DNA from: Erysipelotrichaceae bacterium
GTDB taxonomy: Bacteria; Bacillota_I; Bacilli_A; RFN20; CAG-826
Direction of reading: 5' to 3'
Assembly (NCBI GenBank): GCA_015058945.1
Contig: SVBF01000007.1
Coordinates: forward strand, 2,230 to 66,229
DNA: 64,000 nucleotides
This document shows, one piece after another, positions 1 through 64,000 of this stretch. The notes below the pieces were generated by a model. That model worked only from the letters and a program-made list of their open reading frames with translations. It had not been told where the DNA came from and ran no database searches. How positions within the stretch are numbered: position 1 is the stretch's first letter; the number at the start of each line of letters is the position of its first letter. A program made the translations under genes and the position numbers.

Positions 1-402
1 CCGGTGCGGAGGACGAAGTTGATCCACATCGGCATGACGAAGAGCATGACCATGACGTAGTTCTTGTTGACTTTCTTATCCGCGAGCAAATAGGCGATCG
101 GATAGCCGATGAGAAGGCAAAAGATGGTGTTGAGGATGCCGATGAAAAGCGACACCACCAAGACATTGAGCTTCGTCGGCGAGGAGAAGAACTCGACGAG
201 CGAGTTCCAGCTGAACGTCAGGTTGCCGAGGTCGTCCGTCTTGGTGAAGGCGTAGACGAGGATGATGACGATCGGGATGAGGACGAAGAGAATGAGGAAG
301 ACGAAGTAAGGGATCGCGAGGTACTTCCTTTTGAAGGACATGATCCGCTTCAGCGTCTTCAGCCCGTTATGGGAACGGTGCTGGGACTTAGTCGATGGCA
401 TA
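1..402 (-). CDS. potB: spermidine/putrescine-type ABC transporter permease (PotB-like); 3' end cut by window edge
   Basis: Minus-strand frame reads MPSTKSQHRS...IPYFVFLILFVLIPIVIILVYAF...MPMWINFVLRTG, a polytopic ABC permease. Its start overlaps the potA stop by 4 nt. Confidence 0.65.
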
Positions 403-1914
403 TTCCTCGATCCCCTTCTTTAACCGCAAGGCGATGTCCTTTTTGTCGATGGCGATGGAAACGAGGTCGTGGACGTTCCAGGTATAGGGGGAGTTCGCGA
501 CGAAATCCTCCTCATCGTCGGTGCGGATGATGTATTGCCAGTGGTCGCCGATCCAGACGCTCGAGATGATCGTGCCTTGGCTCTGACCGGCGCTCAAATC
601 GTCGGAGAGGGCGATCTTGTCGAGGCCGACTTCGGCGACGACGGGCGCGTTCTTGAGGTCGTATTTCTTGCCATCGGGCCCGATGAGGTAACCGTCCTCG
701 TCGAGCTTGGAGCCCTTGAGGAGCTGGGTCACGTCGCACTCGAACGGATCCTCGCCGATGATGACGCGGTTGGCGTTGTCGATGAGGGCGTCGGCGTACT
801 GGTTGATGGTGAAGTCCTTGTGCATGAGCTGGAGGTTCTCCGGGTCGACCTTGATGGCGACGGTCTTGCCCACCTCGTGGTTACGGGTATCGCGGCAAAG
901 GACCTCGTTCTTGCCGACTTTGACGATGTATTCGTAATGGACGCCTTTGAAGATCTTGGACTCGATGACGCCGTCGGCGATGCCTTTGCCCGCCTCGACG
1001 AGGATGACGTCCTCGGGACGGATGACGATGTCGACTTTCTCGTTGACCTCGAAGCCTTCTTCCTTGGGACATTTCCAGACGGAGCCGATGAAGCGCACGC
1101 GTTCGGGCGCCTCGATCGTGCCGTTATAGATGTTGGATTCGCCGATGAAGTCCGCGACGAAGGCGTTGACGGGTTCGTTATAGATCTGCTCGGGGGTGCC
1201 GACTTGTTGGATCTCGCCCCGGCGCATGACGACGATGCGGTCGGACATGGTGAGGGCCTCTTCCTGGTCGTGGGTGACATAGAAGAAGGTGATGCCGAGC
1301 TTCTTGTGCATTTCCTTGAGCTCGACCTGCATGTCTTTCCTCATCTTGTGGTCGAGGGCGGAAAGAGGTTCGTCGAGCAAGAGAACCTTGGGCTCGTTGA
1401 CGATGGCGCGGGCGATCGCGACGCGTTGCTGCTGGCCGCCGGAAAGGGTGGAGACGTCGCGGTCTTCCATCTCGTCGAGGTCGACGATCTGCAAGGCGCG
1501 GAGCACCTTCTCGTCGATGACCTTGGCGGAGAGGCGCTTCATCTTGATCTTCTTGTTGCCTTTTTTGTCGGTGACCTCGACCGGGATGCGCTTGAGCTTC
1601 AGCCCAAAGGCGACGTTATCGTAGACGTCGAGGTGCGGGAAGAGGGCGTAATGTTGGAAGACGGTGTTGACCGGGCGCTTATAGGGCGGAAGGAGGGAAA
1701 TGTCCTCGCCGTTAAGCAAAATCTCGCCGGAACTCGGTAGTTCGAATCCCGCGATCATGCGCAAGGTCGTGGTCTTGCCACAACCGGAGGGGCCAAGTAT
1801 CGTGATGAACTCCCCCGCTTTGACGTCAAGATTGAAGTCACTGACGACGGTGACGCCGTCCTCGAAGCTTTTCACGACATGCTTCAAGGCGATGATCGTT
1901 GCTTTTTCTTCCAT
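388..1914 (-). CDS. potA: spermidine/putrescine import ABC transporter ATP-binding protein
   Basis: Walker A GPSGCGKTT, LSGGQQQRVAIARA signature and Walker B LLLDEPLSALD. A long PotA-type C-terminal regulatory extension is present. Confidence 0.85.
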   Translation of the reverse strand: MEEKATIIALKHVVKSFEDGVTVVSDFNLDVKAGEFITILGPSGCGKTTTLRMIAGFELPSSGEILLNGEDISLLPPYKRPVNTVFQHYALFPHLDVYDNVAFGLKLKRIPVEVTDKKGNKKIKMKRLSAKVIDEKVLRALQIVDLDEMEDRDVSTLSGGQQQRVAIARAIVNEPKVLLLDEPLSALDHKMRKDMQVELKEMHKKLGITFFYVTHDQEEALTMSDRIVVMRRGEIQQVGTPEQIYNEPVNAFVADFIGESNIYNGTIEAPERVRFIGSVWKCPKEEGFEVNEKVDIVIRPEDVILVEAGKGIADGVIESKIFKGVHYEYIVKVGKNEVLCRDTRNHEVGKTVAIKVDPENLQLMHKDFTINQYADALIDNANRVIIGEDPFECDVTQLLKGSKLDEDGYLIGPDGKKYDLKNAPVVAEVGLDKIALSDDLSAGQSQGTIISSVWIGDHWQYIIRTDDEEDFVANSPYTWNVHDLVSIAIDKKDIALRLKKGIEEYAID

Positions 1915-2296
1915 AGATTACCTCCCACTGAAGAAAGACAATGAATGTAGACGTTGAGCGGCTTTTTGAGGAGTCCGATTTCAACGGCGCAAATTGTGGG
2001 GACAAAACATCAAAAATGCAACACAATTTTTCGCTCATTTTTTCGCCGCGAAAACCAGCGAAATAAAAAAGTGGCTTTTCATCGGCTACATCGAAGGAAA
2101 ACGGGATAAAAAATTTTTCAAAAAACGCGAAGGAAAATGGGGGCTAATTTTCGCGTTTCAAACCCTGATGGTTCCCCCACCCCTTTTTTGAACGAAAACC
2201 CGGGGTCTTTCCCTAGCGATTCCTCGCCTTTTTTTCGCCACGAATCCGACCCGGTTTTCGCGGTCAGGCATACGCTCTTTCTCTCGTCCTGCTAAA

Positions 2297-3436
2297 ATGG
2301 TTGCCATGAAGACGCGCCGTCTCCTTCCATTCCTCGCTTTGCCCCTGCTCCTTGGCGGCATGGTTTCGTGTGGTCAGGAAGAGACCGGAACCCCGGTCAA
2401 CCTCCGCTTTGGCAGCCTCATCGGCAATCGTGTGGAAGACCCCATCGACAACACCAGCCAGCTCCGCTTCATCAAGAAATCGAAGCTTCGGACCCTCATC
2501 AGCGAGAAGGCCAACTTCCTTTTATTGCTCCATGGCTCGGCGGACACTTGCAGTTGCTACACCACCTGGCATAACGAGATCCTCGCCCCTTATGCCAAGC
2601 GACATAAGCTTTTGATCTACGCGATCACCCTAAGCGAATTCGAGTCCGATGAGGATTACTATGGCCTTAAGCGCGTCAGCGGCTATGACACCCTCGCCGT
2701 CTTCCGCGATGGAGAGGCCGCTTACCAAAAATGCACCGATAACGAGACCGACCCCTTCGTCACCACCTATGCCGGCTTTGCCGAATGGATGGGCAAGCGC
2801 GTCAAAGACCCCAAGATCTTCTACGTCGACGAAGAGATCCTCGATTCCTATTACGAAGGTGATACCTCTTTCACCATATATTACGGGCGCGACACGTGCG
2901 GGGACTGCGGCTACCTCAACCGCACCGCCTTGGCGAGCTACCTCGATGCCCATGACCACACCGACGCCGATTTCCTCTACATCGACTTCGACGCCTATCG
3001 CCCAAGCCGAGGCGACGACGATTACGAAGAAAGGATGGTCACCTATAACGAAATGAAGGCCAAATACGGCCTCGCTTGGTCGGAGGAGAACCCCGCCGGC
3101 TATGGCGAAGGCGCCTTCCCCACCGTCTATTACGTCAACCCCGACGGCGTCTCCTATACCGGGGACGTGATCGAGGCTTCGGGCGTCTTCTATAACGAGA
3201 CCATCGACGAAGAGGGCATGGTCCATGACGCCTACTTCACCAAGGCCCGTTACGAGGAGGCCAAAGACACCTACTTCACCTACCTCGCCGACTCTAGCCT
3301 CGCCAAGAAATGGATCGACGAGGAGAACTTCGCCTCCGCCCCCGACAAATCGCGGGCGAAATGGCATGACTTGCTCGCCCCGTTAGAGGAACCGATCTTC
3401 AACACCTTGCTCGCCTATTGCGTCGGCGGCAAGTAA
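2297..3436 (+). CDS. lipoprotein of unknown function
   Basis: Signal peptide plus lipobox (LLLGGMVSCG); the rest is D/E/Y-rich with no family assignable by eye. Confidence 0.55.
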   Translation: MVAMKTRRLLPFLALPLLLGGMVSCGQEETGTPVNLRFGSLIGNRVEDPIDNTSQLRFIKKSKLRTLISEKANFLLLLHGSADTCSCYTTWHNEILAPYAKRHKLLIYAITLSEFESDEDYYGLKRVSGYDTLAVFRDGEAAYQKCTDNETDPFVTTYAGFAEWMGKRVKDPKIFYVDEEILDSYYEGDTSFTIYYGRDTCGDCGYLNRTALASYLDAHDHTDADFLYIDFDAYRPSRGDDDYEERMVTYNEMKAKYGLAWSEENPAGYGEGAFPTVYYVNPDGVSYTGDVIEASGVFYNETIDEEGMVHDAYFTKARYEEAKDTYFTYLADSSLAKKWIDEENFASAPDKSRAKWHDLLAPLEEPIFNTLLAYCVGGK

Positions 3437-3451
3437 GCAAAGAAAAAGAAA

Positions 3452-3482
3452 AGCCGCCTTGGGGACGTCCCTAGGCGGCTAT
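3452..3482. terminator. bidirectional intrinsic terminator
   Basis: GC hairpin AGCCGCCTTGGGGACGTCCCTAGGCGGCT followed by T-rich tract, between convergent genes. Confidence 0.5.
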
Positions 3483-3486
3483 TTCG

Positions 3487-3630
3487 CTATTCGATGTCGT
3501 TGCCGTTTTCGTCGACGGGAACGAGCTCGTCGGCAGGCGCGCCGCAGATGGGGCACGAACCATCCGGGTTCGCTTCGACGATCATCCCACACACTTTGCA
3601 GCGGTACTTCTGAACTTTGGTCTCGGGCAT
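3487..3630 (-). CDS. small rubredoxin-like / zinc-ribbon protein (47 aa), absent from the ORF track
   Basis: MPETKVQKYRCKVCGMIVEANPDGSCPICGAPADELVPVDENGNDIE carries a CxxC-x13-CPxCG pair typical of rubredoxin-like metal sites. A good RBS (AAAGGAG) sits 8 nt upstream of the ATG. Confidence 0.5.
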   Translation of the reverse strand: MPETKVQKYRCKVCGMIVEANPDGSCPICGAPADELVPVDENGNDIE

Positions 3631-3667
3631 GTGATTACTCCTTTGCCACTATTGTAGCGGAGAAATA

Positions 3668-5008
3668 TCAGTCCGCAAGAGTTCCCATCGGGTCCCACGG
3701 ATTCAAATGCACGGGCACCTTCTTCGCGGCCGAAATCTGTTCCTTGGTGAGGTATTTGTTCTTGACGACGGCCTGGTAGACGAAGCGGTCGAACCAGGAG
3801 TCGGACATGACGTAGTAGCCGCTGCTTCCGCTATCGGTACCCCAGGAGTTCTCGATTTTCCATTTGAGGGGTTTGCCGTCCTCGAGGTCGACGCCGACGA
3901 TGCACATCGCGTGGTTCATCGCGCTGTGACGGTAATCGAGCATCGCGCCCTTGTCGAAATGGAGGCCGAAGCCTAAGGCGGATTCGTAATCGAAGGCCTT
4001 GTCGTCCCAAGCGAAGGAGGCGCGGTCGCGATAGAAGGAGACGTCGCTGCCGAACCAGACGATCTCGCCGTCGAGCAACTGGCGGATGATCGCGTCCTTC
4101 ATGTCCTTCATCTCCACGTTGAGGTGGTTGATCGATTTGCCCTCGATGACGTTGCCGAGGTAATCGATGGTGAAGTTGCGCATGAAGGGTTTATCTTCGG
4201 TGGGCGAATTGATGAGGGATTGATATTCCTCGATCTCCTTGCCGACGAATTTGTCGAAGAAGGACTTCGGGGTGAAGGTTTCCTTATGGAATTTTTCCTT
4301 GGAGTCGTTCCATTCGAACTCGAACTTCTTCGGGGGCACCCCAAAGGCGTCGAAGAAGAGGCGATAGACGTTTTCCATGGCCTTGTCCTTGACCGCGCGA
4401 ATCTCGCTCTTCTTGCCCTTGACGGAGAGTTCGTGGGCCTGATGGGCGAAGTCGCGGATGATCGCGGCGACGAGGAAATTGGTCTCACGGGTATGCTCGG
4501 AATGGTAGGTCTCGGGGAAGCAGTCCTTCGGCATCAAGCCGTATTTGCGGACGAGGTTGACGAACATGTCCCATTGGCCGCCGTCGCTGACGGGGTCTTG
4601 GAGGATGAATTGGAAGACGCGCTCGTTGGGGGAATACTGGGCCAAGGAAATCACGGATTCCAACGCGAAGTTCGCCTTCTCGATCTTGTCGTAGAGGGAG
4701 ATGTAATTCTGGCTGAGTTCGAATTGGCCGGTGGTGCCGAGTTTCTTCGCCACGATTTCGCGGAGGACGTTAAGCCCGGCGAAGATCCAGCAACGGCCGG
4801 AATTCTTCTGGTTGGTGACGGGCATGGTCTTGATCTCGTTGGAGAAGACCATCGAGGTCTCGGCGATCGCCTGCGACTCATGGACGATGTCGGTGAGGGT
4901 TTCGCGGCAGAGGGCGTGGCGGACGACGGTGTTGCGTTGGTCTTCCAGATAATCGGAAAGAATTTTGTTTTGGCTCACTAAATCCAAAGAGCCTTCGATG
5001 TTGGGCAT
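3668..5008 (-). CDS. pepC: aminopeptidase C (bleomycin-hydrolase family, C1-like cysteine peptidase)
   Basis: Active-site region QKNSGRCWIFAGLN, length ~445 aa, RBS GGAGGAAACACC before the ATG. Confidence 0.85.
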   Translation of the reverse strand: MPNIEGSLDLVSQNKILSDYLEDQRNTVVRHALCRETLTDIVHESQAIAETSMVFSNEIKTMPVTNQKNSGRCWIFAGLNVLREIVAKKLGTTGQFELSQNYISLYDKIEKANFALESVISLAQYSPNERVFQFILQDPVSDGGQWDMFVNLVRKYGLMPKDCFPETYHSEHTRETNFLVAAIIRDFAHQAHELSVKGKKSEIRAVKDKAMENVYRLFFDAFGVPPKKFEFEWNDSKEKFHKETFTPKSFFDKFVGKEIEEYQSLINSPTEDKPFMRNFTIDYLGNVIEGKSINHLNVEMKDMKDAIIRQLLDGEIVWFGSDVSFYRDRASFAWDDKAFDYESALGFGLHFDKGAMLDYRHSAMNHAMCIVGVDLEDGKPLKWKIENSWGTDSGSSGYYVMSDSWFDRFVYQAVVKNKYLTKEQISAAKKVPVHLNPWDPMGTLAD

Positions 5009-5210
5009 GGTGTTTCCTCCGTGACGTAATGAATTTTACCCCTAGTGCGGGCGCGCTTCAATCAAAGTGCGCCCCTCCAAAAAAAGCGCAGACGGGCCAC
5101 GCTTTTTCCGGGTTATCGGGAGATTTTTATCGCGCCGGCATCCCTCGGCAAGGGGAGGGTTTGTTTTTCCCTGCATATAGAATAACGGCAGGCACAAAGA
5201 AATCAAGGAA

Positions 5211-5234
5211 AAGTTAAGAATAATTAACAATAGG
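5211..5234 (-). promoter_or_regulatory. candidate operator/promoter element (GTTAA-N6-TTAAC), copy 1, upstream of pepC leader
   Basis: 24 nt AAGTTAAGAATAATTAACAATAGG; 20 of 24 positions match a second copy at 9508-9531. It is followed on the minus strand by a TTGATT -35-like hexamer. Confidence 0.35.
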
Positions 5235-5238
5235 CTAA

Positions 5239-5631
5239 ATCGAGTAGAGCGGCGAGGTTTTAATCTCGCCCGTCCTCTCACACCACCGTACGTGCGGTTT
5301 TCCGCATACGGCGGTTCCAATCAACATAACGCCTCCCTACGCTTGAGGTAGTACGTGAGGGGGTTCGTCAGTCCGCCGAGTTCCAGCAGGGAGTCCGACA
5401 CGAATGGGGCGAACGTCCCGCTTTTTGCGATTTTAGCGTATCGGTTGCCTTGGTTTGCTAAGCCCTTCGCGTTGCGCCTCCTATCGGGTTCCTGTTCGTA
5501 GGGTCTCGGTTTCGCCTCCCCCTTCTTTCCCGCCTCGGTCGCCCGAGTAAGGTTGGGGTTGGCTATGCTGGGTTTCTTTACAAGGCCACCCAACGAGGAC
5601 TTTCACCTCAGGCCTGTGATGTGCCCGTCAC
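5239..5631 (-). mobile_element. ORF-less group II intron-like ribozyme (class C-like); domain V and VI recognisable
   Basis: Minus-strand 5283-5314 is CCGCCGUAUGCGG-AAAA-CCGCACGUACGGUGG, a canonical domain V with a 9-bp lower helix, AC bulge and tetraloop. A domain-VI-like helix follows, with a bulged A 7 nt before a terminal ..CGAU. The 5' region reads GUGACGGG...GAGGUGAAAGUCC. The element lies immediately 3' of a terminator hairpin and has no IEP ORF. Both boundaries are approximate. Confidence 0.6.
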
Positions 5632-5664
5632 ATAGAAAAGACCGCCAAGGGGCGCTTGACGGTC
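5632..5664 (-). terminator. intrinsic terminator of the acidic lipoprotein gene
   Basis: Minus strand GACCGUCAAGCGCCCCUUGGCGGUC hairpin followed by UUUUCU. Confidence 0.5.
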
Positions 5665-5675
5665 AATCTGAAGAC

Positions 5676-6518
5676 TTATTCTTCCTCGGCGGTCGGATCG
5701 CCATAGGAGTAATCGAACTGCGCTTCGAGCCGATTGCCATCCCCATCCGCGTATCGCGTGATGAGAGGGACTTCCTCGACTTCCTCAAAGTTCATGGCTA
5801 TGGCGTGGGCTTCGTAGGATTCGGATTCTTCATCAAGTTCGACGAGAAGCTCTTCCTCTTCGCTCTCTTCGACGCTAAGGACTTCGCCAAAGGCGTAGGA
5901 GAGTCCGAAGCCAAAGCCCTCGGGATAGGTGTAATAGGTTTCGCCGAGCACGTCGAGGTAGAGATCCCCTTCCGCGATTTCGGCTTCCTCTTCGTATTGG
6001 GCCTCGACGATCCCCTCGAGATCATCGACGTGGGCGAGGAATCGCAAGCCAAAGTCCAGATAAAGGGCGGAGGAGGTGAGGTAGAGGTTAGCCTGGGAGG
6101 AGGCTTCCTCATATAAGGCATAGGCCGCTACGCCTTCGATCCGTTCGTATTCTTCCCCGTCTTCGCTCTTGACGACGTAATAGAGCGGCTCCGCGCCTTC
6201 TTCCTCTTCTTCCTCTTCTTCATAGCCGCCATAGAGGATTTGGAGTTGCTCTGCCTCCTCACCGATGATGGTGGTGCTGGAATAGAAGGATTCTTCCTCG
6301 AAGGAGATGCCGAAGATGGTGATGTAGGTCGCTTCCTCGATATGGTTGATGGAGCGGAAGGAGAGCGAGGCGAAGGGTAGTTCCGTGAGCTGGGCGTATG
6401 CCGCGACCGCTTCCTCGGCCGAAGCCTGGACTTTCTCGCGGTCCGCCACAACGCGGTTGCTCCCGCAAGAAACGAGGGCGAATAGGGGCAATGCCAAGGC
6501 GATTTTGCGTTTGTTCAT
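5676..6518 (-). CDS. acidic (Glu-rich) lipoprotein, unknown function; likely last gene of the feo operon
   Basis: Lipobox LFALVSCG, poly-E run EEEEEEEE, RBS AAAGGGGAAAT. It sits directly after the small feoB-coupled ORF. Confidence 0.55.
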   Translation of the reverse strand: MNKRKIALALPLFALVSCGSNRVVADREKVQASAEEAVAAYAQLTELPFASLSFRSINHIEEATYITIFGISFEEESFYSSTTIIGEEAEQLQILYGGYEEEEEEEEGAEPLYYVVKSEDGEEYERIEGVAAYALYEEASSQANLYLTSSALYLDFGLRFLAHVDDLEGIVEAQYEEEAEIAEGDLYLDVLGETYYTYPEGFGFGLSYAFGEVLSVEESEEEELLVELDEESESYEAHAIAMNFEEVEEVPLITRYADGDGNRLEAQFDYSYGDPTAEEE

Positions 6519-6522
6519 GACG

Positions 6523-6705
6523 TTATTTCCCCTTTTTGAATTTCATTTTATGGAACTCGCGCACCAGTCTCTTGCCCCGTCCTTCCGAATCGCATTCGTC
6601 GAGAAAGAGCGAAGGCATGCCTTTTTTCTTCCTTCTGCCATCGTAGACGAAGATACCGATGACATAGAGGGCTAAGGCCGAGACGATGATGATCGCTGGG
6701 ATCAT
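6523..6705 (-). CDS. small single-TM protein translationally coupled to feoB (FeoB-associated small membrane protein-like)
   Basis: MIPAIIIVSALALYVIGIFVYDGRRKKKG... with one TM helix and a basic stretch. Its ATG overlaps the feoB stop (ATGA). Confidence 0.4.
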   Translation of the reverse strand: MIPAIIIVSALALYVIGIFVYDGRRKKKGMPSLFLDECDSEGRGKRLVREFHKMKFKKGK

Positions 6706-8978
6706 TGAGCGAGCTCCTTTTCCAGTTTGGCCGCTTCTTCCTTCTTGCAGGCGTGGCGATACCAAAGGTATGCCAGGACGAAGATGAGGATGATGAGCGG
6801 GATGATGATGGCGAGGGTCCAGACGAAGTCAAACATGAGGCGAACCATAAGCGCGACGACGTAAGAGGTGCCAAGCCAGAAGAGGATGGTCCACTTGAGT
6901 TGGCCCTTGGGGAGTTCGCCTTTGGCCGTGGCGACCGCGGCGAAGCAAGGAATGGTCGTGAGGTTGAAGATCAAGAAGGCGACCAAGCCACCGAGGGAGA
7001 TGCCCGTGCCCATGACGAGGGCTTCGACGGCCGCTTCGCCACCGGCGACGGTGATGAAGGCATCGGCGACGACTTCCTTCGCGACGAGGCCTAAGGCGGA
7101 GGCGAGGGTCATGACCCAATATTCGCCGCCGAGGTTATTGCCAAAGCCGAGCGGGTAAAAGACCGGGGCGGCCATCTGGCAGAGGTTCTTGAGGATGGAG
7201 CCTTCGTAAGCGGCGACGGGCTGGCCGAATTCGTCGACCATCGAAGGGATGTATTGCCAAGAAGGCGTGAAGTTGGAGAAGACCCAGATGAAGAGCGCGG
7301 CGAGGACGATGATCGTGGACGCTTTGCGGACAAAGCCTTTGGTCTTGTCCCACATATGGATGCCGAGGGCTTTCCACTGCGGGGCATGGTAAGCGGGGAG
7401 CTCCATGATGAAGGGCGGAACTTTCTCGCGTTGGGTGGTCCAATGCATGAGGATGACCATCGCGATGGCGAGCACTAAGCCGACCAAGTACATGGAGAAG
7501 CCGACGAGATCGGCGTTCCAGCCCCAGCGGGAGGAGAGGATGGCGGCGACGGCGGCGACGGCGGTAACCTTCGCGCCGCAGCAGAAGAAGGCGATGACGC
7601 GGATGGTCGCGGTGCGCTCCTTATCGGTGTTGAGGGTACGGGTGTTGATCATCGCGGGCACGCCGCATCCATAGCCCATGAGCATCGGGATGAAGGCGCG
7701 TCCGGAGAGGCCGGCGCGGCGGAAGATGCGGTCGAAGACGAAGGCGACGCGGGCCATGTAGCCGGAATCTTCCAATAAGCTGAAGAAGAAGAACAGGCAG
7801 AGGATCTGAGGCAGGAAGCCGATGACGGCGAAGAAGCCATCATTGATGACCGACCCGAGCAAACCGATGGTCCAGTCCGGCGTGTTCACGCTCGCTAGGC
7901 CCTTTTCGATCATGTCCCAAATCCAGCCGGTGATGCCGTTGGTGATGTTGGCGAGGATGACACCGATGGAATTGATGCCACCGTCAGTCCAGAAGAGGCC
8001 CTCGAAATAGGGATTGCCCTCGAAGTTCATCGAGAAGGGCACACCCATGTGGCCGAGGTAGAAGAGGTCTTCCGAGAAAGTGAGGTGGAAGATCAAAAGC
8101 AACGCCACGAGGAAGATGGGGATGGCGGCCCAACGGTTGGTCAACACGCGGTCGATCTTGTCCGAGACGGAGAGTTTTTCCTTCGCGGCGACTTTATGTC
8201 CGCTGCGGGTCTTGACCAGGTTGGTGGTGATGTATTGGTAACGCTCGTCGGCGCTATCGGCCTCGAAGTCGGTGAGGATTCCCTCTTTGAGGATCTCCTG
8301 GCACTTTTTGACGAGTTCGGGGTTCTTTTCGGCCTCGATCTCATCGTTTTCCAGACCTTTGATCGCATGGAACAAGGGATGGCTCACTTCCTGATCCGCA
8401 TAGATTTTGCAGGCTTTTTCAACCGCTTTTGCGTATTTTCCGGAAGCGAGGACGGTGCTTCCCTTTCGCGGGGAAGAAGCCGCTTTGATGGCGATGGACA
8501 TCAAGGTATCGAGGTTGCTTTGGTGCAAGGCCGAGATGGCGACGACGGGGCAGCCGAGCTCTTTGGAGAGTTTCTCGGCGTCGATGAATTGCCCGTCTTT
8601 CTCCAAGACGTCGGTCATGTTGAGCGCGACGATCATCGGCACGTCCATCTCCATGATCTGCGTGGTCATGTAGAGGTTGCGCTCGAAGTTGGTGGAGTCG
8701 AGGACATTGATCACGACGTCCGGCTTCTCCTCGAGGATGAAGTTACGCGAGATGACTTCCTCTGGGGTATATGGCGAGAGGGAGTAGATGCCCGGAAGGT
8801 CGACGACGGTCGCGCTTTCCTTGGTCTTCTTGTTGCGGTAGACGCCCTCGCGCTTTTCAACGGTGACGCCCGGCCAGTTGCCGACATACGCCGTCGCGCC
8901 GGTGAGGGAGTTGAATAGGGTGGTTTTGCCGCAGTTGGGGTTACCGGCGAGGGCAACGACGATTTTCTTTTCCGCCAT
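6702..8978 (-). CDS. feoB: ferrous iron transporter B
   Basis: N-terminal G-domain GNPNCGKTTLFN and a large polytopic C-terminal domain; 758 aa. Confidence 0.9.
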   Translation of the reverse strand: MAEKKIVVALAGNPNCGKTTLFNSLTGATAYVGNWPGVTVEKREGVYRNKKTKESATVVDLPGIYSLSPYTPEEVISRNFILEEKPDVVINVLDSTNFERNLYMTTQIMEMDVPMIVALNMTDVLEKDGQFIDAEKLSKELGCPVVAISALHQSNLDTLMSIAIKAASSPRKGSTVLASGKYAKAVEKACKIYADQEVSHPLFHAIKGLENDEIEAEKNPELVKKCQEILKEGILTDFEADSADERYQYITTNLVKTRSGHKVAAKEKLSVSDKIDRVLTNRWAAIPIFLVALLLIFHLTFSEDLFYLGHMGVPFSMNFEGNPYFEGLFWTDGGINSIGVILANITNGITGWIWDMIEKGLASVNTPDWTIGLLGSVINDGFFAVIGFLPQILCLFFFFSLLEDSGYMARVAFVFDRIFRRAGLSGRAFIPMLMGYGCGVPAMINTRTLNTDKERTATIRVIAFFCCGAKVTAVAAVAAILSSRWGWNADLVGFSMYLVGLVLAIAMVILMHWTTQREKVPPFIMELPAYHAPQWKALGIHMWDKTKGFVRKASTIIVLAALFIWVFSNFTPSWQYIPSMVDEFGQPVAAYEGSILKNLCQMAAPVFYPLGFGNNLGGEYWVMTLASALGLVAKEVVADAFITVAGGEAAVEALVMGTGISLGGLVAFLIFNLTTIPCFAAVATAKGELPKGQLKWTILFWLGTSYVVALMVRLMFDFVWTLAIIIPLIILIFVLAYLWYRHACKKEEAAKLEKELAQ

Positions 8979-8979
8979 G

Positions 8980-9219
8980 TTATTTGCCCTCCTTCACTTC
9001 CACTTCGACGTTCACGGCCTCGTCTTTACGGAGCGAGAGCTCGTAACCGCGCAACGTGATTTCCAGAGGATCGCCTAAAGGCGCCTTCTTGCGGAGATAT
9101 ACCTCCGCCCCTGGTGTGAGACCCATGTCAAAGAGGCGATGACGGACGCGTCCTTCGCCATTCACTTTGACGATGGTACCTGCTTCGCCAATGCGAAAAA
9201 GGTCCAATGTTTTGATCAT
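8980..9219 (-). CDS. feoA: ferrous iron transport protein A
   Basis: 79-aa SH3-like FeoA (GEAGTIVKV...GLTPGAEV), immediately upstream of feoB. Confidence 0.8.
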   Translation of the reverse strand: MIKTLDLFRIGEAGTIVKVNGEGRVRHRLFDMGLTPGAEVYLRKKAPLGDPLEITLRGYELSLRKDEAVNVEVEVKEGK

Positions 9220-9235
9220 TTTCGTACCTCCGACG

Positions 9236-9448
9236 TTAGGCCACGATGATCTTCGAGGCCGTAACTCGGTCCAAAGCCAATCGCGAGCCGCGGATCAATA
9301 CGACCACGGCGCCATGTTGAGACGAAAGGACGGTCACCTTGGTATCCTTGCAAAGGCCAAGCGCGGCCAAACGGGCGCTTTCCTTCGGTTCACATCCGAC
9401 GTGGCGGATGGTGACTTCTCGATCGATGGGTGCTAGGAAGATCGGCAT
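9236..9448 (-). CDS. feoA: FeoA-family protein (second copy)
   Basis: 70-aa FeoA-like (REVTIRHV...LGLCKDTKVTV), in tandem with feoA-feoB. Confidence 0.7.
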   Translation of the reverse strand: MPIFLAPIDREVTIRHVGCEPKESARLAALGLCKDTKVTVLSSQHGAVVVLIRGSRLALDRVTASKIIVA

Positions 9449-9507
9449 GTTTCGCTCCAGTTTTGAACCGCAATAATAATATCGTTGCTCATGTGCATTT
9501 CAAGAGA

Positions 9508-9531
9508 AAGTTAAGAAAAATTAACAAAAAG
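9508..9531 (-). promoter_or_regulatory. candidate operator/promoter element (GTTAA-N6-TTAAC), copy 2, upstream of feoA-feoA-feoB
   Basis: AAGTTAAGAAAAATTAACAAAAAG; 20 of 24 positions match the copy at 5211-5234. It is followed on the minus strand by TTGAAA-N17-TATTAT promoter-like hexamers. Confidence 0.4.
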
Positions 9532-9540
9532 AGTTAATCC

Positions 9541-9795
9541 TTATTTACTAAAAAGGAAAAACCCGCGCTTCATCGGCTCCTTTTTGGAATCGAGGACTTG
9601 GTATCCACGCTCCTTAACCGCCTCGATTCCCGGGGTGAAATCCACTCCTTCTTCTAACAGGAAAGTCGCCTTTCCCTTGAGGTGGCTCGCCTTGACTTTT
9701 TTGGCCTTAGGCAAAGCGCGGCGGATGGCGTCGCAGACGTGCGCTTCGCACATCGAGCAATGCATCCCTTCGATTTTCAATGTCACTTGTTCCAT
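9541..9795 (-). CDS. copZ: heavy-metal-associated domain protein (CopZ-like metallochaperone)
   Basis: GMHCSMCEAHV metal-binding motif (GMxCxxC); 84 aa. Confidence 0.75.
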   Translation of the reverse strand: MEQVTLKIEGMHCSMCEAHVCDAIRRALPKAKKVKASHLKGKATFLLEEGVDFTPGIEAVKERGYQVLDSKKEPMKRGFFLFSK

Positions 9796-9877
9796 GTTTA
9801 GATTACTTAACTTTCCGTTAGTTTAGTCGTTTTCTTTCCTTTTAGGAAGAGTAGAATGACCAACGAGGTCAATAATT

Positions 9878-11080
9878 ATGGACAAAGACATTCAACGTTT
9901 CATCGATTACGTCAAAATCGACACCCAATCCGACGACCAATCCTTCACTGTGCCAAGCACCGCGAAGCAACTCAATCTCTCCCGTAAGCTGCAGGCCGAC
10001 CTCAAAGAGCTCGGCATCGATTCCGAACTCGACGAATTCGGTTGCGTCTACGCGCGTCTAGACGGAGAAAAGGGACTCGACCCCATCGGGCTTAACTCCC
10101 ACGTCGACACCGCCTTGGAATGCTCGGGCGAAAACGTCAAACCCAAAATCATCGAGAATTATGACGGCGGACGCATCGAACTCGGCCATGGCTATTCCAT
10201 GTCCCCCGCGGAATTCCCAACCCTTGGCGACCATATCGGCGATACCCTCATCACCACTTCCGGCGACACCTTGCTCGGCGCCGACGACAAGGCGGGATTG
10301 GCCATCATCATGGCCGTCCTCGACCATTACGTCTCCCATCCTGAGGAGAAGCACCACCCCATCTGCGTCCTTTTCACCCCCGACGAGGAAATCGGCCGCG
10401 GCCCGGACCACTTCAATCCCGAGAAGTTCGGTGCCAAATATGCCTATACCGTCGACGGCGGCGTCTATGACGAAATCGCGTGCAAGACCTTCAACGCCGC
10501 CCATGCCGACGTGATTCTCCATGGCATCTCCATCCACCCCGGCGAAGCCAAGGGCAAGATGGTCAACGCCTCCGACCTCGCCTTCGCCTTCGACCATGCC
10601 CTTCCCGCCGAAAAGCGTCCCCAATTCACTGAAGGGTATGAGGGCTTCAACCATCTCGTGAGCCTCACTTCCGGCGTCGACGAGGCCAAGATGCATTACA
10701 TCATCCGCAACCACGACCGTGCCAAGCTCGAGGAACAAAAAGAAGAGTTCCGCAAAGCCAGGGAAGCAGTCCTTAAGGCCTACCCCGGCGTCACGATCGA
10801 CCTATCCATCGGCGACGACTACCGCAACATGAAAGAAGTCATCGACACCTGCCCCGAATGCGTCGAAAAAGTCTGCAAAGCCTACGAAAAACTCGGATTC
10901 AAGCCCATTTGGAAACCCATTCGCGGCGGCACCGACGGCGCGGGATTCTCCTTCAAGGGAGTCCCCACCCCCAACCTCCCCACCGGCTCGTTCAACCACC
11001 ACGGCCGCTTCGAATATCTCTCGGTCACCGAGTTCAAGCGCATCAAGGCGATCGTCATTGAGATGCTCCGCGCCGAATAA
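9878..11080 (+). CDS. pepT: peptidase T (tripeptide aminopeptidase, M20B)
   Basis: MDKDIQRFIDYVKIDTQSDDQS N-terminus and M20 metal ligands (HVDT, GADDKAG, DEEIG); 400 aa. Confidence 0.85.
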   Translation: MDKDIQRFIDYVKIDTQSDDQSFTVPSTAKQLNLSRKLQADLKELGIDSELDEFGCVYARLDGEKGLDPIGLNSHVDTALECSGENVKPKIIENYDGGRIELGHGYSMSPAEFPTLGDHIGDTLITTSGDTLLGADDKAGLAIIMAVLDHYVSHPEEKHHPICVLFTPDEEIGRGPDHFNPEKFGAKYAYTVDGGVYDEIACKTFNAAHADVILHGISIHPGEAKGKMVNASDLAFAFDHALPAEKRPQFTEGYEGFNHLVSLTSGVDEAKMHYIIRNHDRAKLEEQKEEFRKAREAVLKAYPGVTIDLSIGDDYRNMKEVIDTCPECVEKVCKAYEKLGFKPIWKPIRGGTDGAGFSFKGVPTPNLPTGSFNHHGRFEYLSVTEFKRIKAIVIEMLRAE

Positions 11081-11087
11081 ACAAATC

Positions 11088-11117
11088 GCGGTCCGAATGA
11101 AAGGGCCGCTTTCTTTT
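11088..11117 (+). terminator. intrinsic terminator after pepT
   Basis: GCGGTCC-GAATGAAAG-GGCCGC hairpin followed by TTTCTTTT. Confidence 0.45.
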
Positions 11118-11122
11118 ATGCA

Positions 11123-11149
11123 ATAAAAAACCTCCCGGCGTTCGGGAGG
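11123..11149 (-). terminator. intrinsic terminator after tRNA-Gln
   Basis: CCTCCCGAACGCCGGGAGG hairpin followed by UUUUUU on the minus strand. Confidence 0.5.
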
Positions 11150-11161
11150 ATGGTTCGCTAT

Positions 11162-11236
11162 TGGCTGGGGTGACTGGGATCGAACCAGTGCATGCGGATT
11201 TCAGAGACCCGTGCCTTACCGCTTGGCTACACCCCA
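11162..11236 (-). tRNA. tRNA-Gln (anticodon CUG), CCA encoded
   Basis: Cloverleaf TGGGGTGTAGCCAAGCGGTAAGGCACGGGTCTCTGAAATCCG...GGTTCGATCCCAGTCACCCCAGCCA. Anticodon loop is CU-CUG-AA. Firmicutes tRNA-Gln-like acceptor and D arm. Confidence 0.8.
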
Positions 11237-11397
11237 AAGCGGGATTAATTGTACACGTTTCGACCTGTCGGTCAATGACTTTCGGCGCGAGTTTTGGCAC
11301 GGGCGCGTGACTATCTTAGGCATCAATGTTAAGTATCCGCCCGCAGTGCGTGTGCACTATTGCCTTTTTGGTCTTAGGTTTTATCCTAATTAATGAC

Positions 11398-12186
11398 ATG
11401 AAGATCTTCGACGCCCACGCACACATTGCGTCTTGGCCGACCTTGGAGGAGAGCAAAAGCGACCTCCTTTTGGGCATGCTTCAGCATAACGTCGAGGCAA
11501 GCCTCATCTCCAACGCCGACTGCGCCACTTTCCCGAGTGAACGCAAGCGTGACGTCCCTTCCCTTAGCGCAGCCAGTGGCCTACGCATCGCCATCGAATT
11601 CGCCAGGGAATATCCCGGCAAGATCTATTGCGGCGCGTGGGTAACCCCGCGCAGGGAGAAGGTCCCCTCCAAAGATTTGGTCGCCCTTATCGAAGATAAC
11701 CTCGACGTGGTGAAATGCCTGAAGCTGCATCCGTTTTGCGAACGAATGTCACCCGACGATCCCAGGATGGACCCCTATTACGATTTGGCCGAACATCTCA
11801 ACCTTCCCTTCCTCGTCCACACGGCCCTCGACCCGGATTCCTCGATCGGATGTCTCGTCGCCGCGGCCAAAAAGCGACCGAACGTCCGCTTCGTCGCCGC
11901 CCACTTGGAATTATGTTCCAACCACCTTTACGCAATCGACGCCATCTCCGATTTGCCTAACGTCTACTGCGACACGGCATGGGTGGAGATGAACATCGCC
12001 AAAAATGCGCTTGAGACCCTCGGCCCCGGACGCGTGTTCTTTGGCACCGACGCCCCGGTCGATGGCTCGTCCACCTTGGACCACCCCTTCTACCGAGCCT
12101 ACTTCGAAAACGCCGAAAACTTGGATCCAACCACCTATGAGGCGTTGATGCGCGAAAACGCGAAGACCTTCTACAAGATCCCCTAA
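11398..12186 (+). CDS. amidohydrolase-family (TIM-barrel metal-dependent hydrolase) protein
   Basis: N-terminal MKIFDAHAHI metal-binding HxH motif and a later His/Asp pattern. The start is taken at the internal ATG rather than the track start. Confidence 0.55.
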   Translation: MKIFDAHAHIASWPTLEESKSDLLLGMLQHNVEASLISNADCATFPSERKRDVPSLSAASGLRIAIEFAREYPGKIYCGAWVTPRREKVPSKDLVALIEDNLDVVKCLKLHPFCERMSPDDPRMDPYYDLAEHLNLPFLVHTALDPDSSIGCLVAAAKKRPNVRFVAAHLELCSNHLYAIDAISDLPNVYCDTAWVEMNIAKNALETLGPGRVFFGTDAPVDGSSTLDHPFYRAYFENAENLDPTTYEALMRENAKTFYKIP

Positions 12187-12212
12187 CCCGTCATATCATA
12201 AGGAGTCATAAT

Positions 12213-12758
12213 ATGAAGACATTGCTCGTCGGCTTCGGCCCCTACGCCGGAGACAAAGAAAACCCCGCGGAGAAGATCGTCCGTTCTTTCTCCTCCAAAG
12301 ACGTCAAGCCCCTCGTCCTCGACGCGAGCTACGCCAAAGTTCGCAAGCTCGATGAGGTCATCGCCAAGGAGAAACCGGATTTCGTCATCACGTTGAACCT
12401 CTCCCCCTTCCGTAAGGAACCGGCCATTGAGGAATACGCCTATAACGAGATGAATTCCGTCCAGCCGGACATCGAGGGCCAGATCATGCTCGGCGAGAAG
12501 ATCGTCGAAAGCGGCCCGAAATCCCTCAATTGTCCCCTCGACATCCCCTCCATCCAGCAATATCTCGCCTCCAGGGGCAACGCCATCGCGATCTCCATCG
12601 ACCCCGGACGCTTTGTCTGCAACGAGGCCTCTTATCTCGCCCGTCTTTCCGGCGTGCCTTCCCTTAGCCTCCACGTCCCCTTGGAAAAAGACTTCCCCAT
12701 CGCGGAGGAAGTCGAGATCATCGAAGGGCTCATTGAATACTTCGAGGCCAGTCGCTAA
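12213..12758 (+). CDS. pcp: pyroglutamyl-peptidase I (pyrrolidone-carboxylate peptidase, C15)
   Basis: MKTLLVGFGPY N-terminus, catalytic Cys context GRFVCNEASY and His context LHVPL; RBS AAGGAG. Confidence 0.75.
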   Translation: MKTLLVGFGPYAGDKENPAEKIVRSFSSKDVKPLVLDASYAKVRKLDEVIAKEKPDFVITLNLSPFRKEPAIEEYAYNEMNSVQPDIEGQIMLGEKIVESGPKSLNCPLDIPSIQQYLASRGNAIAISIDPGRFVCNEASYLARLSGVPSLSLHVPLEKDFPIAEEVEIIEGLIEYFEASR

Positions 12759-12791
12759 ACGGAATCGATGTCGTCTTTGTAAGACAATGAG

Positions 12792-12820
12792 GAGGACCGC
12801 AAGCCACGGTCCTCTTTTTC
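12792..12820 (+). terminator. intrinsic terminator after pcp
   Basis: GAGGACCGCAAGCCACGGTCCTC hairpin followed by TTTTTC. Confidence 0.5.
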
Positions 12821-12936
12821 TTGTTCCAATCCGCGGAGGTCCGATCCGGCCTTGCTCAGGCGCTTGGATTTCCCTTTGACGTACTTTTTCCTGAATTTGG
12901 GCATGATGTAATCTCGCGAGGCATTATACTGGTTCC

Positions 12937-13482
12937 ATGAAAATTTTGATATTCCTCGCCGACGGATTCGAGACCGTCGAAGCGCTGCTCACCCTCGACC
13001 TACTCACGCGTTCTCACCGCTTTGAGATCACGACCGTCTCCATCTCAGGGCAAAAGAGCGTCGCCTCTTCCATCGGAGTCAACGTGGAAGCGGATGCCCT
13101 TTACGAAGAGATCGACCCCTTCGCCTTTGACGCGATTATCCTCCCCGGAGGCAAAAAAGGCGTCGATAACCTTAAGGCTTTCGCCCCGCTTTCCTTACTT
13201 TTGCCCTCGTTCCTGGAAAAAGGCAAAGACGTCCACGCCATCTGCGCCGCCCCGAGCATCCTCGGGTCGCTCGGTTTGCTCAACGACCTCCCCTACACCT
13301 GCTTTCCCGGCTTCGAATGCGGCGAAGGCCATTATCAGGACGTCGGCGTCGTCGAGACCGCCCACATCATCACCGGCCATTCGATGGGATACACGATGGA
13401 ATTCGCCTCCGCCATCATCCGTCATTACTATGGCGAGGAGGCCGTCAAATCCACCCATCCTGGGGTATATGGCCTAAGATAG
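12937..13482 (+). CDS. DJ-1/PfpI (ThiJ) family protein
   Basis: MKILIFLADGFETVEAL...AICAAP (nucleophile elbow Cys); 181 aa. Confidence 0.75.
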   Translation: MKILIFLADGFETVEALLTLDLLTRSHRFEITTVSISGQKSVASSIGVNVEADALYEEIDPFAFDAIILPGGKKGVDNLKAFAPLSLLLPSFLEKGKDVHAICAAPSILGSLGLLNDLPYTCFPGFECGEGHYQDVGVVETAHIITGHSMGYTMEFASAIIRHYYGEEAVKSTHPGVYGLR

Positions 13483-13530
13483 TCCCCACTTTTATCGAAT
13501 TACTTTCTTCCACGCGCGAAAAAAAGGATA

Positions 13531-13944
13531 ATGTTGCCCATGAAAGCCAAAGACCTCGCCACATCGGCCAAACGAGTCCAATTCCTCTATAGCGACTTCA
13601 CCATCGCCGAATCCATCAAGAAGATGGAGAAATGCCATTACACGATGATCCCGGTCATCGAGCGCAACAGCGCCCGTTATCTCTATTCGGTATCTTCCGG
13701 CGACCTTCTTCATCACCTCGTCCTCAACGGGGACATCAAGAAAGTCCTCGACGACCCTCTTTCGACCGTGCGCATCGACCGTCTCACGCTTTCGTGCAAC
13801 GAAGACGTCGAGGTGACGGAGCTCTTCGACCTCGCGGTAAACCAAAACTACATCCCGCTGGTCGATGGGAACGGGACCTTCCGCGGCATCCTTACCCGCC
13901 GCGCGATCCTCTCCTACCTCATGCCCGCGAAAGAAGGAGAATAA
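13531..13944 (+). CDS. CBS-domain protein
   Basis: Tandem CBS-like segments (IPVIERNSARYLYSVSSGDLL...IPLVDGNGTFRGILTRRAIL); 137 aa. Confidence 0.6.
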   Translation: MLPMKAKDLATSAKRVQFLYSDFTIAESIKKMEKCHYTMIPVIERNSARYLYSVSSGDLLHHLVLNGDIKKVLDDPLSTVRIDRLTLSCNEDVEVTELFDLAVNQNYIPLVDGNGTFRGILTRRAILSYLMPAKEGE

Positions 13945-13947
13945 AAC

Positions 13948-14766
13948 ATGCCAGATTGCGACAACAATTGCGCCGCCTGCGACAAAGACTGCGCTTCCCG
14001 CCAAGCGGAAAACCTCAAAGTCGAGGCCAACGAACTTAGCCACGTCAAGAAAGTCATCGCCGTGGTTTCCGGCAAAGGGGGCGTCGGCAAATCCCTCACC
14101 ACCTCTTTGCTCGCCGTAAACGCCAGGCGCAAAGGCCTTAACGTGGCCGTCATGGACGCCGACCTCACCGGCCCCTCCATCCCCAAAGCCTTCGGCTTGA
14201 CCGAAATGGCTACGGCGGACGAAACCCACATCTACCCCGTCCGTACCAAAACCGGCATCGAAACCATCTCGCTCAACCTGCTCCTCGATGACCCCAAGTC
14301 CCCCGTCATTTGGCGTGGGCCGATCCTCGCCGGACTCATCAAGCAGTTCTGGACCGACGTCGCTTATGGCGAAATCGATGAGCTTTACATCGACATGCCC
14401 CCAGGAACGGGCGACGTGCCTCTCACCGCGTTCCAATCCTTGCCGATCGATGGCATCGTCATTGTGACTTCGCCCCAAGACCTCGTCTCTCTCATCGTCG
14501 AGAAGGCCGTTCGCATGGCGGAGATGATGAACATCCCCATTCTTGGCATGGTGGAGAACATGGCTTATCTCGATTGCCCCCACTGCGGGGAGCGCATCTA
14601 CCCCTATGGCCATGGTAACGAAGAAGAGGCCAAGCGATTGAACATCCCCTTCTATGCCTCCTTGCCGATCGATCCGCGTCTTGCCAAGGCGGTCGACGAA
14701 GGAAAAATCGAGGATTACGAAGGCGAATATTTGCTCGATTTAAGCGAACGTTTGCACTCGATTTAA
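13948..14766 (+). CDS. Mrp/NBP35 (ApbC) family Fe-S cluster carrier ATPase
   Basis: N-terminal CxxC (CDNNCAACDKDC), deviant Walker A VVSGKGGVGKS, and a CPHCG motif; RBS GAAGGAG. Confidence 0.85.
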   Translation: MPDCDNNCAACDKDCASRQAENLKVEANELSHVKKVIAVVSGKGGVGKSLTTSLLAVNARRKGLNVAVMDADLTGPSIPKAFGLTEMATADETHIYPVRTKTGIETISLNLLLDDPKSPVIWRGPILAGLIKQFWTDVAYGEIDELYIDMPPGTGDVPLTAFQSLPIDGIVIVTSPQDLVSLIVEKAVRMAEMMNIPILGMVENMAYLDCPHCGERIYPYGHGNEEEAKRLNIPFYASLPIDPRLAKAVDEGKIEDYEGEYLLDLSERLHSI

Positions 14767-14792
14767 TCGCAAAAACCCCATCAAATCCTGAA

Positions 14793-14821
14793 ACCACGCA
14801 GATAATTGCGTGGTTTTTTTC
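14793..14821 (+). terminator. intrinsic terminator after mrp
   Basis: CCACGCAGATAATTGCGTGG hairpin followed by TTTTTTT. Confidence 0.55.
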
Positions 14822-14919
14822 GATCCACTTTGTTACATGAATCCCACGATTAAAAACACTTTAGTAGGAAGGGAGCCGCACCGGTTCTCGCCGAATGAGT
14901 CGTGGAGAAAATACAAATC

Positions 14920-14955
14920 TAATTGCATATTTTTTTGAAAAAGTATGCAGTTAGA
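14920..14955. repeat. 36-bp direct repeat, left copy, flanking the Fic cassette
   Basis: TAATTGCATATTTTTTTGAAAAAGTATGCAGTTAGA is identical to 16030-16065. It contains the internal inverted repeat TGCATA...TATGCA and overlaps the Fic stop codon. Confidence 0.7.
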
Positions 14956-16015
14956 TCTTGTAATACTTTGCGTATTTTCCGCTTTGTATCATCTGAATTT
15001 GCTTTTGCTTCACAAGTTCACCCAACGCTTTTTCTATTGTGGTTCTCGTCAAATTGATAAGGACTTCCTCGATATCAGCTTTGCTTATTGGTGCTTTGGC
15101 GTCGTTTATCACTCGCAATGTTTTGTCATTTGCGAAGCCGTGCATCGAATTAACTTCAATAATATAGGCTAACTTGGAATAACCATCCTTTAAGCAATTG
15201 AGCATAAAATGAACAAAGAAACCGTAATCGTTATTGCTTTCGTGCCATCCGATCGAAGACTTTTCCAAGGCTTCGTAATACCTTTCAACATTATTCAAAA
15301 TTACGTATGAAAGAGAATAATAGCGATCTAAATCATAGCCGTATTTCAAAAGCAAAAAAGTCGTTAAAAGTCTCGACACTCTTCCGTTGCCGTCATAAAA
15401 AGGATGTATGCACAAGAAATCCAGTATGAAGACAAAGATCGCTAATAACGTATTGCACCCAACATCATTCGCGCATTCGTTAAACTGATATACCAAATTG
15501 CCCATTAAGCCTTCGACATCTTGCGGCTTAGAAGGAATGAAAACAGTTCTCACCATGTTTCCGTCCATATCGAATTCGCGGATATAGTTTTGTTCGGTTT
15601 TATATTTGCCGCCAAAATCAGGAGTCAAAGACTCATAGAGGAAATAATGCAAATCTTTGATATAAGACTCTGAAAGGGATTGGTATTTATAGACCTCAAA
15701 AACATTTTCCAGCGCCTTGTTGTAGCCAAATAGGAAATACTCCTCTTTCGTTTCTGGATCCATATGTTTCAAAAGGATATCTTCTTCGCGTCGTTTATTT
15801 ACCTTAATGCCTTCAATCTCGTTGCTCGAAGTAACGCTTCTTCGTTTGTTTAAATCATGTAAACGATTGAGCTTGATCTTTTTAGGCAGATTAAAGGCTT
15901 TCCCTCTATTTACTTCGACAGCCTGAAGCATGGAGATAATCAAGGGGTCGTTTAACCTTGAAACCTGTTCCTTTAAATCAATGAATCGCATGTCATTTTT
16001 GTAATATGATTTCAA
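14951..16015 (-). CDS. Fic-family protein (AMPylation/phosphocholination fold) with N-terminal inhibitory-helix motif
   Basis: Fic motif HPFYDGNGRVSR and an in-cis S-x-x-x-E-G inhibitory motif (SSNEIEG). Strongly AT-rich relative to its neighbours. Confidence 0.8.
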   Translation of the reverse strand: MKSYYKNDMRFIDLKEQVSRLNDPLIISMLQAVEVNRGKAFNLPKKIKLNRLHDLNKRRSVTSSNEIEGIKVNKRREEDILLKHMDPETKEEYFLFGYNKALENVFEVYKYQSLSESYIKDLHYFLYESLTPDFGGKYKTEQNYIREFDMDGNMVRTVFIPSKPQDVEGLMGNLVYQFNECANDVGCNTLLAIFVFILDFLCIHPFYDGNGRVSRLLTTFLLLKYGYDLDRYYSLSYVILNNVERYYEALEKSSIGWHESNNDYGFFVHFMLNCLKDGYSKLAYIIEVNSMHGFANDKTLRVINDAKAPISKADIEEVLINLTRTTIEKALGELVKQKQIQMIQSGKYAKYYKI

Positions 16016-16029
16016 TTATTTGTCAATTT

Positions 16030-16065
16030 TAATTGCATATTTTTTTGAAAAAGTATGCAGTTAGA
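16030..16065. repeat. 36-bp direct repeat, right copy, flanking the Fic cassette
   Basis: Exact copy of 14920-14955, lying just upstream of the Fic start. Confidence 0.7.
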
Positions 16066-16158
16066 ATAATCGATTCGGTATGTTGTAAAATGCCTGAAGC
16101 GCAATAAAAAAACGATAAATGGCTTTTTTGATGGTCATTTATCGTGCTTTGCCAAGTC

Positions 16159-16235
16159 TGGGGCGCAATACGGGAGTCGAACCCGTTCATGCTCGGTTCA
16201 CAGCCGAGTGTGTTCACCGTTTCACCAATTGCGCC
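16159..16235 (-). tRNA. tRNA-His (anticodon GUG) with encoded G-1 and CCA
   Basis: GGCGCAATTGGTGAAACGGTGAACACACTCGGCTGTGAACCGAGC...GGTTCGACTCCCGTATTGCGCCCCA. Anticodon loop CU-GUG-AA, discriminator C73 and extra 5' G are typical of tRNA-His. Confidence 0.75.
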
Positions 16236-16295
16236 ACGGCTTGATTAATATACGAGCCAAAGGCGGCTAAAGCAAGCGATATTTCCCGATTTGGA

Positions 16296-16817
16296 CTAGA
16301 TTATCTTCCGCTTCTTCATCTCTTCCAAGGCGAGGCGTAGCGTAGGCAATTCCCTTCGCTTCACTAATCCCGCGACCTTTTCGTTGCTTTGGGCTTCATA
16401 ACGCGTTATCCATTCCTCGATGGGAAGGTAGAGCGTTTCCTGGATAAAGAGGTCCCCGCTAGAAGCGAAATGGCGACCGACTTGCTTTTTCCTTCGGGCC
16501 AAGAAAAAGCGATTGTGGTTCTCGCGTTGGATCAGATTATAAAAGTCATGGACGTCGCATAACGGGCAGATGATCTCGACCTCATAGCCGAGTTCTTCCC
16601 GACATTCGCGGCAGAAGGCTTGCTCGAAATCCTCGCCTTCGTCCACCCCGCCACCGGGCGTCTCGAAATAATGCTGGTCGCAAAACATGTCATTGCGGTA
16701 GATATGGTGGATCGCGACGCGGTTTTCCTCATCGAGGACGATGCCGCGCGCCACTTTGCGCAGATGGCTCACCCCGGTGAACGGGTATTGGTCGTCTTGG
16801 AAGGAAAAGGAAACCAT
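16296..16817 (-). CDS. NUDIX hydrolase
   Basis: Nudix box GGGVDEGEDFEQAFCRECREELG (GX5EX7REUXEEXGU). Confidence 0.75.
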   Translation of the reverse strand: MVSFSFQDDQYPFTGVSHLRKVARGIVLDEENRVAIHHIYRNDMFCDQHYFETPGGGVDEGEDFEQAFCRECREELGYEVEIICPLCDVHDFYNLIQRENHNRFFLARRKKQVGRHFASSGDLFIQETLYLPIEEWITRYEAQSNEKVAGLVKRRELPTLRLALEEMKKRKII

Positions 16818-16876
16818 AACGGGATTATCTTACGCGCTTAAGCGCATGTGGCAAAGCACCCAAAGGGGCGTAAAAT

Positions 16877-17545
16877 ATGCCTATGGTCTTACGTAACCGT
16901 TTGATTGCCTTACTCTTGCGCATCGCGATATTCGCCTTATACGTGACCTCGGTCGGGGTCTATATCCCACAGTTTGGTTCCTTCTGGGTCGCCATGTGCT
17001 CCTTCAGCGTCGAAATGGGCATCGCGGGTATGGTCTTGGTGGGCTTGGAGATCGTCTTTAACCTCATCGACCTGCGTCATGGCATACACGGTGTTCCCGC
17101 CGGGCCCTATATGCCCATCGGTTTGCCCATCAACGTCTTTTGCATCTTGTCGGGCACGCTTTATTTCACGAGCCTCTTACCGATAAACGCCGCCCCAGGT
17201 GGCACTTATGCCTTGCTTTTCCACCTCACCCTCATCATCGGTTCTTTGGTCGATTGGATCCTGCTCGATGAAAAGGGGACCGTCCGCTTCGTCAACGGCT
17301 TCGTCGCGCAGCTCTATCCGATCTTATTCTTTATCTTTGCCTATTTCCGCACGGTCATCTGGCCGAGCGTCCCCGTCTATAACGGCTTCATGTACCCCTT
17401 GCCGTTTTTGGATTACACGAACCCGAACATCGTCGGTCATGCCTTCGGTTTCTTCGGCCTTACGCTTGGAAGCGTCTCCCTGGCGATCTTCATCAACAAC
17501 CTCCTCGCCGGGCGATATGGGTTTATCTTGAAGGCCGAGGATTGA
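16877..17545 (+). CDS. polytopic membrane protein, unknown function
   Basis: About 6 hydrophobic segments; RBS AAAGGGG. Confidence 0.45.
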   Translation: MPMVLRNRLIALLLRIAIFALYVTSVGVYIPQFGSFWVAMCSFSVEMGIAGMVLVGLEIVFNLIDLRHGIHGVPAGPYMPIGLPINVFCILSGTLYFTSLLPINAAPGGTYALLFHLTLIIGSLVDWILLDEKGTVRFVNGFVAQLYPILFFIFAYFRTVIWPSVPVYNGFMYPLPFLDYTNPNIVGHAFGFFGLTLGSVSLAIFINNLLAGRYGFILKAED

Positions 17546-17969
17546 TGGAACGATAAAAGCCATGGATCATCGGCAGCAAGACATAGCCGCCATAGTTCAC
17601 GAAGACATCCACGACCGTCGGCGAACGCCCCGCGATGAAAAGCTGGATGATCTCCCCTAGCGAGGAGAGAAACGCGCCATAGACGAAGAAGAGGATCCGC
17701 GCGGTCCTTCTTTTTAATGAAGCGACGAAGAAGAGATAGCTGAATAAACCGGTGAGGACGAACAGACAAAAATGGCCGATAAACTTCGAACCGAAACCCA
17801 TCAAGGCGCGCACCTCGTCGTGGCTTAACCTCCCGAAGAAGAAATGGTCATTGATCCAAGGACCGATGACACCGGCGGCGTTTGCATACGTCGCCCCCGA
17901 ATTGAGCGAAGTATAGACCACGAGGATCGATAGCCCGAGCGCGACGATGCCTAAAATCGCTTTTTTCAT
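17523..17969 (-). CDS. VanZ-like family membrane protein
   Basis: Four TM segments plus GEIIQLFIAGRSPTVVDVFVNYGGY, matching the VanZ R..DV..N..G motif. Confidence 0.55.
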   Translation of the reverse strand: MKKAILGIVALGLSILVVYTSLNSGATYANAAGVIGPWINDHFFFGRLSHDEVRALMGFGSKFIGHFCLFVLTGLFSYLFFVASLKRRTARILFFVYGAFLSSLGEIIQLFIAGRSPTVVDVFVNYGGYVLLPMIHGFYRSINPRPSR

Positions 17970-17980
17970 GCTTAGGCATT

Positions 17981-18391
17981 TTACGGTCTATCCGCGCTTT
18001 CGTTAACCTTTTTGTCCAGTGGGCGGGCGAAATGGAGTTTCAGGAGCTCTTGGATCAAGGTCACCCTACCGCCCTTGAAGACGCGTTTTAGGTGATATCG
18101 GCACTGCTCGTGGGTCACTTCAAGAAACACCAGTTGCACCGCCCCGCTTTGCGCATAGGCGCGGCAATAAAAGAAAGACTGCCGTTCCGTATCAAAGCTC
18201 ACGAAATCCGGTTTGCGCAAAATGCTCGAGAGTTCCTCGATGTAGGCTAGATATGTATCCGGCCTTTTGGACGCGATGTCGTTAAGTTGTTCCTCGCGAA
18301 GATAGATGTTGACGTCCCCGCTTAAGGAAATGTCCAAGGCGCGCTCGGTCGCCCGGTTGATGCGCCCTACTTTTAGTGGTTCGTTATACAT
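17981..18391 (-). CDS. hypothetical protein (136 aa)
   Basis: Clean ORF with RBS GGAGGT. No family recognised confidently; a faint resemblance to small RelE/barnase-like nuclease folds is unsupported. Confidence 0.45.
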   Translation of the reverse strand: MYNEPLKVGRINRATERALDISLSGDVNIYLREEQLNDIASKRPDTYLAYIEELSSILRKPDFVSFDTERQSFFYCRAYAQSGAVQLVFLEVTHEQCRYHLKRVFKGGRVTLIQELLKLHFARPLDKKVNESADRP

Positions 18392-18487
18392 GGGCTTACC
18401 TCCACCAACATATACCGAGGAAACAAGGCTTTTGGCTCAAAAACTTTCAAATTCTTTTTCTATCCCTCCAAATCATTACGCGCGATA

Positions 18488-19057
18488 ATGTTTCTAATGA
18501 AACCGATACATTTTGAAACCGGTCTGTTCGTGGCCGATACTTACGGACAAAAAACCCCGCGCCCGACGCTTCCGGAACTGGCCGAGCCCTTCGCGGTCCA
18601 AGCTGGCAAAAAGGCGACGATTGGCATCGTCAGTAGCGACGAGATCCCTTTCTTCTTTGCGGTCGAAGGCTTGCTCGGCGCGGCGAAGATCACTTTGGAG
18701 GACGCGACGAAGGAAACGTTCGTCAATCGCCTCCATGCCGCCTTCACCCAATATAACGTCGACCCGTCCAAGGTCGAGGTCTATATGGGTCCTTGCCTCA
18801 CCTTCTCCCACACCTTCGTCGAGCGTAAGCTCATCGAGGAGATGATGGACCGTGGCTATCGCGCCGCGTGCAAAAGGACCGATGGGGTAGATTTCCTCGA
18901 TGTACCCCTCCTTGTGCTCATCCAGTGCCGTCGCCTTGGCGTCAAAATGGAGAACATCCACATCTCCGATTACGACACCTTTGAGAATCCGGAATTGCTC
19001 TTTAGCAAGCTTCGCGGCGATGCCGGCGATAACCTCACCATCGCCAAACTAAGGTAA
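18488..19057 (+). CDS. hypothetical protein (189 aa)
   Basis: ORF divergent from 17981-18391 and convergent with mscS. No recognisable motifs; the start is uncertain (ATG at 18488 or 18497). Confidence 0.4.
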   Translation: MFLMKPIHFETGLFVADTYGQKTPRPTLPELAEPFAVQAGKKATIGIVSSDEIPFFFAVEGLLGAAKITLEDATKETFVNRLHAAFTQYNVDPSKVEVYMGPCLTFSHTFVERKLIEEMMDRGYRAACKRTDGVDFLDVPLLVLIQCRRLGVKMENIHISDYDTFENPELLFSKLRGDAGDNLTIAKLR

Positions 19058-19067
19058 AGAAAACGAA

Positions 19068-19098
19068 AGCCCTGGCCGATTTGGCCAGGGCTATTTTT
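19068..19098. terminator. bidirectional intrinsic terminator
   Basis: AGCCCTGGCCGATTTGGCCAGGGCT hairpin flanked by A-run and T-run, between convergent genes. Confidence 0.55.
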
Positions 19099-20176
19099 GT
19101 TGGTTAGCATATTTGGATTCCGCTTCTTTTTCCGCGGGCTTCTTTGTTTCCTTTTCCGCGGATTTTCGCGCGTTATCTTTCGCTTTTTGTTCCTTTTTTG
19201 CAGCTTTTTCGTTGCTCTTTTTGGCTTTGCGCTCCTGTTTCATGTATTCGGTCATTTCGCGCAAGGTCATGTCCTCAAGCTGGTCCATGGTAAGCTTCTG
19301 CGCTTCCTTCTTGCGCTTCTTCTCCACGCGCTCAGGAAGTCCGTCATATTCGGACTTCATCGGCACCGGCACCTTATGGGTGAGCTCGATCTGCGGGAAG
19401 GCGAACTGGATGCCGACGCGCTTACATTCGTCGAAGGCATGATCCATGATGTAGAAATAAACGTCCCAATAATCCCCGGCATCGCAATAGCAAGTTAGGA
19501 AATAGGTGATGGAAGAATCCCCAAGGGTCTTCAAACGGCATAACGGAGCCGGATCCTTATAGACAAGTCCGCAGGAGAGCATCACGTTGAGGAGGGTCTT
19601 CTTCGCTAATTCCGTATCCGATTCATAGGCGATCGAAAAATCAATCGCGACACGGCGAGACGCATAAGCGGTGAGGTTGGTGGTCGCGCTATTGACCATC
19701 ATATTGTTCGGGATGGTGATCTGGGTGTTGTTGGGGGTCTTGATCGTGGTGAAGAGGAAATTGATGTCCTCAATGTTACCCTCATTGCCATTGACCTGAA
19801 CGAAATCACCCGTTTTGTATTTGGTGGATCCCACGAGGATGATGCCCGCGGCGACGTTGGCGAGGAATTCCTTTAGCGCCATGCCGATGGCGAGCACCGC
19901 GGCAGAGAAGGCCGTGGTGAGTCCGGTGATGGGGATGCCCATCATCGCCAAAAGCAAAAGCACGAGAATTACCGCGAGGGTCAAACGGACCGCGGCGGCG
20001 ATGAAACGGATCGCCATCTCGTCGATCTTGCGACGGCGCATGATTCTCTTTAGCACGAAAAGAATCACCCGAATCAGGATGATGCCAACAATCAAAGTGG
20101 CGAAGAAACCGATGATATTCCAAATGTTGTTTTGGAAGAACTCAACGACTTTATTCCAGATTTCCTGCCAATTCAT
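19091..20176 (-). CDS. mscS: small-conductance mechanosensitive channel (MscS family) with K/E-rich C-terminal tail
   Basis: TM3 and beta-domain signature (GIILVGSTKYKTGDFVQVNGNEGNIEDINFLFTTIKTPNNTQITIPN). Start taken at the ATG with an AAAGGA RBS; the track start is an upstream GTG. Confidence 0.8.
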   Translation of the reverse strand: MNWQEIWNKVVEFFQNNIWNIIGFFATLIVGIILIRVILFVLKRIMRRRKIDEMAIRFIAAAVRLTLAVILVLLLLAMMGIPITGLTTAFSAAVLAIGMALKEFLANVAAGIILVGSTKYKTGDFVQVNGNEGNIEDINFLFTTIKTPNNTQITIPNNMMVNSATTNLTAYASRRVAIDFSIAYESDTELAKKTLLNVMLSCGLVYKDPAPLCRLKTLGDSSITYFLTCYCDAGDYWDVYFYIMDHAFDECKRVGIQFAFPQIELTHKVPVPMKSEYDGLPERVEKKRKKEAQKLTMDQLEDMTLREMTEYMKQERKAKKSNEKAAKKEQKAKDNARKSAEKETKKPAEKEAESKYANQQK

Positions 20177-20227
20177 GGGAGTATTATCCTTTCTTTTGGT
20201 ATTCGAGACAAGATACACGCGCCCGCG

Positions 20228-22114
20228 TCATAGTTTTTTGGAGATGGAGACCACGTTTTTGCCGTTGATGCGATGATATGTGATCTCATCCATCAAGCGC
20301 TGCACCATCAGCCAACCGAGTCCACCGACGGGTGCCCCACTTTCGCGTTCGTCCACCCTCTTCTCTTTCACGTCGCGCGGATCGAAGGGGATGCCTTTGT
20401 CGACGATGGTGATCGTGGCGATGCGCGGCTCGGGGCGATAGACGCAACGGAAATGGACGCCTTGGTCGCTCGGGACGTTTCCGTATTTGACGATGTTGGA
20501 GAAGATCTCGTCGATGCAGACGAGGAAATTGTTGAGCACCGGGCCTTTGACGTCGATCGCTTTCGCGCAGTTGGTCATGTATTCCCTTACCGCCGCACCT
20601 TGGGAGAGATCAGCGGCAAACGTCACTTCCTGGGCAAGGACGGCTTCACCGGCATAGGCAACGACGAGATAGGTGATGTCGTCGCTTTGCTCGGCGTCTT
20701 GGGTGAATTCGCCGACAGAGTCTTCTAACTCATGGCCGAACTCGACGATCGACACCGCTTCCCCTTCGCGGTAATTGAGGAATTTGAGGAAGCGTTCCTC
20801 GCCAAAGAATTCACCCTTGGCGTTCTTCGCCTCCGTGATGCCATCGGTATAAAGGATCAAGGCGTCCCCTTCTTTTAGGCGAACCGACTGATCCGTCACG
20901 CAAGCGTCCGGCGTCGAGCCAAGGACGAAGCCACGGGCGCAGTTAAGGGGGATCCATTTGCCTTCTTTTCGATGGACCATCGGCGGGTTATGCCCCGCGT
21001 TAGCGAAGCAAAAATCACCGGTTTCCACGTTGAGGATGCCATAGAAGCAAGTGACGAACATGCTGGATTCGTTGCCTTCGTAAAGGAGCCGATTGACCTT
21101 CTCCATCGTTTGCTTCGGCGAGACGTCCACCCCATAGCAGGCGCGGAAGGACGTGATGGCCTTCATCATGAACATGGCCGCGGGCACGCCTTTGCCGGAG
21201 ACGTCGCCGATGAGGACGCCGAGGTGGGTTTCGTCGAGCCAATGGTAGTCATATAGGTCGCCGCCGACTTCCTTGGCTGGGCGAAGCTGGGCCAATAAGG
21301 AGATCCGTTTGTTCTCGAAAACGGGGGCGGGCAAGGCGGAACGTTGCAGCTCTTCGGCGACGGAAAGCTCCGTGTCGATGCGGGATTTTTCCTTCACGGC
21401 CGAAGACTCGGATTCGAGTAGCCTCTTGGTGCGCACGTTAAGCGCGTTCGAGGCGAAGAAAAGCAACGTGAGGAAAAGCGCCCTGGCGAAATAGTAGTAG
21501 CCGAGTACCGCGAGATATCGGTTCGTCCCCTGCAACAACAACTCGTGAAGGAAAGCGAAGCGGTCCTGTGGGGATTCGGGTTCGAAGACCACCCAAGCGC
21601 CCTGCGCTTCGTCATAAAGGACGCGGCCAGCCGTGAGCAAATTGGGATCGTATTCGCCGACGAACATGCCGGCGTAAAGGCAAATCAGCATCGTGAGTAG
21701 CGTCGATCCGAAGATGATTTTTCCTAAGCGCGGGTTGTAGTAATGGTTCGCCAAAACGATGATGAGGGCGTAGCCGATGATGCCGTGTTTGGGCAAAAGG
21801 ACGTTCGTGCTGCCGATCATCGCGAGAATCGTGAACAGGATGTAGTACTTGAAACCGGCCCGCTCCACCATTTTCGTGCGCCGCCAATAGAGGTTGGAGA
21901 ACAAAAGCGCGGCGACGATCGGAAGATAAATATATACGGGAACGTAGTTATGTAACGGGAAGATGTGGCAGATATAAAGGATCAACGCGATGATGACCGC
22001 GCCACCGGCAAACCCGGAGATGAGGCACATCGCGCGGTTGGCTTCCGTCTCGTTTTTGGCGTATAGCGGGTTGCGTGGGGTGAAGAAGGAGCTAAGCGCC
22101 TTGGGCGTTTTCAT
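20228..22114 (-). CDS. membrane-anchored PP2C (SpoIIE/RsbU-type) phosphatase fused to a C-terminal HATPase_c (RsbW/SpoIIAB-like kinase) domain
   Basis: N-terminal ~6 TM helices, the PPM motif LIGDVSGKGVPAAMFMM, and a C-terminal GHKL ATPase (NFLVCIDEIFSNIVKYG...PVGGLGWLMVQRL); RBS GAGGAG. Confidence 0.75.
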   Translation of the reverse strand: MKTPKALSSFFTPRNPLYAKNETEANRAMCLISGFAGGAVIIALILYICHIFPLHNYVPVYIYLPIVAALLFSNLYWRRTKMVERAGFKYYILFTILAMIGSTNVLLPKHGIIGYALIIVLANHYYNPRLGKIIFGSTLLTMLICLYAGMFVGEYDPNLLTAGRVLYDEAQGAWVVFEPESPQDRFAFLHELLLQGTNRYLAVLGYYYFARALFLTLLFFASNALNVRTKRLLESESSAVKEKSRIDTELSVAEELQRSALPAPVFENKRISLLAQLRPAKEVGGDLYDYHWLDETHLGVLIGDVSGKGVPAAMFMMKAITSFRACYGVDVSPKQTMEKVNRLLYEGNESSMFVTCFYGILNVETGDFCFANAGHNPPMVHRKEGKWIPLNCARGFVLGSTPDACVTDQSVRLKEGDALILYTDGITEAKNAKGEFFGEERFLKFLNYREGEAVSIVEFGHELEDSVGEFTQDAEQSDDITYLVVAYAGEAVLAQEVTFAADLSQGAAVREYMTNCAKAIDVKGPVLNNFLVCIDEIFSNIVKYGNVPSDQGVHFRCVYRPEPRIATITIVDKGIPFDPRDVKEKRVDERESGAPVGGLGWLMVQRLMDEITYHRINGKNVVSISKKL

Positions 22115-23160
22115 ATGTCACTCCTCAAGGAATAGTCGCCTTCATGGATCACCCCGGCCTTACGGAGGATCAAATCGAACAAGAAGACCAAGACGATCGG
22201 GGCGAGGACGCAAATACAGACGATCAGCGTCCACGTGACCCAAGAATCGAAACCGAGGGCCGAGAGGAAATTGATCGGGCCGACGAGTCCGGAAGTACCC
22301 ATGCCCGCGCCGACGGAAAGCGTCGCGGCCATCGCGGAATCGACGCCGTTAAGCGGAAAGAGCATCGCAAAAGGTCCAAGGATCGCCGAAACGACGATTG
22401 TGGGCAGCCAAACGATGGGTCGGCGGACGATGTTCTTGAATTGGAGCATCGATGTGCCTAGCCCCACGGCAAGCACCGCGCCCCACTTGTTGTCCCTAGC
22501 GGTATGGACGGCGAAACCGACCATTTGCACCGAGCATCCGATGAGGGCGCTCGCGGCGGCGAGGGGGACGTTGCCGATGCGGATGGCGACGCAGATCGCC
22601 ACCGAGGAAATCGGGGCGGTGAGGGCCATGCCCATGAGTACGCTAACGATGATGCACATGAGGAAGGGCACCGCGCCAAAGGACACTTCGATGAGTTTGC
22701 CTAAACCAATGGTCACGAAATGGACCCATTCCGCCAAAAGGAAGGAATAGAGCATGGCGGTCAACACCCCCACCAGCGGGATGAGGATCAAATCCACCGG
22801 CGTCTTTCGCACCATCACGTAACGCAAAGTGATCGCGGCGAGGATGACGCTCACATAGCAAGAAAGCGGGTCGCCGATCGAAGCGACGGTCCATTGGGCC
22901 AGACCGAGGTCGGCGTTTTGTATCCAGTGAAAGGCGTAATTGCCTAGGAAGCCCGCGGCCATCAAGGTGACGATGGTGACGCCGTTTCGCTTCAAAGACA
23001 AGCCGACGCCTAAGCCGATGCCGGCGCCCATGAGTCCCTTTAACGCCGACGCCCAAACCGCGATGCCCTCCATATGGGGAATCTTGGCGAAAAGGTCGAC
23101 GATCGTACCGATGATCAAGGTGCCGAAAAGACCGATGGCCATGCCATTGGTCGTCTTCAT
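22111..23160 (-). CDS. polytopic permease (PTS-EIIC-like / unassigned transporter family)
   Basis: About 10 TM helices. Start chosen at MKTTNG with RBS GAGGAAGG; the track start is an upstream GTG. Confidence 0.45.
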   Translation of the reverse strand: MKTTNGMAIGLFGTLIIGTIVDLFAKIPHMEGIAVWASALKGLMGAGIGLGVGLSLKRNGVTIVTLMAAGFLGNYAFHWIQNADLGLAQWTVASIGDPLSCYVSVILAAITLRYVMVRKTPVDLILIPLVGVLTAMLYSFLLAEWVHFVTIGLGKLIEVSFGAVPFLMCIIVSVLMGMALTAPISSVAICVAIRIGNVPLAAASALIGCSVQMVGFAVHTARDNKWGAVLAVGLGTSMLQFKNIVRRPIVWLPTIVVSAILGPFAMLFPLNGVDSAMAATLSVGAGMGTSGLVGPINFLSALGFDSWVTWTLIVCICVLAPIVLVFLFDLILRKAGVIHEGDYSLRSDI

Positions 23161-23225
23161 CAAGTACTCCCGCACCTTCCTCAAAAAAGGAAAACGAGGG
23201 GTTTTTGCAGCCTCATCCATAGAAA

Positions 23226-23585
23226 TTACGCAAAGCACTCCTTGATTAGGGCGACTTCGGCATTAAATTCGTCCACGATGGTTTTCACTTCGTCCTTATG
23301 ATCGGCGATGGCGCCCTCTTGGCAAGAACGCACCTTTTCCGTGAGGTCGACGCAAAGGCCGTAAAGCCTAGACAAAGCGAGGTTTCCGGCGACGCCCTTT
23401 AACGCGTGCACGGCCTCGAAGATGGCTTTTCCATTCCCCGACTCCCCCGCCTCGACGAGCGGGCGGATATCGAAGGTGTCCGCGAACTTCGTCAGGAAGC
23501 GGCGGATTAAGGCGTCGTTCATCAAACGGGTTTTGGCTTCGGCATAATTCCCGCCGACTTTTTCATATAGTTCTTCGATGGTCAT
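23226..23585 (-). CDS. Hpt (histidine phosphotransfer) domain protein
   Basis: Phospho-His context FEAVHALKGVAGNLALS; 119 aa, four-helix-bundle size. Confidence 0.7.
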   Translation of the reverse strand: MTIEELYEKVGGNYAEAKTRLMNDALIRRFLTKFADTFDIRPLVEAGESGNGKAIFEAVHALKGVAGNLALSRLYGLCVDLTEKVRSCQEGAIADHKDEVKTIVDEFNAEVALIKECFA

Positions 23586-25303
23586 GCGGCAAGCTCCTTT
23601 TTGGCTTTGTCAAAGAATTCGTCGCCCGGAATGGGCTTGGAGAAATAGTAGCCTTGGATCAAATCGACCCCATAATCCTTGAGGACTTGGACTTGATCGG
23701 CGTTTTCCACGCCTTCCGCCGTGCTCATTAGGCCCATGGTCTTGCCGATGCCGATGATGCTTTGGACCAAGCGGGCGTTCTTTTCGGACTTGGCCATGCC
23801 ACGGATCAATTGCATGTCGATCTTCATAACGTCCAAAGCCAAATCGCCAAGGATGGTGAGGGAGGAATAACCGGAACCGAAGTCATCAAGTTCAATGCGG
23901 TACCCATCCTCATGGAATTCGTTGACGACGCGGATCAATTCGTCGGCGTTATTGCCGGCCGCGCTTTCGGTGACCTCGAGATGAAGGGTGTCTTTGTCAA
24001 TGCCTTCGTCGGCGATGATCCCATTGAGGAATTCCCTTAGGCCGTGGTCGAAGATCTCGACGCGACTCACGTTGACCGAAATCGGGATCTTTACCCCAAG
24101 TTCGCGGTCCAAGCGCCTTAGCATCGCCGCCACTTTTTGATAGACAAAGCGATCGAGATGGCGAATCAAACCGTTTTCCTCAAACAAGGGAATGAAAACA
24201 CCGGGGCTGATCATCCCAAACTCGGGATGGGCCCAGCGGATGAGCGCTTCCGCCCCCGCTAAGACCGGCTTATCGCCACGGACATCGTATTTCGGCTGAT
24301 AGAAGACTTTGAATTCCTCGTTGCGCAAGGAACGGTCGAACCCCTGCACCAACTTCTCGTTGAAGACGATGCGGTCATGGACGAAACCATCAAAGAAGGC
24401 GATGGACTTGGTACGGTCATGGAGAATGCCGGCATAGGAGTCCTTCGCGTGGTCGATGATGGTATGGAGGTCCAGATTGTGGTCGATGTGGGTATAGACG
24501 CCGAACTTGAGATGGCGACCATCGTCATGGCACGCCTCGCGCACCATCTCGCCAAGCCGTTTCACCAACGGTCCATAATCCTCAATGTGGTCGCAGCACC
24601 AGAAGATCAAATCCTCGTCGCGCCGCGTTCCGATGCCATGGCCAAAGGAAAGAAGCTCCCGGCCGATCGCGTGTTGGATTTGCTCCATGAAGGCGTCGCC
24701 ATAAAGTTCGCGCGTGATGGAATAGTCTGCGATGCGGATGACGACCATGTCCAAATCGGCGTCGCTTTCAAGGCGGGATTTGACGTAATAGTCGAAGTAC
24801 TTGCCGGTATATAGACCAGTGACGTCATCGGTGCTGGTCTGACGGATCATGAGCGCGGACTCGCTTAACTCGATGATGCGCCAAATGCGCGCTCGAATGG
24901 CCTCAGGGGCTTCGTAAGGTTTCTTGATGAAATCGATGGCGCCGCCGTGGAGGCTCTCAATCTCCAACTTGGCCTCGGAGGTCAATACGATGACGGGGAT
25001 ATCCGCGATGGCGGGGATTTCCTTTTGCTTGCGCATGAACGCAAAGCCGTCCATGACGGGCATGACGACGTCGAGCAAAATCAAAGAGACGTCCGCCCCT
25101 TCTTCGGAAAGGACTTTCAACGCCTCTTCGCCGTTGCCGGCCAAAAGGAGGTCATAATCCTCTTCTAGGAACGAAGAAAGAATCTCGCGGTTGAGCTCCT
25201 CGTCCTCGACGATGAGGATCTTGCGCCTTTTGTTCTTGTCCAAGGAAAAATCGAATTTCACGGATTTGATTTTATCATGTGCGCGAAAGGGCGCACGCAC
25301 CAA
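23582..25303 (-). CDS. response regulator with REC, degenerate GGDEF-like and EAL domains (c-di-GMP phosphodiesterase)
   Basis: REC domain (KILIVEDEE...LLDVVMPVMDG), EAL signature (EALIRWAHPEFGMISPGVFIP...) and no intact GGDEF motif. GTG start with RBS GAGGCG. Confidence 0.75.
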   Translation of the reverse strand: MVRAPFRAHDKIKSVKFDFSLDKNKRRKILIVEDEELNREILSSFLEEDYDLLLAGNGEEALKVLSEEGADVSLILLDVVMPVMDGFAFMRKQKEIPAIADIPVIVLTSEAKLEIESLHGGAIDFIKKPYEAPEAIRARIWRIIELSESALMIRQTSTDDVTGLYTGKYFDYYVKSRLESDADLDMVVIRIADYSITRELYGDAFMEQIQHAIGRELLSFGHGIGTRRDEDLIFWCCDHIEDYGPLVKRLGEMVREACHDDGRHLKFGVYTHIDHNLDLHTIIDHAKDSYAGILHDRTKSIAFFDGFVHDRIVFNEKLVQGFDRSLRNEEFKVFYQPKYDVRGDKPVLAGAEALIRWAHPEFGMISPGVFIPLFEENGLIRHLDRFVYQKVAAMLRRLDRELGVKIPISVNVSRVEIFDHGLREFLNGIIADEGIDKDTLHLEVTESAAGNNADELIRVVNEFHEDGYRIELDDFGSGYSSLTILGDLALDVMKIDMQLIRGMAKSEKNARLVQSIIGIGKTMGLMSTAEGVENADQVQVLKDYGVDLIQGYYFSKPIPGDEFFDKAKKELAA

Positions 25304-26599
25304 TTACGCCTCGTCCGCGGGGATGCAGCCGGCCTTGTTTAAGGCAAACTTGGAAACCAGCGGTCCGATGAGCTCATAAACCAAGGTGGAGGTAAGCACC
25401 GTGGCGAGGATGAGCGCCCCACTGCGTTCCGTGGCCGGGTTGGAGCCGAACAAAGAACTCGCGGTGGTCGCAAGGCCGATGGCCACACCGGCTTGAGGCA
25501 CCAAGGTAAGGCCGAGGTATTTTTTGACTTCCGGCGGGGAATGGGTGATGGAGGATCCCGTGAAGGCGCCGAGCCATTTGCCGAGGACGCGGGCGACGAT
25601 ATAGACCCCCGCGATCGCTAAGACGATGAGGCCGTTTTCATTGAAGAAGATGCTGAGGTCCAGCGAGGCGCCGGAGATCACGAAGAACATCATGTAAACC
25701 GGCGAAGTGAAGCGGTCGAGCACGTCGAGCGTCCGCCCGGAATCGGGGCGGAGGGAGCTATAGAACGCGCCCGCCATCATGCACATCAGCAGCGAGCTTA
25801 ATTCGAATCCGCCAAGGGCTTCATAACGGAAGGCAACGTAGATTCCTAAGGACGCAAAAACGGACATTATGCACAAAATGAGGCGGTTATTGCGCGATTT
25901 AAAGAACTTATTGCAGAACGAGATCAATAATCCGAGCACCGCGCCAATCGCGAGTGAAAGCACGATTTCGATTAACGGTTTCGCGATCATCTTATAGGCG
26001 CTGAACTCGCCTCCGCCCGCGATGGTCGTGGCGATTTGGAAGAGGATGGCGAAGAGTATGAGGGCGGCCGCGTCATCCAAGGCGACGACGGGCAAAAGCG
26101 TGTCCACGAGTTCACCCCTGGCGCGGTATTGACGGATGACCATGAGGGTCGCCGCCGGGGCGGTTGCGCTGGCGATGGCGCCTAGTGTCAGGACGATTTC
26201 CCAACCGATTTGATCCGGGGCGATGAAATGGGCGGCCAACAAGGCGAGGATGACGAGCAAGGAGCCACCCATCGCTTCCAAGACGGTGATGACGATGACG
26301 CGTTTTCCTAACGTCTTTAACGTCGAGACGCGGAAGGAGGTGCCGATCGAAAAGGCGATGAAGCCCAAGGCGACTTGGCTCACCCAACCGAGCTGCTTCA
26401 CGTATCCGAAGACGACGCCGTCTTTGATGCCGTCGTAGGTGAAATTATTGAAGAGGACGCCGAAGAGGAACGGCCCCATGATGATGCCGGTGATGATGTA
26501 GCCAGTGACATTAGGCAACTTCAAAACGCGCATCAGGCGCGTCGAGAGAAGTCCGGCGAACAAAAGAATGGCCACATAGGCGAAAACGGGGAGTGTCAT
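25304..26599 (-). CDS. cation:proton antiporter (CPA family Na+/H+ exchanger)
   Basis: 12-13 TM helices and an Na_H_exchanger-like N-terminus (NVTGYIITGIIMGP). Confidence 0.7.
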   Translation of the reverse strand: MTLPVFAYVAILLFAGLLSTRLMRVLKLPNVTGYIITGIIMGPFLFGVLFNNFTYDGIKDGVVFGYVKQLGWVSQVALGFIAFSIGTSFRVSTLKTLGKRVIVITVLEAMGGSLLVILALLAAHFIAPDQIGWEIVLTLGAIASATAPAATLMVIRQYRARGELVDTLLPVVALDDAAALILFAILFQIATTIAGGGEFSAYKMIAKPLIEIVLSLAIGAVLGLLISFCNKFFKSRNNRLILCIMSVFASLGIYVAFRYEALGGFELSSLLMCMMAGAFYSSLRPDSGRTLDVLDRFTSPVYMMFFVISGASLDLSIFFNENGLIVLAIAGVYIVARVLGKWLGAFTGSSITHSPPEVKKYLGLTLVPQAGVAIGLATTASSLFGSNPATERSGALILATVLTSTLVYELIGPLVSKFALNKAGCIPADEA

Positions 26600-26602
26600 A
26601 TG

Positions 26603-26929
26603 TTAAAGCGATCCTTCGTAGTCGGCGATATCGCGGGAATACATGAAGCCTTTGATGTCGTGGAAATTGTTCGTATAGCCACGGATGACCTGTTTGACCA
26701 AGGCCACTTTCTCATCCGGCAAGACGAAAAGGCAAAGAATGCTCTCGAGCATCTCCTCCTTTTCCAGGTGGCGCAAAGTGAAGAAATGGTGTTCCTCGGG
26801 GTAATAGTCCACCGCGTGGCGCAGCGACTCGGCGGAGAGGACCGTGGCGTTGTAGCCTTCGGCCTTGAGTTCCTCGAGCGTGCGGTAGGCCGCGGGGGAG
26901 CTTTTTAACATTAAATAGAGTTCTTTCAT
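26603..26929 (-). CDS. small P-II-like (GlnB-fold) protein, possible regulator of the adjacent antiporter
   Basis: 108 aa with beta-alpha-beta periodicity (MKELYLMLKS...GYNATVLSAES). Its stop abuts the antiporter start. Confidence 0.3.
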   Translation of the reverse strand: MKELYLMLKSSPAAYRTLEELKAEGYNATVLSAESLRHAVDYYPEEHHFFTLRHLEKEEMLESILCLFVLPDEKVALVKQVIRGYTNNFHDIKGFMYSRDIADYEGSL

Positions 26930-26979
26930 GGATGACCTCGTCGCTATTCTATACCCCTTCGCAAGCGTGAGCGAAAAAA

Positions 26980-27489
26980 CTATATCTTTTTCTCAAAGGC
27001 TAAGCGTGGTGCGTCGTCTTGGGGAACATGGACGATGCCGCGATAGACGAATCCCAAGGTCTCCATTAAGTGACGCATGGGCGCGTTGTCTTCATGTGTG
27101 TCCATGCGTAGCACCGGGCATCGAGACAACGCGAATTCGCTCGCGAAGGCGAGCATCCCTTTCCTTTTGCCGGAACTCGCGATGCGGTGGATGACGCCAT
27201 AATTCGCATCGATGTCCCACTCCCCCTGCTCGATATGGTCGTAACAGGGGTCGGCGTGTGGGCCGTGCATAAAGCAAAACGTGGCCAGGATTTCCTCGTC
27301 ATCGACGATGACGTAACTACGGCCGATCTCGATGTCTTTCTCAATCAGGTCTTGGGGAGGCCACCCATATTCACTCCATTGATGGGTGTTGCCGTAGGAA
27401 ACCATGAATTCCCTGGCGTGGCCGAAGATGGCCATAATGACGGGTAGGTCTTTCCATTCGCTCTTACGGACTTGCACGTCAACAATCAT
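26980..27489 (-). CDS. GNAT-family N-acetyltransferase
   Basis: Acetyl-CoA-binding region RIASSGKRKGMLAFASEFAL (Q/RxxGxG/A-like); start at MIVDVQ. Confidence 0.6.
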   Translation of the reverse strand: MIVDVQVRKSEWKDLPVIMAIFGHAREFMVSYGNTHQWSEYGWPPQDLIEKDIEIGRSYVIVDDEEILATFCFMHGPHADPCYDHIEQGEWDIDANYGVIHRIASSGKRKGMLAFASEFALSRCPVLRMDTHEDNAPMRHLMETLGFVYRGIVHVPQDDAPRLAFEKKI

Positions 27490-27504
27490 AACGAAGCGCG
27501 GGAT

Positions 27505-27535
27505 TAAGAAAAGGGCCGCCCCGAGGGAACGGCCC
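27505..27535 (-). terminator. intrinsic terminator after lipoprotein gene 27556-28071
   Basis: GGGCCGTTCCCTCGGGGCGGCCC hairpin followed by UUUUCUU on the minus strand. Confidence 0.45.
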
Positions 27536-27555
27536 AAATTTTCACTAATCGCGAA

Positions 27556-28071
27556 TTACTTGGTCCAGGTGAAGGTGGCGGTGGCGACGACGGTGATCTT
27601 GTAGACCTCGCTCTCAGAAACCGCCATTTCGAGGTTCATGGTGGTCTTGGATTCAACGACGTAGCCATTGTCATCGGTCTTGGCGTAGGTCTCGTGGTTG
27701 ACTTTCTGGCCGAGGACTTCTTGCGCTTCGGTGTAGGTGAACTCAAGGGCTTTGCCGTTGGCTTTGAACTTGGCGGCGTCTTCGGGAATCGCCTCGATCA
27801 CCGCGGCACTGACGCGGTTTTCGACGATCTCGGAGCCTTCGAAGTGCTGGGTCTGCTCCCCATCCTTGTACCCCTCTCTTATTTCGGCGGGGACGTTGTC
27901 GCTGAAGGTGGCTTTGCTGACCAACTTTCCATCACCGGACTTATAGACGACGTTGGCGGTGTCGTAGCCTTTGGCCATTTCGACGGCCTGGGCTTTGGTG
28001 ATGTCCTTCGCGCCGCAAGAAGCGAGAAGGGTCACAGCAGCAAGAGCGAGAACGGTTTTGCTGAGTCTCAT
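27556..28071 (-). CDS. lipoprotein, unknown function
   Basis: MRLSKTVLALAAVTLLASCG lipobox; RBS AAGGAG. Confidence 0.55.
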   Translation of the reverse strand: MRLSKTVLALAAVTLLASCGAKDITKAQAVEMAKGYDTANVVYKSGDGKLVSKATFSDNVPAEIREGYKDGEQTQHFEGSEIVENRVSAAVIEAIPEDAAKFKANGKALEFTYTEAQEVLGQKVNHETYAKTDDNGYVVESKTTMNLEMAVSESEVYKITVVATATFTWTK

Positions 28072-28204
28072 AGTTTTTTCTCCTTGCCGCCTCATTGCGA
28101 GTGCGGACTTTTATTAAAAATATTGTTAATAAATTGCCGGTCTTTTCAAGCCTTTTTCCCACAAGTGTACGAAGAAATAGGCACTTGTTATGCATTTTTT
28201 GTAG

Positions 28205-28231
28205 AACAAAAACCCTCTCATTTCGAGAGGG
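28205..28231 (-). terminator. intrinsic terminator after the reductase gene
   Basis: CCCTCTCGAAATGAGAGGG hairpin followed by UUUUUG on the minus strand. Confidence 0.45.
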
Positions 28232-28253
28232 CTGATGTTCAACGGGTCAACGG

Positions 28254-29429
28254 TTAGGCGATGTTGATTTTGATCTTGATATCGCTTAAGGGGTAGGTCG
28301 CGCAACTATGGACGTAGTTGAAGTCGATGTCGGCGTGACGGCGTCCGTCTCCGTTAGGGCAGACGAAGTATTCGCCCTGCAGCACCTTGACGCGGCAGAA
28401 GCCGCAGGCACCGGAACGGCAGGCGGTGTGGATCTTAAGCCCGGCACGCTCCAACGCGACGGCGAGAGGCTCGGTCGCTTTGGCGGGGATGACGGTCTCG
28501 TGGATGCCCTGCACGACGGTGAGGTTGAAGGTCTTGTCCGCCTTGTCTTTGGGGAATCCCTCAAAGACGGTGATGTCGCGGGCTTGTCCGAAGACTTCGA
28601 AACGGATGCGCCTCTCGGGGACTTTCAAGGCACTAAGCTCCTTGCGGACGAAGTCGTACATCACCTGCGGGCCGCAGACGAAGTAGGTCGTGTCCTCCGC
28701 GGAGTACTTCTTGATGAGCTCCGCGTTAAGGAAGCCCTTCTCCCCTTTCCACTTGGGGTTATCGCCGGAGAGGACATGGACGACGTGGACTTTTTCGCAG
28801 ACGCACTTATCGAGTTCCTCGCGGAGGATGATGTCCTTCTCGTCGACGGAACCGAAGAGGATCGTGAGGTCCATGTCGAGTTTGCCGAAGCGGATTTCCT
28901 TCGCCATGGAGACGAAGGGCGTGATGCCCGAACCGCCGGCCAAGGCCACGACGTGTTTGGCGTCGCGGATGTAATCGTAATGGAACTCACCAAGGCCGAC
29001 TTCGCCTTCGAATTCGTCGCCGACTTTGACGTTATCGTAGAGATAGTCCGCGACGAAGCCGTTGGCGCGGGGCTTGCGCACCGTGATCTCGACGATCGGG
29101 TTCTCGCCACGGGTCTGATACGGGGCGGAACTGATCGAATAGGGACGGGTCACGAGCGAATCGCCGATCTTGAGGCGAAGCGTGAGGAATTGTCCGGCGC
29201 GGAAGTAGGGAAGCTTCGGCGCGGAGAAAGTGATGGTGCGGGCGGTAGGCGAAGCGTCTTTGACCTCGGTCACCTTCAAAGTGAGGAAACCGGGGTGGAG
29301 CGCTTTGGCCACGGCGCCGATCGGATCGAAGGGCGCGGGTTTAGAAGAAGCCTGATCGTAGACTTCCTGGCGACGCTTGGTGACGCGCGAGGCGCCGCCG
29401 ACGTCTTTGAGGAATCCTTTGACTTTCAT
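28254..29429 (-). CDS. FAD/NAD(P)-binding ferredoxin-reductase-type oxidoreductase with C-terminal 2Fe-2S ferredoxin domain
   Basis: FNR-family flavin site RPYSISSAP, NAD-binding ALAGGSGITP, and plant-type 2Fe-2S cysteines CRSGACGFC...C; RBS AAGGAGG. Confidence 0.75.
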   Translation of the reverse strand: MKVKGFLKDVGGASRVTKRRQEVYDQASSKPAPFDPIGAVAKALHPGFLTLKVTEVKDASPTARTITFSAPKLPYFRAGQFLTLRLKIGDSLVTRPYSISSAPYQTRGENPIVEITVRKPRANGFVADYLYDNVKVGDEFEGEVGLGEFHYDYIRDAKHVVALAGGSGITPFVSMAKEIRFGKLDMDLTILFGSVDEKDIILREELDKCVCEKVHVVHVLSGDNPKWKGEKGFLNAELIKKYSAEDTTYFVCGPQVMYDFVRKELSALKVPERRIRFEVFGQARDITVFEGFPKDKADKTFNLTVVQGIHETVIPAKATEPLAVALERAGLKIHTACRSGACGFCRVKVLQGEYFVCPNGDGRRHADIDFNYVHSCATYPLSDIKIKINIA

Positions 29430-29430
29430 C

Positions 29431-31011
29431 TTATTTGCCCTCCTTTTCGTCTTCTTCCATCATGTCGAGGATGATCTTGGCGCCCTTGCGGCCGTTGGTG
29501 ACCGCGGGGCCCATGCCATCGCCGGAGATCTGGTGGGCGCCGGCGAAGGAAAGACCCTGAATGTAGTTTTCTTTCTCGCTCATCTGAAGCCTGGCGACGA
29601 TATGGTCGTCCATCGTGTGCATGTAGCCATAGATGGAGCCTTGGTAGGCGCCGGTGTAATGGGAGATGGTCGGCGGGGCTTCGACGATGAGTTCGAGGAT
29701 GTGGTCGCGAAGGCTGACGCCAAGACGCTTCGACTCGAGGTCGATGAAGTGGTTCGCGTTCTTGAGCTTGAGTTCCTCGTAGTTCTCCTCGGTGACGCCG
29801 AACCAACCCTCGGGACGCGGGAGCATGGTGATGGAGTAAATGCAGGTGCCTTTGGGCGAAGCCTCCGGGTTTGCGAGGTTGGTGCAGATCGAGGTGACGT
29901 AGTTATACGGTCCGGAAGTCGAGGCCTCTTTCCAGATGCGGTCGAGGTCCATGCCTTCCGCGGCATAGAAGGTCGAATAGTCCTTGATGCCGAGTTCCTC
30001 GGGGCTCTTGTCGAGGAGCATGACGACGGAGAAGCAAGTGACGCCGATTGTCTTGGCGTTGACGAACTTGATCGCGCCTTCGGGCACGGCCTCTTTGGGC
30101 TCGATCATCTGGGTGTAGGCCTTGTCCGGATAGCTGGAGCAGACGACGTAGCGCGCCTTGATTTCCTGCCCCTGGGCGGTGCGGACGCCTTCGACGTGGC
30201 CGTTTTTGACGAGGATTTTGTCCACGCGCTGGCCGAATTCGACCTGGGCGCCCATCTTGATCGCGGCTTCCGCCATCTTGAGGGACATCTCGTGGGAGAA
30301 CTTCCGCGGGACGTAGGAGCCATAGCCGAGGTAATCGGCCATGAGGACGGCCCAGACGGTGAAGGGGAGGTTCTCGAGGACGTCGCCGACGTAGATCCAA
30401 TAGGCGGCGAGGATGTCGACCGCCTCTTGGGGCAAGTCGAAGGTGTCGATGACCTCTTTGGCGCTATAGCCGGCGGTCTTGACGAATTCGGGATGCTTCA
30501 AAAGCATCTGTACTTTCGACATGTGGGTGACCGAGAGGATGTTGACCGAGTTATAGACGGTGTTGCAGAGGTTCAGCAAACGGAGGATCTTCTCATAGAG
30601 CTTGCCGTCTTTGTCGCCGCAGGCGTCCGCGATTTCCTTCGCGGGGGTCTCGAAGTTGCCGTGGTCGCCCGGATGGACGACGACGTCGGTTCCCTTGACG
30701 CCGTCGACGAAGCGATAGGCGTCTGGGACGCGGAGCCATTCGATGTCCACGCCCATCTCGTCGAAGAATTTGCGGATCTTAAGTGGGCATTCCTTCGGGC
30801 CGATGGACATCATCTCGTGGAGGGTGCCCTCGATCTCGATGCCACGACGGACGAAGGAGGTCGCGACGCCGCCGGGGAGGTTATGCTGCTCCAAGACGAG
30901 CACCTTCTTCCCCTTTTTGGCCAAGGTTAGGGCCGAGGCGAGGCCGGCTAAGGCGCCGCCGATGACGATAACGTCATACCTTTCATCAAAGTATTTGGGG
31001 TTTTCTGCCAT
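29431..31011 (-). CDS. phytoene-desaturase (CrtI) family FAD-dependent oxidoreductase
   Basis: Dinucleotide fold DVIVIGGALAGLASA and CrtI-like C-terminus GLSFAGAHQISGDGMGPAVTNGRKGA; starts 2 nt after the downstream reductase gene. Confidence 0.7.
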   Translation of the reverse strand: MAENPKYFDERYDVIVIGGALAGLASALTLAKKGKKVLVLEQHNLPGGVATSFVRRGIEIEGTLHEMMSIGPKECPLKIRKFFDEMGVDIEWLRVPDAYRFVDGVKGTDVVVHPGDHGNFETPAKEIADACGDKDGKLYEKILRLLNLCNTVYNSVNILSVTHMSKVQMLLKHPEFVKTAGYSAKEVIDTFDLPQEAVDILAAYWIYVGDVLENLPFTVWAVLMADYLGYGSYVPRKFSHEMSLKMAEAAIKMGAQVEFGQRVDKILVKNGHVEGVRTAQGQEIKARYVVCSSYPDKAYTQMIEPKEAVPEGAIKFVNAKTIGVTCFSVVMLLDKSPEELGIKDYSTFYAAEGMDLDRIWKEASTSGPYNYVTSICTNLANPEASPKGTCIYSITMLPRPEGWFGVTEENYEELKLKNANHFIDLESKRLGVSLRDHILELIVEAPPTISHYTGAYQGSIYGYMHTMDDHIVARLQMSEKENYIQGLSFAGAHQISGDGMGPAVTNGRKGAKIILDMMEEDEKEGK

Positions 31012-31027
31012 ATTCGCAGTCCTTTCT

Positions 31028-31059
31028 TAAGAAAGTCAAAGGGGATAGCGAGTATCCCC
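31028..31059 (-). terminator. intrinsic terminator / attenuator between the two flavoenzyme genes
   Basis: GGGGATACTCGCTATCCCC hairpin followed by UUUGACUUUCUU on the minus strand. Confidence 0.4.
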
Positions 31060-31078
31060 TTGATCGTATTGACGTGGA

Positions 31079-32503
31079 TTAGAAGAAGCGTTCGACGAGG
31101 TCGTGGGAGTATTCCACGGTTTCGTCCATGTCGCCGAAGGACATGATTTCGCCGGCGTAGTAGGTGTTGTTCTCACCCTGCATCGCCTCGACCTTCTCGT
31201 ACCAGCCGTTGGCGTAGTCCTCGGAGAAGACGTGCGGGAAGTAATAGGCCTGGAATTCGTAGATGATCTTGTCCTTGCCCTCTTCCTTGATCGGCGCGAT
31301 GCCGAGCTTGTTGAGGTCTTCGAGGACGGTCTTCTTGGTGGCCTCGTAATCGAGTTCGGGGCGAGCCTTGTACTGCTCGACGGTCTCCTTCTCGTCTTTG
31401 TGCTTACGGAGGACGTAGGAGACGAGCGGTTGATCGGGTTCATTGCCCCAGCGCATGTAGAAGACCATGCCGTGGCCGAGGGTCTCGGGGGTCATGTTGT
31501 CGACGACGTAGAAGGAGGCTTCCGGATAGTTCTCGGGCGCGGTGATGTAAGCCATCGTGTCGTAACGCTCGTAGTCGATCTTGGAGAAGAGTTCCCTCTC
31601 TTTGTCGGTGACGTCGAGGTAGGTGTCGAGGCCTTTGGCGACCGGGTTATTGATCTCGCCGACCTGAAGCGGGGCGGTGATGATGAGCTTGTCGAACTCC
31701 TCTTCTTTGCCGTTAACGGTGATGACCACCTTCTTGCCACGGACGATCTTGGTGATGTTGGAGTTGAGCAAGGCGGGGTGTTTGAGCTTGGCGTTGCAGG
31801 CCTCGTAGATGGATTGCGTGCCATCCTTCCAGGTCCAGAGGTTGACGTTGACGAAGTTCATCATGGTCTGGAAGTCGAGGTATTTCAGGACATAGGCGGC
31901 GGGGATTTCGTCGAAATAGCCGTAGCCGAAGGAGGTGAAGGGCTGGACCCAGATTTCCTGAACCAGCGGGACGCCGTTCATCTCGACGAACTTCTTGAAC
32001 GGAAGCGCGAGGTCCTTGAGGTTGGGGTTCTCACCCTTGACCGGTTCGCGACCCGGGGTGACCGCAAAGCCTTCATAACGGCCTTCGGAGACGCCGAGGT
32101 GGCCGCAGATGTCATAGCCTTTGTACTTGGTTTCGAGGATTTCGCCGAACTTCTTGATTTGCTTCTTGAGCTTGAGGAGGTGCGGGATGTTGAAGAGCTT
32201 CTTGTCAAAGCGATGGTCGACGCGGCCGTTGGGGAGGCGGTAGGTACGATGGAGGCGCGGTCCGTTATGGTCGACGCCACCGAAAAGCTCGACGTCATGG
32301 ACGGCGTAATAGGAAGGAACGCCCATGATGGCGCCCATCTCGTAACGCTTGCCGTTGTGGGTCGGCGAATGGCATTTGCCGCCGACGTGATCCGTCTTTT
32401 CGTAAATGACGTAGTTTTCGTACCCCTTCTTTTCAAGGTACATACCGGCGCTTAAACCAGCCGGGCCACCACCGATGATGGCGATGCGAATATTTTTTTC
32501 CAT
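31079..32503 (-). CDS. amine-oxidase/protoporphyrinogen-oxidase-like FAD-dependent oxidoreductase
   Basis: GxGxxG Rossmann IAIIGGGPAGLSAG; ~475 aa. Start placed at MEKNIRI; the N-terminal 64 aa of the track ORF are rejected. Confidence 0.6.
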   Translation of the reverse strand: MEKNIRIAIIGGGPAGLSAGMYLEKKGYENYVIYEKTDHVGGKCHSPTHNGKRYEMGAIMGVPSYYAVHDVELFGGVDHNGPRLHRTYRLPNGRVDHRFDKKLFNIPHLLKLKKQIKKFGEILETKYKGYDICGHLGVSEGRYEGFAVTPGREPVKGENPNLKDLALPFKKFVEMNGVPLVQEIWVQPFTSFGYGYFDEIPAAYVLKYLDFQTMMNFVNVNLWTWKDGTQSIYEACNAKLKHPALLNSNITKIVRGKKVVITVNGKEEEFDKLIITAPLQVGEINNPVAKGLDTYLDVTDKERELFSKIDYERYDTMAYITAPENYPEASFYVVDNMTPETLGHGMVFYMRWGNEPDQPLVSYVLRKHKDEKETVEQYKARPELDYEATKKTVLEDLNKLGIAPIKEEGKDKIIYEFQAYYFPHVFSEDYANGWYEKVEAMQGENNTYYAGEIMSFGDMDETVEYSHDLVERFF

Positions 32504-32587
32504 TATTCTTCCTTTCATGATCCTGGAAAATTGGTACAAATATTCTAGCGTTTGACCTAATATTTTTAAATAGGTAGACAAAAATCT

Positions 32588-33907
32588 ATGCCACGTTTCG
32601 CTTCGTTCCAGTCGATGCTTGAGTCGGTGGACCCAAGTCGCGTCTGTTTGGAATATGCCTCTTCCGGAGGCAAGAGTATTTTGACTTATGGTCAAGTGCT
32701 TGAGCAGATTAGGAATTATCCCCTACCTAGTGAGCATAGCGTCGGCGTTTTCGCCACCACTACCCCCGCCTCAATCGTCGCGTTGCTCGCGCTCATTGGG
32801 AAAAGGCGCGTCGTCTTGCTTAACCCCGAGGACAACGAGGGGGCTTTGGCGTTACAAATCGCCTCCGCTCACGTCGACCGTCTCCTCGGCGATGACGATG
32901 AACTCATCGCCTCTCTCACCCCACATCTTTATCATGGAAAACACGACGAGGATAACGATGTCCTTTTCTTCACTTCCGGCACCACCTCCAAAGCTAAGGC
33001 GGTCCAGTTAACCGAATCCTCGCTTTGCTCCGCCGCGTTTAACGGTGGTTCCTTGCTGCCTTTGTCCCCCGAGGACTCGATGCTTTGTTGCTTGCCTTTA
33101 TCCCATGTCTTCGGCTTCGTCTGTTCCTTCCTTTGGCCCCTAAGTTTCGGGGCGAAGATCTGTTTGGGTCGCGGGTTAAGAAGCATTTTCTTTGACTTCG
33201 ATTTCTATCGCCCCACCGTGGCTTCTCTCGTCCCCCAGATGGCGGGTTTCTTGGCCGCGAAACGTCTTTTTAACCCTGAGCTGAAACTGATCCTCATCGG
33301 GGCTGGCGATTGTCCCGACGCCATCCTTAGCCTAATCAAATCGCTCGGCATCCGCGTCAGTTTCGGCTATGGTCTAACCGAGTCGAGTTCCGGCATCGCG
33401 CTTTCTTTGGGAGACGATCCACGCGCGATGACGATCTGCCCCGATTATGAGGTGCATCTTGCGGATGATGGCGAGATCCTCGTCAAAAGCGAGACCACGT
33501 TGATGAAGGGCTATTACCTCGACCCGGAACACACGCGAGCCACGCTTAAGGACGGGTATCTCCATACCGGCGACTTAGGCAAAATCGTTGACGGCAAACT
33601 CTTCATCACCGGGAGAAAGAAAGAGATTCTTGTCTTCAACGACGGCAGCAAGCTCTTCCTTCCCGAATTCGAGCAGGAACTCGCCACGCGTCTAGGACCC
33701 GAAAGCGACTTCGCCTTGGTCCAGCGCAAAGACGGCACCGTCGCCCTCTACATATATCGGCCCGTCAACGTGGAGTCCATCGTCGATGAGTGGAACAAAG
33801 GTCTGTCTCTCTCCCACCGCGTCAACAAAATCGTCTACGCCCCCTCACCCCTGCCCCGCACCAAGACCAACAAAGTCCAACGCTATCTCATACCGACCAT
33901 CGAATAA
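32588..33907 (+). CDS. AMP-dependent synthetase/ligase (short adenylate-forming enzyme, acyl-ACP/acyl-CoA synthetase-like)
   Basis: AMP-binding motif FFTSGTTSKAKAV and core II YGLTESSSG; 439 aa. Confidence 0.75.
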   Translation: MPRFASFQSMLESVDPSRVCLEYASSGGKSILTYGQVLEQIRNYPLPSEHSVGVFATTTPASIVALLALIGKRRVVLLNPEDNEGALALQIASAHVDRLLGDDDELIASLTPHLYHGKHDEDNDVLFFTSGTTSKAKAVQLTESSLCSAAFNGGSLLPLSPEDSMLCCLPLSHVFGFVCSFLWPLSFGAKICLGRGLRSIFFDFDFYRPTVASLVPQMAGFLAAKRLFNPELKLILIGAGDCPDAILSLIKSLGIRVSFGYGLTESSSGIALSLGDDPRAMTICPDYEVHLADDGEILVKSETTLMKGYYLDPEHTRATLKDGYLHTGDLGKIVDGKLFITGRKKEILVFNDGSKLFLPEFEQELATRLGPESDFALVQRKDGTVALYIYRPVNVESIVDEWNKGLSLSHRVNKIVYAPSPLPRTKTNKVQRYLIPTIE

Positions 33908-33918
33908 GGAGTATTGAT

Positions 33919-34170
33919 ATGGAACGGAAAGAAATCGCAAAACAGGTCGTCGACCTCATCCGCGCGAACATGCCCGGATTCGAGAACATGGAAGTCGACG
34001 AGAACTCCCGCATCAACACCGAGCAGGGATTCGACTCCATGACCTTCGTCTACATCATGTGCAAAATCGAATCCATGTACGAGATTTCCATCCCCAAGAG
34101 GAAATGGGAGAAGATGGTTACCCTCGGCGATGTCCTTGACGCCATCGAGAAGGAGCTCGCCAAGAAATAA
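33919..34170 (+). CDS. acyl carrier protein (phosphopantetheine-binding)
   Basis: 83 aa with GFDSMTFV (DS* attachment-site motif); RBS AAGGAG. Confidence 0.7.
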   Translation: MERKEIAKQVVDLIRANMPGFENMEVDENSRINTEQGFDSMTFVYIMCKIESMYEISIPKRKWEKMVTLGDVLDAIEKELAKK

Positions 34171-34877
34171 TGGCCGGACCCATTTTCGTCAAAACCCTCA
34201 AACTCCGCGCAGAACACGTGGATTTTCGTCGCAAAATGCGTCCTTCCGTCTTGATGCGCCTCTTTCAGGAATGCTGCATCGCCCATACGGAAGAACTCGG
34301 CATGGGACGGAAGATGACCCTCGACCGCGGCTTTCTTTGGGTCATCACTTCCGAGCGCATCCAAATCGAGCGCATGCCTGAGTATGACGAAGAAATCACC
34401 CTGGAATGCTACCCTGGCCCGATGCTGCATTATTTCTTCCCGCGCAACCTCGTGGTCAAAGACGCGCAGGGTTCTACCCTCATCAAAGGCAACGCCATGT
34501 GGGCCCTCATCGATGAGAAGAGTCGCGCGATGATCGATCCCAAGGAACACGGCATCCACGTCGAAGGGCAAGACCTTCCCGGCCAGATCGCCCCGGCGAT
34601 GATGATTCCCACCCCCGCCCTATCTTTGGTCGCCAAAACCGAGGCGTCCTACTCGCTCGTGGACATAAACGGTCATCTCAACAACTGCTCCTACCTCGAC
34701 ATCGCGATGGATCTTTTTGACAAAGAAGACTTGTCCCGCGACATTACGGAAATCGCCCTCGTCTTTAAAAAAGAAATCCCGTTAGGCGAATCGTTCGACA
34801 TCTCCTATGGCAAAGAAAAAGAGGCGTATTACTTCGCCTCCAAAGACCGATTCTCGTTGAAGATATCCCTCCGTTAG
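34170..34877 (+). CDS. acyl-[acyl-carrier-protein] thioesterase (FatA/B-like hotdog)
   Basis: 235 aa. N-terminal pattern VDFRRKMRPSVLMRLFQECCIAHTEELG and C-terminal INGHLNNCSYLD are typical of bacterial acyl-ACP thioesterases. The start overlaps the ACP stop (TAATG). Confidence 0.65.
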   Translation: MAGPIFVKTLKLRAEHVDFRRKMRPSVLMRLFQECCIAHTEELGMGRKMTLDRGFLWVITSERIQIERMPEYDEEITLECYPGPMLHYFFPRNLVVKDAQGSTLIKGNAMWALIDEKSRAMIDPKEHGIHVEGQDLPGQIAPAMMIPTPALSLVAKTEASYSLVDINGHLNNCSYLDIAMDLFDKEDLSRDITEIALVFKKEIPLGESFDISYGKEKEAYYFASKDRFSLKISLR

Positions 34878-34906
34878 CCGATGCGTCAATCCGCGTCGGT
34901 TTTTTC
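34878..34906 (+). terminator. intrinsic terminator after thioesterase gene
   Basis: CCGATGCGTCAATCCGCGTCGG hairpin followed by TTTTTTC. Confidence 0.5.
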
Positions 34907-35058
34907 TTCGTTCGCATCGTCCTAGAAACAAATGTATCCAGACATAACCTCGCTCCTTTCGAAGCCTGTTTCTAATACATACAGGCGCCCGTGTTATAAC
35001 GCTGGCAAAAAAATCATTGAATTTAGGTTTTTTGATTGGTGATAATAGTTAGCCTGTT

Positions 35059-36462
35059 ATGGGATTAAGCTACAACATTTCTTTTTCCATCGCGGCCATG
35101 ATCATCGTGGTTCTATTGGTGATCGTCGTCTCGATGCAATATTCGCGGACGAACTTGGTCAACAAGCGCTTCCGCTATTTCCTCGTCGCGAGCATCGTGA
35201 TGTTCGCGCTCGACATCGGTACGGTCATCTCTAATGACCACGCGTCCGAATTGCCCGTCGCGGTCAATTTCATCCTAAACAGCCTTTACTTTTTTAGCGG
35301 TACCGTCGCGGCCATCCTCTTCTTCTACTACAACGTCTCCGTCGCGTTGAAGGATGAAGGCAAGAAAGTGAAGAAGGCCTTCTATATCACAAACCTTTCC
35401 GTCTTTGCCTTCTATGCCGTGACGCTTGTGCTCAACGGTTTCTTCCACTTTTACTTCCATTTCGACGGTGGCGCCTATACCCATGGCCCCGCCTATCTCG
35501 CCGTCAACGCCATCTCGGTCGGCTACATCATCGAATGTGTCGTCGTCTTTATCTGGAAGCATCGCAACTTCAACACCAAGCAAATCATCTCCAGCGTCTT
35601 GTTCTACGCCTGCTTTTTCCTGAGTTTCATCCTCCAACTCTTCGCCTTCCCCGACGTCCTCCTCTCCGATTTTGGCAGCGCCTTAGGCGCACTCATCGTC
35701 TTCTTCTCCATCGAAACCCCAGACTATGTGAAACTCGTCGCGACGCTCAACGAGCTCAACGAACTTAAGGCCTCGCTCGAAATCCAGGTCGCAAACCGCA
35801 CCGACGAACTCCACCGCGAAAAGAAATCCTATGAGGAACTCACGCTTGAGACCTTATCCTCCTTGGCCCACGTCATCGACGCCAAGGACCATTACACCGT
35901 CGGCCATTCCTTCCGCGTGGCCGCCTACGCAAAAGGCATCGCCGAGGAATTCGGCTTGCCCTACGCTGAGCGCGAGCGCATCTATTTCGCCGGACTCATC
36001 CATGACGTCGGCAAAATCGGTATCAACGAAGCCATCTTGACCAAACCCGGCAAGCTGGACCCGCACGAATACGCCATCATCCAATCCCATTCCTCCCTCG
36101 GCGGCGACATCCTCAAAGGTATCCGCGAGTTCCCCATCTTTGAGCAGGTCGCCCGCAGCCATCACGAACGTTACGACGGCACCGGTTACCCCGATAAGCT
36201 CAAAGGGGAGGACATTCCCTTTGCCGCCCGCATCGTCGCCGTCGCCGACGTCTTCGACGCGATGACCAGCGACCGTAGCTACCGCAAAGCCCTCGCCGAC
36301 GAAGTGGCCATCAAGGAACTCAAGGATTACTCGGGGACGCAATTCGACCCGCAGGCGGTTCAAGCGTTCCTGCGTTTACATTCCCGTTATCCCGATTCCA
36401 TCCGCAACCACATCGATGACCTCGCCGCGGAGATAAAAGAAAACAACGGTTACCACGATTAA
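35059..36462 (+). CDS. membrane-sensor HD-GYP domain protein (c-di-GMP phosphodiesterase class)
   Basis: About 7 TM N-terminal domain, then HD (HDVGKIG) and the HHERYDGTGYPD GYP motif. Confidence 0.8.
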   Translation: MGLSYNISFSIAAMIIVVLLVIVVSMQYSRTNLVNKRFRYFLVASIVMFALDIGTVISNDHASELPVAVNFILNSLYFFSGTVAAILFFYYNVSVALKDEGKKVKKAFYITNLSVFAFYAVTLVLNGFFHFYFHFDGGAYTHGPAYLAVNAISVGYIIECVVVFIWKHRNFNTKQIISSVLFYACFFLSFILQLFAFPDVLLSDFGSALGALIVFFSIETPDYVKLVATLNELNELKASLEIQVANRTDELHREKKSYEELTLETLSSLAHVIDAKDHYTVGHSFRVAAYAKGIAEEFGLPYAERERIYFAGLIHDVGKIGINEAILTKPGKLDPHEYAIIQSHSSLGGDILKGIREFPIFEQVARSHHERYDGTGYPDKLKGEDIPFAARIVAVADVFDAMTSDRSYRKALADEVAIKELKDYSGTQFDPQAVQAFLRLHSRYPDSIRNHIDDLAAEIKENNGYHD

Positions 36463-36488
36463 CCGCGCAAAAATCGAACGAAATCCCA

Positions 36489-37871
36489 TTAATCCGGGGT
36501 TTTTTCTTGCTCTTTTTCTCCGATTTTCCTCAAGCGGACCAACAAGACGATAAGGAACGGCGCGGAGATCGCCGCGGTCAATATGTCGCTGACGGGTTGG
36601 GCTAACGCCACCCCTTGGAAACCGAGATTAAAGCCATAGACCAAGATGAAGATGATTGGGATGAACGTCGCCCCATTCCTTAGCAAAGAGAGGAAGGTCG
36701 CCGTCCATGATTTGCGTATGGACTGGAAGGTGAGGTTCGCCAAGACCGATATCGGCATCACGAAAAGGCTCCACGCGGCATAGACCAGCGCGGTCTCGCC
36801 GAGTCGGATCACCTCGGGGTCGGAATTGAAGGCGCCGACGATCTGCTTCGGGATCAATAACGTCAGGATGCTTAGGGCACCGATGACGCCTGTGGTGAAG
36901 ATCAGCGTGAACAAACACCCGCGACGCACCCGGTCATAGTTCTTGCTGGAATAGTTATAGGCGGCAACCGGCTGGAACCCCTGCCCGACCCCTAAGCCGA
37001 CGCACATGACAAAGTTGGAATAACGGTTGACCACCGACATCGCCGCCACCGCCGCATCGCCCATGGGCTTGGTCACGTTATTGAGCACGCCGCCGGAGAC
37101 GGAGGCCAAACCTTGTCGGATGAAAGACGGGAGGCCGGATACCACGATGTCGGAAAGGACGTCCTTTTTGAAGGTGATGAGCTTTGGCGATAGTCTCGTC
37201 TGCGCCTTTAAGACGAAGAAGACGAGCAGGATCATGAAGGAGATCGTCTGGCTGATACCCGTGGACATGCCCGCCCCAAAGACGCCTAGTCCCATCACCG
37301 TGATGAAGATATAGTCGCCGAGGATATTGAGCAGCGCCCCGCTGACGAGGCCGATCATCGCGTAGAACGCCTTGCCCTCATAACGGAGGATGTTGTTCAG
37401 AATCAGCGACCCGATGAGGAACGGCGCGCTAAGAAGTACCCATAACCCATAATCCTTCGCATAGGGCAAGATCGTTTCCGATGAACCCAAGGCCTGCATG
37501 AACGGCCCGAGGAAGATAATCCCGAAGATAAGGAGCAAAACCCCGATGCCCATGCCGACGTAAAAGGCGGTCGCGACATAATTCGAGGCCCCCTCCCGGT
37601 CTTTCTCCGCGAGCTTTCTCGCCACATGGGTCCCCGAGCCATGCCCGAGCATGAAGGCAAACGCCTGCAAGATGGCCTGCAACGTGAACAAGATCCCCGT
37701 CGCGCCCTGTTGGCTCGTCCCAAGTGTGCCGACGAAATAGGTGTCGACCAGGTTATAGATATTTGAAATCAGCATGGAGATCGTCGTGGGTATCCCCAAC
37801 CTGACGATGAGCTTGGCCACGCTGCCTTCGGTCATCTGCTTATGGTATGCCGCGCCGCGATCCATGCGCAT
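36489..37871 (-). CDS. MATE-family efflux transporter
   Basis: 12 TM helices and a MatE N-terminus (LIVRLGIPTTISMLISNIYNLVDTYFVG). Confidence 0.8.
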   Translation of the reverse strand: MRMDRGAAYHKQMTEGSVAKLIVRLGIPTTISMLISNIYNLVDTYFVGTLGTSQQGATGILFTLQAILQAFAFMLGHGSGTHVARKLAEKDREGASNYVATAFYVGMGIGVLLLIFGIIFLGPFMQALGSSETILPYAKDYGLWVLLSAPFLIGSLILNNILRYEGKAFYAMIGLVSGALLNILGDYIFITVMGLGVFGAGMSTGISQTISFMILLVFFVLKAQTRLSPKLITFKKDVLSDIVVSGLPSFIRQGLASVSGGVLNNVTKPMGDAAVAAMSVVNRYSNFVMCVGLGVGQGFQPVAAYNYSSKNYDRVRRGCLFTLIFTTGVIGALSILTLLIPKQIVGAFNSDPEVIRLGETALVYAAWSLFVMPISVLANLTFQSIRKSWTATFLSLLRNGATFIPIIFILVYGFNLGFQGVALAQPVSDILTAAISAPFLIVLLVRLRKIGEKEQEKTPD

Positions 37872-37923
37872 ATTCTAGAACAAACTATCCGCGTTTCCTT
37901 TAAAAATAGGGATAATAGACGCC

Positions 37924-38415
37924 ATGGCAAAGATTCACGTCGTCCTTTATCAGCCGGAGATCCCCCAAAACACTGGCAACATCGCCCGCACCTGCGCCGC
38001 GACGGGTTCATCACTCCATTTGATCAAGCCGCTCGGCTTCTCCTTGGACGACAAATACATGAAGCGCGCCGGACTCGACTATTGGAGCCTGCTCGACGTT
38101 CACGTCTACGAAAACCTCGATGACTTTTACGCCCAAAACCCCGAGGCAGACATCTACTATTTCAGCAAAAAGGCCCACCACCTCTATAGCGAGGTCGCTT
38201 ATCCCGACGAAGTCTATCTGATGTTTGGCAAAGAGACGAAGGGAATCCCCGAAGACGTCTTACGCGAACACGAGAGGAAAACCGTCCGCATGCCAATGAG
38301 GGAAGGGCTCCGATCGTTAAACCTATCCAACACCGTCGCCATCGCGGTATATGAGGTACTGCGGCAGCACCACTTCGATGGCCTTACCCTCGAAGGTGGG
38401 TTGAAACTCGATTGA
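37924..38415 (+). CDS. trmL: tRNA (cytidine/uridine-2'-O-)-methyltransferase TrmL (SpoU/TrmH class)
   Basis: MAKIHVVLYQPEIPQNTGNIARTCAATGSSLHLIKPLGF; 163 aa. Confidence 0.8.
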   Translation: MAKIHVVLYQPEIPQNTGNIARTCAATGSSLHLIKPLGFSLDDKYMKRAGLDYWSLLDVHVYENLDDFYAQNPEADIYYFSKKAHHLYSEVAYPDEVYLMFGKETKGIPEDVLREHERKTVRMPMREGLRSLNLSNTVAIAVYEVLRQHHFDGLTLEGGLKLD

Positions 38416-38430
38416 CCAAAGCGAAAGAAA

Positions 38431-38460
38431 GGCTCAGCCGATTGGCCGAGCCATCTTCGT
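38431..38460. terminator. bidirectional hairpin terminator
   Basis: GGCTCAGCCGATTGGCCGAGCC hairpin between convergent genes; the U-tract is weak. Confidence 0.4.
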
Positions 38461-38466
38461 TCTCGC

Positions 38467-38688
38467 TTAGAAAAGCTTGAAGATGTGATGGGAGACGATC
38501 ATGCAGATGATGTCGAGGATCCAGATGATGTTCCAGCCCAAGAAGATACGCAACAAGGCACAGACCCAATGTCCTTCCTTGAAACGTGTGACGAATCCGA
38601 AGATCCAGGAAGTGATGGGGATGATGCAGAAGATCAAGCTCACCAACCAAGACCAACCGAAATAGTCTTTGCTCGCATTTTTGGCCAT
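38467..38688 (-). CDS. small two-TM membrane protein (YqaE/Pmp3-like)
   Basis: 73 aa, two hydrophobic helices; RBS AGGAGG. Confidence 0.4.
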   Translation of the reverse strand: MAKNASKDYFGWSWLVSLIFCIIPITSWIFGFVTRFKEGHWVCALLRIFLGWNIIWILDIICMIVSHHIFKLF

Positions 38689-38773
38689 TACGAATTCCTC
38701 CTATGGAGGAAATTTTAAGGTTTTCGGCACCTTTCATCAAGACGCTGATGGGCAAATATCGTCAAGGTCCAAA

Positions 38774-39670
38774 TCAGCGCAGGATGAAATCCTTGATGTC
38801 GTTATACGGCTTCTCCTTCTCGTCCTCGTTGAGGATCTCGTGCCTCATATGGGGGTAGAGGATCATGGTAACGTCTTTGATGCCTTGGTCCTTATAGGTT
38901 TTTTCCAACCAACGGACGCCTTTGCCGTTTTGGCCGACCGGGTCGTCCTCGCCGGCGATGAGCAGGATCTTTTGGTCCTTGGAGACCTTGGCGAGGTTCT
39001 TCTTCTGCCAGATGGTCTTCATGCCCGCGGTGAAGTTTACCCAGAATCCGCCGGTGTTGGGATGCCCGCAATAGGGATCGGCGATGTACTTCTGGACGTT
39101 CTCCTCGTTATAGGAGAGCCAATCGAAATCGGTCTTGCGGTCCTTGACGGCCTTCGCATAACCGCCAAGACCTAAATTATCCATCGTCTTGTTCGGGAGG
39201 TCGCGGTTCTTCTTGGTCACGATGATCTTGGCGATGACGTTGGCCATCTTCATCAAGAAAGCCTGGCCGCCGTTAGAGCCGCAAAGGATGGCCTTTTCCA
39301 CTAAGCCAGGATACCTTTGGATCAAGCTTTGAGTCATGAAGCTGCCCATGGAATGGCCCATATGGGTCGTCGGCAAACCGTTTTCCTTCGCCGTCTTGAT
39401 CATGTTGGCGATGCCATCGACGTTAAGGAAGAAGCCGCCATCGGGCCAGATTTCCTGCTTTTCGACGCTTTCGGCGTTGAGGCCTTGGCCAAAGGCATCG
39501 AGACACCAGACGTTGATGCCGTGGCCATTAAGGAACTCGGCGAGCCCGGCATAACGCTCGGAATGCTCGTCCATACCGGTGATGATGGTCAGGTTCGCGA
39601 TGGGTTTTTGGGCGGGCCAATGGTTACCTTTGAGAATAAAACTGCCCGCGGGGACGTGAAATTGTTCCAT
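38774..39670 (-). CDS. alpha/beta hydrolase (lysophospholipase/monoacylglycerol-lipase-like)
   Basis: Nucleophile elbow GHSMG and the catalytic His near the C-terminus; 298 aa. Confidence 0.7.
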   Translation of the reverse strand: MEQFHVPAGSFILKGNHWPAQKPIANLTIITGMDEHSERYAGLAEFLNGHGINVWCLDAFGQGLNAESVEKQEIWPDGGFFLNVDGIANMIKTAKENGLPTTHMGHSMGSFMTQSLIQRYPGLVEKAILCGSNGGQAFLMKMANVIAKIIVTKKNRDLPNKTMDNLGLGGYAKAVKDRKTDFDWLSYNEENVQKYIADPYCGHPNTGGFWVNFTAGMKTIWQKKNLAKVSKDQKILLIAGEDDPVGQNGKGVRWLEKTYKDQGIKDVTMILYPHMRHEILNEDEKEKPYNDIKDFILR

Positions 39671-39726
39671 AAAGAATCTCCGATCTTTTTGTTACCGTAA
39701 GTATACCAAAACGCGAAGGCGTTCCA

Positions 39727-41538
39727 TTAGGCTAAGTTCAGGATATTAATACGACCGGCCCCATAAGGGTTCTCATAATCGTAAAGATAGTTTTGGTAAC
39801 CCTTTAAGGGGCAATTCGCGTTATTGACGTGGACATTATCGAAGGACTTCATGTATTCGGCCAAGACCACATAGTCCTCGGCGAGGTAATCCACCACGCC
39901 TTCCGAACCATTGAACATCGTGAAGCCGTCACCGCCGTTTTTGAGGGTGTAGTTCACCCCACTCACCAAATATTCTTTGTTCTCGTCCAATGGCACATAG
40001 GTCGCCGTCTTCTTGTCATAAACCTTGACGTTCTTCGCGCGGTATTCCCCGTCGACGGAGATGAACATGCCTTTGTCGTCGAGATGGACCGAAGAGGGAA
40101 CGGAGACATCGATGTCGTAGGTAAGCCCGGCCATATGCATGAAACCGCCGCTTTCCGCGTACCGCTTGCGGGTCTCATCCCATTCGCCGATGTTGCGGGC
40201 GCCCATCTCGATCGCGTTTTTGACGTTGATGCCTTTGGTCTTGATCAAGCAGATCTGATTGCCGAAAGGATGGACAGACTTCACCTCCAGGTAGGTGGTT
40301 TCGCCGGCGTCGATTTCCTTGCGGATGCCACCACCGTTTATCAGTGAGATGTCGCAATCTAATTTCTTGTTCTCGTTGAGGAACCAATACATCGCGTCGG
40401 AACATAGGTTGCCCAGGTTGGTCTCTTTGTTGCGGATGATGCGCATCGAGGGGTCGTTTGGCTCACAGATATAGAGCTCGTTGTCCGTCACGGCGATCTT
40501 CTTTCCCATCTCCGCGGCGACTTCGTCGATGAGCTCCCGCTCGAGAGTTTTGACGTCCTCTTTGGCGAACGGGGTGTCTTTGATCAACCTCATGGAGACA
40601 CCATGGGTTTTGCTTAACGTCAGCTCGCCAAAGGCGGAGAGATAACAGCCGGTTTGGCTAAGCAGGCAATCCTTGCCCGCCTTATCCTTCACGGTCTGGC
40701 ATTCCATCGTGGTGTGGGAATGGCCGTCGATGAAGGCGGAGAATCCGGTGGTGTTTTGGATGATCTGTTCGCTGCTCGTGCCCATCTTTTGGTTTTCGAC
40801 GCCGACCCCGACATGGCCTAAACCGACCACGTAATCGACGTCGTCTTTGATCTCGTCGATCGCCTTTTGGACCACGTCATAAAGTTCGTTTGGGTTCTCG
40901 TAGCCGAGGAAGGAATAGATGAATTCCCCTTTGTCGTTTTGGAAGAACTTCGGCGTGGAGGAGACGATCGTGTCCGGGGTGGAGATGCCGACGAAGCCGA
41001 CTTTGATCCCAGCGAAATCGAAGACTTTGTAGGAATCCAAAACGTTTGTTTTTTCGGGAATGCGCTGGAAATTGCAGGAAATATAAGGGAATTTCGCGTG
41101 TTCGACGAAATAGTTGAACCCCTCCATCCCGAAGTCGAAATCATGGTTGCCTGGGGTCGCGAGGTCATAGCCGGCCTCGTTCATCATCTCGATCATCTTC
41201 ACGCCGTGGTCGAGCGCCCCGTAGATCGAGCCCTGCACTTCGTCCCCGGCATCGACGAGCAAAACGTTTTTGCCTTGGCCCTTCAAGTGCTCGACGTAAC
41301 CGCCGATACTGCTGATGCGCAACCCTCCGGCGCCGGTTTCGGAAGAATTGCTCGCCTCATTGGCGATATAACCGTGGATGTCGTTGGTGTAGACGACCGT
41401 CACTTCTTTTGGGGCTTCCACGCTGGAAGTGATGGCGCTAGAGGAATCAATGGAAGAGGAAAGGACGCTTGAGGAGGCGTTTTGTCCACAAGCCACTAAG
41501 CCCGTAAGCGCTAAGAGAAGAAGAAACCGTTTCATCAT
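39727..41538 (-). CDS. bifunctional metallophosphatase/5'-nucleotidase lipoprotein (UshA-like)
   Basis: Lipobox LTGLVACG, the calcineurin-like VVYTNDIHGY...GNHDFD motif, and a C-terminal 5'-nucleotidase domain. Confidence 0.8.
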   Translation of the reverse strand: MMKRFLLLLALTGLVACGQNASSSVLSSSIDSSSAITSSVEAPKEVTVVYTNDIHGYIANEASNSSETGAGGLRISSIGGYVEHLKGQGKNVLLVDAGDEVQGSIYGALDHGVKMIEMMNEAGYDLATPGNHDFDFGMEGFNYFVEHAKFPYISCNFQRIPEKTNVLDSYKVFDFAGIKVGFVGISTPDTIVSSTPKFFQNDKGEFIYSFLGYENPNELYDVVQKAIDEIKDDVDYVVGLGHVGVGVENQKMGTSSEQIIQNTTGFSAFIDGHSHTTMECQTVKDKAGKDCLLSQTGCYLSAFGELTLSKTHGVSMRLIKDTPFAKEDVKTLERELIDEVAAEMGKKIAVTDNELYICEPNDPSMRIIRNKETNLGNLCSDAMYWFLNENKKLDCDISLINGGGIRKEIDAGETTYLEVKSVHPFGNQICLIKTKGINVKNAIEMGARNIGEWDETRKRYAESGGFMHMAGLTYDIDVSVPSSVHLDDKGMFISVDGEYRAKNVKVYDKKTATYVPLDENKEYLVSGVNYTLKNGGDGFTMFNGSEGVVDYLAEDYVVLAEYMKSFDNVHVNNANCPLKGYQNYLYDYENPYGAGRINILNLA

Positions 41539-41547
41539 ATTCACCCT

Positions 41548-42141
41548 CTAAGAAGCAAAAGCCCCATCAACATTCGTTCTTGTGACTTTGATGTTGTAGA
41601 TGAGCGCGAGGGTCACCGACATCACAAGGGGCACGAAAATAGAAAGGTACATCGAGAAATACGCGAACCAACTCTGGGTGATGTTGCCTAAGAAAGAGAC
41701 GTTCGCGTTGATCGCCGAATAAATGGAGAACGTGGCCGCGGTCGAGACCATCGCCAAACAGGCAATGAAGGTGAAGCGACGGTCATGCTGGCGGAGCAAG
41801 AAAGCGATGACGGAAGCAAAGAGCAAACATAGGGTCGCGATTTGGAACGTCGACCTTTGGGGCAAAAGGATGTTGACGAAGACGGCGCCCGCGAAAGGGA
41901 TTATCGCCAAATAGTAGGCCACCTCCCCCTTGCGGTAGCCAATCGCGAAATATAAGAGGAAGGCGAGGGTCGAGATGGTGATTTGGATGTAAGAAGCGAT
42001 CATCCATCCACCCAAGTTATGCACGATGACGAACGTGAGCAGATAGACCGAGACGATGAGCAAAAGAAGGGTTAGCGCGATCTGAATGCCCAAGAAGACG
42101 ATCTTTGGTATCTTGATTCCGAGTTTTTCGACGAGTCCCAT
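41548..42141 (-). CDS. polytopic membrane protein, unknown function
   Basis: Six hydrophobic segments; 197 aa. Confidence 0.45.
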   Translation of the reverse strand: MGLVEKLGIKIPKIVFLGIQIALTLLLLIVSVYLLTFVIVHNLGGWMIASYIQITISTLAFLLYFAIGYRKGEVAYYLAIIPFAGAVFVNILLPQRSTFQIATLCLLFASVIAFLLRQHDRRFTFIACLAMVSTAATFSIYSAINANVSFLGNITQSWFAYFSMYLSIFVPLVMSVTLALIYNIKVTRTNVDGAFAS

Positions 42142-42259
42142 TTTCGTTACCCAATCCGTGGTTTATGGGAATTTTACCCTCCTCCGGTTCACATCGCCAT
42201 CTCTTCGATGCCAATTTCGTTTCACCTCGTATAATAGGTGTGAAATGAGGTACGTTTCT

Positions 42260-42691
42260 ATGAAAAAGCTTGGAATAATCGCCCTTTGTTCCCTTTCCGC
42301 CATCGCGATCGGACTATCGTCATGGTCGCTGGCCCGTTCGTTTATGCCCGAGAAGCGCGACGTCGAATACGCGATGTATGTCGGCACCAACGACAAGGAG
42401 ACCTATCAACTCGAAATTCCTATCGAAGAAGCGAGGGACATCGTCCATAACACATTGATGGACCATTTCCCCAACGGTTTCACCATGTATGAAGCCAAAG
42501 GCGTCTGGCGCGACGAAAAGAACGTCGTCACCTTGGAATACACCTTCGTCTGTATCTTGGAACACGTCGAACGCGCGGAAGTATATAAGACCGCCGACGA
42601 ACTTTTGGTCGCGTTAAACCAAAGCACGATCCTCGTCGTCGAAAGCCTCGCCAGCGCGGTCACGTTCTATCAAGGAAGCGGCGTGAACTAG
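42260..42691 (+). CDS. membrane-anchored/exported protein, unknown function
   Basis: N-terminal signal anchor MKKLGIIALCSLSAIAIG; 143 aa. Start set at the first ATG after a TATAAT promoter-like box. Confidence 0.45.
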   Translation: MKKLGIIALCSLSAIAIGLSSWSLARSFMPEKRDVEYAMYVGTNDKETYQLEIPIEEARDIVHNTLMDHFPNGFTMYEAKGVWRDEKNVVTLEYTFVCILEHVERAEVYKTADELLVALNQSTILVVESLASAVTFYQGSGVN

Positions 42692-42701
42692 ATTCTCCGA
42701 C

Positions 42702-43553
42702 ATGAAAGAAAAGCTAACCCTTTTTCAGCGGCGTGAACGGATCTATGGGGCGATCTTTGGCAAAAAGCCAAAGAGGAATCCCTTTAATTTCGAGATCCAC
42801 CTCAACGATGGGTGCAACCTTTTCTGCAAGGGTTGTTTCCATTTCGCCCCGCTCGCCCATGGGGTATCCCCCTACCCCCTCGACGAATTCGAGGCGGACA
42901 TGAAGCGGATTTGCGAGCTCTTTAGAGGCAAGTTCGGCTGGGTCCATCTGCTCGGTGGAGAGCCTCTGCTCAATAAGGACATCACCCAATACCTCGACAT
43001 CGTCGGACGTTATGTCAAAAGGGGGCAAGTCGACCTCATCACCAACGGCTTGTTGATTCCAAAGATGGGCGAGGACTTCTTCGAAAGCTGCAAGAAAAAC
43101 CGGATTCGCCTCGCCATCAGCAGGTATCCCCTACCCTTCGATTACGATGCGGTCCTGAGATCGGTCCTCGACCATGGCTGCGAAGCCTATATCTTCGGCG
43201 ATCGGACCCAATCGGACGCCTTTAATCTGCCTGCTTTAAACAAAGACTCTACCGCCTCGGCCAAGCATAATTACCTTCATTGCGTCATCGCTAACGCCTG
43301 CGTCACCTTAGACCACGGCAGAATCACCTATTGCTCCATCCCCGGCTACGTCCGCCTTTATAACGAGGCTTTTGGTCAAACCTTCGACGCCACCGACGAT
43401 TGGATCGGCATCCATAACCATACCAAGAAGGAAATCCTCGATTTTCTACGCACCCCCCATTCCTTCTGCCGATACTGCGACTTAAAGAAACGCCTGGAGC
43501 ACCCCATCCCTTGGTCCCCGAGTGAAAAGAAAAAAGAAGAATGGTTGTCCTAA
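42702..43553 (+). CDS. radical SAM protein with C-terminal Cys-rich (twitch/SPASM-like) region
   Basis: CxxxCxxC motif NDGCNLFCKGCFHF and C-terminal cysteines (HCVIANACVT...YC...FCRYC); 283 aa. Confidence 0.7.
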   Translation: MKEKLTLFQRRERIYGAIFGKKPKRNPFNFEIHLNDGCNLFCKGCFHFAPLAHGVSPYPLDEFEADMKRICELFRGKFGWVHLLGGEPLLNKDITQYLDIVGRYVKRGQVDLITNGLLIPKMGEDFFESCKKNRIRLAISRYPLPFDYDAVLRSVLDHGCEAYIFGDRTQSDAFNLPALNKDSTASAKHNYLHCVIANACVTLDHGRITYCSIPGYVRLYNEAFGQTFDATDDWIGIHNHTKKEILDFLRTPHSFCRYCDLKKRLEHPIPWSPSEKKKEEWLS

Positions 43554-43666
43554 GCCTTTGTATCAAGAACGTATTAGTCACATGGCAGGCTTTGATGTTT
43601 TTGATGCAAGCCGGAGTCGATCCAAATATCCTCGCCTGTTCTTCCCTATTCGCGAAAGCGCACGAA

Positions 43667-45046
43667 CTACGAAAGGTGATTCTTCGTTTCTTTCTGTCTT
43701 GCTTGCGTCACCTTTAGAATCAGTAGTGAAACGAAACAGGTAAGCCCTTCCGCCAAGGGAAACGACCACCACACTAGAATGGGCGCGTTCTCCTGTTGGA
43801 TGAAAATCAAGGCAAACGGGACCAATAAGACGATCAGTCGGAGCAAAGAGATGATCAATGGCGTCAGCGCTTTGCGGTATGCCTGAAGGATGCCTTGGAC
43901 GGCGATGGATACCCCCATGAAAACATAACCGACCGAAGCGATGCGGATTGATGTTTGGCACAAGGAGACGATCTGTTCTTTTCCTTCCCCTACCGAGGCA
44001 AAGCCGAAAAGCTCGGCAATAGGTCCGGCCAAGGATTCGAATATGACCGTGATCACGCCAGCGACGATCACCGTATCGACGATGCCCCAAAGGATGCATT
44101 GCCCGCATCGCTTTGAATCGCCTAGCCCCATGTTAAAGGAGAGCAGGGAAATGATCGTGTTGCTTAGGCCAAAGCAAGAGAACAAGGCGATTTGGGAGAC
44201 CTTGTAGTAAATCCCATATGCCCCGTTGATCAAATCTCCTTGAGGGTGGAGGGCAAACACGCGGATCATCACGAACATGCCAATGGACAATAACGCCTGC
44301 ATGAGCATGGCCGACCACCCGACTTTATATATGGCTCCAATGATGGACCAATCGGGGAGAATGTCCCGAAAAGAATGCTTTGCTTCTTTATTGAGACCAT
44401 AATGGAGTGCCATCGCCGCCAGCAAAGACACGATCTGCCCGATGACGGTCGCATAAGCCGCCCCTTCCACACCCATATGGCAAGGATAAATGAAAACATA
44501 ATCCAGGATGATATTGGTCAGCGCGCCAAAAACCTGCGCCATCGTGGAATGGAACGTCTTGCCCGTCGCCTGCAGAAAACGCTCGAAGATGTTAAATCCA
44601 ATCGCCCCGAAGGAAAAAACCGTCACAATGAATAGATACGAAGAGCCCATGGAAACGATTTCGGGGTCGCTGGATTGAATGGATAAAAACCATCTTGAGG
44701 CGAAAAGACCAAAAAGCAAGAATACGAGGTACAAGGCTAGGCCGAGGAAAATGCCATTGCCCAAAGCCAACCCGACTTTCTTGTTGTCTTTCTCCCCCAA
44801 GGCGCGAGAAAGCAGGGCGTTGATGCCGATTCCCGTGCCAACCCCTACGGCAATCATGAAGATCTGGACGGGGAAGACGTAGGTAAGGGCGAGATTGGCC
44901 TTGACCCCCGCTTCTCCCATGTTGATGACGAACACCGTGTCCACGACGTTATACAAAGCCTGGAGCACCATGGAGAAAACCATGGGTAAGCCCATCGACC
45001 AAAGAAGGCGGCGAATCGGCTTTGCCGCCATTTTGTTATCCTGCAT
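43667..45046 (-). CDS. MATE-family efflux transporter
   Basis: 12 TM helices and a MatE N-terminus (LLWSMGLPMVFSMVLQALYNVVDTVFV); RBS GGAGGT. Confidence 0.8.
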   Translation of the reverse strand: MQDNKMAAKPIRRLLWSMGLPMVFSMVLQALYNVVDTVFVINMGEAGVKANLALTYVFPVQIFMIAVGVGTGIGINALLSRALGEKDNKKVGLALGNGIFLGLALYLVFLLFGLFASRWFLSIQSSDPEIVSMGSSYLFIVTVFSFGAIGFNIFERFLQATGKTFHSTMAQVFGALTNIILDYVFIYPCHMGVEGAAYATVIGQIVSLLAAMALHYGLNKEAKHSFRDILPDWSIIGAIYKVGWSAMLMQALLSIGMFVMIRVFALHPQGDLINGAYGIYYKVSQIALFSCFGLSNTIISLLSFNMGLGDSKRCGQCILWGIVDTVIVAGVITVIFESLAGPIAELFGFASVGEGKEQIVSLCQTSIRIASVGYVFMGVSIAVQGILQAYRKALTPLIISLLRLIVLLVPFALIFIQQENAPILVWWSFPLAEGLTCFVSLLILKVTQARQKETKNHLS

Positions 45047-45240
45047 ATAAAAACCTCCGTCACGCAGTCTGATTGGACTTACGTTATCGGAGGATAACTA
45101 CGCATCAGCGAGGGAAATCTTAACAACTTTCCGCAGATTTTTCATATCGGAATTTGACATGAGGAAAAGACGCTTCATCCGTAATTTGAAGGAAAAGGGC
45201 TTTCTAAGAGTGGTAATCAAGTTAATTAGTGTGTTTTGAA

Positions 45241-47508
45241 CTACGCAATGTCGATTGAAATGGCAGGGCGAACACTGAAGTACGTGCTGGAGACGGCTTC
45301 GTAGTTGAGGTAGCCATCGAAGCCGACTTCCCACGCATAGTCGGCGGTGTGGTAGCCGCTGTAAGGTGAACGAGTCCAATAATAACCATTGAATTGGTAA
45401 GAGCCATTGTCGTTGTTGTAATATGCACCTCTCGCTCTTGCCCAGTCAGTAGTTCTGCAATATCTAGTATCTGTTTTGCCAGATGAGGTTGAGAATCCAT
45501 AACTGGAGTTGAGATAATCCTGATAACTTGGCAAGAACACTTTGTCTTGGGTGTTATTGCAAGCAAAGGGGTTAGTGCTTGTGTTTGTCGTGGAGGCGCT
45601 ATTATCGACTGTGGTTGTTTGAATATGACTATCGCCTAACGCAAATGCCAAATTATAGAAATCTTTATTTAAGAATGATCTAATTTCCGAATTTTCATAA
45701 TTATTTGAATTATGATCAAAATTATCATCATATCTTTGATATCTATGAGCATCTAATAAAACGCTCGAAAGGATGTAATATTCATCATCGTTATCTGAAA
45801 GGACCTTCCAAGTGATAGGTTCGCATTTGAACCAATAAGTGGTTCCGTTTACGATCGTTGTTCCGTTATCAAATATATAGCTCGAATCATATGGTGTCGC
45901 ACTTAATTTTGCATAGTATTCATCCTCGTATAGATACCATCCATTAGACTCTGAAGTAGTTAATGCATCGAGGGCAGAAACCAGAGTTGAATCATTAACG
46001 TTCTTTTGCGGGTATAAGCCATATGTTATGGTTTTGCCATCTCCAGATAGGATTGGTCTGGTTCCATATTTGATGGCGCGTGCTTCTTCTTCCTCTTTTG
46101 TAATGAAATGAGCCACCAACGAATAATCATTTGTCGGCATGGTAAATGTATATGGATTGGAGTTGCTGACAAATTCATCTTCGCTATACCATCCGTCAAA
46201 AACATTCGTGCCAATCGGATTGGCAGTGACAGTTATTTCTTCCATATAATATCCGCCACCATTAACGGCGACTGTGCCTTTGTCTTCATCGTCGCTAGTA
46301 ACTGACAAGTCATATTTAGTTTCCGTCCAATTCGCAGTTAAAGTCATATCTTCGGTCACTGAGTGACCAACAAATGACCAGACTTCTCCTTGATAAGACC
46401 AATTTAAGAAATCGTAACCGAATCTAGTTGGATCAGTGGGTTTAGCAACCTTCTCACCATGTTTAATAGTTTGAGAATCGTAAGTTTGGTCACCACCATT
46501 GGAGTCAAAAGCGACAGTGTGATAAACGACATCTACATCCGCACCTTTAATATTGCCTTTTAAAACCCATGATCCATTTTCTTTAACGTAATAATCCCAA
46601 TTAGATAAATTGATATAAGAATCACCATCTTTTCCGAGTTCACTAGAAGGGGCACCATTACCAGTTAACATTGATGTGCCATCTTCTCCAGCATCACCTT
46701 TTTCACCTTTTTCGCCCACTAAAGAAGCAAGCCATTCTGCTAAAGTGCCTTCAAAGCCACTATCAACTGCCAAGTCATAAGCGGATTTACCATCACTGCC
46801 ATCTGCTCCATCAGTACCTGGTTCACCAATTAAGGATAATAACCATTCTTCTAAGCTACCTTCGAAACCGTTTTCTAAGGCTAATTCGTATGCTGATTTA
46901 CCATTAACGCCATCTTCGCCAGCTTCCCCAATTAAAGAAGCAAGCCACTCTTCTAGGGTGCCTTGGTAGCCATTTTCAACCGCAAGTTCATATGCTGATT
47001 TGCCGTTAGCGCCATCTTTGCCAGCTTCTCCAATTAAAGCAGCAAGCCACTCTTCCAGGGTGCCTTGGTAGCCTTTTTCGACTGCAAGTTCATATGCTGA
47101 TTTGCCGTTAGCTCCGTCTACACCATCGGCACCATCTTTACCAGCAGGTCCTTGTTCTCCGGTATCTCCTTTATCGCCTTTATCTCCCTTGTCGCCTTGG
47201 GTACCATCTTGACCATCTTCACCGTCAGAGCCTTTGATGTTTCCTTTTAAAACCCATGTTCCATTTTCTTTCGCATAGTAATTCCATGTATCCAAATCAA
47301 TATATGAATCACCATCTTTGCCCAAAGAAGCGGCTGGCTCACCATTGCCTGTCAAAACCGATGTTCCGTCTTTTCCGTCTTGCCCATTTTGCCCAGGAAC
47401 CCCTTGCTCTTCTTGAGGGCCTTGTGGGACAGTATCACCTTTAGTCCCACAGGCGGTTAGAGAGAACGCTAGCATTCCGATGAACGGCAACATAAATCTC
47501 TTTTTCAT
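45241..47508 (-). CDS. surface lipoprotein with collagen-like G-x-y triplets, four ~33-aa repeats, a Listeria-Bacteroides-type repeat and a C-terminal domain
   Basis: Lipobox SLTACG, GQDGKDGTS.../GDKGDKGDKGDTGEQGPAGKDG runs, and 4x GKSAYELAVENGYQGTLEEWLASLIGEAG. A GYDFLNWSYQGEVW repeat is present. The C-terminal half is AT-rich. Confidence 0.7.
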   Translation of the reverse strand: MKKRFMLPFIGMLAFSLTACGTKGDTVPQGPQEEQGVPGQNGQDGKDGTSVLTGNGEPAASLGKDGDSYIDLDTWNYYAKENGTWVLKGNIKGSDGEDGQDGTQGDKGDKGDKGDTGEQGPAGKDGADGVDGANGKSAYELAVEKGYQGTLEEWLAALIGEAGKDGANGKSAYELAVENGYQGTLEEWLASLIGEAGEDGVNGKSAYELALENGFEGSLEEWLLSLIGEPGTDGADGSDGKSAYDLAVDSGFEGTLAEWLASLVGEKGEKGDAGEDGTSMLTGNGAPSSELGKDGDSYINLSNWDYYVKENGSWVLKGNIKGADVDVVYHTVAFDSNGGDQTYDSQTIKHGEKVAKPTDPTRFGYDFLNWSYQGEVWSFVGHSVTEDMTLTANWTETKYDLSVTSDDEDKGTVAVNGGGYYMEEITVTANPIGTNVFDGWYSEDEFVSNSNPYTFTMPTNDYSLVAHFITKEEEEARAIKYGTRPILSGDGKTITYGLYPQKNVNDSTLVSALDALTTSESNGWYLYEDEYYAKLSATPYDSSYIFDNGTTIVNGTTYWFKCEPITWKVLSDNDDEYYILSSVLLDAHRYQRYDDNFDHNSNNYENSEIRSFLNKDFYNLAFALGDSHIQTTTVDNSASTTNTSTNPFACNNTQDKVFLPSYQDYLNSSYGFSTSSGKTDTRYCRTTDWARARGAYYNNDNGSYQFNGYYWTRSPYSGYHTADYAWEVGFDGYLNYEAVSSTYFSVRPAISIDIA
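46720..47120. repeat. four tandem ~99-nt near-identical repeats inside the collagen-like lipoprotein gene
   Basis: DNA units encode GKSAYELA(V/L)E(N/K)G(Y/F)(Q/E)G(T/S)LEEWL..LIGE.G.DG.N; adjacent units are nearly identical at nucleotide level. Confidence 0.6.
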
Positions 47509-47854
47509 AGCTGTTTCCTTCTTTTTTCCGACAAATACTTTTATCTTATTTTCAATAAAAAAACTATTGTTTTAGATGTCACCAGTCGGTCAATGATAAG
47601 ACTAATCTATCTATGCGCTTTTGAAGAATAAACAAAAGTTCGCCATTTCCAAGGACATCGTCATTTTTGTCTTAGTACTTTGTATTGGTCACTTTCTATG
47701 ACAAATAACAAGGATCGTTTCTCATTGATTATCGATTCCAAACTAAGTTATTTACCTACCGGTATGCTGCGCGAACCTTACGAGCAAACTATCTGCAAAG
47801 AAGGCCGTTTTTGCAACACTTTTGCTGCAATGTAATGGTTCCAAACCGAAAAAA

Positions 47855-48763
47855 CTAAGAATATGAGGCAACGCAGAGGATAAACGCCACGGCGCAAAGC
47901 ACGAGAATGAAGGACGAGGAGAGGTAGCAGGCGAAGAAGAGGAAGCTTACGCTGAAGCCGCCCTTGAACATTGCGGCATTAAATGCGGCGATGCCCCCAA
48001 AAAGAACCACAATTATCATGAGCGTTACAAATAGTGGTAAGAATGCTTTGAGCGGTTTCTTCCATCCGCCGAAATCAAAACTTGGGCTAAGGTAAAAGAA
48101 GACCGCAAACTGCCGGGCACCGAAAAGGTAACAAATAAATGACATCAGACAATCTAGCCATATTAGTCCAAAAACATAATGAAACGTAAACCCCAAAGAA
48201 GTCACAATCGCTCCGGCTACAAGGATCGCGATATGTCGACGATACTTAATGATATCGCGGTGCAATTGTATGACACCCGAATGGAGGGATTCACGAAACG
48301 TAGGCCCCGTCACTTGCAGGGGTATGCCCGTCCAATCAGATATTTTATTTGCATTTGCGCGGCTCATTCGAAGTTTACGCGTCTTATTCTCACCGTAAGC
48401 GATTGTTAGGTTGTTGGACATCGCGGAACGGGCGAACGTAATCTCATGGATATCATCGATGGGGATATTGAAATTCCTTTTTCTTTTTCCAATCCAGCGC
48501 ATTCGGCCGTCTTCCACGATGAGGTAATTCTTTTGTTTCCAAATATCCTTGTAGAAAAGATAGACGCCTAAGGCAGTCACTGCGGCGGCACTTGCGGTGG
48601 AGACGATAACATAAACCCACCAAGAATCGGGTCTCCACACCAGTAAAATCGACAGGACGAAGATGCCCACAAAGGAGTATAGAAGCGTGAAAAGACCGAA
48701 AGCGAATGCCCCATTGAAGCCAATCTTTTGAGAAGAGACCGCGATTTTCTTGCCTTCGCCCAT
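47855..48763 (-). CDS. membrane protein with cytoplasmic PH-like region, unknown function
   Basis: TM helices at the N-terminus and in the middle. The start is set at the first ATG (the track start is TTG). Confidence 0.45.
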   Translation of the reverse strand: MGEGKKIAVSSQKIGFNGAFAFGLFTLLYSFVGIFVLSILLVWRPDSWWVYVIVSTASAAAVTALGVYLFYKDIWKQKNYLIVEDGRMRWIGKRKRNFNIPIDDIHEITFARSAMSNNLTIAYGENKTRKLRMSRANANKISDWTGIPLQVTGPTFRESLHSGVIQLHRDIIKYRRHIAILVAGAIVTSLGFTFHYVFGLIWLDCLMSFICYLFGARQFAVFFYLSPSFDFGGWKKPLKAFLPLFVTLMIIVVLFGGIAAFNAAMFKGGFSVSFLFFACYLSSSFILVLCAVAFILCVASYS

Positions 48764-48998
48764 CAAAACTTGTGCCTTAGAACTTCTTCATTTCCCAATC
48801 TTAATTCCATGGTTTGCCCTACGCAATGGCTTAAGCCATATAGGCAAAGCAAAAAAGGCCCATCCCTATGGAGGAATACCATAAGATGGGTCTTCATTCA
48901 CAACTAGACGCTTTTCCTAACAAGCTGGGTTTCCCGCGAAGACTAGTTATTATCAACGGATTGCACCAAATCGGGCTAGGACACCGTTAGATTCAAAT

Positions 48999-49072
48999 TG
49001 GCAGGGGTGGAAGGAATCGAACCCTCATCAAAGGTTTTGGAGACCTCTGTTCTGCCATTGAACCACACCCCT
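48999..49072 (-). tRNA. tRNA-Trp (anticodon CCA), CCA encoded
   Basis: AGGGGTGTGGTTCAATGGCAGAACAGAGGTCTCCAAAACCTTTGATGAGGGTTCGATTCCTTCCACCCCTGCCA. Anticodon loop CU-CCA-AA; close to Firmicutes tRNA-Trp. Confidence 0.8.
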
Positions 49073-49160
49073 ATGCGGTCAATGCGCAACACCTTCTATA
49101 TAAGGTGAGGCATCGGCGAGCAAAATTATAGGCTCGCCCTAAGACCAAAGCAAATGTTTC

Positions 49161-49577
49161 TTATTGCCCGCGGACGATCTTGGAAACGAGCCCCATGTCG
49201 GCCTTGCCATCGTAATTGGCTTTGAAATGGCGCATGACCGAAGGGATGGACTTGTCCTCGAGCGAATCGATGACCGCGCGGATCTCCGCTTCGCTCATGA
49301 GCTTCGGCAAAAAGACGGAAACGGCCTCGATTTGGCGGGTGAGCGAGGCGGCGGATTCGCTTCTTCCCGCCGCGACGTACCCCTGCTTCTCCTCCTCGAG
49401 TTCCTTGGAGAACTTGATGAGGATCTGCACGACGTCCTTATCCGTCGGAGTCTCGTTTTTTCCCGAGGTGAGCAGCGCCTGGTAACGGCTCACGACCATC
49501 GAATAGGCGGCACGGGCGTCGCCATCATGGTCCTTCATTGCCTGCAAAGAGGCTTTCTTGATGTCATCAATCAACAT
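49161..49577 (-). CDS. GatB/YqeY domain protein
   Basis: 138 aa with the YqeY pattern (LKDHDGDARAAYSMVVSRYQ...KSIPSVMRHFKANYDGKADMGLVSKIV); RBS GAAGGAG. Confidence 0.7.
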   Translation of the reverse strand: MLIDDIKKASLQAMKDHDGDARAAYSMVVSRYQALLTSGKNETPTDKDVVQILIKFSKELEEEKQGYVAAGRSESAASLTRQIEAVSVFLPKLMSEAEIRAVIDSLEDKSIPSVMRHFKANYDGKADMGLVSKIVRGQ

Positions 49578-49581
49578 ATGG

Positions 49582-51297
49582 TCATTCTCCTTCTTCCATC
49601 ATCTTGAGGGCTTCCGCTTCGCGCTTAGCGCGCTGACGAAGGCCGCGTTTATAGTGGATTTCCGCGTGGACGTTAGCCACGGCATAAGCCGCGGGCAAAA
49701 TCTCGAGTCGGCCGAGCAACATGCCGATCGACATCGCCCACAAGGTGACGAAACTCGCCACGGAATGGGATGAGACGTAAGCCGGTCCAATCACCCAGGA
49801 AAGGCCGGTGTTCGAAACCGCGCTCGCCATGTCGAAGGCCGCGGATTCGAGATCATAATGGGCAGGGTCAACGAAAAGCAGCACCAAAGTCAAGACCATG
49901 AACATCCCAAAGAACAGGAAGATGTAATGATGGGCCTCGTGGATAGTGCCCTCGTCGAGTTCCTTGGTCTCACCATAACGCGTGATGACGCGCGGGTAAC
50001 GTTCGTGGATGGAGGCGAAGCGGTAACGCAAGCTGTAATAAAGGCTGCGGATCGCGACCACGATGCGGTATTGCTTGATACCACCGGCGGAGCTGCCCGC
50101 GCCGCCGCCGATCAACATGAGGATGATCAATAGGACCGTGAACGTATGGCCGGCATAGATCGCGCTGCCGCCGGGGATGATGTGATAAGGGAACGACGAG
50201 GTCGTCGAGGCGAAGCCGGAGTTCGTCCAACATCCGAAGGTGTAGAACACGCTAAAGCGGAGGACTTCGCCCGAATCGTTGAAGAAACCACCCGCGTGCA
50301 ACGCCGAGGTCGAGAAGAGCACGGCGAAGAAGGCGATCAAAAGGAACAAAGCCTCACAGCAAGCGATGTACCGGATTTCCGCGTCGCGGAAGAAGTCCTT
50401 GAATTTGCCGCGCAGCAAAAACGTGTGGAGCATGAAGGAGATCGCCGAGAGACAGACCAGCACCACCATGATGAGTTCGATCGCCAGCGAATTCACCGGC
50501 ACGATCGCGCCGGCGAGCTTGAGCCCTTCGAGGGAACGGAACGCGGCAACGTTTTCCGCGCGGGGCGAGAACCCACCGCCGGAAAGGGCCGCCATCGAAT
50601 GGCAGATCGCGTCGAAGATCGGCATGCCCGCCAAAAGCAACGCCACGATACCGATTAATGTGTAAAAGGAGTAAATCCCGAAGATCAGCTTCGCGGAACG
50701 GGCGATGTTGGGCAAAAGGCGGTCCGAATGCCCTTCAGAGACGTAGAGGGCGACGCCACCGCCACCCGCGCCAAGCACGGAGGCTACCAGCAAAACAAGA
50801 CCGACGCCGCCGATGAAATTCATTAGCGCGCGGTGGAAGGTAAAGACATGGGGACAAAAGGCTCCCGGGGTATCGATGAATTCCTCAAACACGGTCAAGC
50901 CCGTGGTGGAGAATCCCGAGGTCGCTTCGAAGAAAGCGCCCGAGAAGGTCATGTTGATCTCGCCGAGAAGATGGGCGATGAAAAAGGGCGCCGCGCCGGA
51001 AAGGATCGCGCATAACCAGGTCAAAATCAAAAGCATCGACTCCTGATGCCGACGGAACCTGCTGCGCTTTTTCTTATAGATAAGAAGGAAATAGAGCAGG
51101 AAGCCGACGATCAGGTTCGAGGCGACGACCGAGGCGAAGATCGGAAGGGCGCTATACTCGTCGCGATAAAAAGCCACGACGATCATCGGGAAGGCGTTGA
51201 TGATGCCGATGAGCACCATGAACATGCCAAGGTAGCCCAAAACAAGGCGAAAACCTGTGACTTCTTTTTCTTGATGCGATGCGATTTCTTCGGTCAT
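49582..51297 (-). CDS. trkH: TrkH/KtrB family potassium uptake membrane protein
   Basis: Selectivity-filter-like SGFSTTGL and GGGAGSSAGGIK motifs; 571 aa. Confidence 0.85.
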   Translation of the reverse strand: MTEEIASHQEKEVTGFRLVLGYLGMFMVLIGIINAFPMIVVAFYRDEYSALPIFASVVASNLIVGFLLYFLLIYKKKRSRFRRHQESMLLILTWLCAILSGAAPFFIAHLLGEINMTFSGAFFEATSGFSTTGLTVFEEFIDTPGAFCPHVFTFHRALMNFIGGVGLVLLVASVLGAGGGGVALYVSEGHSDRLLPNIARSAKLIFGIYSFYTLIGIVALLLAGMPIFDAICHSMAALSGGGFSPRAENVAAFRSLEGLKLAGAIVPVNSLAIELIMVVLVCLSAISFMLHTFLLRGKFKDFFRDAEIRYIACCEALFLLIAFFAVLFSTSALHAGGFFNDSGEVLRFSVFYTFGCWTNSGFASTTSSFPYHIIPGGSAIYAGHTFTVLLIILMLIGGGAGSSAGGIKQYRIVVAIRSLYYSLRYRFASIHERYPRVITRYGETKELDEGTIHEAHHYIFLFFGMFMVLTLVLLFVDPAHYDLESAAFDMASAVSNTGLSWVIGPAYVSSHSVASFVTLWAMSIGMLLGRLEILPAAYAVANVHAEIHYKRGLRQRAKREAEALKMMEEGE

Positions 51298-51309
51298 GCG
51301 AATGCCTTT

Positions 51310-52233
51310 TTACTTTTTCTTCGCGACGGGCTTTTCGGGTTTGGCGGGCTTCTTTTTCGGCGCGGGGGCCGGACGGGCGGGTTTAGGTTCCGACGCTTTG
51401 GGCGCGCGAACCGGTTTGGGTTCCATCTTCGGCTCGGGCTTTGGTTTGGGTTCCGGCTTCGGCTCGGGCTTTGGTTCGGGTTTAGGTTCCGGCTTCGGCT
51501 CGGGTTTAGGTTCCGGCTTCGGTTCGGAGGCGGATTTGCCCACGGTGCCAATGATGGACTTTAAGGGAGCGGTGCGCTCCGTCTCAACGTATTTGAGCAG
51601 CGCCTTCGCGTTATTGGGGGCCGTGACCATGACCAAGGTATCCTTCGGCTCAATGACGATGGAGCCACTCGGGATGATGATTTGGTAGTTGCGGTAGATG
51701 GCCGCGATGGAGGCGTATTTCGGGAAGCGGATGTCCTTGATGGGGCGATAGCAGATCGCGTATTTGGTGAGGACGACCTTCTCGATGACGGTGACGCGGT
51801 TATCGTCGAGCGAAAGCGTCTTGGTCAAGGACTCGACCGAGGATTCGCTCATGATGGATTGGCTCAAGAGATAAGTGGACGAAATGACGGCGTCGAGGCC
51901 GAGTTTCTTGAAGTTGTCGACGTTGGCGGGGTTATCGACGACGCAGATGGTCTTCTTCGCGTTGAACATGCGCTTGGCCATGAGGCAGGTCGCATAGTTA
52001 TCGGTGTCGCGTTCGCATAGCGAAATGAAGACGTCAGCGTCGAAGGCGTCGGCCTGTTGCAACGTGATGCGGCTCCAAGGCTCGCCGTGATAGACCTTCA
52101 CAAAACAGGCCTTTTTCAGACGTTCGGCGACATGGAAGGAAGGATTGATGACGACGAGTTCGTTCTTCTTGTCCTTGAAGCTCTTGATGATGTATTCGGC
52201 TTTGGAGTCGCCGCCGGCGATGACGATTTTCAT
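51310..52233 (-). CDS. trkA: TrkA/KtrA-like RCK protein (TrkA-N + RCK_C) with Pro/Lys-rich (EPKP)n C-terminal tail
   Basis: N-terminal Rossmann-like IVIAGGDSKAEY, an RCK_C-like segment (RVTVIEKVVL...IVIEPKDTLVMV), then SEPKPEPKPEPKP...KKKPAKPEKPVAKKK. Confidence 0.65.
   Translation of the reverse strand: MKIVIAGGDSKAEYIIKSFKDKKNELVVINPSFHVAERLKKACFVKVYHGEPWSRITLQQADAFDADVFISLCERDTDNYATCLMAKRMFNAKKTICVVDNPANVDNFKKLGLDAVISSTYLLSQSIMSESSVESLTKTLSLDDNRVTVIEKVVLTKYAICYRPIKDIRFPKYASIAAIYRNYQIIIPSGSIVIEPKDTLVMVTAPNNAKALLKYVETERTAPLKSIIGTVGKSASEPKPEPKPEPKPEPKPEPKPEPKPEPKPKPEPKMEPKPVRAPKASEPKPARPAPAPKKKPAKPEKPVAKKK
51416..51530. repeat. tandem 12-nt repeat encoding (EPKP)n
   Basis: GGTTTGGGTTCCGGCTTCGGCTCGGGCTTTGG units repeated about 9x on the plus strand. 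Confidence 0.55.
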
Positions 52234-52646
52234 TCTTCGTTGCCTCCGTGGCGTAGCAAGCTCAAACGATCGCGGGTCAACTGGAATGGGTAAACCGGCT
52301 TGATGTTGCTCTGACTCTGGACGAGGATGCCTAACGCGGGGTCGTCGAAACGGACGTAGACATACGGGATTTCGAACAAGATGGCGCAGGCATGGGCCAA
52401 GAAGAGCGAGAGGTTATCGTTGCCCGTGGTGATGTAGGCTTCGTTGGAGTTCTCGATCCCCAGGGCCTTCAAGGCGTCGAGGTCGCTCGCGTCGGCGACT
52501 TTCGGATCGCCGCTGAAATCGTCGTCGAGCAAGGCGAAAGAAGAGGGGTCCGCGTCGATGACGATGACCTCAAGGCCGCGGCGGGAGCAGTCGTTGGCAA
52601 TGCTCGCGCCGAGCTTGCCACATCCAATCACATAGGTTCTTTTCAT
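52230..52646 (-). CDS. TrkA-N (NAD-binding RCK N-terminal) domain protein
   Basis: GxGxxG YVIGCGKLG Rossmann fold; 138 aa; 4-nt overlap with the downstream trkA-like gene. Confidence 0.6.
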   Translation of the reverse strand: MKRTYVIGCGKLGASIANDCSRRGLEVIVIDADPSSFALLDDDFSGDPKVADASDLDALKALGIENSNEAYITTGNDNLSLFLAHACAILFEIPYVYVRFDDPALGILVQSQSNIKPVYPFQLTRDRLSLLRHGGNEE

Positions 52647-53284
52647 GATTTGTCCACCTGCAAAGACTTCGGCATTATAAACTCCTTCGCGTCCTTGGGC
52701 AACGCACCCTCACACGCCATCACGTCAAAAACGCGCACACGGTCGAACTTTTGGGTAATTTCTTCATAGGCACGTTTGGTGTCTTTTTTCTTTAATCCGG
52801 CCCATCCTAGCCCCGCGAAACGCCTTAAGCAGAAGGCGACGTATTCCCTGGTGACGTCGGAAAGATAGTAATGGCCCTGCCGCTTCATGAAATAGTCATA
52901 GACTTTCTCGCCGGAGAATCCTTTGGGGTCATAGCAATAGGAAGCCGAGAGCATGTCGCAGACGTATTCGGTCGCGTAGACATAGGGCATCGCCATCGCG
53001 ACGATGTGGCCCTGGAAGAAGTCGGTCCAGTATTCCCAATGGTGTTTGTTCCGCCGCGTATGGTGTTGGCAGATATAGGAGAAATAATCGTTTTGCAGAC
53101 GTTCCTCGAACACGGGGGAATGGGTGCCGTTATAGTGCTTCACGGAGCGGAAGAATTCCTTGGGCCCGTACTTGCTTAAATCATGGAAAAGGCAATGGAA
53201 GCCGATGCCGCAATGGCAGCCGTTAAGGAAGACGTGGAAGCGGTGACGGTTCACCAAACCCCAATGACGGAAAAAGGCGCTCAT
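52643..53284 (-). CDS. hypothetical His-rich protein (213 aa)
   Basis: HDLSKY, HHTRRNKHHWEYW and several H/C pairs suggest a metal site; no family assigned. RBS GGAGGAAAT. Confidence 0.45.
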   Translation of the reverse strand: MSAFFRHWGLVNRHRFHVFLNGCHCGIGFHCLFHDLSKYGPKEFFRSVKHYNGTHSPVFEERLQNDYFSYICQHHTRRNKHHWEYWTDFFQGHIVAMAMPYVYATEYVCDMLSASYCYDPKGFSGEKVYDYFMKRQGHYYLSDVTREYVAFCLRRFAGLGWAGLKKKDTKRAYEEITQKFDRVRVFDVMACEGALPKDAKEFIMPKSLQVDKS

Positions 53285-54009
53285 TTGAGGATTTCCTCCA
53301 GCGTTTTTCCTATATCTTCCCGCAAAACCACGTCGAATTCGTCGTCGAGCGGGGTGGGCTGCGCGTTGATTAAAACGCTCAAGGAACCGCGGAAATACCG
53401 GGGGAAGGCGGCAAAGGGATAGACCGTCAACGAGGTGCCGCCGACGATCATCACCTGCGCCCGTTCCACCGCCGCAAGCCCTTCGTAGACGGCGCGCTCA
53501 GGCAAGCCTTCGCCATAGAGGACGACGTCCGGTTTGATGAGCCCGCCGCAATGGGGGCAGACCGGGACGCCTTCCGGGCGAAGGTCGTCCAAGAGAAAAG
53601 CGTGGTCGCATTTCATGCAATGGTAATGGAGCACCGACCCATGGATCTCATGGACGTGGGTGGAACCGGCCTTTTGATGAAGGCCGTCGATGTTTTGGGT
53701 GAGGATGTCCAACGTATGGTTCTTCTCATATTCCGCCAAGGCGAGGTGGGCCTTATTCGGCTTGGCCTCGAGGTTCACCATGTATTTCCAATAGAAGTCA
53801 TAGAAACCCTTGGGGTCGGACATGAAATAATCGTGGGACAACAGGTCCTCATACCTCATCCCGTCCGCCCGCTTTTGGGAGTAAAGCCCGTTAGGGGAAC
53901 GGAAATCGGGGATGCCGCTAGCCACGCTAACGCCAGCCCCGCCGAGGAAAACGACGCGCGAGGAAGAGGCGATCGCCGCGCGGATTTTTTCTTTCGTCGC
54001 CGAATTCAT
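53281..54009 (-). CDS. cobB: NAD-dependent protein deacylase (Sir2/CobB family)
   Basis: GAGVSVASGIPDFRSPNGLY, a zinc ribbon CxxC...CxxC (CMKC...CPHCGG), and catalytic HG. Confidence 0.85.
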   Translation of the reverse strand: MNSATKEKIRAAIASSSRVVFLGGAGVSVASGIPDFRSPNGLYSQKRADGMRYEDLLSHDYFMSDPKGFYDFYWKYMVNLEAKPNKAHLALAEYEKNHTLDILTQNIDGLHQKAGSTHVHEIHGSVLHYHCMKCDHAFLLDDLRPEGVPVCPHCGGLIKPDVVLYGEGLPERAVYEGLAAVERAQVMIVGGTSLTVYPFAAFPRYFRGSLSVLINAQPTPLDDEFDVVLREDIGKTLEEILK

Positions 54010-54111
54010 CTTTGCTATTATCGCACCTCCACATTAATGTGGAAGGCGAAATCGACACTTCTTTCCCACTTGGGCAAAAAGTGGAAAAACGCGTACGTCC
54101 TCATTACACTT

Positions 54112-54885
54112 ATGGGCATGGATACCACTTTGCCCGCGAGGATTTCCTCCATTGTCACCGGCGTTTGCCACCGCGGCCTTCATGACCTCGACAAACCCGA
54201 GAATTCCCAGGCGGCCTTCCGTGCCGCGATCGAAGCCCATTTGCCGTTTGAATGCGACGTCCATCTCACCAAAGACGGCCGCATCCTCGTCTGCCATGAC
54301 TCCGACCTCACCCGCATGTGCCATAAGCCCGGCATCATCGAGGAACTCACCTTCGACGAAATCCGCGAGGGCTATTCCCTCCCCGACGGCTCGAAACTCA
54401 TGGAGTTCTCGGAACTATTGGACCTAAACCACGGCCAAGTCCCCATGGTGATCGAGCTTAAGGCCTATGGGAATAACGCCGCCTCCTTGGCCCAAGCGGT
54501 CATTCCTCTGGTCAACGCCATGCCTAACGTCGGCCAATGCTATGTCATCTCCTTCTCCGCCGATGCGCTTCGCGAAGCGAGAAAACATAACTGCGTCCCG
54601 CCCGTAGGTTTCCTCGTCGGGACCGAGGCGGTGAAACACGCGAGCAAGGAATTGCTTGAGGAATTCGATTTCCTCGACGTCGAGGTGCATTATTCCCTCC
54701 TCCCCCGCTTCCGCCGCTACCGCAAAAAAGGCGGCGCGCTCATGTGCTGGACGGTGAAGAACAAATTGACCTACCGCATCGGGAAGAGGCGCTGCCATTG
54801 CCTCACCTGGGAAAAGGTCGACTCGAGCAAAGAGAAAAACGAGGTCAACCGCTTCATCGAAAAGAAGCTCGATCCCCGTTATTGA
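54112..54885 (+). CDS. glycerophosphodiester phosphodiesterase family protein
   Basis: GDPD motifs HRG...ENS and ECDVHLTKDGRILVCHD. Start set at ATG 54112; the track ORF runs antisense through cobB. Confidence 0.7.
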   Translation: MGMDTTLPARISSIVTGVCHRGLHDLDKPENSQAAFRAAIEAHLPFECDVHLTKDGRILVCHDSDLTRMCHKPGIIEELTFDEIREGYSLPDGSKLMEFSELLDLNHGQVPMVIELKAYGNNAASLAQAVIPLVNAMPNVGQCYVISFSADALREARKHNCVPPVGFLVGTEAVKHASKELLEEFDFLDVEVHYSLLPRFRRYRKKGGALMCWTVKNKLTYRIGKRRCHCLTWEKVDSSKEKNEVNRFIEKKLDPRY

Positions 54886-55214
54886 CGGCGCAAGATCCGC
54901 AAGCCGAAAAGGTCCTTCAACAGGATCTTTTTCTCTCCCACGAGGAGATATCCCTCGTCATAGACGAGTTTTGTCTCGCCTTCGACGAAGTAATAATGTC
55001 CGGTCTCGAAATAGCGCGCCTGACAATATTCCCCTCCGACTAGACTTGAAAGGTTGGCGGAGATGACCTTGGCCTCCTCTTCGTCTAGCGTCCCCTTTTG
55101 CACCGCCTCAACCTCATATTCTTTGATCTTGAGCGCCTGACGAAGCCCTTTGACCGCGTCAAAAGGAAGGAAAATCTTCGCCCGCATCAATAACGGCATC
55201 TTCTCGCGCATCAT
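54879..55214 (-). CDS. YolD-like protein (accessory to Y-family polymerase)
   Basis: 111 aa, directly downstream of and overlapping the Y-family polymerase gene, as in yqjW-yqzH/uvrX-yolD pairs. Confidence 0.55.
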   Translation of the reverse strand: MMREKMPLLMRAKIFLPFDAVKGLRQALKIKEYEVEAVQKGTLDEEEAKVISANLSSLVGGEYCQARYFETGHYYFVEGETKLVYDEGYLLVGEKKILLKDLFGLRILRRQ

Positions 55215-56488
55215 TCTTCCCCTCCGTTATGCCCGCCGATCATGACGTTGCGTTCCCTCTGGGTCGCTTTCGCGGTGTAATCGGTCCCATGGAGCACGGC
55301 GTTTTTGCCGAACTTCTTCTCGATTTCCAATAGGGAATCGCGTAAGGCCTTCTGTTTTTCTAACTCGTCCGTGTCATCGAAAAGGCTATGGCTTTCTAGC
55401 GGTTCTTCCTTGACGTCGACGAAGGCCAGCGCAATCGCCTTGATCTCGGCGTCGCGCCTCACCTTGCGGTCATAAAGATCCAAGACGATCGGCATGAATG
55501 CCGAGGCTAGATTGCTTCGCCCCATCACGTCGGCGTTGAAATGAACGTCCGGGCCATGACGCCACCCCCTGCCTTTGTCGAAGGAGATGCCGACATATAG
55601 CCGCGGGCTCACCATGCCGCGCCGAGCGAGTTCGAGGCAATGGGCCTCCACCATCTCTTTGATGATGTTACGCGCCTCGGAGAAAGAATAGGCGCAGGGC
55701 AAGATCTGGTTCGTGGAGATCGCTTGGGATTGGCTCTTGTAGTTCTTGATGTCGACCATACGGGTCGGCTCTTTGCCATAGGCATGGTCGATGAGCAATT
55801 CCGCGTTGACGCCGAACTCCTCATAGAGGAGATTCTCGTCCGCCTTGCGGATTCCCTCCATGTCGAAGATGCCAAGTTTGGCTAAGCGCGATTCCGTCCC
55901 CGAAGAGATCATCCAAAAGGAGGACAAGGGACGGGTATGGGAGCATTCGCGTAGGTACTTTTCCTCGTCGAGCCAGCCGACTCCATGAGGGTCATGCTTC
56001 GCCATCAAACCCGAGGCGACTTTGGCCAAATACATATTCGTGCCGATGCCGGCGGTCATGGGGATACCATAGGTATCTTTGATTTCGTTCATCAGACGCA
56101 AAGCGAATTCCTTCGCGCGAATCTTATAGAGTTTCAGATACGTCGTCGCGTCGATGATGACCTCGTCGATCGAATAGACGTGGATGTCCTCTTTGGAGAT
56201 ATATTTCAAATAAATCCCATAGATGCCGGCGCATACGTCGATGTAGCGCTTCATGCGCGGCTTGGCGATGACGATGTTCGGGTCCTTGGGCACGTCAAAG
56301 AGACGGCAGCGGTTCTTCACCCCTTTCGCCTTAAGCGAAGGTGAGACCGCGAGGCAAATCGTCTTCTCGGTGCGCGAGGCATCGGCGACGACCAAATCGG
56401 TGGTCATGGGGTCGAGCCCGCGGTCCACCGCTTCCACCGAGGCGTAAAACGAACGGGCGTCGATCACGAAATATACGCGCGGTTCCAT
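55211..56488 (-). CDS. Y-family DNA polymerase (UmuC/DinB-like translesion polymerase)
   Basis: YFVIDARSFYASVEAVDRGLDP palm motif plus finger/little-finger regions. Start at MEPRVYF, overlapping the zur stop. Confidence 0.8.
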   Translation of the reverse strand: MEPRVYFVIDARSFYASVEAVDRGLDPMTTDLVVADASRTEKTICLAVSPSLKAKGVKNRCRLFDVPKDPNIVIAKPRMKRYIDVCAGIYGIYLKYISKEDIHVYSIDEVIIDATTYLKLYKIRAKEFALRLMNEIKDTYGIPMTAGIGTNMYLAKVASGLMAKHDPHGVGWLDEEKYLRECSHTRPLSSFWMISSGTESRLAKLGIFDMEGIRKADENLLYEEFGVNAELLIDHAYGKEPTRMVDIKNYKSQSQAISTNQILPCAYSFSEARNIIKEMVEAHCLELARRGMVSPRLYVGISFDKGRGWRHGPDVHFNADVMGRSNLASAFMPIVLDLYDRKVRRDAEIKAIALAFVDVKEEPLESHSLFDDTDELEKQKALRDSLLEIEKKFGKNAVLHGTDYTAKATQRERNVMIGGHNGGEE

Positions 56489-56490
56489 AA

Positions 56491-56931
56491 TCAGTGATGA
56501 TGCGTTCCTTTCTCGTGCGGTTCTTTCTTTAGGCACGAGGGGCAGATGCCATAGATCTCGGTGTTATGGTCGAGCACGTGAAAGCCGGTTTTGTTTTCGA
56601 TGGCCTCGTTCACCTCGTGATATGGGCATCCTTCTAACGGCACTTTCTTGCCGCAGCGAAGGCAAACCAACAGATGGGTGACTTCGTCCTTGGCGAGAGA
56701 ATAGAGGCATTCCTTCCCAGGCCCACTCTCCTTGCGGACGATGCCGACGCGAAAGAGGTGGCCGAGGGTACGGTAAACGGTCGATAAGTCCGCCCCGCTC
56801 TGTCGGAGGCTCGCATGGAGTTCCTCGGCGGTGATCGGCGAACCCAAAGAAGAAAGATAACGCACGACGTCGATGCGCGCCGGCGTCGCCTTCAATCCGT
56901 GTTCCCGTAAAAGTTTCGCTTCTTCTTCCAT
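56491..56931 (-). CDS. zur: Fur-family metalloregulator, probable Zur
   Basis: Winged helix plus CxxC...CPxC (CLRCGKK...CPSC) and a C-terminal HHH. Divergent from znuABC, with a palindromic box between them. Confidence 0.7.
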   Translation of the reverse strand: MEEEAKLLREHGLKATPARIDVVRYLSSLGSPITAEELHASLRQSGADLSTVYRTLGHLFRVGIVRKESGPGKECLYSLAKDEVTHLLVCLRCGKKVPLEGCPYHEVNEAIENKTGFHVLDHNTEIYGICPSCLKKEPHEKGTHHH

Positions 56932-56973
56932 CGTTGATTTGACCTACTTCGAATGATATATTTTAGACGCAAA

Positions 56974-56988
56974 TGCAAATCATTTGCA
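56974..56988. promoter_or_regulatory. candidate Zur/Fur box
   Basis: Perfect palindrome TGCAAAT-C-ATTTGCA in the zur/znuA divergent promoter region. Confidence 0.5.
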
Positions 56989-56998
56989 ACTACTAATC

Positions 56999-57859
56999 AT
57001 GATGCGAATTGGGAAAATCAGCTTCTTGGCGGCACTGCTCGCCTCCTGCGGTGGGCAAAGCCCAACCACGCCGACGCTCGTCGCCTCTTTTTATCCCATC
57101 GCCTATCTGACGAGCCGCATCGCCGGCGACAAATATGAGGTCCATTGCCTCGTGCCCGCCGGTGAAGAACCTCACGATTTCGACCTTCGCCCCTCTGGGG
57201 CTAGAGCCATCGAGGACGCAGATGCGCTTTTCCTTAATGGCCTAGGCATGGAAGGATGGGCGGATAGCCTCTCTCCCAAGGTAAAGTCCAAAGCCCACGT
57301 CCTCTCCGAAGGCCTCGACACATTATCCATTGAAGGTCGCGTCGACCCCCATGTTTGGCTCGATCCCGTCCGTTACAAGGAAATGGGCCGTCATTGCATG
57401 GAAGCCCTATGCGAAATCGACCCGAAAAACATCGTGACATACCAAATGAACTACGGTTCCTTTGCCGCGGAGATTGACCGCTTGATCGCCCATTGCGAAA
57501 CGCTTTCGGCCGATTTCTCCAACAAAGTCATCGCCGTCTCCCATGCCGCCTTTGGCTACATGGCGGACCGTTTCTCGTTCAAGCAGCTTTATATCAACGG
57601 CGTCTCCCCCGACGACGAGCCTTCCCAAAAAGCCATCGAAGGCATTTTGGAGGCGATCCAAACCTACGGCATCGACACCGTCTTCTTTGAAGAGCTCGCT
57701 AGTGACGAAGTCGCGAGAAGGATCGCCGAGGCCACTGGGGCCAAATGTGAGTCGCTCAATCCCTTGGAAGGTCTCGAACAAGACGAAATCGACGCGGGGG
57801 AAAACTATTTCTCCGTCTATAAGGAAAACATGCGGAAAATCGCGGAGGCTAGGCCATGA
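56999..57859 (+). CDS. znuA: zinc/manganese ABC transporter substrate-binding lipoprotein (TroA/ZnuA-like)
   Basis: Lipobox LLASCGG and metal-binding His context (EPHDFD...DPHVWLDP). Confidence 0.8.
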   Translation: MMRIGKISFLAALLASCGGQSPTTPTLVASFYPIAYLTSRIAGDKYEVHCLVPAGEEPHDFDLRPSGARAIEDADALFLNGLGMEGWADSLSPKVKSKAHVLSEGLDTLSIEGRVDPHVWLDPVRYKEMGRHCMEALCEIDPKNIVTYQMNYGSFAAEIDRLIAHCETLSADFSNKVIAVSHAAFGYMADRFSFKQLYINGVSPDDEPSQKAIEGILEAIQTYGIDTVFFEELASDEVARRIAEATGAKCESLNPLEGLEQDEIDAGENYFSVYKENMRKIAEARP

Positions 57860-58515
57860 TCGAGTTCAAGGACGTCGGTTTCTCTTATCAAGACGAAGCC
57901 TTGCTCCGCCACATCGACTTCAAGATGGAGGACGGACAGTTCGTGGGTATCCTCGGTCCTAATGGTGGGGGCAAATCCACTTTCCTCAAACTCGCTTTGG
58001 GACTAATCAAACCCATCTCGGGTAGTCTCGTCATCACCGATGAGCGCGTCGCCTATCTTTCCCAAACGACCCCATCGGCAGACCGCGACTTCCAATGCAC
58101 CGTCGAGGAGCTCGTCACCCTCGGCTGTATTCAGGGCAAAAAGCTATTCCCGAACAAAGCGGACCGGGCGAAAGTAAAATCGTTACTCGAGGAATTCGAC
58201 CTATACGACTTAAGGAAGCATCTGATGGGCGAGCTTTCGGGTGGTCAACTCCAACGCGCCCGATTCGCAAAAGCCTTAGCCGGCGACCCGACGCTTTTGA
58301 TCTTCGATGAGCCAGACGCCGGCATGGACGAAGAGAACCACCACCGCATGGTCCATGTCATCGAGCGGCTCCATAAGGAGGGAAAGAGCATCCTCTTCGT
58401 CTCCCACCACCCCCACGACCTAGAACACGCCGACGCCGTCTACTTCATCGAAAACGGCGAGCTCATCACCTATGAGCAAGAACTCGAAAGGGGGCATCAA
58501 CATGTTTCATTATGA
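57856..58515 (+). CDS. znuC: metal ABC transporter ATP-binding protein
   Basis: Walker A GPNGGGKST, LSGGQLQRARFA and IFDEPDAGMD; overlaps the znuA stop. Confidence 0.8.
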   Translation: MIEFKDVGFSYQDEALLRHIDFKMEDGQFVGILGPNGGGKSTFLKLALGLIKPISGSLVITDERVAYLSQTTPSADRDFQCTVEELVTLGCIQGKKLFPNKADRAKVKSLLEEFDLYDLRKHLMGELSGGQLQRARFAKALAGDPTLLIFDEPDAGMDEENHHRMVHVIERLHKEGKSILFVSHHPHDLEHADAVYFIENGELITYEQELERGHQHVSL

Positions 58516-59323
58516 GTTCATGGTCATCGCGTTCGTCGCGGCGGGATTGCTCGGCATCGCCTTTCCGCTCTTAGGCGGGACGGTCGTTTATAAGAAACTC
58601 TCGTCCTCGGGGGACGCCCTTTCCCATAGCGCTTTGGCTGGGGTCGCCATCGGTCTCGTCGCTGGGCTCAACCCCCTTTGGATGTCCATCGTCAGCTGCG
58701 TCGTCGCTTTCCTAATCATCGGGGTTTTGCGGCGAAAATTCGGAAAACACGCGGAAATTGGCGTGGTTGTCGTCCTTAGCGCGGCCATCGCTTTGGCTGG
58801 CGTGCTCTCTGGTTATGCGAGTGCGGCGAACTTCGAATCGTACCTCTTCGGCTCCATCTTGCTCATCGGTTATCCCGAGCTTTGGGTCGTCTTAGGACTC
58901 GCGGTGATTTCCGTTTTGTTCTTCGTCCTCACCTACTACCGCCAGTTCCATCTCCTCTATAGCGAAGAGGAGGCGCGCCTCGCCCATATCCACGTCTATG
59001 TCCTCGACTTCGCGCATTCGTTGTTGTTCGCCCTCGCAGTCGCGATTGGGGCGAAGATCGTCGGTTCTCTCGTCGTCTCCTCGATGATCGTGCTGCCTAC
59101 CGCCTGCGCGCTTCTATGGAAAAAGGGTTATCGCGACACCACCATCATCAGCCTCTGTTATAGTTTGGCGGCCATGCTCGGCGGGATCGTCGTCAGTTAT
59201 TACGCGGATTGGAAGCCTGGCGCGACGAGCGTGTTGCTTGCCGTTACCATGCTTCTTCTCACGGCCGCTTTCTTCGTCCTCGTTCGACTAGGAAAAAGAA
59301 AAAAGGCCAAGCGTTCGCTTTAG
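58502..59323 (+). CDS. znuB: metal ABC transporter permease
   Basis: Eight TM helices, ABC-3 family pattern; start at MFHYEF. Confidence 0.75.
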   Translation: MFHYEFMVIAFVAAGLLGIAFPLLGGTVVYKKLSSSGDALSHSALAGVAIGLVAGLNPLWMSIVSCVVAFLIIGVLRRKFGKHAEIGVVVVLSAAIALAGVLSGYASAANFESYLFGSILLIGYPELWVVLGLAVISVLFFVLTYYRQFHLLYSEEEARLAHIHVYVLDFAHSLLFALAVAIGAKIVGSLVVSSMIVLPTACALLWKKGYRDTTIISLCYSLAAMLGGIVVSYYADWKPGATSVLLAVTMLLLTAAFFVLVRLGKRKKAKRSL

Positions 59324-60111
59324 CCTATCTTCATTTCCTCGCGGAGGGATTCGACTTCGTCCTCGTAATCCATCGACCATTCGTAACTCGGTAGGAACGG
59401 GCCTGAGTAGGTCCCTTTCTTTTTGCCTAGCAAGTCATAGTAGTCGCATTGGATGTCCTCGACGTTCACCGAGAGCATGGCCCGCCCAAAGTTCACGCAA
59501 GGGCAACGCACGCCCTCAAGCGTCGAACGGAGCCGCCACACGGCGTCGCGATAAAGGATTTTCGCCTTATCGAGGTCTTTGTCCGGCCATAAGGCGGTGA
59601 TCGCGCGCTCCATCGTCACGTTCTTGCCTTGCAAGACGATGAGGAACGCGAAAAGCTCTTTGGATTTCGAGGAGGAGAAATGGATGGGACGCCCATACAT
59701 AAAGCAATCGAACCCATCGAACATCTGGACCTTCATTTTGGCTTTCTGCTGTTTGAAGCGATCGATGAATACGCCGAGGTCGATGCCCGTCAACGGCTTA
59801 TAGGCCACGCCAAGGATTGAGGGTCGCAAGTCGGCGTCGATTTGTTCCAACGTCAAAGACGTTCCCGTCAGGAAAAGGATTTTGATCTTAGGACGGATCT
59901 CCAGAATCATTTTGGCAAGTTTCAAACCGGAGATATGGGGCATCCTCACGTCCAATATCGCCCCATCCACTTCGTTTTCCCCACAGTAAGACAAAATGGC
60001 CGCGGGGTCGTCTTTGAAATAATGAAAGTCAATCGAATGGTCGGAGCGCACCGCCTCGTCGAGGAAGAGGTGAAGCGCTGTGGATTCGTCATCGACGACG
60101 ATGATATTCAT
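59320..60111 (-). CDS. response regulator (REC) with atypical C-terminal winged-helix-like output domain
   Basis: REC domain (MNIIVVDDES...ILDVRMPHISG...KILFLTG). The C-terminus (ERAITALWPDKDLDKAKILYRDAVWRLRSTL) is not a LytTR domain. Confidence 0.65.
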   Translation of the reverse strand: MNIIVVDDESTALHLFLDEAVRSDHSIDFHYFKDDPAAILSYCGENEVDGAILDVRMPHISGLKLAKMILEIRPKIKILFLTGTSLTLEQIDADLRPSILGVAYKPLTGIDLGVFIDRFKQQKAKMKVQMFDGFDCFMYGRPIHFSSSKSKELFAFLIVLQGKNVTMERAITALWPDKDLDKAKILYRDAVWRLRSTLEGVRCPCVNFGRAMLSVNVEDIQCDYYDLLGKKKGTYSGPFLPSYEWSMDYEDEVESLREEMKIG

Positions 60112-61511
60112 CGTTTTTCCTCCCCACTAGGCTTTATAGGAATAAAGAAGGTGATCTTCGTGCCTTCGCCAGGCTCGCTTTCGATCTTTGTCTCCGCGTT
60201 CAGCAAGATTTTGAAGCGCGATTCGACATTGCGCAAGCCGACCGAATCCGCACGGATCTTCTTCATGTCAAATCCAACGCCATTATCGGCAAAGGACAAG
60301 ACGAAACGATCGCCGTCCCGGTAACTGTCGATTTTGACATAGCCATCCGCTTTGTCCGCGATGCCGCTATAACGGATGACGTTCTCCAAAAGAGGCTGCA
60401 ACGAGAAATAGGGCACCTCATATCCATCGTCCTCGATGTTGAATAGCAGCGTCAACGGCTTGTCGCCTTTGAGGTTATGAAGTTCCAAATAGTCCGAAAG
60501 CAATTCCAGTTCCTTCGTTAACGGCACCAAATAGGTGTCCCCCGCGTCGGTATAGGACCGCAGATAACGGGATAGCAAGTCGATGCCCAAATCGCCTTTG
60601 TCCGGGTTAAGGCGATAGAAGGATTTGATGAAGGTCAATGTGTTGAAAAGGAAATGGGAGGAGGTTTGGTTCCTCAGAATATTCGCCTGCATCTCCTGCA
60701 ACTTCTGCTCCGCCCGTTCTTTTTCGACGACGGCTTTGCCGATACGAATGGTGAACGAAAGGTAAATCGAGAAGAAGAATAACGGCAGGGCCAAGGAAAA
60801 AACCGCGGTCGGCGCCATGGCGACATAAAGCGAAGGATAGGCCCTACCGACGCTTTCGCTTAAAACCATGAAGGATAAGGTGAGGAAAATCGTGATCGTG
60901 AAACCGATGATCACCGTCCAGGTCTTGGCCCGGGAGAAAGTGTTGATCAAGGAAACCACCCAGAACGAACCGACCAAGAAGGCGATAACGACGGCGACCC
61001 ATTCTAGTCCCACCCAATAGAGGCCGACATAGAGCAAGAAGTCCGCCACAAGGATCGCCACCGAAAGGATGGAGGTGCGATGTAAGACCCCTGCTTTCTC
61101 GTCAAGCGAGGCGAAACGGAACAGAAAGACCAAAGCCGTCAAATACGAAAGGAAGCGCACCATGTCGAGGAGGATGAGTATGGCGTTATCAAGCGCCGTC
61201 CCACTGGGATGAAAGCCCACCGTCACGAGGAAGGCGCGCGAAGTGATTACGGCGACCAAGATGGATAAGGCGACGCCCGCGGTGTTCCAAGTCGCGTCAG
61301 AAACGATGAACGGGGAAACAAATTCGACGATGACGACGATGATCAGTAGCGAAGCCCCAAGAATAAGCAGGGTCGAGAAAACGCGCTCTCTATCCCCTCC
61401 ATATACCTCAGGATGAAAGGCATAGAAGAGCCCAAACGAAATGGCCATAGACAAGACGGCCGCGCCAACGAGGAAAGGCCAACCATATTTAAAAAATGAT
61501 TTCAGCCACAT
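60108..61511 (-). CDS. LytS/YehU-type membrane sensor histidine kinase
   Basis: Multi-TM N-terminus, the His_kinase box QTSSHFLFNTL and a C-terminal HATPase (DNGVGFD...GLRNV). Confidence 0.75.
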   Translation of the reverse strand: MWLKSFFKYGWPFLVGAAVLSMAISFGLFYAFHPEVYGGDRERVFSTLLILGASLLIIVVIVEFVSPFIVSDATWNTAGVALSILVAVITSRAFLVTVGFHPSGTALDNAILILLDMVRFLSYLTALVFLFRFASLDEKAGVLHRTSILSVAILVADFLLYVGLYWVGLEWVAVVIAFLVGSFWVVSLINTFSRAKTWTVIIGFTITIFLTLSFMVLSESVGRAYPSLYVAMAPTAVFSLALPLFFFSIYLSFTIRIGKAVVEKERAEQKLQEMQANILRNQTSSHFLFNTLTFIKSFYRLNPDKGDLGIDLLSRYLRSYTDAGDTYLVPLTKELELLSDYLELHNLKGDKPLTLLFNIEDDGYEVPYFSLQPLLENVIRYSGIADKADGYVKIDSYRDGDRFVLSFADNGVGFDMKKIRADSVGLRNVESRFKILLNAETKIESEPGEGTKITFFIPIKPSGEEKR

Positions 61512-61859
61512 GTGCACATTATATACGGGAGCCAGAAAAAGAGGGGCATCACCGCACTAAGCAGATGATGCCCCGCCCCCCTTTAAACTTCCACGTGTTT
61601 GGAAGAGAAGTCGTGTTCGATGGGATAAATATAAATGGCGATGCGCTATAAAAGTGCTAAACACAGGACCTGATTTTAAAGAAAGGAAAAACCGCGCTAA
61701 CGCTTTCGTAACTAAGGCATTTTTGCGCGGTAATTCCGAAAAATCGGCGGATTTTTGCAACGATAATGCATAAAACAATCATAAAGCGGACGACTGAGAT
61801 CATATGAAAAATCCGGCGCGCCACCGGATCCTTGCTTTAACTTTTTTATCGCTTCGCCA

Positions 61860-62879
61860 TCATCTCCCGCCGAGGAATCGGTATACGGGTTTTGCGAAGC
61901 GCTGCAACAAATAAGTGATGGCGAGGGTTGCAACTGATGAAACGGTGATTACGCAGAAGAAAAGCGCGGCGCAGTTGTAATTGGAGTCCGCCGGTAGTCC
62001 CATTTGCAGCAACAGTTTGAAGCCATTGACGATGCCGAGGTGGCAGAAAAAGATGAAGGCGGACGTCTTGAAGATATCGTGGATGTTTTCTTTCTCGAAA
62101 AGAGAAGTCAGCGCATCCATGGAGAACCAGACCAAAACGGGTGCGGCAAACCGATAGACATAGTAGGCATAATCTTCAAATTGGGCATGGATAAAGGTGA
62201 ACGTCAACGACAGGGAGATAAGCACAGCCAACACGGCGACGGAGATTAGCCTCGGACGGTACCGGTTCATGATCGGGATTTGGAAATACGCCAGATAGGA
62301 ACCGATGAAGAATAGCGGGATGAAAAGCAATATTCCGCCATATTCCGGACGGAAGAACATATAGACGAAGAGGAGAATGACCGGGATAAAAATGGACCAT
62401 TTTCTTAGATACTTGAACGCAAAATAAAGTAAAGGCGAGCAGACAAAATACACGAGGAGAGGACGAACAAACCAGAGGTGAGGATAGGAATTCGCCATCA
62501 GGATATCGACGACGACCGATTGGAAGGTCAGCGTGATAGGTTCCCCATTGAAAAGCGGGAAGAAAACCTGCATGAGCAAGAACGCCAAGACGCTCCAAAC
62601 GAAATAAGGGATGACCAAGGAGAACACCTTGCCCAAGAGCATCTTCGGATAACCCCTCAACGTGAATTTCGTGAAGAGCAAATAGCCCGAGATGGCAAAG
62701 AATGTCGGCACGGCGGCATCGCCGATGACGAGGAAGACCCTTTGGATGCTATAGGAAAACTCATATCCCGCTAAAGCAGGATCAAGAACATCGACGTAGG
62801 ACGAGTGGAGCACCAAGACAAAAACGGCCAAAAGGAAAGTCGTGTAATAAAGCTTGTTGGACAACGCTTTGCTGAGCAT
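61860..62879 (-). CDS. acyltransferase-3 family membrane O-acyltransferase
   Basis: Ten TM helices and acyltransferase_3 N-terminal residues (LHSSYVDV...FFAISGYLL). Start set at the first ATG (the track start is TTG). Confidence 0.6.
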   Translation of the reverse strand: MLSKALSNKLYYTTFLLAVFVLVLHSSYVDVLDPALAGYEFSYSIQRVFLVIGDAAVPTFFAISGYLLFTKFTLRGYPKMLLGKVFSLVIPYFVWSVLAFLLMQVFFPLFNGEPITLTFQSVVVDILMANSYPHLWFVRPLLVYFVCSPLLYFAFKYLRKWSIFIPVILLFVYMFFRPEYGGILLFIPLFFIGSYLAYFQIPIMNRYRPRLISVAVLAVLISLSLTFTFIHAQFEDYAYYVYRFAAPVLVWFSMDALTSLFEKENIHDIFKTSAFIFFCHLGIVNGFKLLLQMGLPADSNYNCAALFFCVITVSSVATLAITYLLQRFAKPVYRFLGGR

Positions 62880-63236
62880 CGATAAAAAGTTAATCCTTTT
62901 ATCGACCAAAAGCAAAAACCCTAGCGAAAGAGGAAAGAAAAACGTTTCCTTTCACGAAAATGACGCGATTGTCCATATCGTCGGTCAAGGCACCTTCCAG
63001 CAAATTGAAAACTGGCTTTGGATCGACGGGGTTCTTTTTCATCCCTGAAAGATAATTGAATTCAGTTGTCCACAAATCGCGGGCAACTGCAATCCCGCCT
63101 ACTTTTTTGTTCCCATCCAAAATGCGATAGGTGACCGATCCCTTTCAATGGATTGAGTCGACGATGGTCTCCCCTCCACTACGGCGGACTGTCCTCTGAT
63201 GCGATTTGATTATATCGACATGAGGTGCGCACAACG

Positions 63237-63875
63237 TTATGTCTTGTCTTGCTCACACTCGGTCTTTTTTCTAAAAACGATCGCTTTATGGATAAACAAT
63301 CCGATAACGAAAAGCGAGAACAGGAAGATGGCGCCTTGAGTGAATAGTTGCATCAAATACATCGCAGTATCATTCGCGGTGCCAAAAGTCATGATGAGGT
63401 TGAACTCCATCATCTGAATCGTATATAAGGCTCCGATCAATCCCAGATAAGAAAGGACATATTGCCGATCCGTTTTATCTTTTTTGATCAAACCCTTAAC
63501 GGCAAAGACCATCTTCGCCGTGCCATAAGCCGCATAAGCATAGATAAGCCAGTCCAAAAAATAATGGGGTGCGTCCTTGAACAATATCGTAAGGACGAAA
63601 GCCGCCATCATCGGGGTGAGAACCACTGCCGTCGAAATGATGCCCGCAACATAGTTATTTGGTTTCAGACGATACTTTTCTATCGCCCACTGCCACGTTT
63701 TAAAGAAAGCCATCAAATAAGAGAAAATGCAGTAATTGACCAAAATCCAATCGAATCGAATGATGACGAACGCCAAATGAATCGTGCCCATGGCCAATGG
63801 GCCCAGCAAGGAAAAATAGAAAGCGACGTTTCCCGAGTGGTAGAAGTCTGCCATCTTTCTAATCAGGTTTTTCAT
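63237..63875 (-). CDS. polytopic membrane protein, unknown function
   Basis: Six hydrophobic helices; 212 aa. Confidence 0.45.
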   Translation of the reverse strand: MKNLIRKMADFYHSGNVAFYFSLLGPLAMGTIHLAFVIIRFDWILVNYCIFSYLMAFFKTWQWAIEKYRLKPNNYVAGIISTAVVLTPMMAAFVLTILFKDAPHYFLDWLIYAYAAYGTAKMVFAVKGLIKKDKTDRQYVLSYLGLIGALYTIQMMEFNLIMTFGTANDTAMYLMQLFTQGAIFLFSLFVIGLFIHKAIVFRKKTECEQDKT

Positions 63876-64000
63876 TCGCCATTATGATAAGCAAAACAAA
63901 AAGGGGCAGACGCGCAATCAATCCATTATTTGTTTCTTATTTCTTTGATTCTTTTTCTGAATTCTTTTTTAAAGTCTTCGAATCTTAAATCGCTGTATTC

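Follow-up and report, generated by a model that had tools for sequence, protein, structure and literature searches.

A 393 nt group IIC intron element behind a terminator hairpin in an Erysipelotrichaceae genome, very probably an internally deleted remnant

In group II introns, domain I provides both the scaffold for folding of the ribozyme and the sites that bind the exons; parts of the catalytic core come from J2/3 and domain III. The class IIC intron of Oceanobacillus iheyensis, which has been crystallized, is very similar to the element described here in its domain V with flanks (GAACCGCCGUAU…ACGUACGGUGGUGUG) and in its 5′ motif GGUGARAGUCC; the crystallized construct keeps all of domains I–III, whereas our element does not. 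Introns of class IIC insert directly downstream of an intrinsic terminator motif, and most copies of group II introns in bacteria are described as truncated (PMC4028801). Bacterial introns without an ORF were considered to be rare and usually coexist with related copies that encode the intron-encoded protein (IEP; PMC4424553). ORF-less IIC introns were later characterized as hydrolytic endonucleolytic ribozymes (HYERs; summarized in PMC11754743), which are described as possessing a whole ribozyme of 0.4–0.6 kb with its target-recognition site and as being multi-copy. Automated ‘ORF-less’ calls based on domains V–VI and a nearby D1–D4 match are known to mislabel partial introns (PMC8919778).

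Here, we describe an element from an Erysipelotrichaceae bacterium (GCA_015058945.1, contig SVBF01000007.1, positions 2,230–66,229 of the forward strand); this whole stretch of 64,000 nt is referred to as the window. The element is read on the minus strand (5239–5631, 393 nt), has a G+C content of 58% and is present in one copy, with no further copy detected in the 64 kb window by blastn and Rfam. It shares with HYERs an origin from IIC introns, the absence of an IEP and a small size; it differs from them in having no target-recognition loop, in lacking ∼320 nt of ribozyme and in occurring at one locus. We conclude that the element is very probably dead and was left behind when an ordinary mobile intron of group IIC, ∼1.89 kb in length, lost its internal part. 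We classify it as a decayed copy of a IIC intron: it has the same IIC domains V–VI, GUGAY 5′ end and terminator and T-run site as truncated IIC copies, with the same loss of the IEP and of part of the RNA. Many known fragments are cut at one end, whereas the window element keeps both termini and has lost its middle in a microhomology-flanked deletion, and it therefore mimics a small ORF-less intron. The coordinates of all features are summarized in Table 1.

Table 1. Features of the element and its surroundings, and ORF-less relatives. Positions refer to the window, except those that follow the handle of a relative, which refer to that locus.
Feature	Position	Strand	Details
Lipoprotein-like ORF, 280 aa	5676–6518	−	Upstream of the element
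Terminator-like hairpin	5640–5664	−	10 bp stem with 6 GC pairs and a T-rich tail; belongs to the upstream lipoprotein-like gene; insertion target motif
End of the 5′ exon (8 nt) with T-tract	5632–5639	−	TTTTCTAT; former IBS1 position
Intron 5′ end	5631	−	GUGACGGG (GUGAC), continuing GTGACGGG
Intron nt 1–159, 5′ part of domain I	5473–5631	−	96% identical to L107 intron 1–160; same in L127; ends with the junction heptamer
Junction heptamer GAGGCGC	5474–5480	−	Single remaining copy of a 7 nt direct repeat; from comparison with L107 and L217
RT/maturase gene remnant, last 52 codons and stop	5321–5479	−	46/52 identical to L107 IEP residues 403–454; tblastn match 5479–5324
Spurious 90-aa ORF	5321–5593	−	Arises because domain I RNA is in frame with the IEP tail; called as a gene by metagenome pipelines
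Domain V	5283–5314	−	CCGCCGUAUGCGG/AAAA/CCGCACGUACGGUGG; intact, 4 bp upper helix, AAAA loop; RF00029; identical in relatives
Domain VI	5239–5282	−	Bulged A at 5245, 7 nt from the 3′ end; RF00029 alignment
Intron 3′ end	5239	−	CUACUCGAU (…CUCGAU); shared with L217, L218 and L127, with unrelated 3′ exons beyond
pepC-like gene (Peptidase_C1_2)	3668–5008	−	Downstream of the element
Predicted ligated-exon junction, if spliced		−	UUUUCUAU/UUAGCC; 3′ exon starts UUAGCC
Predicted empty-site sequence			GGCGGTCTTTTCTAT-TTAGCCTATTG; 5′ and 3′ flanks joined without the element
ORF-less relatives L127 and L130	L127, 4504–5078; L130, 3–260	+ (L127)	Two MAGs; different 3′ exons
ORF-less relatives L156, L201 and L159	L156, 3–491; L201 and L159, 3′ parts		One MAG; different 3′ exons

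The whole 64 kb was searched with Rfam at the gathering threshold and the region of the element was additionally scanned locally with permissive settings. The sole group II match at the gathering threshold covers the full RF00029 model (Intron_gpII, domains V–VI) at 5239–5316 (−), with 49.4 bits (gathering score, 40) and E = 1e-6 for the 64 kb. This score bears out the near-textbook domain V and the domain VI with a bulged A that had been proposed in the initial annotation, and the group II-like 5′ end and terminal AU noted there recur as the ends of related copies. Both boundaries of the element match exactly those of relatives at unrelated genomic sites, and this comparison of copies at different sites allows them to be regarded as secure. 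The 5′ end, GUGAC, departs from the canonical GUGYG at positions 4–5 (GUGAY is found in 8/8 family members) and the 3′ AU fits AY. The intron begins at the base right after the T-tract listed in Table 1, and six relatives also start directly behind a hairpin and a T-run, so that the insertion right behind the terminator of the upstream lipoprotein gene, which had been put forward as a hallmark of IIC introns, is upheld. These sequence features were all found where the initial annotation had placed them, far beyond chance. The architecture of domains V–VI (lower helix, 2 nt bulge, catalytic triad and bulged A) and the insertion behind a terminator both place the element in class IIC.

Relatives were collected in a single scan of a genome collection with the domain V variant of the element (upper helix GCGG/CCGC with an AAAA loop), which returned 107 loci (L107–L213). 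Many of these loci belong to MAGs from ruminants or the gut that carry the label Bacilli, Erysipelotrichaceae, Enterosoma or Mollicutes, and Verrucomicrobiota and Kiritimatiellia contribute many others. Domain V with the pattern GCGG-NNNN-CCGC and otherwise identical flanks was seen in Bacilli-type gut MAGs, Verrucomicrobiota, Kiritimatiellia, Betaproteobacteria, Acidobacteriota and Bacteroidota. Many copies are present per MAG, often less than ∼100 nt from contig ends; introns with this domain V are thus multi-copy and assembly-breaking. A scan of metagenome contigs with the intron 5′ end gave three loci, two of which are full-length introns. A broad IIC domain V pattern gave at least 100 matches on viral contigs; it matched domains V–VI only, which made it of no use for the D1–D4 comparison, and the GCGG/CCGC variant with the AAAA loop was absent among the ∼100 matches listed.

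The full-length relatives L217, L218, L107 and L138 are 1887 nt long and have a complete domain I with EBS1, domains II–III and an RT/maturase ORF of 454–466 aa, all of which the window element lacks. The ORFs of L107 and L138 contain RVT_1 (E = 2e-40) and GIIM (E = 2e-14). Over the retained segments, the element is 89–97% identical to these four copies, with an identical domain V and with the same boundaries and target type. A blastn alignment of the element with L107 is split into two blocks, intron nt 1–159 (96%) and nt 152–393 (94%; this block reaches nt 384 in the search of all the loci), with ∼1.49 kb between them, and the same split match is obtained with the more distant L138, L146, L204 and L169.

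The position of the break can be assigned exactly. In the full-length copies L107 and L217 the heptamer GAGGCGC is located at intron positions 153 and 1646, and the window reads CCCGATAG-GAGGCGC-AACGCGAAGGG, i.e. the left flank of repeat 1, one repeat and the right flank of repeat 2. The deletion comprises 1493 nt, in agreement with the arithmetic (1886 − 1493 = 393), and blastn did not detect the deleted segment at any other place in the 64 kb. An insertion of 1.49 kb in the relatives, as an IS or a twintron, was considered and rejected: the segment holds the canonical rest of domains I–III and the RT/maturase, and because it contains these canonical intron parts the difference is owing to a deletion in the window. 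The deletion removed the 3′ half of domain I with its EBS1 loop, domains II–III together with J2/3, the 5′ portion of domain IV and codons 1–402 of the IEP gene. What is kept amounts to 159 nt of domain I, the last 52 codons of the IEP gene and both domain V and domain VI. The coding remnant accounts for ∼156 of the 393 nt of the element (40%). The initial annotation had reported no reverse transcriptase in the 64 kb, and this holds in that tblastn finds only the 52-codon C-terminal remnant inside the element and no other IEP or RT piece in the window. The 90-aa ORF that spans the junction has no Pfam match and its homology is limited to residues 39–90, the IEP C-terminus; judged by its sequence, this hypothetical protein is an annotation artefact.

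The distribution of the junction was taken from an exact look-up of the junction-spanning 90-aa product. It is found in eight contigs (99.7–100% identity), which stem from JGI and Logan assemblies made independently from different samples, in all of which it occupies the same lipoprotein–pepC locus and no other site. This single-locus pattern in eight assemblies gives no sign of mobilization. The junction pattern had 0 matches in the metagenome-contig collection, which is weak evidence since the known JGI carriers (L001 and L003–L006) are also absent from that collection. Synteny with the window in other species was found for none of the 107 domain V loci.

We infer the following course of events. 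A full-length copy, with its ribozyme and with an RT/maturase ORF in domain IV, most likely retrohomed behind the terminator hairpin of the lipoprotein-like gene. A single 1493 nt deletion between the two heptamers followed, either by DNA slippage or recombination or through a template jump by the RT during the original cDNA synthesis. The remnant then probably persisted as neutral intergenic DNA, since it lies in a spacer downstream of a terminator and interrupts no gene. No damage is seen in domains V and VI or in the segment of domain I that is retained (94–98% identical to active-looking relatives), which fits a recent deletion; residual constraint is also compatible with their state.

Alternatively, the remnant could have been co-opted as a cis-acting RNA or DNA element, for instance one that protects the lipoprotein mRNA as a stable structured 3′ end, insulates against read-through or forms part of a leader or promoter region of pepC. 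The element lies between two genes on the same strand, its domains V and VI are very stable hairpins and all eight assemblies of the locus agree at the identity given above; in addition, outward-facing promoters are known in IIC-attC introns (PMC3001079). However, the terminator precedes the element, which most transcripts should therefore fail to reach, and the sole promoter-like site on the minus strand (5061–5033) is outside the element, between it and pepC. The identity across assemblies represents one population sampled and not conservation across species, with no syntenic locus recovered, and the IEP-remnant segment is as well preserved as domains V–VI, which favours recency over selection. 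We therefore consider co-option to be quite improbable. The placement of the element in the 5′ region of pepC by the initial annotation is correct as to position, but 230 nt separate the end of the element from the start of pepC, with the promoter-like site in between. The predicted 280-aa product of the upstream gene has a signal peptide with an LVSCGS lipobox, is very acidic and contains a run of ∼8 Glu residues; no Pfam match is recorded for it in the precomputed gene tables.

The consequences of the deletion for the RNA were assessed with seven intact copies, of which the 5′ 470–480 nt were aligned; base pairs were obtained with RNAalifold. In these copies EBS1 is a hairpin loop, GCRAAAR, which pairs and covaries with the 5′ exon of each copy: TTTTCGT with GCGAAAA in L127 and L217, TTTTTGT with GCAAAAA in L107, L218, L204 and L169, and CCTTTTGT with GCAAAAGG in L138. 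The covariation involves exon position −3 (C/G versus T/A) and, in L138, positions −7 and −8 (C/G). The loop begins ∼30 nt inside the deleted segment, and the EBS1/IBS1 pairing that had been suggested as a check of the initial annotation failed on this account, with TTTTCTAT also a misfit to the family EBS1. The 5′ exon in the window ends in CTAT, compared with TTTT(C/T)GT or CCTGT in 7/7 relatives, and would pair poorly with GCRAAAR at the two positions adjoining the splice site. Either EBS1 was different before its loss or the exon changed once splicing had become irrelevant.

The D1–D3 consensus contains 113 pairs, 44 of them with compensatory changes. The window retains both strands for 32 pairs, only the 5′ strand for 25 (including the covarying closing stem of domain I) and neither strand for 56, so that 81/113 pairs cannot form. 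RF02001 (group-II-D1D4-3) matches the element at 5387–5548 (−) with 29.3 bits, just short of its gathering score (32), and the posterior probabilities are poor over the 3′ half of this alignment; intact relatives score 84–99 bits. The permissive scan of the element detected neither RF01998, which gives 40–44 bits in L107, L110, L127 and L138, nor any other D1–D4 model besides RF02001. Covariance-model support for domains I–IV, the lack of which had been named as grounds for abandoning the initial reading, is thus largely lacking. The well-aligned 5′ half of the RF02001 match corresponds to intron nt 1–159. As proof of an intact domain I the match was rejected, as its 3′ half aligns to the IEP-coding sequence for FVSDSLLE, which is also coding in the intact copies, where the real partner strands lie upstream. 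From what is known of group II structure and function, an RNA with one third of domain I and domains V–VI is not expected to adopt an active ribozyme fold, to splice or to reverse-splice; we infer that the element is catalytically inactive, given that neither EBS1 nor J2/3 nor domain III is present and domain I is mostly lost.

These losses weigh directly on the reading of the initial annotation, in which the element is a compact, complete ORF-less IIC ribozyme core, comparable to HYERs, that self-splices, cleaves targets or is mobilized in trans. Its IIC origin and its want of a functional IEP stand; a splicing-competent or trans-mobilized core does not, given the missing 3′ half of domain I and domains II and III. 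The intact domains V–VI, the correct 5′ end, the terminator context and the lack of an IEP in the 64 kb all speak for a compact core, and ORF-less IIC introns are a real active class (PMC11754743), with true ORF-less relatives of the element at multiple sites. However, the equation of ∼390 nt with a ribozyme core without an IEP proved to be mistaken: the complete ORF-less core of the family, as in L127, measures 572–575 nt, and the element falls ∼320 nt short of it. Furthermore, 156 nt of what is present are left over from IEP coding sequence and the element occupies one locus only. Besides the deleted EBS1, the absent RF01998, the sub-threshold RF02001 and the 81 pairs that cannot form, the parts of a IIC intron that are missing include a complete domain I, domains II–III and an IEP in domain IV; compared with ORF-less introns and HYERs, the element likewise has no IEP ORF, but the complete ribozyme with a target-recognition site (EBS1/EBS3) is absent. 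A compact core is hence hardly credible.

Equally hard to credit is that the mini-element, consisting of the 5′ third of domain I, domain V and domain VI, is retained for a function, whether as a stand-alone RNA with domains V and VI that complements, or interferes with, full-length introns of the family in trans, or through IEP-aided excision using ribozyme parts of other copies in the host genome. Intact copies or an IEP elsewhere in the host genome would not restore the missing RNA domains. That the junction is an assembly artefact, with a full-length intron collapsed or joined chimerically, has a negligible probability: multi-copy introns do confuse metagenome assemblies and many family loci end at contig ends, but the junction and its flanks recur in the eight independent contigs from different samples, and a 7 nt repeat is far too short for assembler collapse.

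The remnant reading carries a caution for annotation. Perfect ends, textbook domains V–VI, a sub-threshold D1–D4 match and no RT together mimic a minimal ORF-less ribozyme, and pipelines that rely on such features would mislabel the element; the full-length relatives alone reveal that 40% of it is leftover coding sequence and that the core of the ribozyme is missing. The exact microhomology junction makes it a clean example of group II intron decay in bacterial genomes. Two other loci show different forms of damage. L135 (5179–5503, −), from the goat-rumen MAG RGIG3500, is a 5′-truncated fragment with intron nt 1563–1887 only. L107 (5180–5200, −) diverges after CCTCGCCGCT; its last 9 nt, which comprise the branch A and the 3′ strand of domain VI, are missing and its RF00029 score falls to 37.8 bits, so that its 3′ end is itself damaged although the copy encodes an IEP. 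With L135 truncated and L107 without its last 9 nt, decay products are common in this intron family.

A more useful by-product of the comparison is a set of complete ORF-less relatives, which occupy several sites in MAGs from the ruminant gut (RUG13633, RUG14861 and RGIG4442). Like the window element, these introns are members of the family that came about through an internal deletion; in their case the ORF alone was lost and the whole ribozyme is kept, with a length of 572–575 nt. Two independent junctions are represented, each at 2–3 different sites. Since the same junctions adjoin different 3′ exons, ORF-less copies with an intact ribozyme appear to have spread, and the form found in the window apparently did not. 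L127 scores 84 bits with RF02001, 40 bits with RF01998 and 51 bits with RF00029. On these sequence grounds, L127/L130 and L156/L201/L159 resemble mobile IIC introns of the ORF-less kind and can be regarded as candidate HYER-type ribozymes.

Follow-up and report, generated by a model that had tools for sequence, protein, structure and literature searches.

Organisation of the cassette

Within the window, by which we mean the whole 64-kb stretch of DNA analysed here, a single Fic gene is enclosed by two perfect 36-bp direct repeats with a spacing of 1110 bp, beside a tRNA-His gene (Table 1). The Fic gene is the one credible ORF between the repeats, and its stop codon (TAA, 14951–14953) lies inside the left copy. 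The 36-mer, TAATTGCATATTTTTTTGAAAAAGTATGCAGTTAGA, has exactly two copies in the window, both on the plus strand and with 0 mismatches; a search of the 64 kb allowing up to 3 mismatches returned no third copy, a 36-mer match occurred in 0 of 100 shuffles, and the pattern TGCATA-N14-TATGCA is confined to these two positions. At the cost of 2 mismatches the direct repeat stretches to 42 nt. A preliminary description of this DNA had reported two identical 36-bp repeats containing a TGCATA/TATGCA palindrome, of which the right one lay about 95 bp from tRNA-His, and had suggested that the repeat supplies the Fic stop codon on one side and promoter-proximal sequence on the other; all of this is borne out, with a measured distance of 93 nt to the tRNA gene and of 3 nt from the right copy to the -35 box. 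A database entry 100% identical to the window Fic (P0001) led to contigs of the window's species, and independent ENA, JGI and Logan contigs share the arrangement (8 places shown among the 20 contigs read), so that it is not an assembly artefact.

Table 1. Features of the Fic cassette and its surroundings (positions in the window)
Feature	Positions	Strand	Remarks
Stop-side 36-bp palindromic repeat	14920..14955		arms TAATTGCATA / TATGCAGTTA, 14-nt A/T spacer
Class II Fic gene, SoFic/CccR type, 346 aa, ATG start	14951..15991 (including stop)	-	Pfam, PADLOC, PDB, Foldseek
C-terminal winged HTH, residues about 287-346	14954..15133	-	presumed DNA-binding module; model and structural alignments
Fic active-site motif HPFYDGNGRVSR, residues 196-207	15371..15406	-	translation
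Inhibitory motif SNEIEG, (S/T)xxxE(G/N) form, residues 56-61, N-terminal	15809..15826	-	translation
Putative sigma-70-type promoter	15998..16026	-	read by eye: -35 TTGACA 16021-16026, 17-nt spacer, -10 TACAAA 15998-16003
Promoter-side 36-bp palindromic repeat	16030..16065		3 nt upstream of -35; other outer boundary; presumed auto-operator
tRNA-His(GTG)	16159..16234	-	neighbour outside cassette; 93 nt from right repeat

The protein is matched by the Pfam Fic family PF02661 (E=7.9e-15; score 55.9 bits, cut-off 24), by the PADLOC SoFic model over residues 46–344 (E=8.1e-36) and by the PDB entries 8uqu (E=6.5e-38) and 7xux (E=8.4e-10). Its score against the NCBIfam SoFic equivalog is 36.6 bits compared with a cut-off of 550, indicating a distant relative of SoFic rather than an ortholog or equivalog. 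The active-site motif HPFYDGNGRVSR conforms to HxFx(D/E)GNGRxxR, and its columns are invariant in a 23-sequence alignment (A2). The in-cis SxxxEG inhibitory motif noted in the preliminary description corresponds to SNEIEG, the N-terminal position of which places the protein in class II; S56, N57, I59 and E60 are invariant in the 23 sequences and G61 is nearly so. An AlphaFold2 model (pLDDT 88.9) aligns in Foldseek over nearly its full length (about 345–375 columns) with CccR (7xux), CbFic2 (8cil) and SoFic (3eqx/3zcn), and also with 4rgl, as evidence of a CccR/SoFic-like architecture. The modelled winged helix-turn-helix (wHTH) comprises helices at residues 287–297, 304–310 and 316–328 and a beta wing at 332–345, and the C-terminus has a weak Pfam winged-helix match (TBPIP, E=0.0055). 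With this modelled C-terminal domain following the Fic core, the protein falls into the Fic-wHTH subgroup of SoFic, CccR and CbFic2. By analogy with the SoFic/CccR family, which contains toxic enzymes and is listed by PADLOC as single-gene anti-phage defence, the window protein may be a toxic defence enzyme.

The AT-rich character of the 1.1-kb segment and its single Fic gene, both part of the preliminary description, are confirmed by a GC content of 0.361 for the cassette compared with 0.532 for the window (0.34–0.39 inside the unit and 0.50–0.60 outside it), and by a GC3 of 0.445 for the Fic gene compared with 0.68–0.77 for six neighbouring genes. In addition, the window Fic is 81.5% identical to the Fic of a distantly related locus (L075), while the adjacent NUDIX protein is only 36% identical. 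Composition and this contrast in identity together indicate that the cassette is foreign and horizontally acquired. Viral contigs gave two chance matches to the pattern and no Fic relative, and known plasmids gave no Fic match above 36% identity; no phage or plasmid vehicle was thus found.

A putative operator at both ends of the gene

The repeat corresponds to a conserved palindrome, TCTAAYTGCATA-N14/15-TATGCARTTAGA, the position of which is kept upstream of the Fic homologues examined, down to 55% identity. It precedes the -35 box TTGACA by 3 nt in the window and in L020, L046, L075 and L119, and its distance to the ATG is the same in L021, L026, L048, L066 and L116. The window's -10 box (TACAAA) is weak, and the putative Fic promoter is absent from the list returned by a generic promoter scan of the window; the same layout is found in L075 and L119, there with consensus TATAAT boxes. 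The end of the -10 box and the ATG are 6 nt apart, with no Shine-Dalgarno sequence, which makes a leaderless mRNA probable.

Across homologues the palindrome arms are conserved and the spacer varies, being 14 or 15 nt long with a centre of no fixed sequence or length. The arms keep their sequence without compensatory changes and retain a C/A mismatch, and in homologues with 55–58% identity the outermost arm base has switched symmetrically, from T...A to G...C. Most homologues have a second copy at the stop codon, whereas L026 and L119 have the upstream palindrome without a downstream copy, and in L108 a 34%-identical Fic gene is preceded by an inverted repeat of the form 11-N28-11. Between the two copies of L116, differences affect 1 of 20 positions in the arms compared with 7 of 14 in the spacer (Fisher p=0.004), which points to selection on the downstream arms and to a functional downstream copy. 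On these sequence comparisons the 36-bp repeat is probably the operator of the Fic protein itself. We infer that the protein is the binder of the palindrome, a part that a host factor could play instead.

Autoregulation has precedents among related proteins. The class II Fic-HTH protein CccR (Yersinia pseudotuberculosis; PDB 7xux), which resembles the window Fic in domain architecture, fold and N-terminal (S/T)xxxEG motif, is an experimentally shown autorepressor, the HTH domains of which are 70 Å apart and which binds 10-bp inverted repeats 26 bp apart in its own promoter (PMC9755527). Its operator thus likewise consists of two inverted repeats with a long spacer at the gene's own promoter, although the spacer is 26 bp and the site overlaps -35/-10, compared with 14–15 bp and a place just upstream of -35 in the window. 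The portion of that paper available to us describes no stop-codon operator, flanking direct repeats or cassette behaviour. CccR is a T6SS effector, and its sequence similarity to the window Fic is low (E=8.4e-10, as above). SoFic (Shewanella oneidensis SO_4266) and E. coli EcSofic appear from the model to share the dimeric Fic and wHTH architecture of the window protein. The SoFic dimer is reported to bind its own promoter (bioRxiv 10.64898/2026.07.09.737422) and the toxicity of EcSofic to require very tight repression (PMC12249575), features that resemble the operator model proposed here; in the parts of these sources available to us, SoFic is not said to have operator repeats on its flanks. 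The small downstream antitoxin gene associated with SoFic (AS1) would have no room inside the window cassette.

Cassette boundaries and empty sites

Aligning seven cassettes from different contexts, mean pairwise identity rises from 0.3–0.4 to 0.65–0.8 at the outer edge of one palindrome copy and drops back at the outer edge of the other, in agreement with the ends of BLAST matches. The shared boundaries fall within a few bases of the palindrome edges in all seven contexts; in the window, homology to other cassettes stops at the stop-side repeat, which forms its outer boundary. The two copies of a cassette show concerted evolution, their spacers being near-identical within a cassette and different between cassettes: mismatches within pairs number 0, 0, 0, 1, 2, 0, 3 and 7, compared with a between-cassette mean of 7.25. 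The window and L066, for instance, differ by a central CA-to-TG change that both copies of each carry. The extent of the direct repeat ranges from 36 to about 60 nt among cassettes and may take in promoter sequence. Two further candidate components were rejected: an indel in a collagen-like gene beside the L001/L098 cassette, considered as a second cassette, has edges without palindromes, and a 28-aa ORF downstream in L075/L037 is not a general cassette part. A search of the literature on repeat-flanked Fic cassettes yielded integron papers only.

Three comparisons of occupied and empty loci show the cassette precisely missing and a single palindrome copy left. These are empty L037 against occupied L075/L067, with one palindrome remaining; empty L108 against L048/L049/L065, which share a 962-nt flank with it at 91% identity; and empty L072/L044 against L120, with an identical spacer. 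As the loci are metagenome contigs with homology that is short on one side (about 80 nt in two cases), the pairs are not clean orthologous alleles. The solo site of L030, on a contig with a GC content of 0.50, is 33/34 identical to the window site, and that of L037 adjoins a tRNA-Gly gene; an Rfam search of the conserved flank beside solo sites found no RNA family. The presence of the unit in some related loci and its precise absence from others, one copy remaining, is the behaviour of a mobile cassette.

At the window's own locus the picture differs. In every contig read for the window's species (20 for Fic, 22 for ParA) the cassette occupies one and the same position, and no empty allele is among them. 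The closest relative found, L112, has a NUDIX protein 70.5% identical to that of the window and a tRNA-His identical at 74/76 positions, and its tRNA-His locus holds neither Fic nor any palindrome copy; the P0133 contig and two other P0125 contigs (P0125 gave L112) stop at tRNA-His. The single-copy empty site that the preliminary description proposed to look for is seen in other lineages (L037, L108, L072/L044) but not at this locus, where L112 is without the palindrome. The order NUDIX, tRNA-His, Fic cassette recurs in the distantly related L075/L067, so that in two hosts with NUDIX proteins as divergent as noted above the insertion lies 58–93 nt downstream of tRNA-His beside NUDIX.

How the cassette may move

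No recombinase domain was found among neighbours within about 3–6 kb in the window, L020, L021, L026, L116 or L119, nor any recombinase among the best 25 Pfam or PHROG families listed for 53 further window ORFs. No contig contained a circular or tandem junction. Logan contigs of 1109–1134 bp with ends inside the repeat were rejected as circles, because a 36-bp repeat breaks a k=31 graph in exactly this way, as was L120 (1224 bp), which has no terminal overlap and a hairpin-type artefact at one end. The preliminary description regarded the locus as a site-specifically inserted, integrase-less cassette. A foreign, repeat-bounded single-gene unit with no integrase gene within about 6 kb is what we find; the repeat, however, is above all a conserved palindrome of protein-binding type next to the Fic promoter and not simply a duplicated attB, as the palindrome upstream of the L026 and L119 Fic genes lacking a downstream copy indicates, and site-specific insertion is something that we infer.

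We favour, as the fairly probable reading, that 14920–16065 is a minimal, self-contained, acquired Fic cassette bounded by its operator, and that the operator pair is also the place at which it recombines. We regard the unit as a compact, horizontally mobile defence cassette that is probably self-repressed. Two inverted half-sites of 10–12 bp (TCTAAYTGCATA), separated by a variable A/T-rich spacer of 14–15 bp, would be bound by a dimer with recognition helices far apart, and the promoter-side operator, placed against the -35 box, would mediate autorepression. The stop-codon copy may bind Fic as well and serve as another operator, as a roadblock or as the anchor of a loop, which could keep a dangerous gene insulated from the genome around it. 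The copies being direct repeats, we propose that the unit recombines at them: recombination between the copies would remove the gene and leave one solo operator, and solo operators may serve as places of re-entry. Our best guess is that no dedicated integrase does this, but host homologous or replication-linked recombination, possibly helped by protein-mediated pairing. Homologous recombination has a low efficiency on 36 bp and fits poorly with insertion beside tRNA-His in two very distant hosts, and the palindrome-free L112 locus leaves the arrival of the first copy at a new site unaccounted for.

The repeats could instead be attL/attR-like sites of a dedicated tyrosine or serine recombinase encoded elsewhere, with the palindrome centre as the crossover or overlap region, which would make the unit similar to integron cassettes, pdif modules, CIMEs or ccr-less SCC elements. 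Such an enzyme would explain the sharp boundaries in seven contexts, the single-copy empty versions, the tRNA-His/NUDIX insertion in two distant hosts and the solo site by tRNA-Gly in L037; the centre, common to both copies and different between cassettes, with a dinucleotide that both copies of L066 show flipped relative to the window, looks as if overlap partners must match, and the layout can be read as 13-8-13 (lox-like) or 16-2-16. Against this stand the lack of a recombinase gene within about 3–6 kb in six contexts, a 14/15-nt spacer with no fixed centre, which is unusual for a crossover core, a repeat extent of 36 to about 60 nt that sometimes includes promoter sequence, the retention of the palindrome upstream of homologues without a second copy, and a related empty tRNA-His locus without the target site. 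The known elements of this kind also differ. Integron cassettes, including CALINs, are likewise single-gene units with direct imperfect palindromic sites, no internal recombinase and one-site presence/absence, and the window repeat ends ATCTAAC / GTTAGAT resemble integron RYYYAAC / GTTRRRY in one orientation. This resemblance is limited to a few bases, and attC membership was rejected: attC sites are far longer (57–141 nt, R''-L''...L'-R') and conserved in structure, whereas the window site measures 34–36 nt, has no L'/L'' structure and is conserved in arm sequence; the window cassette has its own -35/-10 promoter, whereas an integron cassette ORF is promoterless; and no arrays, attI or IntI were seen, each locus holding a single cassette. 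The hosts of window-type cassettes are Bacillota-like, unlike those of integrons, which to our knowledge are not known in that phylum. Modules of the pdif type (IMEX) are likewise small, recombinase-less and often of toxin type, with short palindromic sites used by host enzymes, but pdif sites are 28 bp (11-6-11) and flank in inverted orientation, whereas the window sites are direct with a 14–15-bp spacer; membership of dif/Xer was rejected because the resemblance by eye is limited to a few bases. The cassettes are not at a chromosomal dif site. Cis-mobilizable and ccr-less SCC-like elements, att-flanked islands dependent on an integrase provided in trans, share direct-repeat boundaries, the lack of an integrase and a position near a tRNA or other conserved gene, yet their repeats are copies of the attB core produced by integration, whereas the window repeat is part of the regulatory region of the gene and is absent from the related empty locus. 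Overall, a recombinase acting in trans seems to us possible but rather unlikely.

Purely regulatory operators, functioning through DNA looping or as a roadblock or terminator and having no role in mobility, would be in keeping with the own-promoter binding of CccR and SoFic, the apparent selection on the arms of the downstream copy, the very tight repression that Sofic toxicity demands and the presence of the cassette at one locus in all contigs read for the window's species; as RNA in the Fic sense, moreover, the window's stop-side repeat would fold into a hairpin (-15.3 kcal/mol) with a U-rich run behind it, a run that other cassettes, e.g. L066, do not have after the hairpin. Solo sites would then be generic deletion by-products, and spread would proceed through ordinary gene transfer and illegitimate recombination. 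Random insertion would however be expected to bring variable donor flank, whereas seven contexts share boundaries at the palindrome edges; spacers under no constraint are nonetheless homogenised within pairs; and very distant hosts have the cassette at the same place beside tRNA-His, all of which makes an exclusively regulatory role distinctly unlikely. Far less credible again, and in our view very improbable, is that the 36-mer is a generic dispersed repeat of the REP, MITE or terminator-type hairpin kind that flanks Fic by chance. The repeat does form a strong hairpin on the plus strand (-23 kcal/mol), and palindromes with the same arms exist away from Fic genes in metagenomes, including a perfect 55-nt palindrome in 13 human-gut contigs. 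The common intergenic repeat that the preliminary description named as a contrary outcome is, however, not what was seen: there are two copies in 64 kb and never more than 2 palindromes per metagenome locus (82 loci), and the five matches to the core pattern among 185,579 species-representative genomes are four chance palindromes and the homologous L001. The arm sequence kept without compensatory changes, its retained C/A mismatch and a position fixed relative to the -35 box and the stop codon also argue against a dispersed repeat.

Returning to the favoured operator-bounded cassette, a more specific version of it is that the operator doubles as the recombination site itself, with Fic or a recruited host factor pairing the two copies so that a one-site circle is precisely excised and re-enters at solo operators. 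We consider this version quite unlikely as it stands.

Implications for single-gene defence systems

Single-gene defence and toxin genes turn over fast between genomes, although little is known of the ways in which the smallest ones move. The unit described here is close to a minimum regulated gene, with a putative operator and promoter, an ORF that is probably leaderless and another putative operator overlapping the stop codon, and the comparative data indicate that it travels and vanishes exactly at the operator copies. Were the two operators to insulate a toxic enzyme and at the same time to serve in gain and loss of the gene, regulation and mobility would be linked in a new way, and this would provide a testable model for the integrase-free hopping of defence genes between distant Bacillota. 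Should the operator itself prove to be the recombination site, the cassette would represent a self-contained mobile defence gene without a recombinase of its own, a kind of element not described so far. As a sequence tag, the palindrome can also be used to search metagenomes for cassettes of this type and for the sites at which they dock.

Cassette anatomy and composition

The preliminary description, an AT-rich segment between two perfect 36-bp direct repeats with a Fic gene bearing an inhibitory motif as its only gene, a repeat-borne stop codon and tRNA-His close to the right repeat, is confirmed in every detail, as the same arrangement recurs across three sources of independent contigs (8 places shown, 20 contigs read). 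The Fic TAA stop lies within the left repeat, and the protein has the length of all close Fic homologues. GC content is 0.361 in the cassette versus 0.532 in the window, and comparison with the flanks gives a foreign-looking Fic gene with a GC3 of 0.445 versus 0.68–0.77 in six neighbouring genes. The repeat reaches 42 nt if two mismatches are allowed, with a copy spacing of 1110 bp. The 64-kb window contains no third copy of the 36-mer even at three mismatches, and shuffles gave no match; that the 36-mer is merely a generic dispersed repeat is very improbable.

Positions of the cassette and of related features, and pairs of empty and occupied loci
Feature	Sequence	Position	Strand	Remarks
Stop-side copy of 36-mer TAATTGCATATTTTTTTGAAAAAGTATGCAGTTAGA	window	14920-14955	+	perfect
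Promoter-side copy of 36-mer	window	16030-16065	+	perfect
Fic gene	window	14951-15991	-	sole credible gene between repeats; 346 aa from ATG
tRNA-His(GTG)	window		as Fic	93 nt past right repeat
Fic promoter region	window	15989-16029		
136-aa ORF	window	17984-18391	-	
Distant Fic gene	L108	1253-2383	-	376 aa from TTG start as listed
11-N28-11 inverted repeat	L108	2359-2408		upstream of the L108 Fic gene
28-aa ORF	L075	5698-5784	-	
28-aa ORF	L037	3165-3251	-	
tRNA-His at contig end	L113	4615-4690		
tRNA-His at contig end	L114	4615-4687		
tRNA-His at contig end	L115	4632-4707		
Solo palindrome near putative toxin-antitoxin pair	L092	3329-4110		
Group II intron D1-D4 fragment	L030	40-100		Rfam RF01998, 38.3 bits
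83-nt direct repeats	L044	644-726, 2533-2615		89% identical
Terminal inverted stretch	L120	1-110		
Collagen-like repeat protein gene	L001	227-2610		2.4 kb, 712 aa
Empty versus occupied locus	L037 vs L075/L067			one palindrome when empty; both flanks ~91-92% identical
Empty versus occupied locus	L108 vs L048/L049/L065			one palindrome when empty; flank 962 nt at 91% on one side, ~80 nt on the other
Empty versus occupied locus	L072 and L044 vs L120			one palindrome when empty; L072 spacer equals L120 spacer; L044 upstream flank homologous to L120

Elsewhere in the window, a 136-aa ORF has weak, sub-cut-off matches to the PBECR3/PBECR2 nuclease families (phage-Barnase-EndoU-ColicinE5/D-RelE-like) and no PADLOC match, and its synteny is kept in the related contigs L112–L114. 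Several window proteins outside 12–19 kb match PHROG tail fiber, tail sheath or tail assembly families (E=1e-26 to 1e-35); these may be surface proteins rich in repeats or the remains of a prophage.

The Fic protein

The window protein matches the Pfam Fic family and carries HPFYDGNGRVSR and, towards its N-terminus, the inhibitory motif SNEIEG. Among its relatives of solved structure, 8uqu ranks first (E=6.5e-38), followed by CccR (7xux), CbFic2 (8cil) and BT_2513 (3cuc). In an AlphaFold2 model (23 homologues as input, mean pLDDT 88.9), C-terminal residues 287–345 form three helices and a beta wing, that is, a winged helix-turn-helix (wHTH), and Foldseek aligns the protein almost full length to CccR, CbFic2, SoFic and Dde_2494. 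The protein matches the PADLOC SoFic model (E=8.1e-36), while the NCBIfam SoFic equivalog score is far under its cut-off. These profile and structural matches assign the protein to the class II Fic-wHTH proteins, as a distant member of the group to which SoFic, a single-gene anti-phage system, also belongs. Published work on CccR shows autorepression through binding to a pair of 10-bp inverted repeats, separated by 26 bp, at its own promoter, with HTH domains 70 A apart (PMC9755527), and the SoFic dimer likewise binds its own promoter (bioRxiv 10.64898/2026.07.09.737422). E. coli Sofic is so toxic that cloning succeeded only with three lac operators controlling it (PMC12249575).

The palindrome as a presumed operator

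The 36-mer is a near-palindrome. Comparing homologues together with their DNA (51–88% Fic identity) revealed a conserved site, TCTAAYTGCATA-N14/15-TATGCARTTAGA, whose 10–12-bp arms keep their sequence while the A/T-rich spacer varies freely between cassettes. Every homologue examined has a copy upstream of its Fic gene, ending 3 nt upstream of TTGACA in the window and in cassettes L020, L046, L075 and L119. This box is followed by a 17-nt spacer and a -10 box whose end is 6–7 nt from the ATG, and a Shine-Dalgarno sequence is absent, a layout that the window (6 nt) has in common with L075, L119 and L046; the Fic mRNA is thus probably leaderless, which suggests a family trait. In homologues L116 and L119 (55–58% identical) the outermost base is altered symmetrically in both arms, from T...A to G...C. 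Given the conserved sequence and position and the precedents of CccR and SoFic, the palindrome is most economically read as the auto-operator of the Fic-wHTH dimer, with a host factor as the alternative binder. Contig L108 carries a second, distant Fic gene (34% identical) with an unrelated inverted repeat upstream and a solo palindrome 290 nt away.

A second copy at or just past the stop codon occurs in homologues at least 72% identical (window, L066, L046, L020, L021, L048/49, L067/75) and also in L116 (58%), with 1110–1117 bp between copies, and the upstream copy stands alone in L026 (70%) and L119 (56%). The L116 copies differ from each other at 1/20 arm positions and 7/14 spacer positions (Fisher p=0.004), a contrast indicating that the downstream arms are kept by selection and that the copy is not a decaying scar. 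As mRNA, the window stop-side copy is predicted to form a hairpin (-15.3 kcal/mol) with a U-rich run behind it, a tail that is not general among cassettes. Behind the stop-side palindrome and a promoter-like TTGAYA, L075 and L037 share a conserved 28-aa ORF, MVI[AT]RIK...IRIIDIGEWLEKQ, absent from other cassettes; a small antitoxin, AS1, has been reported for E. coli Sofic.

Evidence for mobility

The cassette occupies at least nine different gene neighbourhoods. When seven cassettes with 150-nt flanks were aligned, mean pairwise identity was 0.3–0.4 outside, climbed to 0.65–0.8 at the outer boundary of the promoter-side copy and fell back at that of the stop-side copy, and BLAST end-points concur. 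Both copies of one cassette share a spacer (within-pair mismatches 0, 0, 0, 1, 2, 0, 3, 7; mean 7.25 between different cassettes), and the window and L066 cassettes, 79.5% identical in DNA, differ by a CA/TG flip at the palindrome centre that is present in both copies of each. The copies are therefore homogenised, which could reflect gene conversion, unequal-exchange cycles or passage through a one-copy intermediate. Between the window and L075, Fic is 81.5% identical and the adjacent NUDIX proteins 36%, and the window cassette, retaining low GC3 inside a high-GC genome, appears to be of recent foreign origin. An empty site with a single copy, as expected in the preliminary description, was found in three comparisons (L037, L108, L072/L044), but not at the window's own tRNA-His locus, where L112, the closest relative reached (NUDIX 70.5% identical, tRNA-His 74/76 identical), has a terminator and then an acetyltransferase gene downstream of the tRNA, with neither Fic nor palindrome. 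Many contexts, concerted evolution, empty versions and recent foreign origin together argue that the unit behaves as a mobile cassette; that the repeats are a purely regulatory operator pair with no tie to mobility, as the selected arms might invite, is improbable.

Further palindromes were recorded. Contig L030 (GC 0.50) has a solo site 33/34 identical to that of the window between two convergent genes, one neighbouring gene being homologous to an L112 gene, and also a group II intron fragment. At ~100 nt upstream of a putative VapBC-type toxin-antitoxin pair (by eye), L092 has a solo palindrome that retains a degenerate -35 remnant. In L044, one lies just within the first of two 83-nt repeats, which match the 3' end of an L072 gene and surround a 461-aa ORF (AAA-type ATPase-like by eye). 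Human-gut contigs L032, L051, L057, L059, L062, L073, L074, L078, L084, L087, L093, L105 and L111 contain an approximately 55-nt perfect palindrome, AAAAGGCTTCTAATTGCATATTAAAAGSCTTTTAATATGCAATTAGAAGCCTTTT, with 12-bp arms exactly those of the Fic operator and no Fic gene in the stretches retrieved around it; either a solo site or a terminator of unrelated origin would fit. Occupied contig L120 starts with a 53-nt exact reverse complement of the following flank and part of the palindrome, most likely an assembler hairpin artefact. A collagen-like gene adjoins the cassette in L001 and L066 and is missing from L098, with no palindromes at the L001/L098 junctions.

Possible routes of loss and gain

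L112 shows no pre-existing 36-mer downstream of tRNA-His, and contigs L113–L115, from other relatives, stop at or within 3 nt of the tRNA-His 3' end, which suggests strain-variable content downstream. Within the window's own species the cassette was present in every contig read (20 for Fic, 22 for ParA), with no empty allele, and no circular or tandem junction was seen in the contigs read; 1.1-kb Logan contigs considered as circles were rejected, graph breaks at the repeat accounting for them.

A dedicated recombinase working in trans on the repeats seems unlikely. The NUDIX/tRNA-His/cassette order common to two very distant hosts and the L037 solo site adjoining tRNA-Gly are hard to ascribe to chance and hint at some targeting. 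However, no recombinase domain was recorded among neighbours within ~3–6 kb in six contexts, nor among the family matches listed for the rest of the window; the direct repeat extends from 36 nt in the window to ~60 nt in L075, where it takes in the -35 box and some of the promoter spacer, and the palindrome centre varies in length and sequence, neither being typical of a crossover core. Host recombination functions are somewhat more likely, and would act between the repeats, possibly aided by protein-mediated pairing. The earlier proposal of an integrase-less, site-specifically inserted cassette is partly supported: the cassette without integrase holds, but the repeat is a presumed regulatory palindrome, and site-specific insertion is one possible mode of entry.

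The Fic protein and its presumed auto-operator are of the same known kind as CccR and SoFic. The cassette's behaviour resembles that of integron cassettes, pdif modules and integrase-less att-flanked elements, but by their defining tests it falls outside each, departing in site size and structure, site orientation, internal promoter and lack of arrays, and further in the absence of the repeat from a related empty locus. A literature search turned up no account of Fic genes flanked by duplicated operators that mark presence/absence alleles. We favour, with moderate confidence, the view that a SoFic-type Fic gene, probably repressed by its own product, forms a compact cassette with a copy of its operator at either end. 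Autorepression would be mediated by the upstream copy, and the downstream copy, binding the same protein, would help to shield the toxic gene from transcription in its surroundings through a roadblock or a loop. Being direct repeats, the copies would also be the place at which the cassette drops out, with a solo operator left behind, and may be regained.

Follow-up and report, generated by a model that had tools for sequence, protein, structure and literature searches.

Described Systems of Fatty Acid Biohydrogenation

The genes and hosts of biohydrogenation are still unresolved (PMC13464031). In Lactobacillus plantarum, fatty acids are saturated by the CLA-HY/CLA-DH/CLA-DC/CLA-ER system (Kishino 2013, as cited in PMC10019597). 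As outlined there, this multi-enzyme route leads from linoleate through conjugated intermediates to monoenes, is thought to detoxify free polyunsaturated fatty acids (PUFA), and uses a hydratase, an SDR, an acetoacetate-decarboxylase-like isomerase and an enone reductase; the system includes no acyl carrier protein (ACP) module. The cis-9,trans-11-octadecadienoate (CLA) reductase of Butyrivibrio fibrisolvens (Hughes 1982; Fukuda 2007) resembles the locus described here in the proposed NADH-linked conversion of a conjugated C18 diene into a trans monoene. That reductase is membrane-associated rather than integral and, according to Hackmann and Firkins, is in no family database (PMC4478896). The polyunsaturated fatty acid isomerase (PAI) of C. 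acnes was studied as a stand-alone enzyme, and trans-10 production in vivo probably does not depend solely or mainly on C. acnes (PMC7339423). Earlier work had already reported PAI homologs from rumen MAGs. In addition, IsrA of Acetobacterium wieringae, which occurs with HypA/HypB, is a putative reductase of isoprene or unfunctionalised conjugated dienes (PMC10134865).

The window analyzed in this study, a stretch of 64,000 nucleotides, carries a six-gene cluster for which no describing paper was found in the literature. None of the four L. plantarum enzyme types is among the six cluster proteins, and the cluster has no hydroxy/oxo route. It is probably a two-operon module by which an uncultured rumen Erysipelotrichaceae bacterium takes up free C18 PUFA released from feed lipids and biohydrogenates them as a detoxification; a probability of roughly 0.55 is assigned to this reading.

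Organization of the Gene Cluster

Gene calls and profile searches identified six genuine genes at 28254-34877, arranged as two divergent operons, and the gene identities and tight junctions proposed in the initial annotation proved correct. The minus-strand operon consists of the PAI-like PUFA double-bond isomerase (31079..32503, 474 aa, matching PDB 2B9W), a CrtI-fold FAD flavoenzyme (29431..31011, 526 aa, Pfam Amino_oxidase/DAO, TIGR02734 at 80.9 bits) and an FNR-[2Fe-2S] reductase (28254..29429, 391 aa, Pfam FAD_binding_6, NAD_binding_1 and Fer2). The plus-strand operon encodes a short ANL-family adenylate-forming ligase (32588..33907, 439 aa, Pfam AMP-binding at 106.5 bits), an ACP (33919..34170, 83 aa) with a GFDSM serine motif, and a FatA/B-type acyl-ACP thioesterase (34170..34877, 235 aa) with the N- and C-terminal Acyl-ACP_TE domains. 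As read from the DNA, a single base separates the TAA stop of the CrtI-like gene from the reductase ATG, the ACP and thioesterase genes share the sequence TAATG as overlapping stop and start, and the ligase stop is followed by GGAG and, 11 nt downstream, by the ACP ATG. The amine-oxidase-like (PAI-like) ORF extends to 32695; its start was taken from the public gene call, 31079-32503(-), which starts MEKNIRIAIIGGGPAGL.

The operons are separated by an AT-rich, 84-bp intergenic region (32504..32587) with promoter-like hexamers, which presumably is a bidirectional promoter serving both. The ligase and PAI-like genes were divergent in 47/47 loci measured, with a spacer of 69-316 bp, and comparison of these spacers among related loci revealed no conserved operator. 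Terminator-like hairpins with T-runs lie directly after both operons, so the module is naturally bounded at 28254-34877. The first (28211..28233, minus strand), about 20 nt past the reductase stop, has a 10-bp stem (5 GC pairs) followed by the tail TTTTGTT; the second (34876..34901, plus strand) begins at the thioesterase stop codon and has a 10-bp stem (6 GC pairs) followed by the tail TTTTTCTT. A further hairpin with a weak T-run (31039..31061, minus strand) lies in the 67 nt that separate the PAI-like gene from the CrtI-like gene and may serve as an attenuator or processing site. The cluster had no linked regulator, lipase or transporter.

Conservation and Host Distribution

When 81 related loci were compared, the CrtI-like and reductase genes were adjacent in all 74 evaluable loci, and the PAI-like gene was present in 65 of 72. 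The ligase-ACP-thioesterase genes accompanied 51 of 53 PAI-containing loci versus 0 of 7 loci without PAI. A Pseudobutyrivibrio MAG (locus L027) had the CrtI-like/reductase pair and no PAI-like gene. The three flavoproteins were 59-92% conserved across orders, with flanks that were unlike even between close relatives. Recurring in dozens of genomes, the arrangement is far past chance. The gene-neighbourhood check suggested in the initial annotation showed strong co-conservation of the six genes, and the absence of a phytoene/diapophytoene synthase beside the CrtI-like gene, also noted there, held in the flanks, in locus L001 and among the conserved families flanking 83 loci.

At least 57 of the best 80 genome matches were explicitly ruminant-gut MAGs. 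The almost exclusive occurrence of the matches in the ruminant gut points to rumen biohydrogenation specifically. This context of the relatives was not visible to a reader of the sequence only. In addition, the rumen fungus Anaeromyces robustus possessed a homolog 79% identical to the PAI-like protein, and no other cluster genes were called on its contig.

PAI-like Isomerase

Sequence comparison identified the amine-oxidase-like protein as a homolog of C. acnes PAI, an enzyme of solved structure. The protein matched PDB 2B9W over the full length (phmmer, E 7.8e-119, 401 bits), with 219 of 414 aligned positions (53%) identical, and the alignment showed that the GxGxxG FAD motif and PAI residues R88, F168 and F193 were all kept. 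The initial annotation had thus guessed correctly at double-bond chemistry of the PAI type on fatty acids. The protein exceeds C. acnes PAI by about 50 residues and has several insertions (the biggest about 26 aa, at query 136-161); also unlike PAI, its gene belongs to a conserved six-gene module.

The FAD-dependent double-bond shift to a conjugated diene would be expected of the PAI-like protein as well. On the basis of this strong homology, the first step of the proposed pathway would act on free linoleate or linolenate and turn the methylene-interrupted cis-9,cis-12 diene into a conjugated one, which by analogy with C. acnes PAI would be trans-10,cis-12. At 53% identity, the predicted product isomer is not guaranteed and may be trans-10,cis-12, cis-9,trans-11 or another.

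CrtI-like Flavoenzyme and Adjacent Reductase

The HMMs for crtI_fam, carotenoid isomerase and CrtD matched the CrtI-like protein weakly over its full length. Its AF2 model (pLDDT 88) had as best solved fold 4REP, a gamma-carotenoid desaturase (TM 0.77/0.82, 18% identity); the matches below had TM near 0.6, and the CrtI structure 4DGK was also matched. Like the CrtI/CRTISO/RetSat family, the protein has the CrtI fold and an N-terminal FAD Rossmann motif. However, its scores were 3- to 8-fold under the family cutoffs (80.9 bits for TIGR02734 against 238.1), its identity to solved members was only 13-18%, no carotenoid genes lie nearby, it is always paired with an FNR-[2Fe-2S] partner, and its hosts are strict rumen anaerobes. 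Homologs among rumen MAGs were 55-91% identical. A canonical carotenoid desaturase was rejected, as the protein is far under the family cutoff and no phytoene synthase lies alongside; neither phytoene nor squalene synthase was present in the window flanks, in locus L001 or among the gene families conserved in the neighbourhood of 83 loci.

The reductase contains a C-x4-C-x2-C-x30-C motif and a C-terminal plant-type [2Fe-2S] ferredoxin domain. The nearest NCBIfam models were PaaE and Hcr, both far under their cutoffs, and the NAD(P)H/FAD/[2Fe-2S] architecture is as in one-electron donor proteins. We propose that the reductase is the electron donor of the CrtI-like flavoenzyme, and that the latter is a C=C reductase (saturase) of conjugated fatty-acid dienes. 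In this second step, suggested by gene linkage and fold, one double bond of the conjugated diene would be saturated to give trans-10 18:1, and the translationally coupled reductase would relay electrons from NAD(P)H to the FAD of the CrtI-like enzyme. To our knowledge, no CrtI-family enzyme is known for fatty acid reduction. CrtI-type enzymes are described in PMC3382138 as membrane-associated, like the B. fibrisolvens CLA reductase; that the CrtI-like protein is identical with that reductase is speculation.

The one feature from which saturation is drawn is the invariant reductase partner, and the CrtI-like enzyme could instead catalyze an isomerization merely needing reduced flavin. CRTISO requires reduced FAD and performs no net redox reaction. 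The module might only isomerize: the PAI-like enzyme would make the conjugated diene, the CrtI-like enzyme would be a CRTISO-like cis/trans or positional isomerase, and the reductase would just keep its flavin reduced, yielding other CLA or trans isomers with zero net hydrogenation. The nearly equal NCBIfam scores for carotenoid isomerase (77.9 bits) and crtI_fam (80.9 bits) agree with this, as does the label 'prolycopene isomerase' given to relatives by JGI. Nevertheless, the presence in 74/74 loci of a dedicated NAD(P)H reductase with translational coupling exceeds what occasional flavin re-reduction would lead one to expect, and hydrogenation dominates rumen chemistry. Such an isomerase system is therefore considered unlikely.

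It is very improbable that the CrtI-like enzyme saturates or isomerizes plant isoprenoid acids in the rumen, such as phytol/phytenic acid or carotenoid fragments. This option had been raised in the initial annotation and gained no support, although the CrtI-family fold is compatible with it and substrates derived from chlorophyll or phytol would likewise agree with the rumen restriction. Against it stands the close homology of the isomerase to PAI, whose chemistry requires a 1,4-pentadiene, a structure absent from phytol. Moreover, no prenyl or phytoene synthases occur in the window flanks, in locus L001 or among the conserved neighbours, the thioesterase belongs to the fatty acyl-ACP class, and the CrtI-like protein is far under the carotenoid family cutoffs.

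Ligase, ACP and Thioesterase

The best NCBIfam and PDB relatives of the ligase were MenE, FadD13 and oxalate-CoA ligase, and its translation contains the core motifs TSGTTSKAK, GYGLTE, TGD and GRKKE and the C-terminal Lys. It is proposed to be a fatty acid:ACP ligase. The ACP scored 17.3 bits against Pfam PP-binding, under the gathering score of 20.8, and matched NCBIfam ACP models with E values of 1e-9 to 1e-6, yet under their cutoffs; it was found between ligase and thioesterase in 53 loci, with 38-83% identity. The thioesterase (Acyl-ACP_TE 72.9 bits, Acyl-ACP_TE_C 31.5 bits) carries an NGHLNN motif and is related to the bacterial acyl-ACP thioesterases 2ESS, 4GAK and 2OWN.

In the preferred biohydrogenation pathway, these three proteins would handle the acyl chain in a third and least certain step. 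The conjugated acid might be thioesterified to the ACP, reduced while protein-bound and freed by the thioesterase, or the product might be directed into lipid synthesis, the thioesterase then acting as a release valve. Ligase and thioesterase without an intervening step would form a futile cycle. The initial annotation had placed activation on the ACP first, then isomerization or saturation, then release. However, at least the isomerase step may precede ACP loading, by analogy with PAI, which acts on free fatty acids and whose carboxylate-binding Arg is conserved; since PAI uses free acids, an ACP-tethered route is not required for isomerization.

Dedicated ACPs for exogenous fatty acids occur in Firmicutes, such as AcpB of Enterococcus. 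The locus might serve mainly fatty-acid salvage and membrane remodelling, with ligase and private ACP as an acyl-ACP synthetase pair feeding enzymatically 'tamed' exogenous fatty acids into phospholipids, the thioesterase editing unwanted acyl-ACPs, and the flavoenzymes acting earlier, on free acids. The three genes are translationally coupled and co-occur with the PAI-like gene, free acids are the substrate of the PAI family, whose carboxylate-binding Arg is kept here, and the Acholeplasmatales and Erysipelotrichaceae hosts often rely on external lipids. This explanation departs from PUFA biohydrogenation only in the role of three genes, and it appears rather unlikely because no acyltransferase (PlsX/Y/C) was linked in any locus and a thioesterase co-transcribed with the ligase opposes net incorporation.

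The ligase-ACP-thioesterase logic is also akin to starter-unit cassettes, in which case the ACP would receive a starter acid, the flavoenzymes would desaturate or conjugate it, and the acid would then be released as a building block of a specialised lipid or natural product. This seems highly unlikely, as ketosynthase, NRPS/PKS and tailoring genes were linked in 0/83 loci, and the distribution tracks the rumen habitat across phyla rather than a producer lineage. Furthermore, the hosts are strict anaerobes without an obvious electron acceptor for CrtI-type desaturation, and the NAD(P)H-FNR partner points to reduction.

IsrA-like Neighbour in Related Loci

A 939-aa Fe-S flavoprotein of IsrA architecture adjoined the cluster in 46/83 related loci, and HypB was found in 15 loci; the IsrA-architecture protein was absent from the 64-kb window and the closest relatives. 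Judged from the published description of IsrA rather than by sequence alignment, the resemblance comprises an unannotated N-terminal domain with two CxC motifs, spaced 75 residues apart (74 in IsrA), canonical 4Fe-4S motifs located around residue 324 and C-terminally, an FAD/NAD(P)H domain resembling GltD/NfnB, and neighbouring HypB genes. That many relatives add such a protein, where real reductive power might be needed, would suit a module that only isomerizes, but in the lineage of the window the module includes no further reductive gene. For the biohydrogenation reading, this neighbour reinforces the theme of C=C hydrogenation, and where it is present, the diene reductase might be the IsrA-like protein rather than the CrtI-like enzyme.

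Gene Organization of the Module

The six genes at 28254–34877 lay in two divergent operons, a layout proposed in the initial annotation and borne out by ORFs, domain matches, and reads of the gene junctions. The minus strand carried a flavoprotein of 474 aa resembling polyunsaturated fatty acid isomerase (PAI; ORF 31079–32695, in which the publicly called gene and the FAD motif both put the start at 32503), a CrtI-like flavoprotein of 526 aa (29431–31011, assigned by domain matches), and an FNR-type reductase of 391 aa with a fused [2Fe-2S] ferredoxin domain (28254–29429, assigned by Pfam). The plus strand carried a short ANL ligase (32588–33907), an ACP of 83 aa (33919–34170), and an acyl-ACP thioesterase (34170–34877). 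The junctions annotated initially also matched the DNA. The TAA stop of the CrtI-like gene was followed by one base and then by the ATG of the reductase, the ACP stop overlapped the thioesterase start in TAATG, and the ACP started 11 nt after the ligase stop, with GGAG upstream of its start.

Terminator-like hairpins were located directly 3' of the reductase stop and of the thioesterase stop, and the 84-bp AT-rich spacer between the operons carried promoter-like hexamers. No conserved operator was found in this divergent spacer, as AT-richness alone was shared among eight aligned close relatives. The long opposite-strand ORFs were regarded as shadows because domain matches and conserved homologs occurred only in the frames given here. 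Scanning the window for Rfam families and tRNAs gave no match inside the module. In addition, the 67 nt separating the PAI-like gene from the CrtI-like gene contained a hairpin with a 9-bp stem and a weak T-run (31039–31061, minus strand), which could tune how much isomerase transcript is made relative to reductase transcript.

The PAI-like Isomerase

The PAI-like protein matched the PAI of C. acnes (PDB 2B9W) over its full length, with an E-value of 7.8e-119 and 401 bits. Residues 2–473 of the query aligned to residues 5–423 of the 2B9W chain, and 219 of the 414 aligned positions were identical. The FAD dinucleotide-binding motif IIGGGPAGL was present at the N-terminus. In the HMMER alignment, R88, F168, and F193 of PAI corresponded to R, F, and F, respectively; in PAI these residues have been reported to serve in substrate carboxylate binding and channel gating.

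[quoted passage not shown] PAI homologs in rumen MAGs were already known before this analysis. The C. acnes enzyme is known as a stand-alone enzyme, whereas the PAI-like gene studied here sits inside a conserved module. In the searchable literature, no paper was found that places PAI in a conserved cluster beside a CrtI-fold enzyme and its FNR-ferredoxin reductase, together with ligase-ACP-thioesterase genes and often an IsrA-like protein.

CrtI-like Flavoprotein and Its Reductase

The CrtI-like protein scored 80.9 bits against TIGR02734 (crtI_fam, cutoff 238.1), 77.9 bits against the carotenoid isomerase model (cutoff 586.9), and 76.7 bits against the CrtD model (cutoff 580). An AlphaFold (AF2) model built from 40 homologs had a pLDDT of 88.2 and displayed the three-domain flavoprotein fold of the CrtI type. 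The top Foldseek match of this model was 4REP, a gamma-carotenoid desaturase of the CrtI family (E 4e-28, TM 0.77/0.82, 18% identity), and the CrtI structure 4DGK was also matched; amine oxidases, with a TM of about 0.6, were clearly behind 4REP. By the model and the HMM scores, the protein is a CrtI-fold flavoenzyme outside the curated carotenoid families.

A carotenoid pathway was ruled out by the absence of a synthase and by the scores, which were far under the family cutoffs. No Pfam match to SQS_PSY occurred in about 26 neighbouring ORFs of the window (16877–45046), no phytoene, diapophytoene, or squalene synthase was found among the neighbours of the related locus L001, and no conserved extra family of the synthase kind appeared across 83 loci. 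The initial annotation had stated that no carotenoid synthase accompanied the CrtI-like gene, which was thus upheld in all three sets. Its wider thrust, that the cluster performs double-bond chemistry on exogenous fatty acids rather than on carotenoids, was right in view of the PAI homology and the missing synthase, and the step order and the saturation it proposed stand as predictions.

The reductase had the Pfam architecture FAD_binding_6, NAD_binding_1, and Fer2, and its translation contained four Cys ligands in the pattern C-x4-C-x2-C-x30-C. Its PDB relatives were 1KRH and 2PIA. The FAD/NAD(P)H/[2Fe-2S] layout was that of the electron donors PaaE, Hcr, and phthalate dioxygenase reductase. 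The best NCBIfam scores were 140 bits for PaaE (cutoff 420.8) and 134 bits for GbcB (cutoff 500), and the Hcr-type model NF007964 gave 131 bits (cutoff 383). Judged by these scores, the reductase is not an ortholog of a named member (PaaE, Hcr, GbcB, or BenC).

Ligase, ACP, and Thioesterase

The ligase matched Pfam AMP-binding with 106.5 bits (threshold 29.9), and all ANL core motifs were present, namely the P-loop TSGTTSKAK, GYGLTE, TGD, GRKKE, and the C-terminal Lys. It resembled MenE/FadD13, and no named equivalog model in NCBIfam was matched at its cutoff. The ACP scored 17.3 bits against Pfam PP-binding (gathering score 20.8), and 13 NCBIfam ACP models matched it with E-values down to 9e-10, every one under its cutoff. 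The serine of the DSM motif was present, and the position between ligase and thioesterase was kept in 53 loci. Both hot-dog domains of the thioesterase (PF01643/PF20791) were over threshold, with 72.9 versus 23.7 and 31.5 versus 21 bits, and the match to PDB 2ESS had an E-value of 4e-16. It is a two-domain acyl-ACP enzyme of the FatA/B type.

Conservation, Hosts, and Horizontal Spread

When one genome per species was scanned with a degenerate pattern, 576 hits were confirmed as relatives of the CrtI-like protein. Among the best 80 of these, at least 57 came from ruminant-gut MAGs (labels RGIG, RUG, RUI, Tb.RUG, and ruminal_MAG). Within the same 80, the relatives in Bacilli/Erysipelotrichaceae were 75–91% identical and those in Oscillospiraceae, Lachnospiraceae, and other Clostridia about 60% identical, and Sphaerochaetaceae and Acholeplasmatales were also represented. 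The exact proteins of the window are public as MBE6126589-91 (uncultured Erysipelotrichaceae MAG), labelled merely as generic oxidoreductases, and the window sequence was also found on a 585-kb ENA metagenome contig.

Co-occurrence was counted by searching 81 independent loci with the six window proteins (tblastn), with evaluable loci as denominators. The reductase directly followed the CrtI-like gene in 74/74 loci, and the PAI-like gene was present in 65/72. Ligase-ACP-thioesterase occurred in 51 of the 53 PAI-containing loci and in none of the seven lacking PAI. The co-conservation of the six genes across these loci was strong, in agreement with the initial view of the cluster as a unit. The order thioesterase, ACP, ligase, with PAI-like, CrtI-like, and reductase genes on the opposite strand, was found in nearly all loci (three rearranged exceptions), and the divergent spacer was short in every case (69–316 bp). 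The PAI-like gene and ligase-ACP-thioesterase were gained or lost jointly, which divides the module into an invariant redox core and an accessory arm for isomerisation and acyl handling. In the related loci L011, L012, L017, L019, L027, L054, and L083, the CrtI-like/reductase pair was the only part of the six genes present.

The flanks of the module varied even between the closest relatives, and the median conservation of the flavoproteins was 61–63% versus 38–45% for the ligase, ACP, and thioesterase. In L027, a Pseudobutyrivibrio sp. UBA3626 MAG, a copy of the same DDE transposase family lay on either side (8367–9875 and 15981–17444, both on the minus strand) of a trio of CrtI-like, reductase, and IsrA-like genes free of the PAI-like and ligase-ACP-thioesterase genes. 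This arrangement was composite-transposon-like and consistent with mobility of the module. Moreover, the rumen anaerobic fungus Anaeromyces robustus encoded a PAI-like protein 79% identical to that of the window (L087:10001-11431; GCA_002104895.1, MCFG01000271.1), and no other module gene was called within 10 kb of it on that contig. It looks like a bacterium-to-fungus horizontal transfer inside the rumen. Together, the differing flanks, the transposases, the fungal copy, and the contrast in conservation indicate horizontal spread in the rumen habitat.

IsrA-like Protein in Related Loci

All-against-all clustering of flanking ORFs in the 83 loci revealed a single further widely conserved family, a 939-aa Fe-S flavoprotein in 46/83 loci, mostly right after the reductase (for instance, L037:12721-15540 on the plus strand, and also L027:12728-15544 and L008:8052-10820). 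HypB occurred in 15 loci, such as L053:5287-5958 on the minus strand. IsrA is a putative isoprene reductase of Acetobacterium wieringae, and hydrogenation of conjugated, unfunctionalised C=C bonds has been proposed for its homologs (PMC10134865). When its architecture was compared with the published description of IsrA, the 939-aa protein agreed in the unannotated N-terminal domain, the two CxC motifs 75 residues apart, the 4Fe-4S motifs located around residue 324 and C-terminally, the GltD/NfnB-like FAD/NAD(P)H domain, and the HypB neighbours. The IsrA-like protein was absent from the window and its closest relatives. Where present, it may be a second, or even the main, reductase of the pathway, and such a link would join fatty-acid biohydrogenation to anaerobic isoprene reduction.

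Proposed Biohydrogenation Pathway

The gene identities, inter-gene couplings, co-conservation, and habitat restriction are established, and we rate the module as a probable bacterial fatty-acid biohydrogenation system made of an unreported enzyme set. By homology, the PAI-like enzyme would convert free linoleate or linolenate into a conjugated diene, probably the trans-10,cis-12 form. The CrtI-fold enzyme would then saturate one bond of the diene, the fused FNR-ferredoxin protein supplying it with electrons from NAD(P)H, and the acyl chain would be handled by the ligase, ACP, and thioesterase.

That the CrtI-like enzyme acts reductively is suggested by its invariant, translationally coupled electron-donor partner and by the hosts, strict anaerobes in which an acceptor for desaturation is missing. 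Such a role also fits the CRTISO/RetSat branch of the CrtI fold, in which reduced FAD acts on conjugated polyenes, and the known hydrogenation of the PAI product to trans-10 18:1 in the rumen. As for the acyl-handling arm, co-transcribed ligase, ACP, and thioesterase would run a futile cycle unless the acyl-ACP were altered before hydrolysis, which makes ACP-tethered reduction the simplest reading. Alternatively, the three proteins might channel the products into lipid synthesis. Both readings are tempered alike by the finding that ligase-ACP-thioesterase tracked the PAI-like gene and not the CrtI-like/reductase core. The fuller proposal remains tentative, with a probability of about 0.3: uncultured Erysipelotrichaceae, Oscillospiraceae, Lachnospiraceae, and others would carry these genes and exchange them horizontally, and the CrtI-fold protein with its private FNR-ferredoxin donor would form a novel class of enzymes reducing fatty-acid C=C bonds ("CLA reductase"), its substrate being tethered to the dedicated ACP by the ligase and freed by the thioesterase.

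To our knowledge, and from the literature retrieved, the sole genetically defined bacterial system for PUFA saturation is CLA-HY/DH/DC/ER of Lactobacillus. That system uses unrelated families, namely a hydratase (MCRA), an SDR, a decarboxylase-like isomerase, and an enone reductase, none of which was among the Pfam/NCBIfam matches of the six module proteins. Searchable papers on CrtI/phytoene desaturase, gene clusters, CLA reductase, ACP/ferredoxin, and IsrA contained nothing tying the present families to biohydrogenation.

The enzymes and hosts of biohydrogenation are still described as poorly resolved after 60 years of work (PMC13464031; reviews to August 2026), and C. acnes, the only cultured trans-10 producer, is considered improbable as the principal agent in vivo (PMC7339423). 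The conserved, habitat-specific cluster, with a PAI homolog and candidate reductive partners, provides specific genes that can be expressed, assayed, and followed, and brings a long-standing question, both applied and mechanistic, within reach of direct tests. The genes could also serve as a basis for qPCR or metatranscriptomic markers and as possible inhibitor targets, and the uncultured lineages carrying them are named. Reduction of a fatty-acid diene by a CrtI fold, if true, would extend the family to a new type of reaction.

Surroundings of the Module

The flanks in the window were unrelated to lipid metabolism and encoded SpoIIE/HATPase, PTS EIIC-like, Hpt, RR-EAL, Na+/H+ exchanger, HD-GYP, and MatE proteins. 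Three small ORFs 3' of the reductase (26603–28095, minus strand) and the HD-GYP gene that follows the thioesterase were not counted as module members. They had no or unrelated Pfam matches, tblastn found them in 0/83 related loci, and terminators intervened. At 42086–43553 (plus strand), genes for a DUF3574 protein and, after it, a small radical-SAM protein had no link to the module.

At 5239–5316 (minus strand), Rfam matched a group II intron (domain V/VI) with 49.4 bits, over the gathering score. No reverse-transcriptase ORF was found nearby, the neighbours being a C1-like peptidase, an ORF without matches, and FeoB, and the element may be an intron that is degenerate or lacks an ORF. In addition, an overlapping run of signalling genes at 20228–25303 (minus strand) was apparently co-transcribed and encoded an unusual combination: RR-EAL (23582–25303), Hpt (23226–23585), a PTS_EIIC_2-family membrane protein (22111–23238), and a SpoIIE phosphatase fused to a HATPase_c_2 kinase domain (20228–22114), all on the minus strand.
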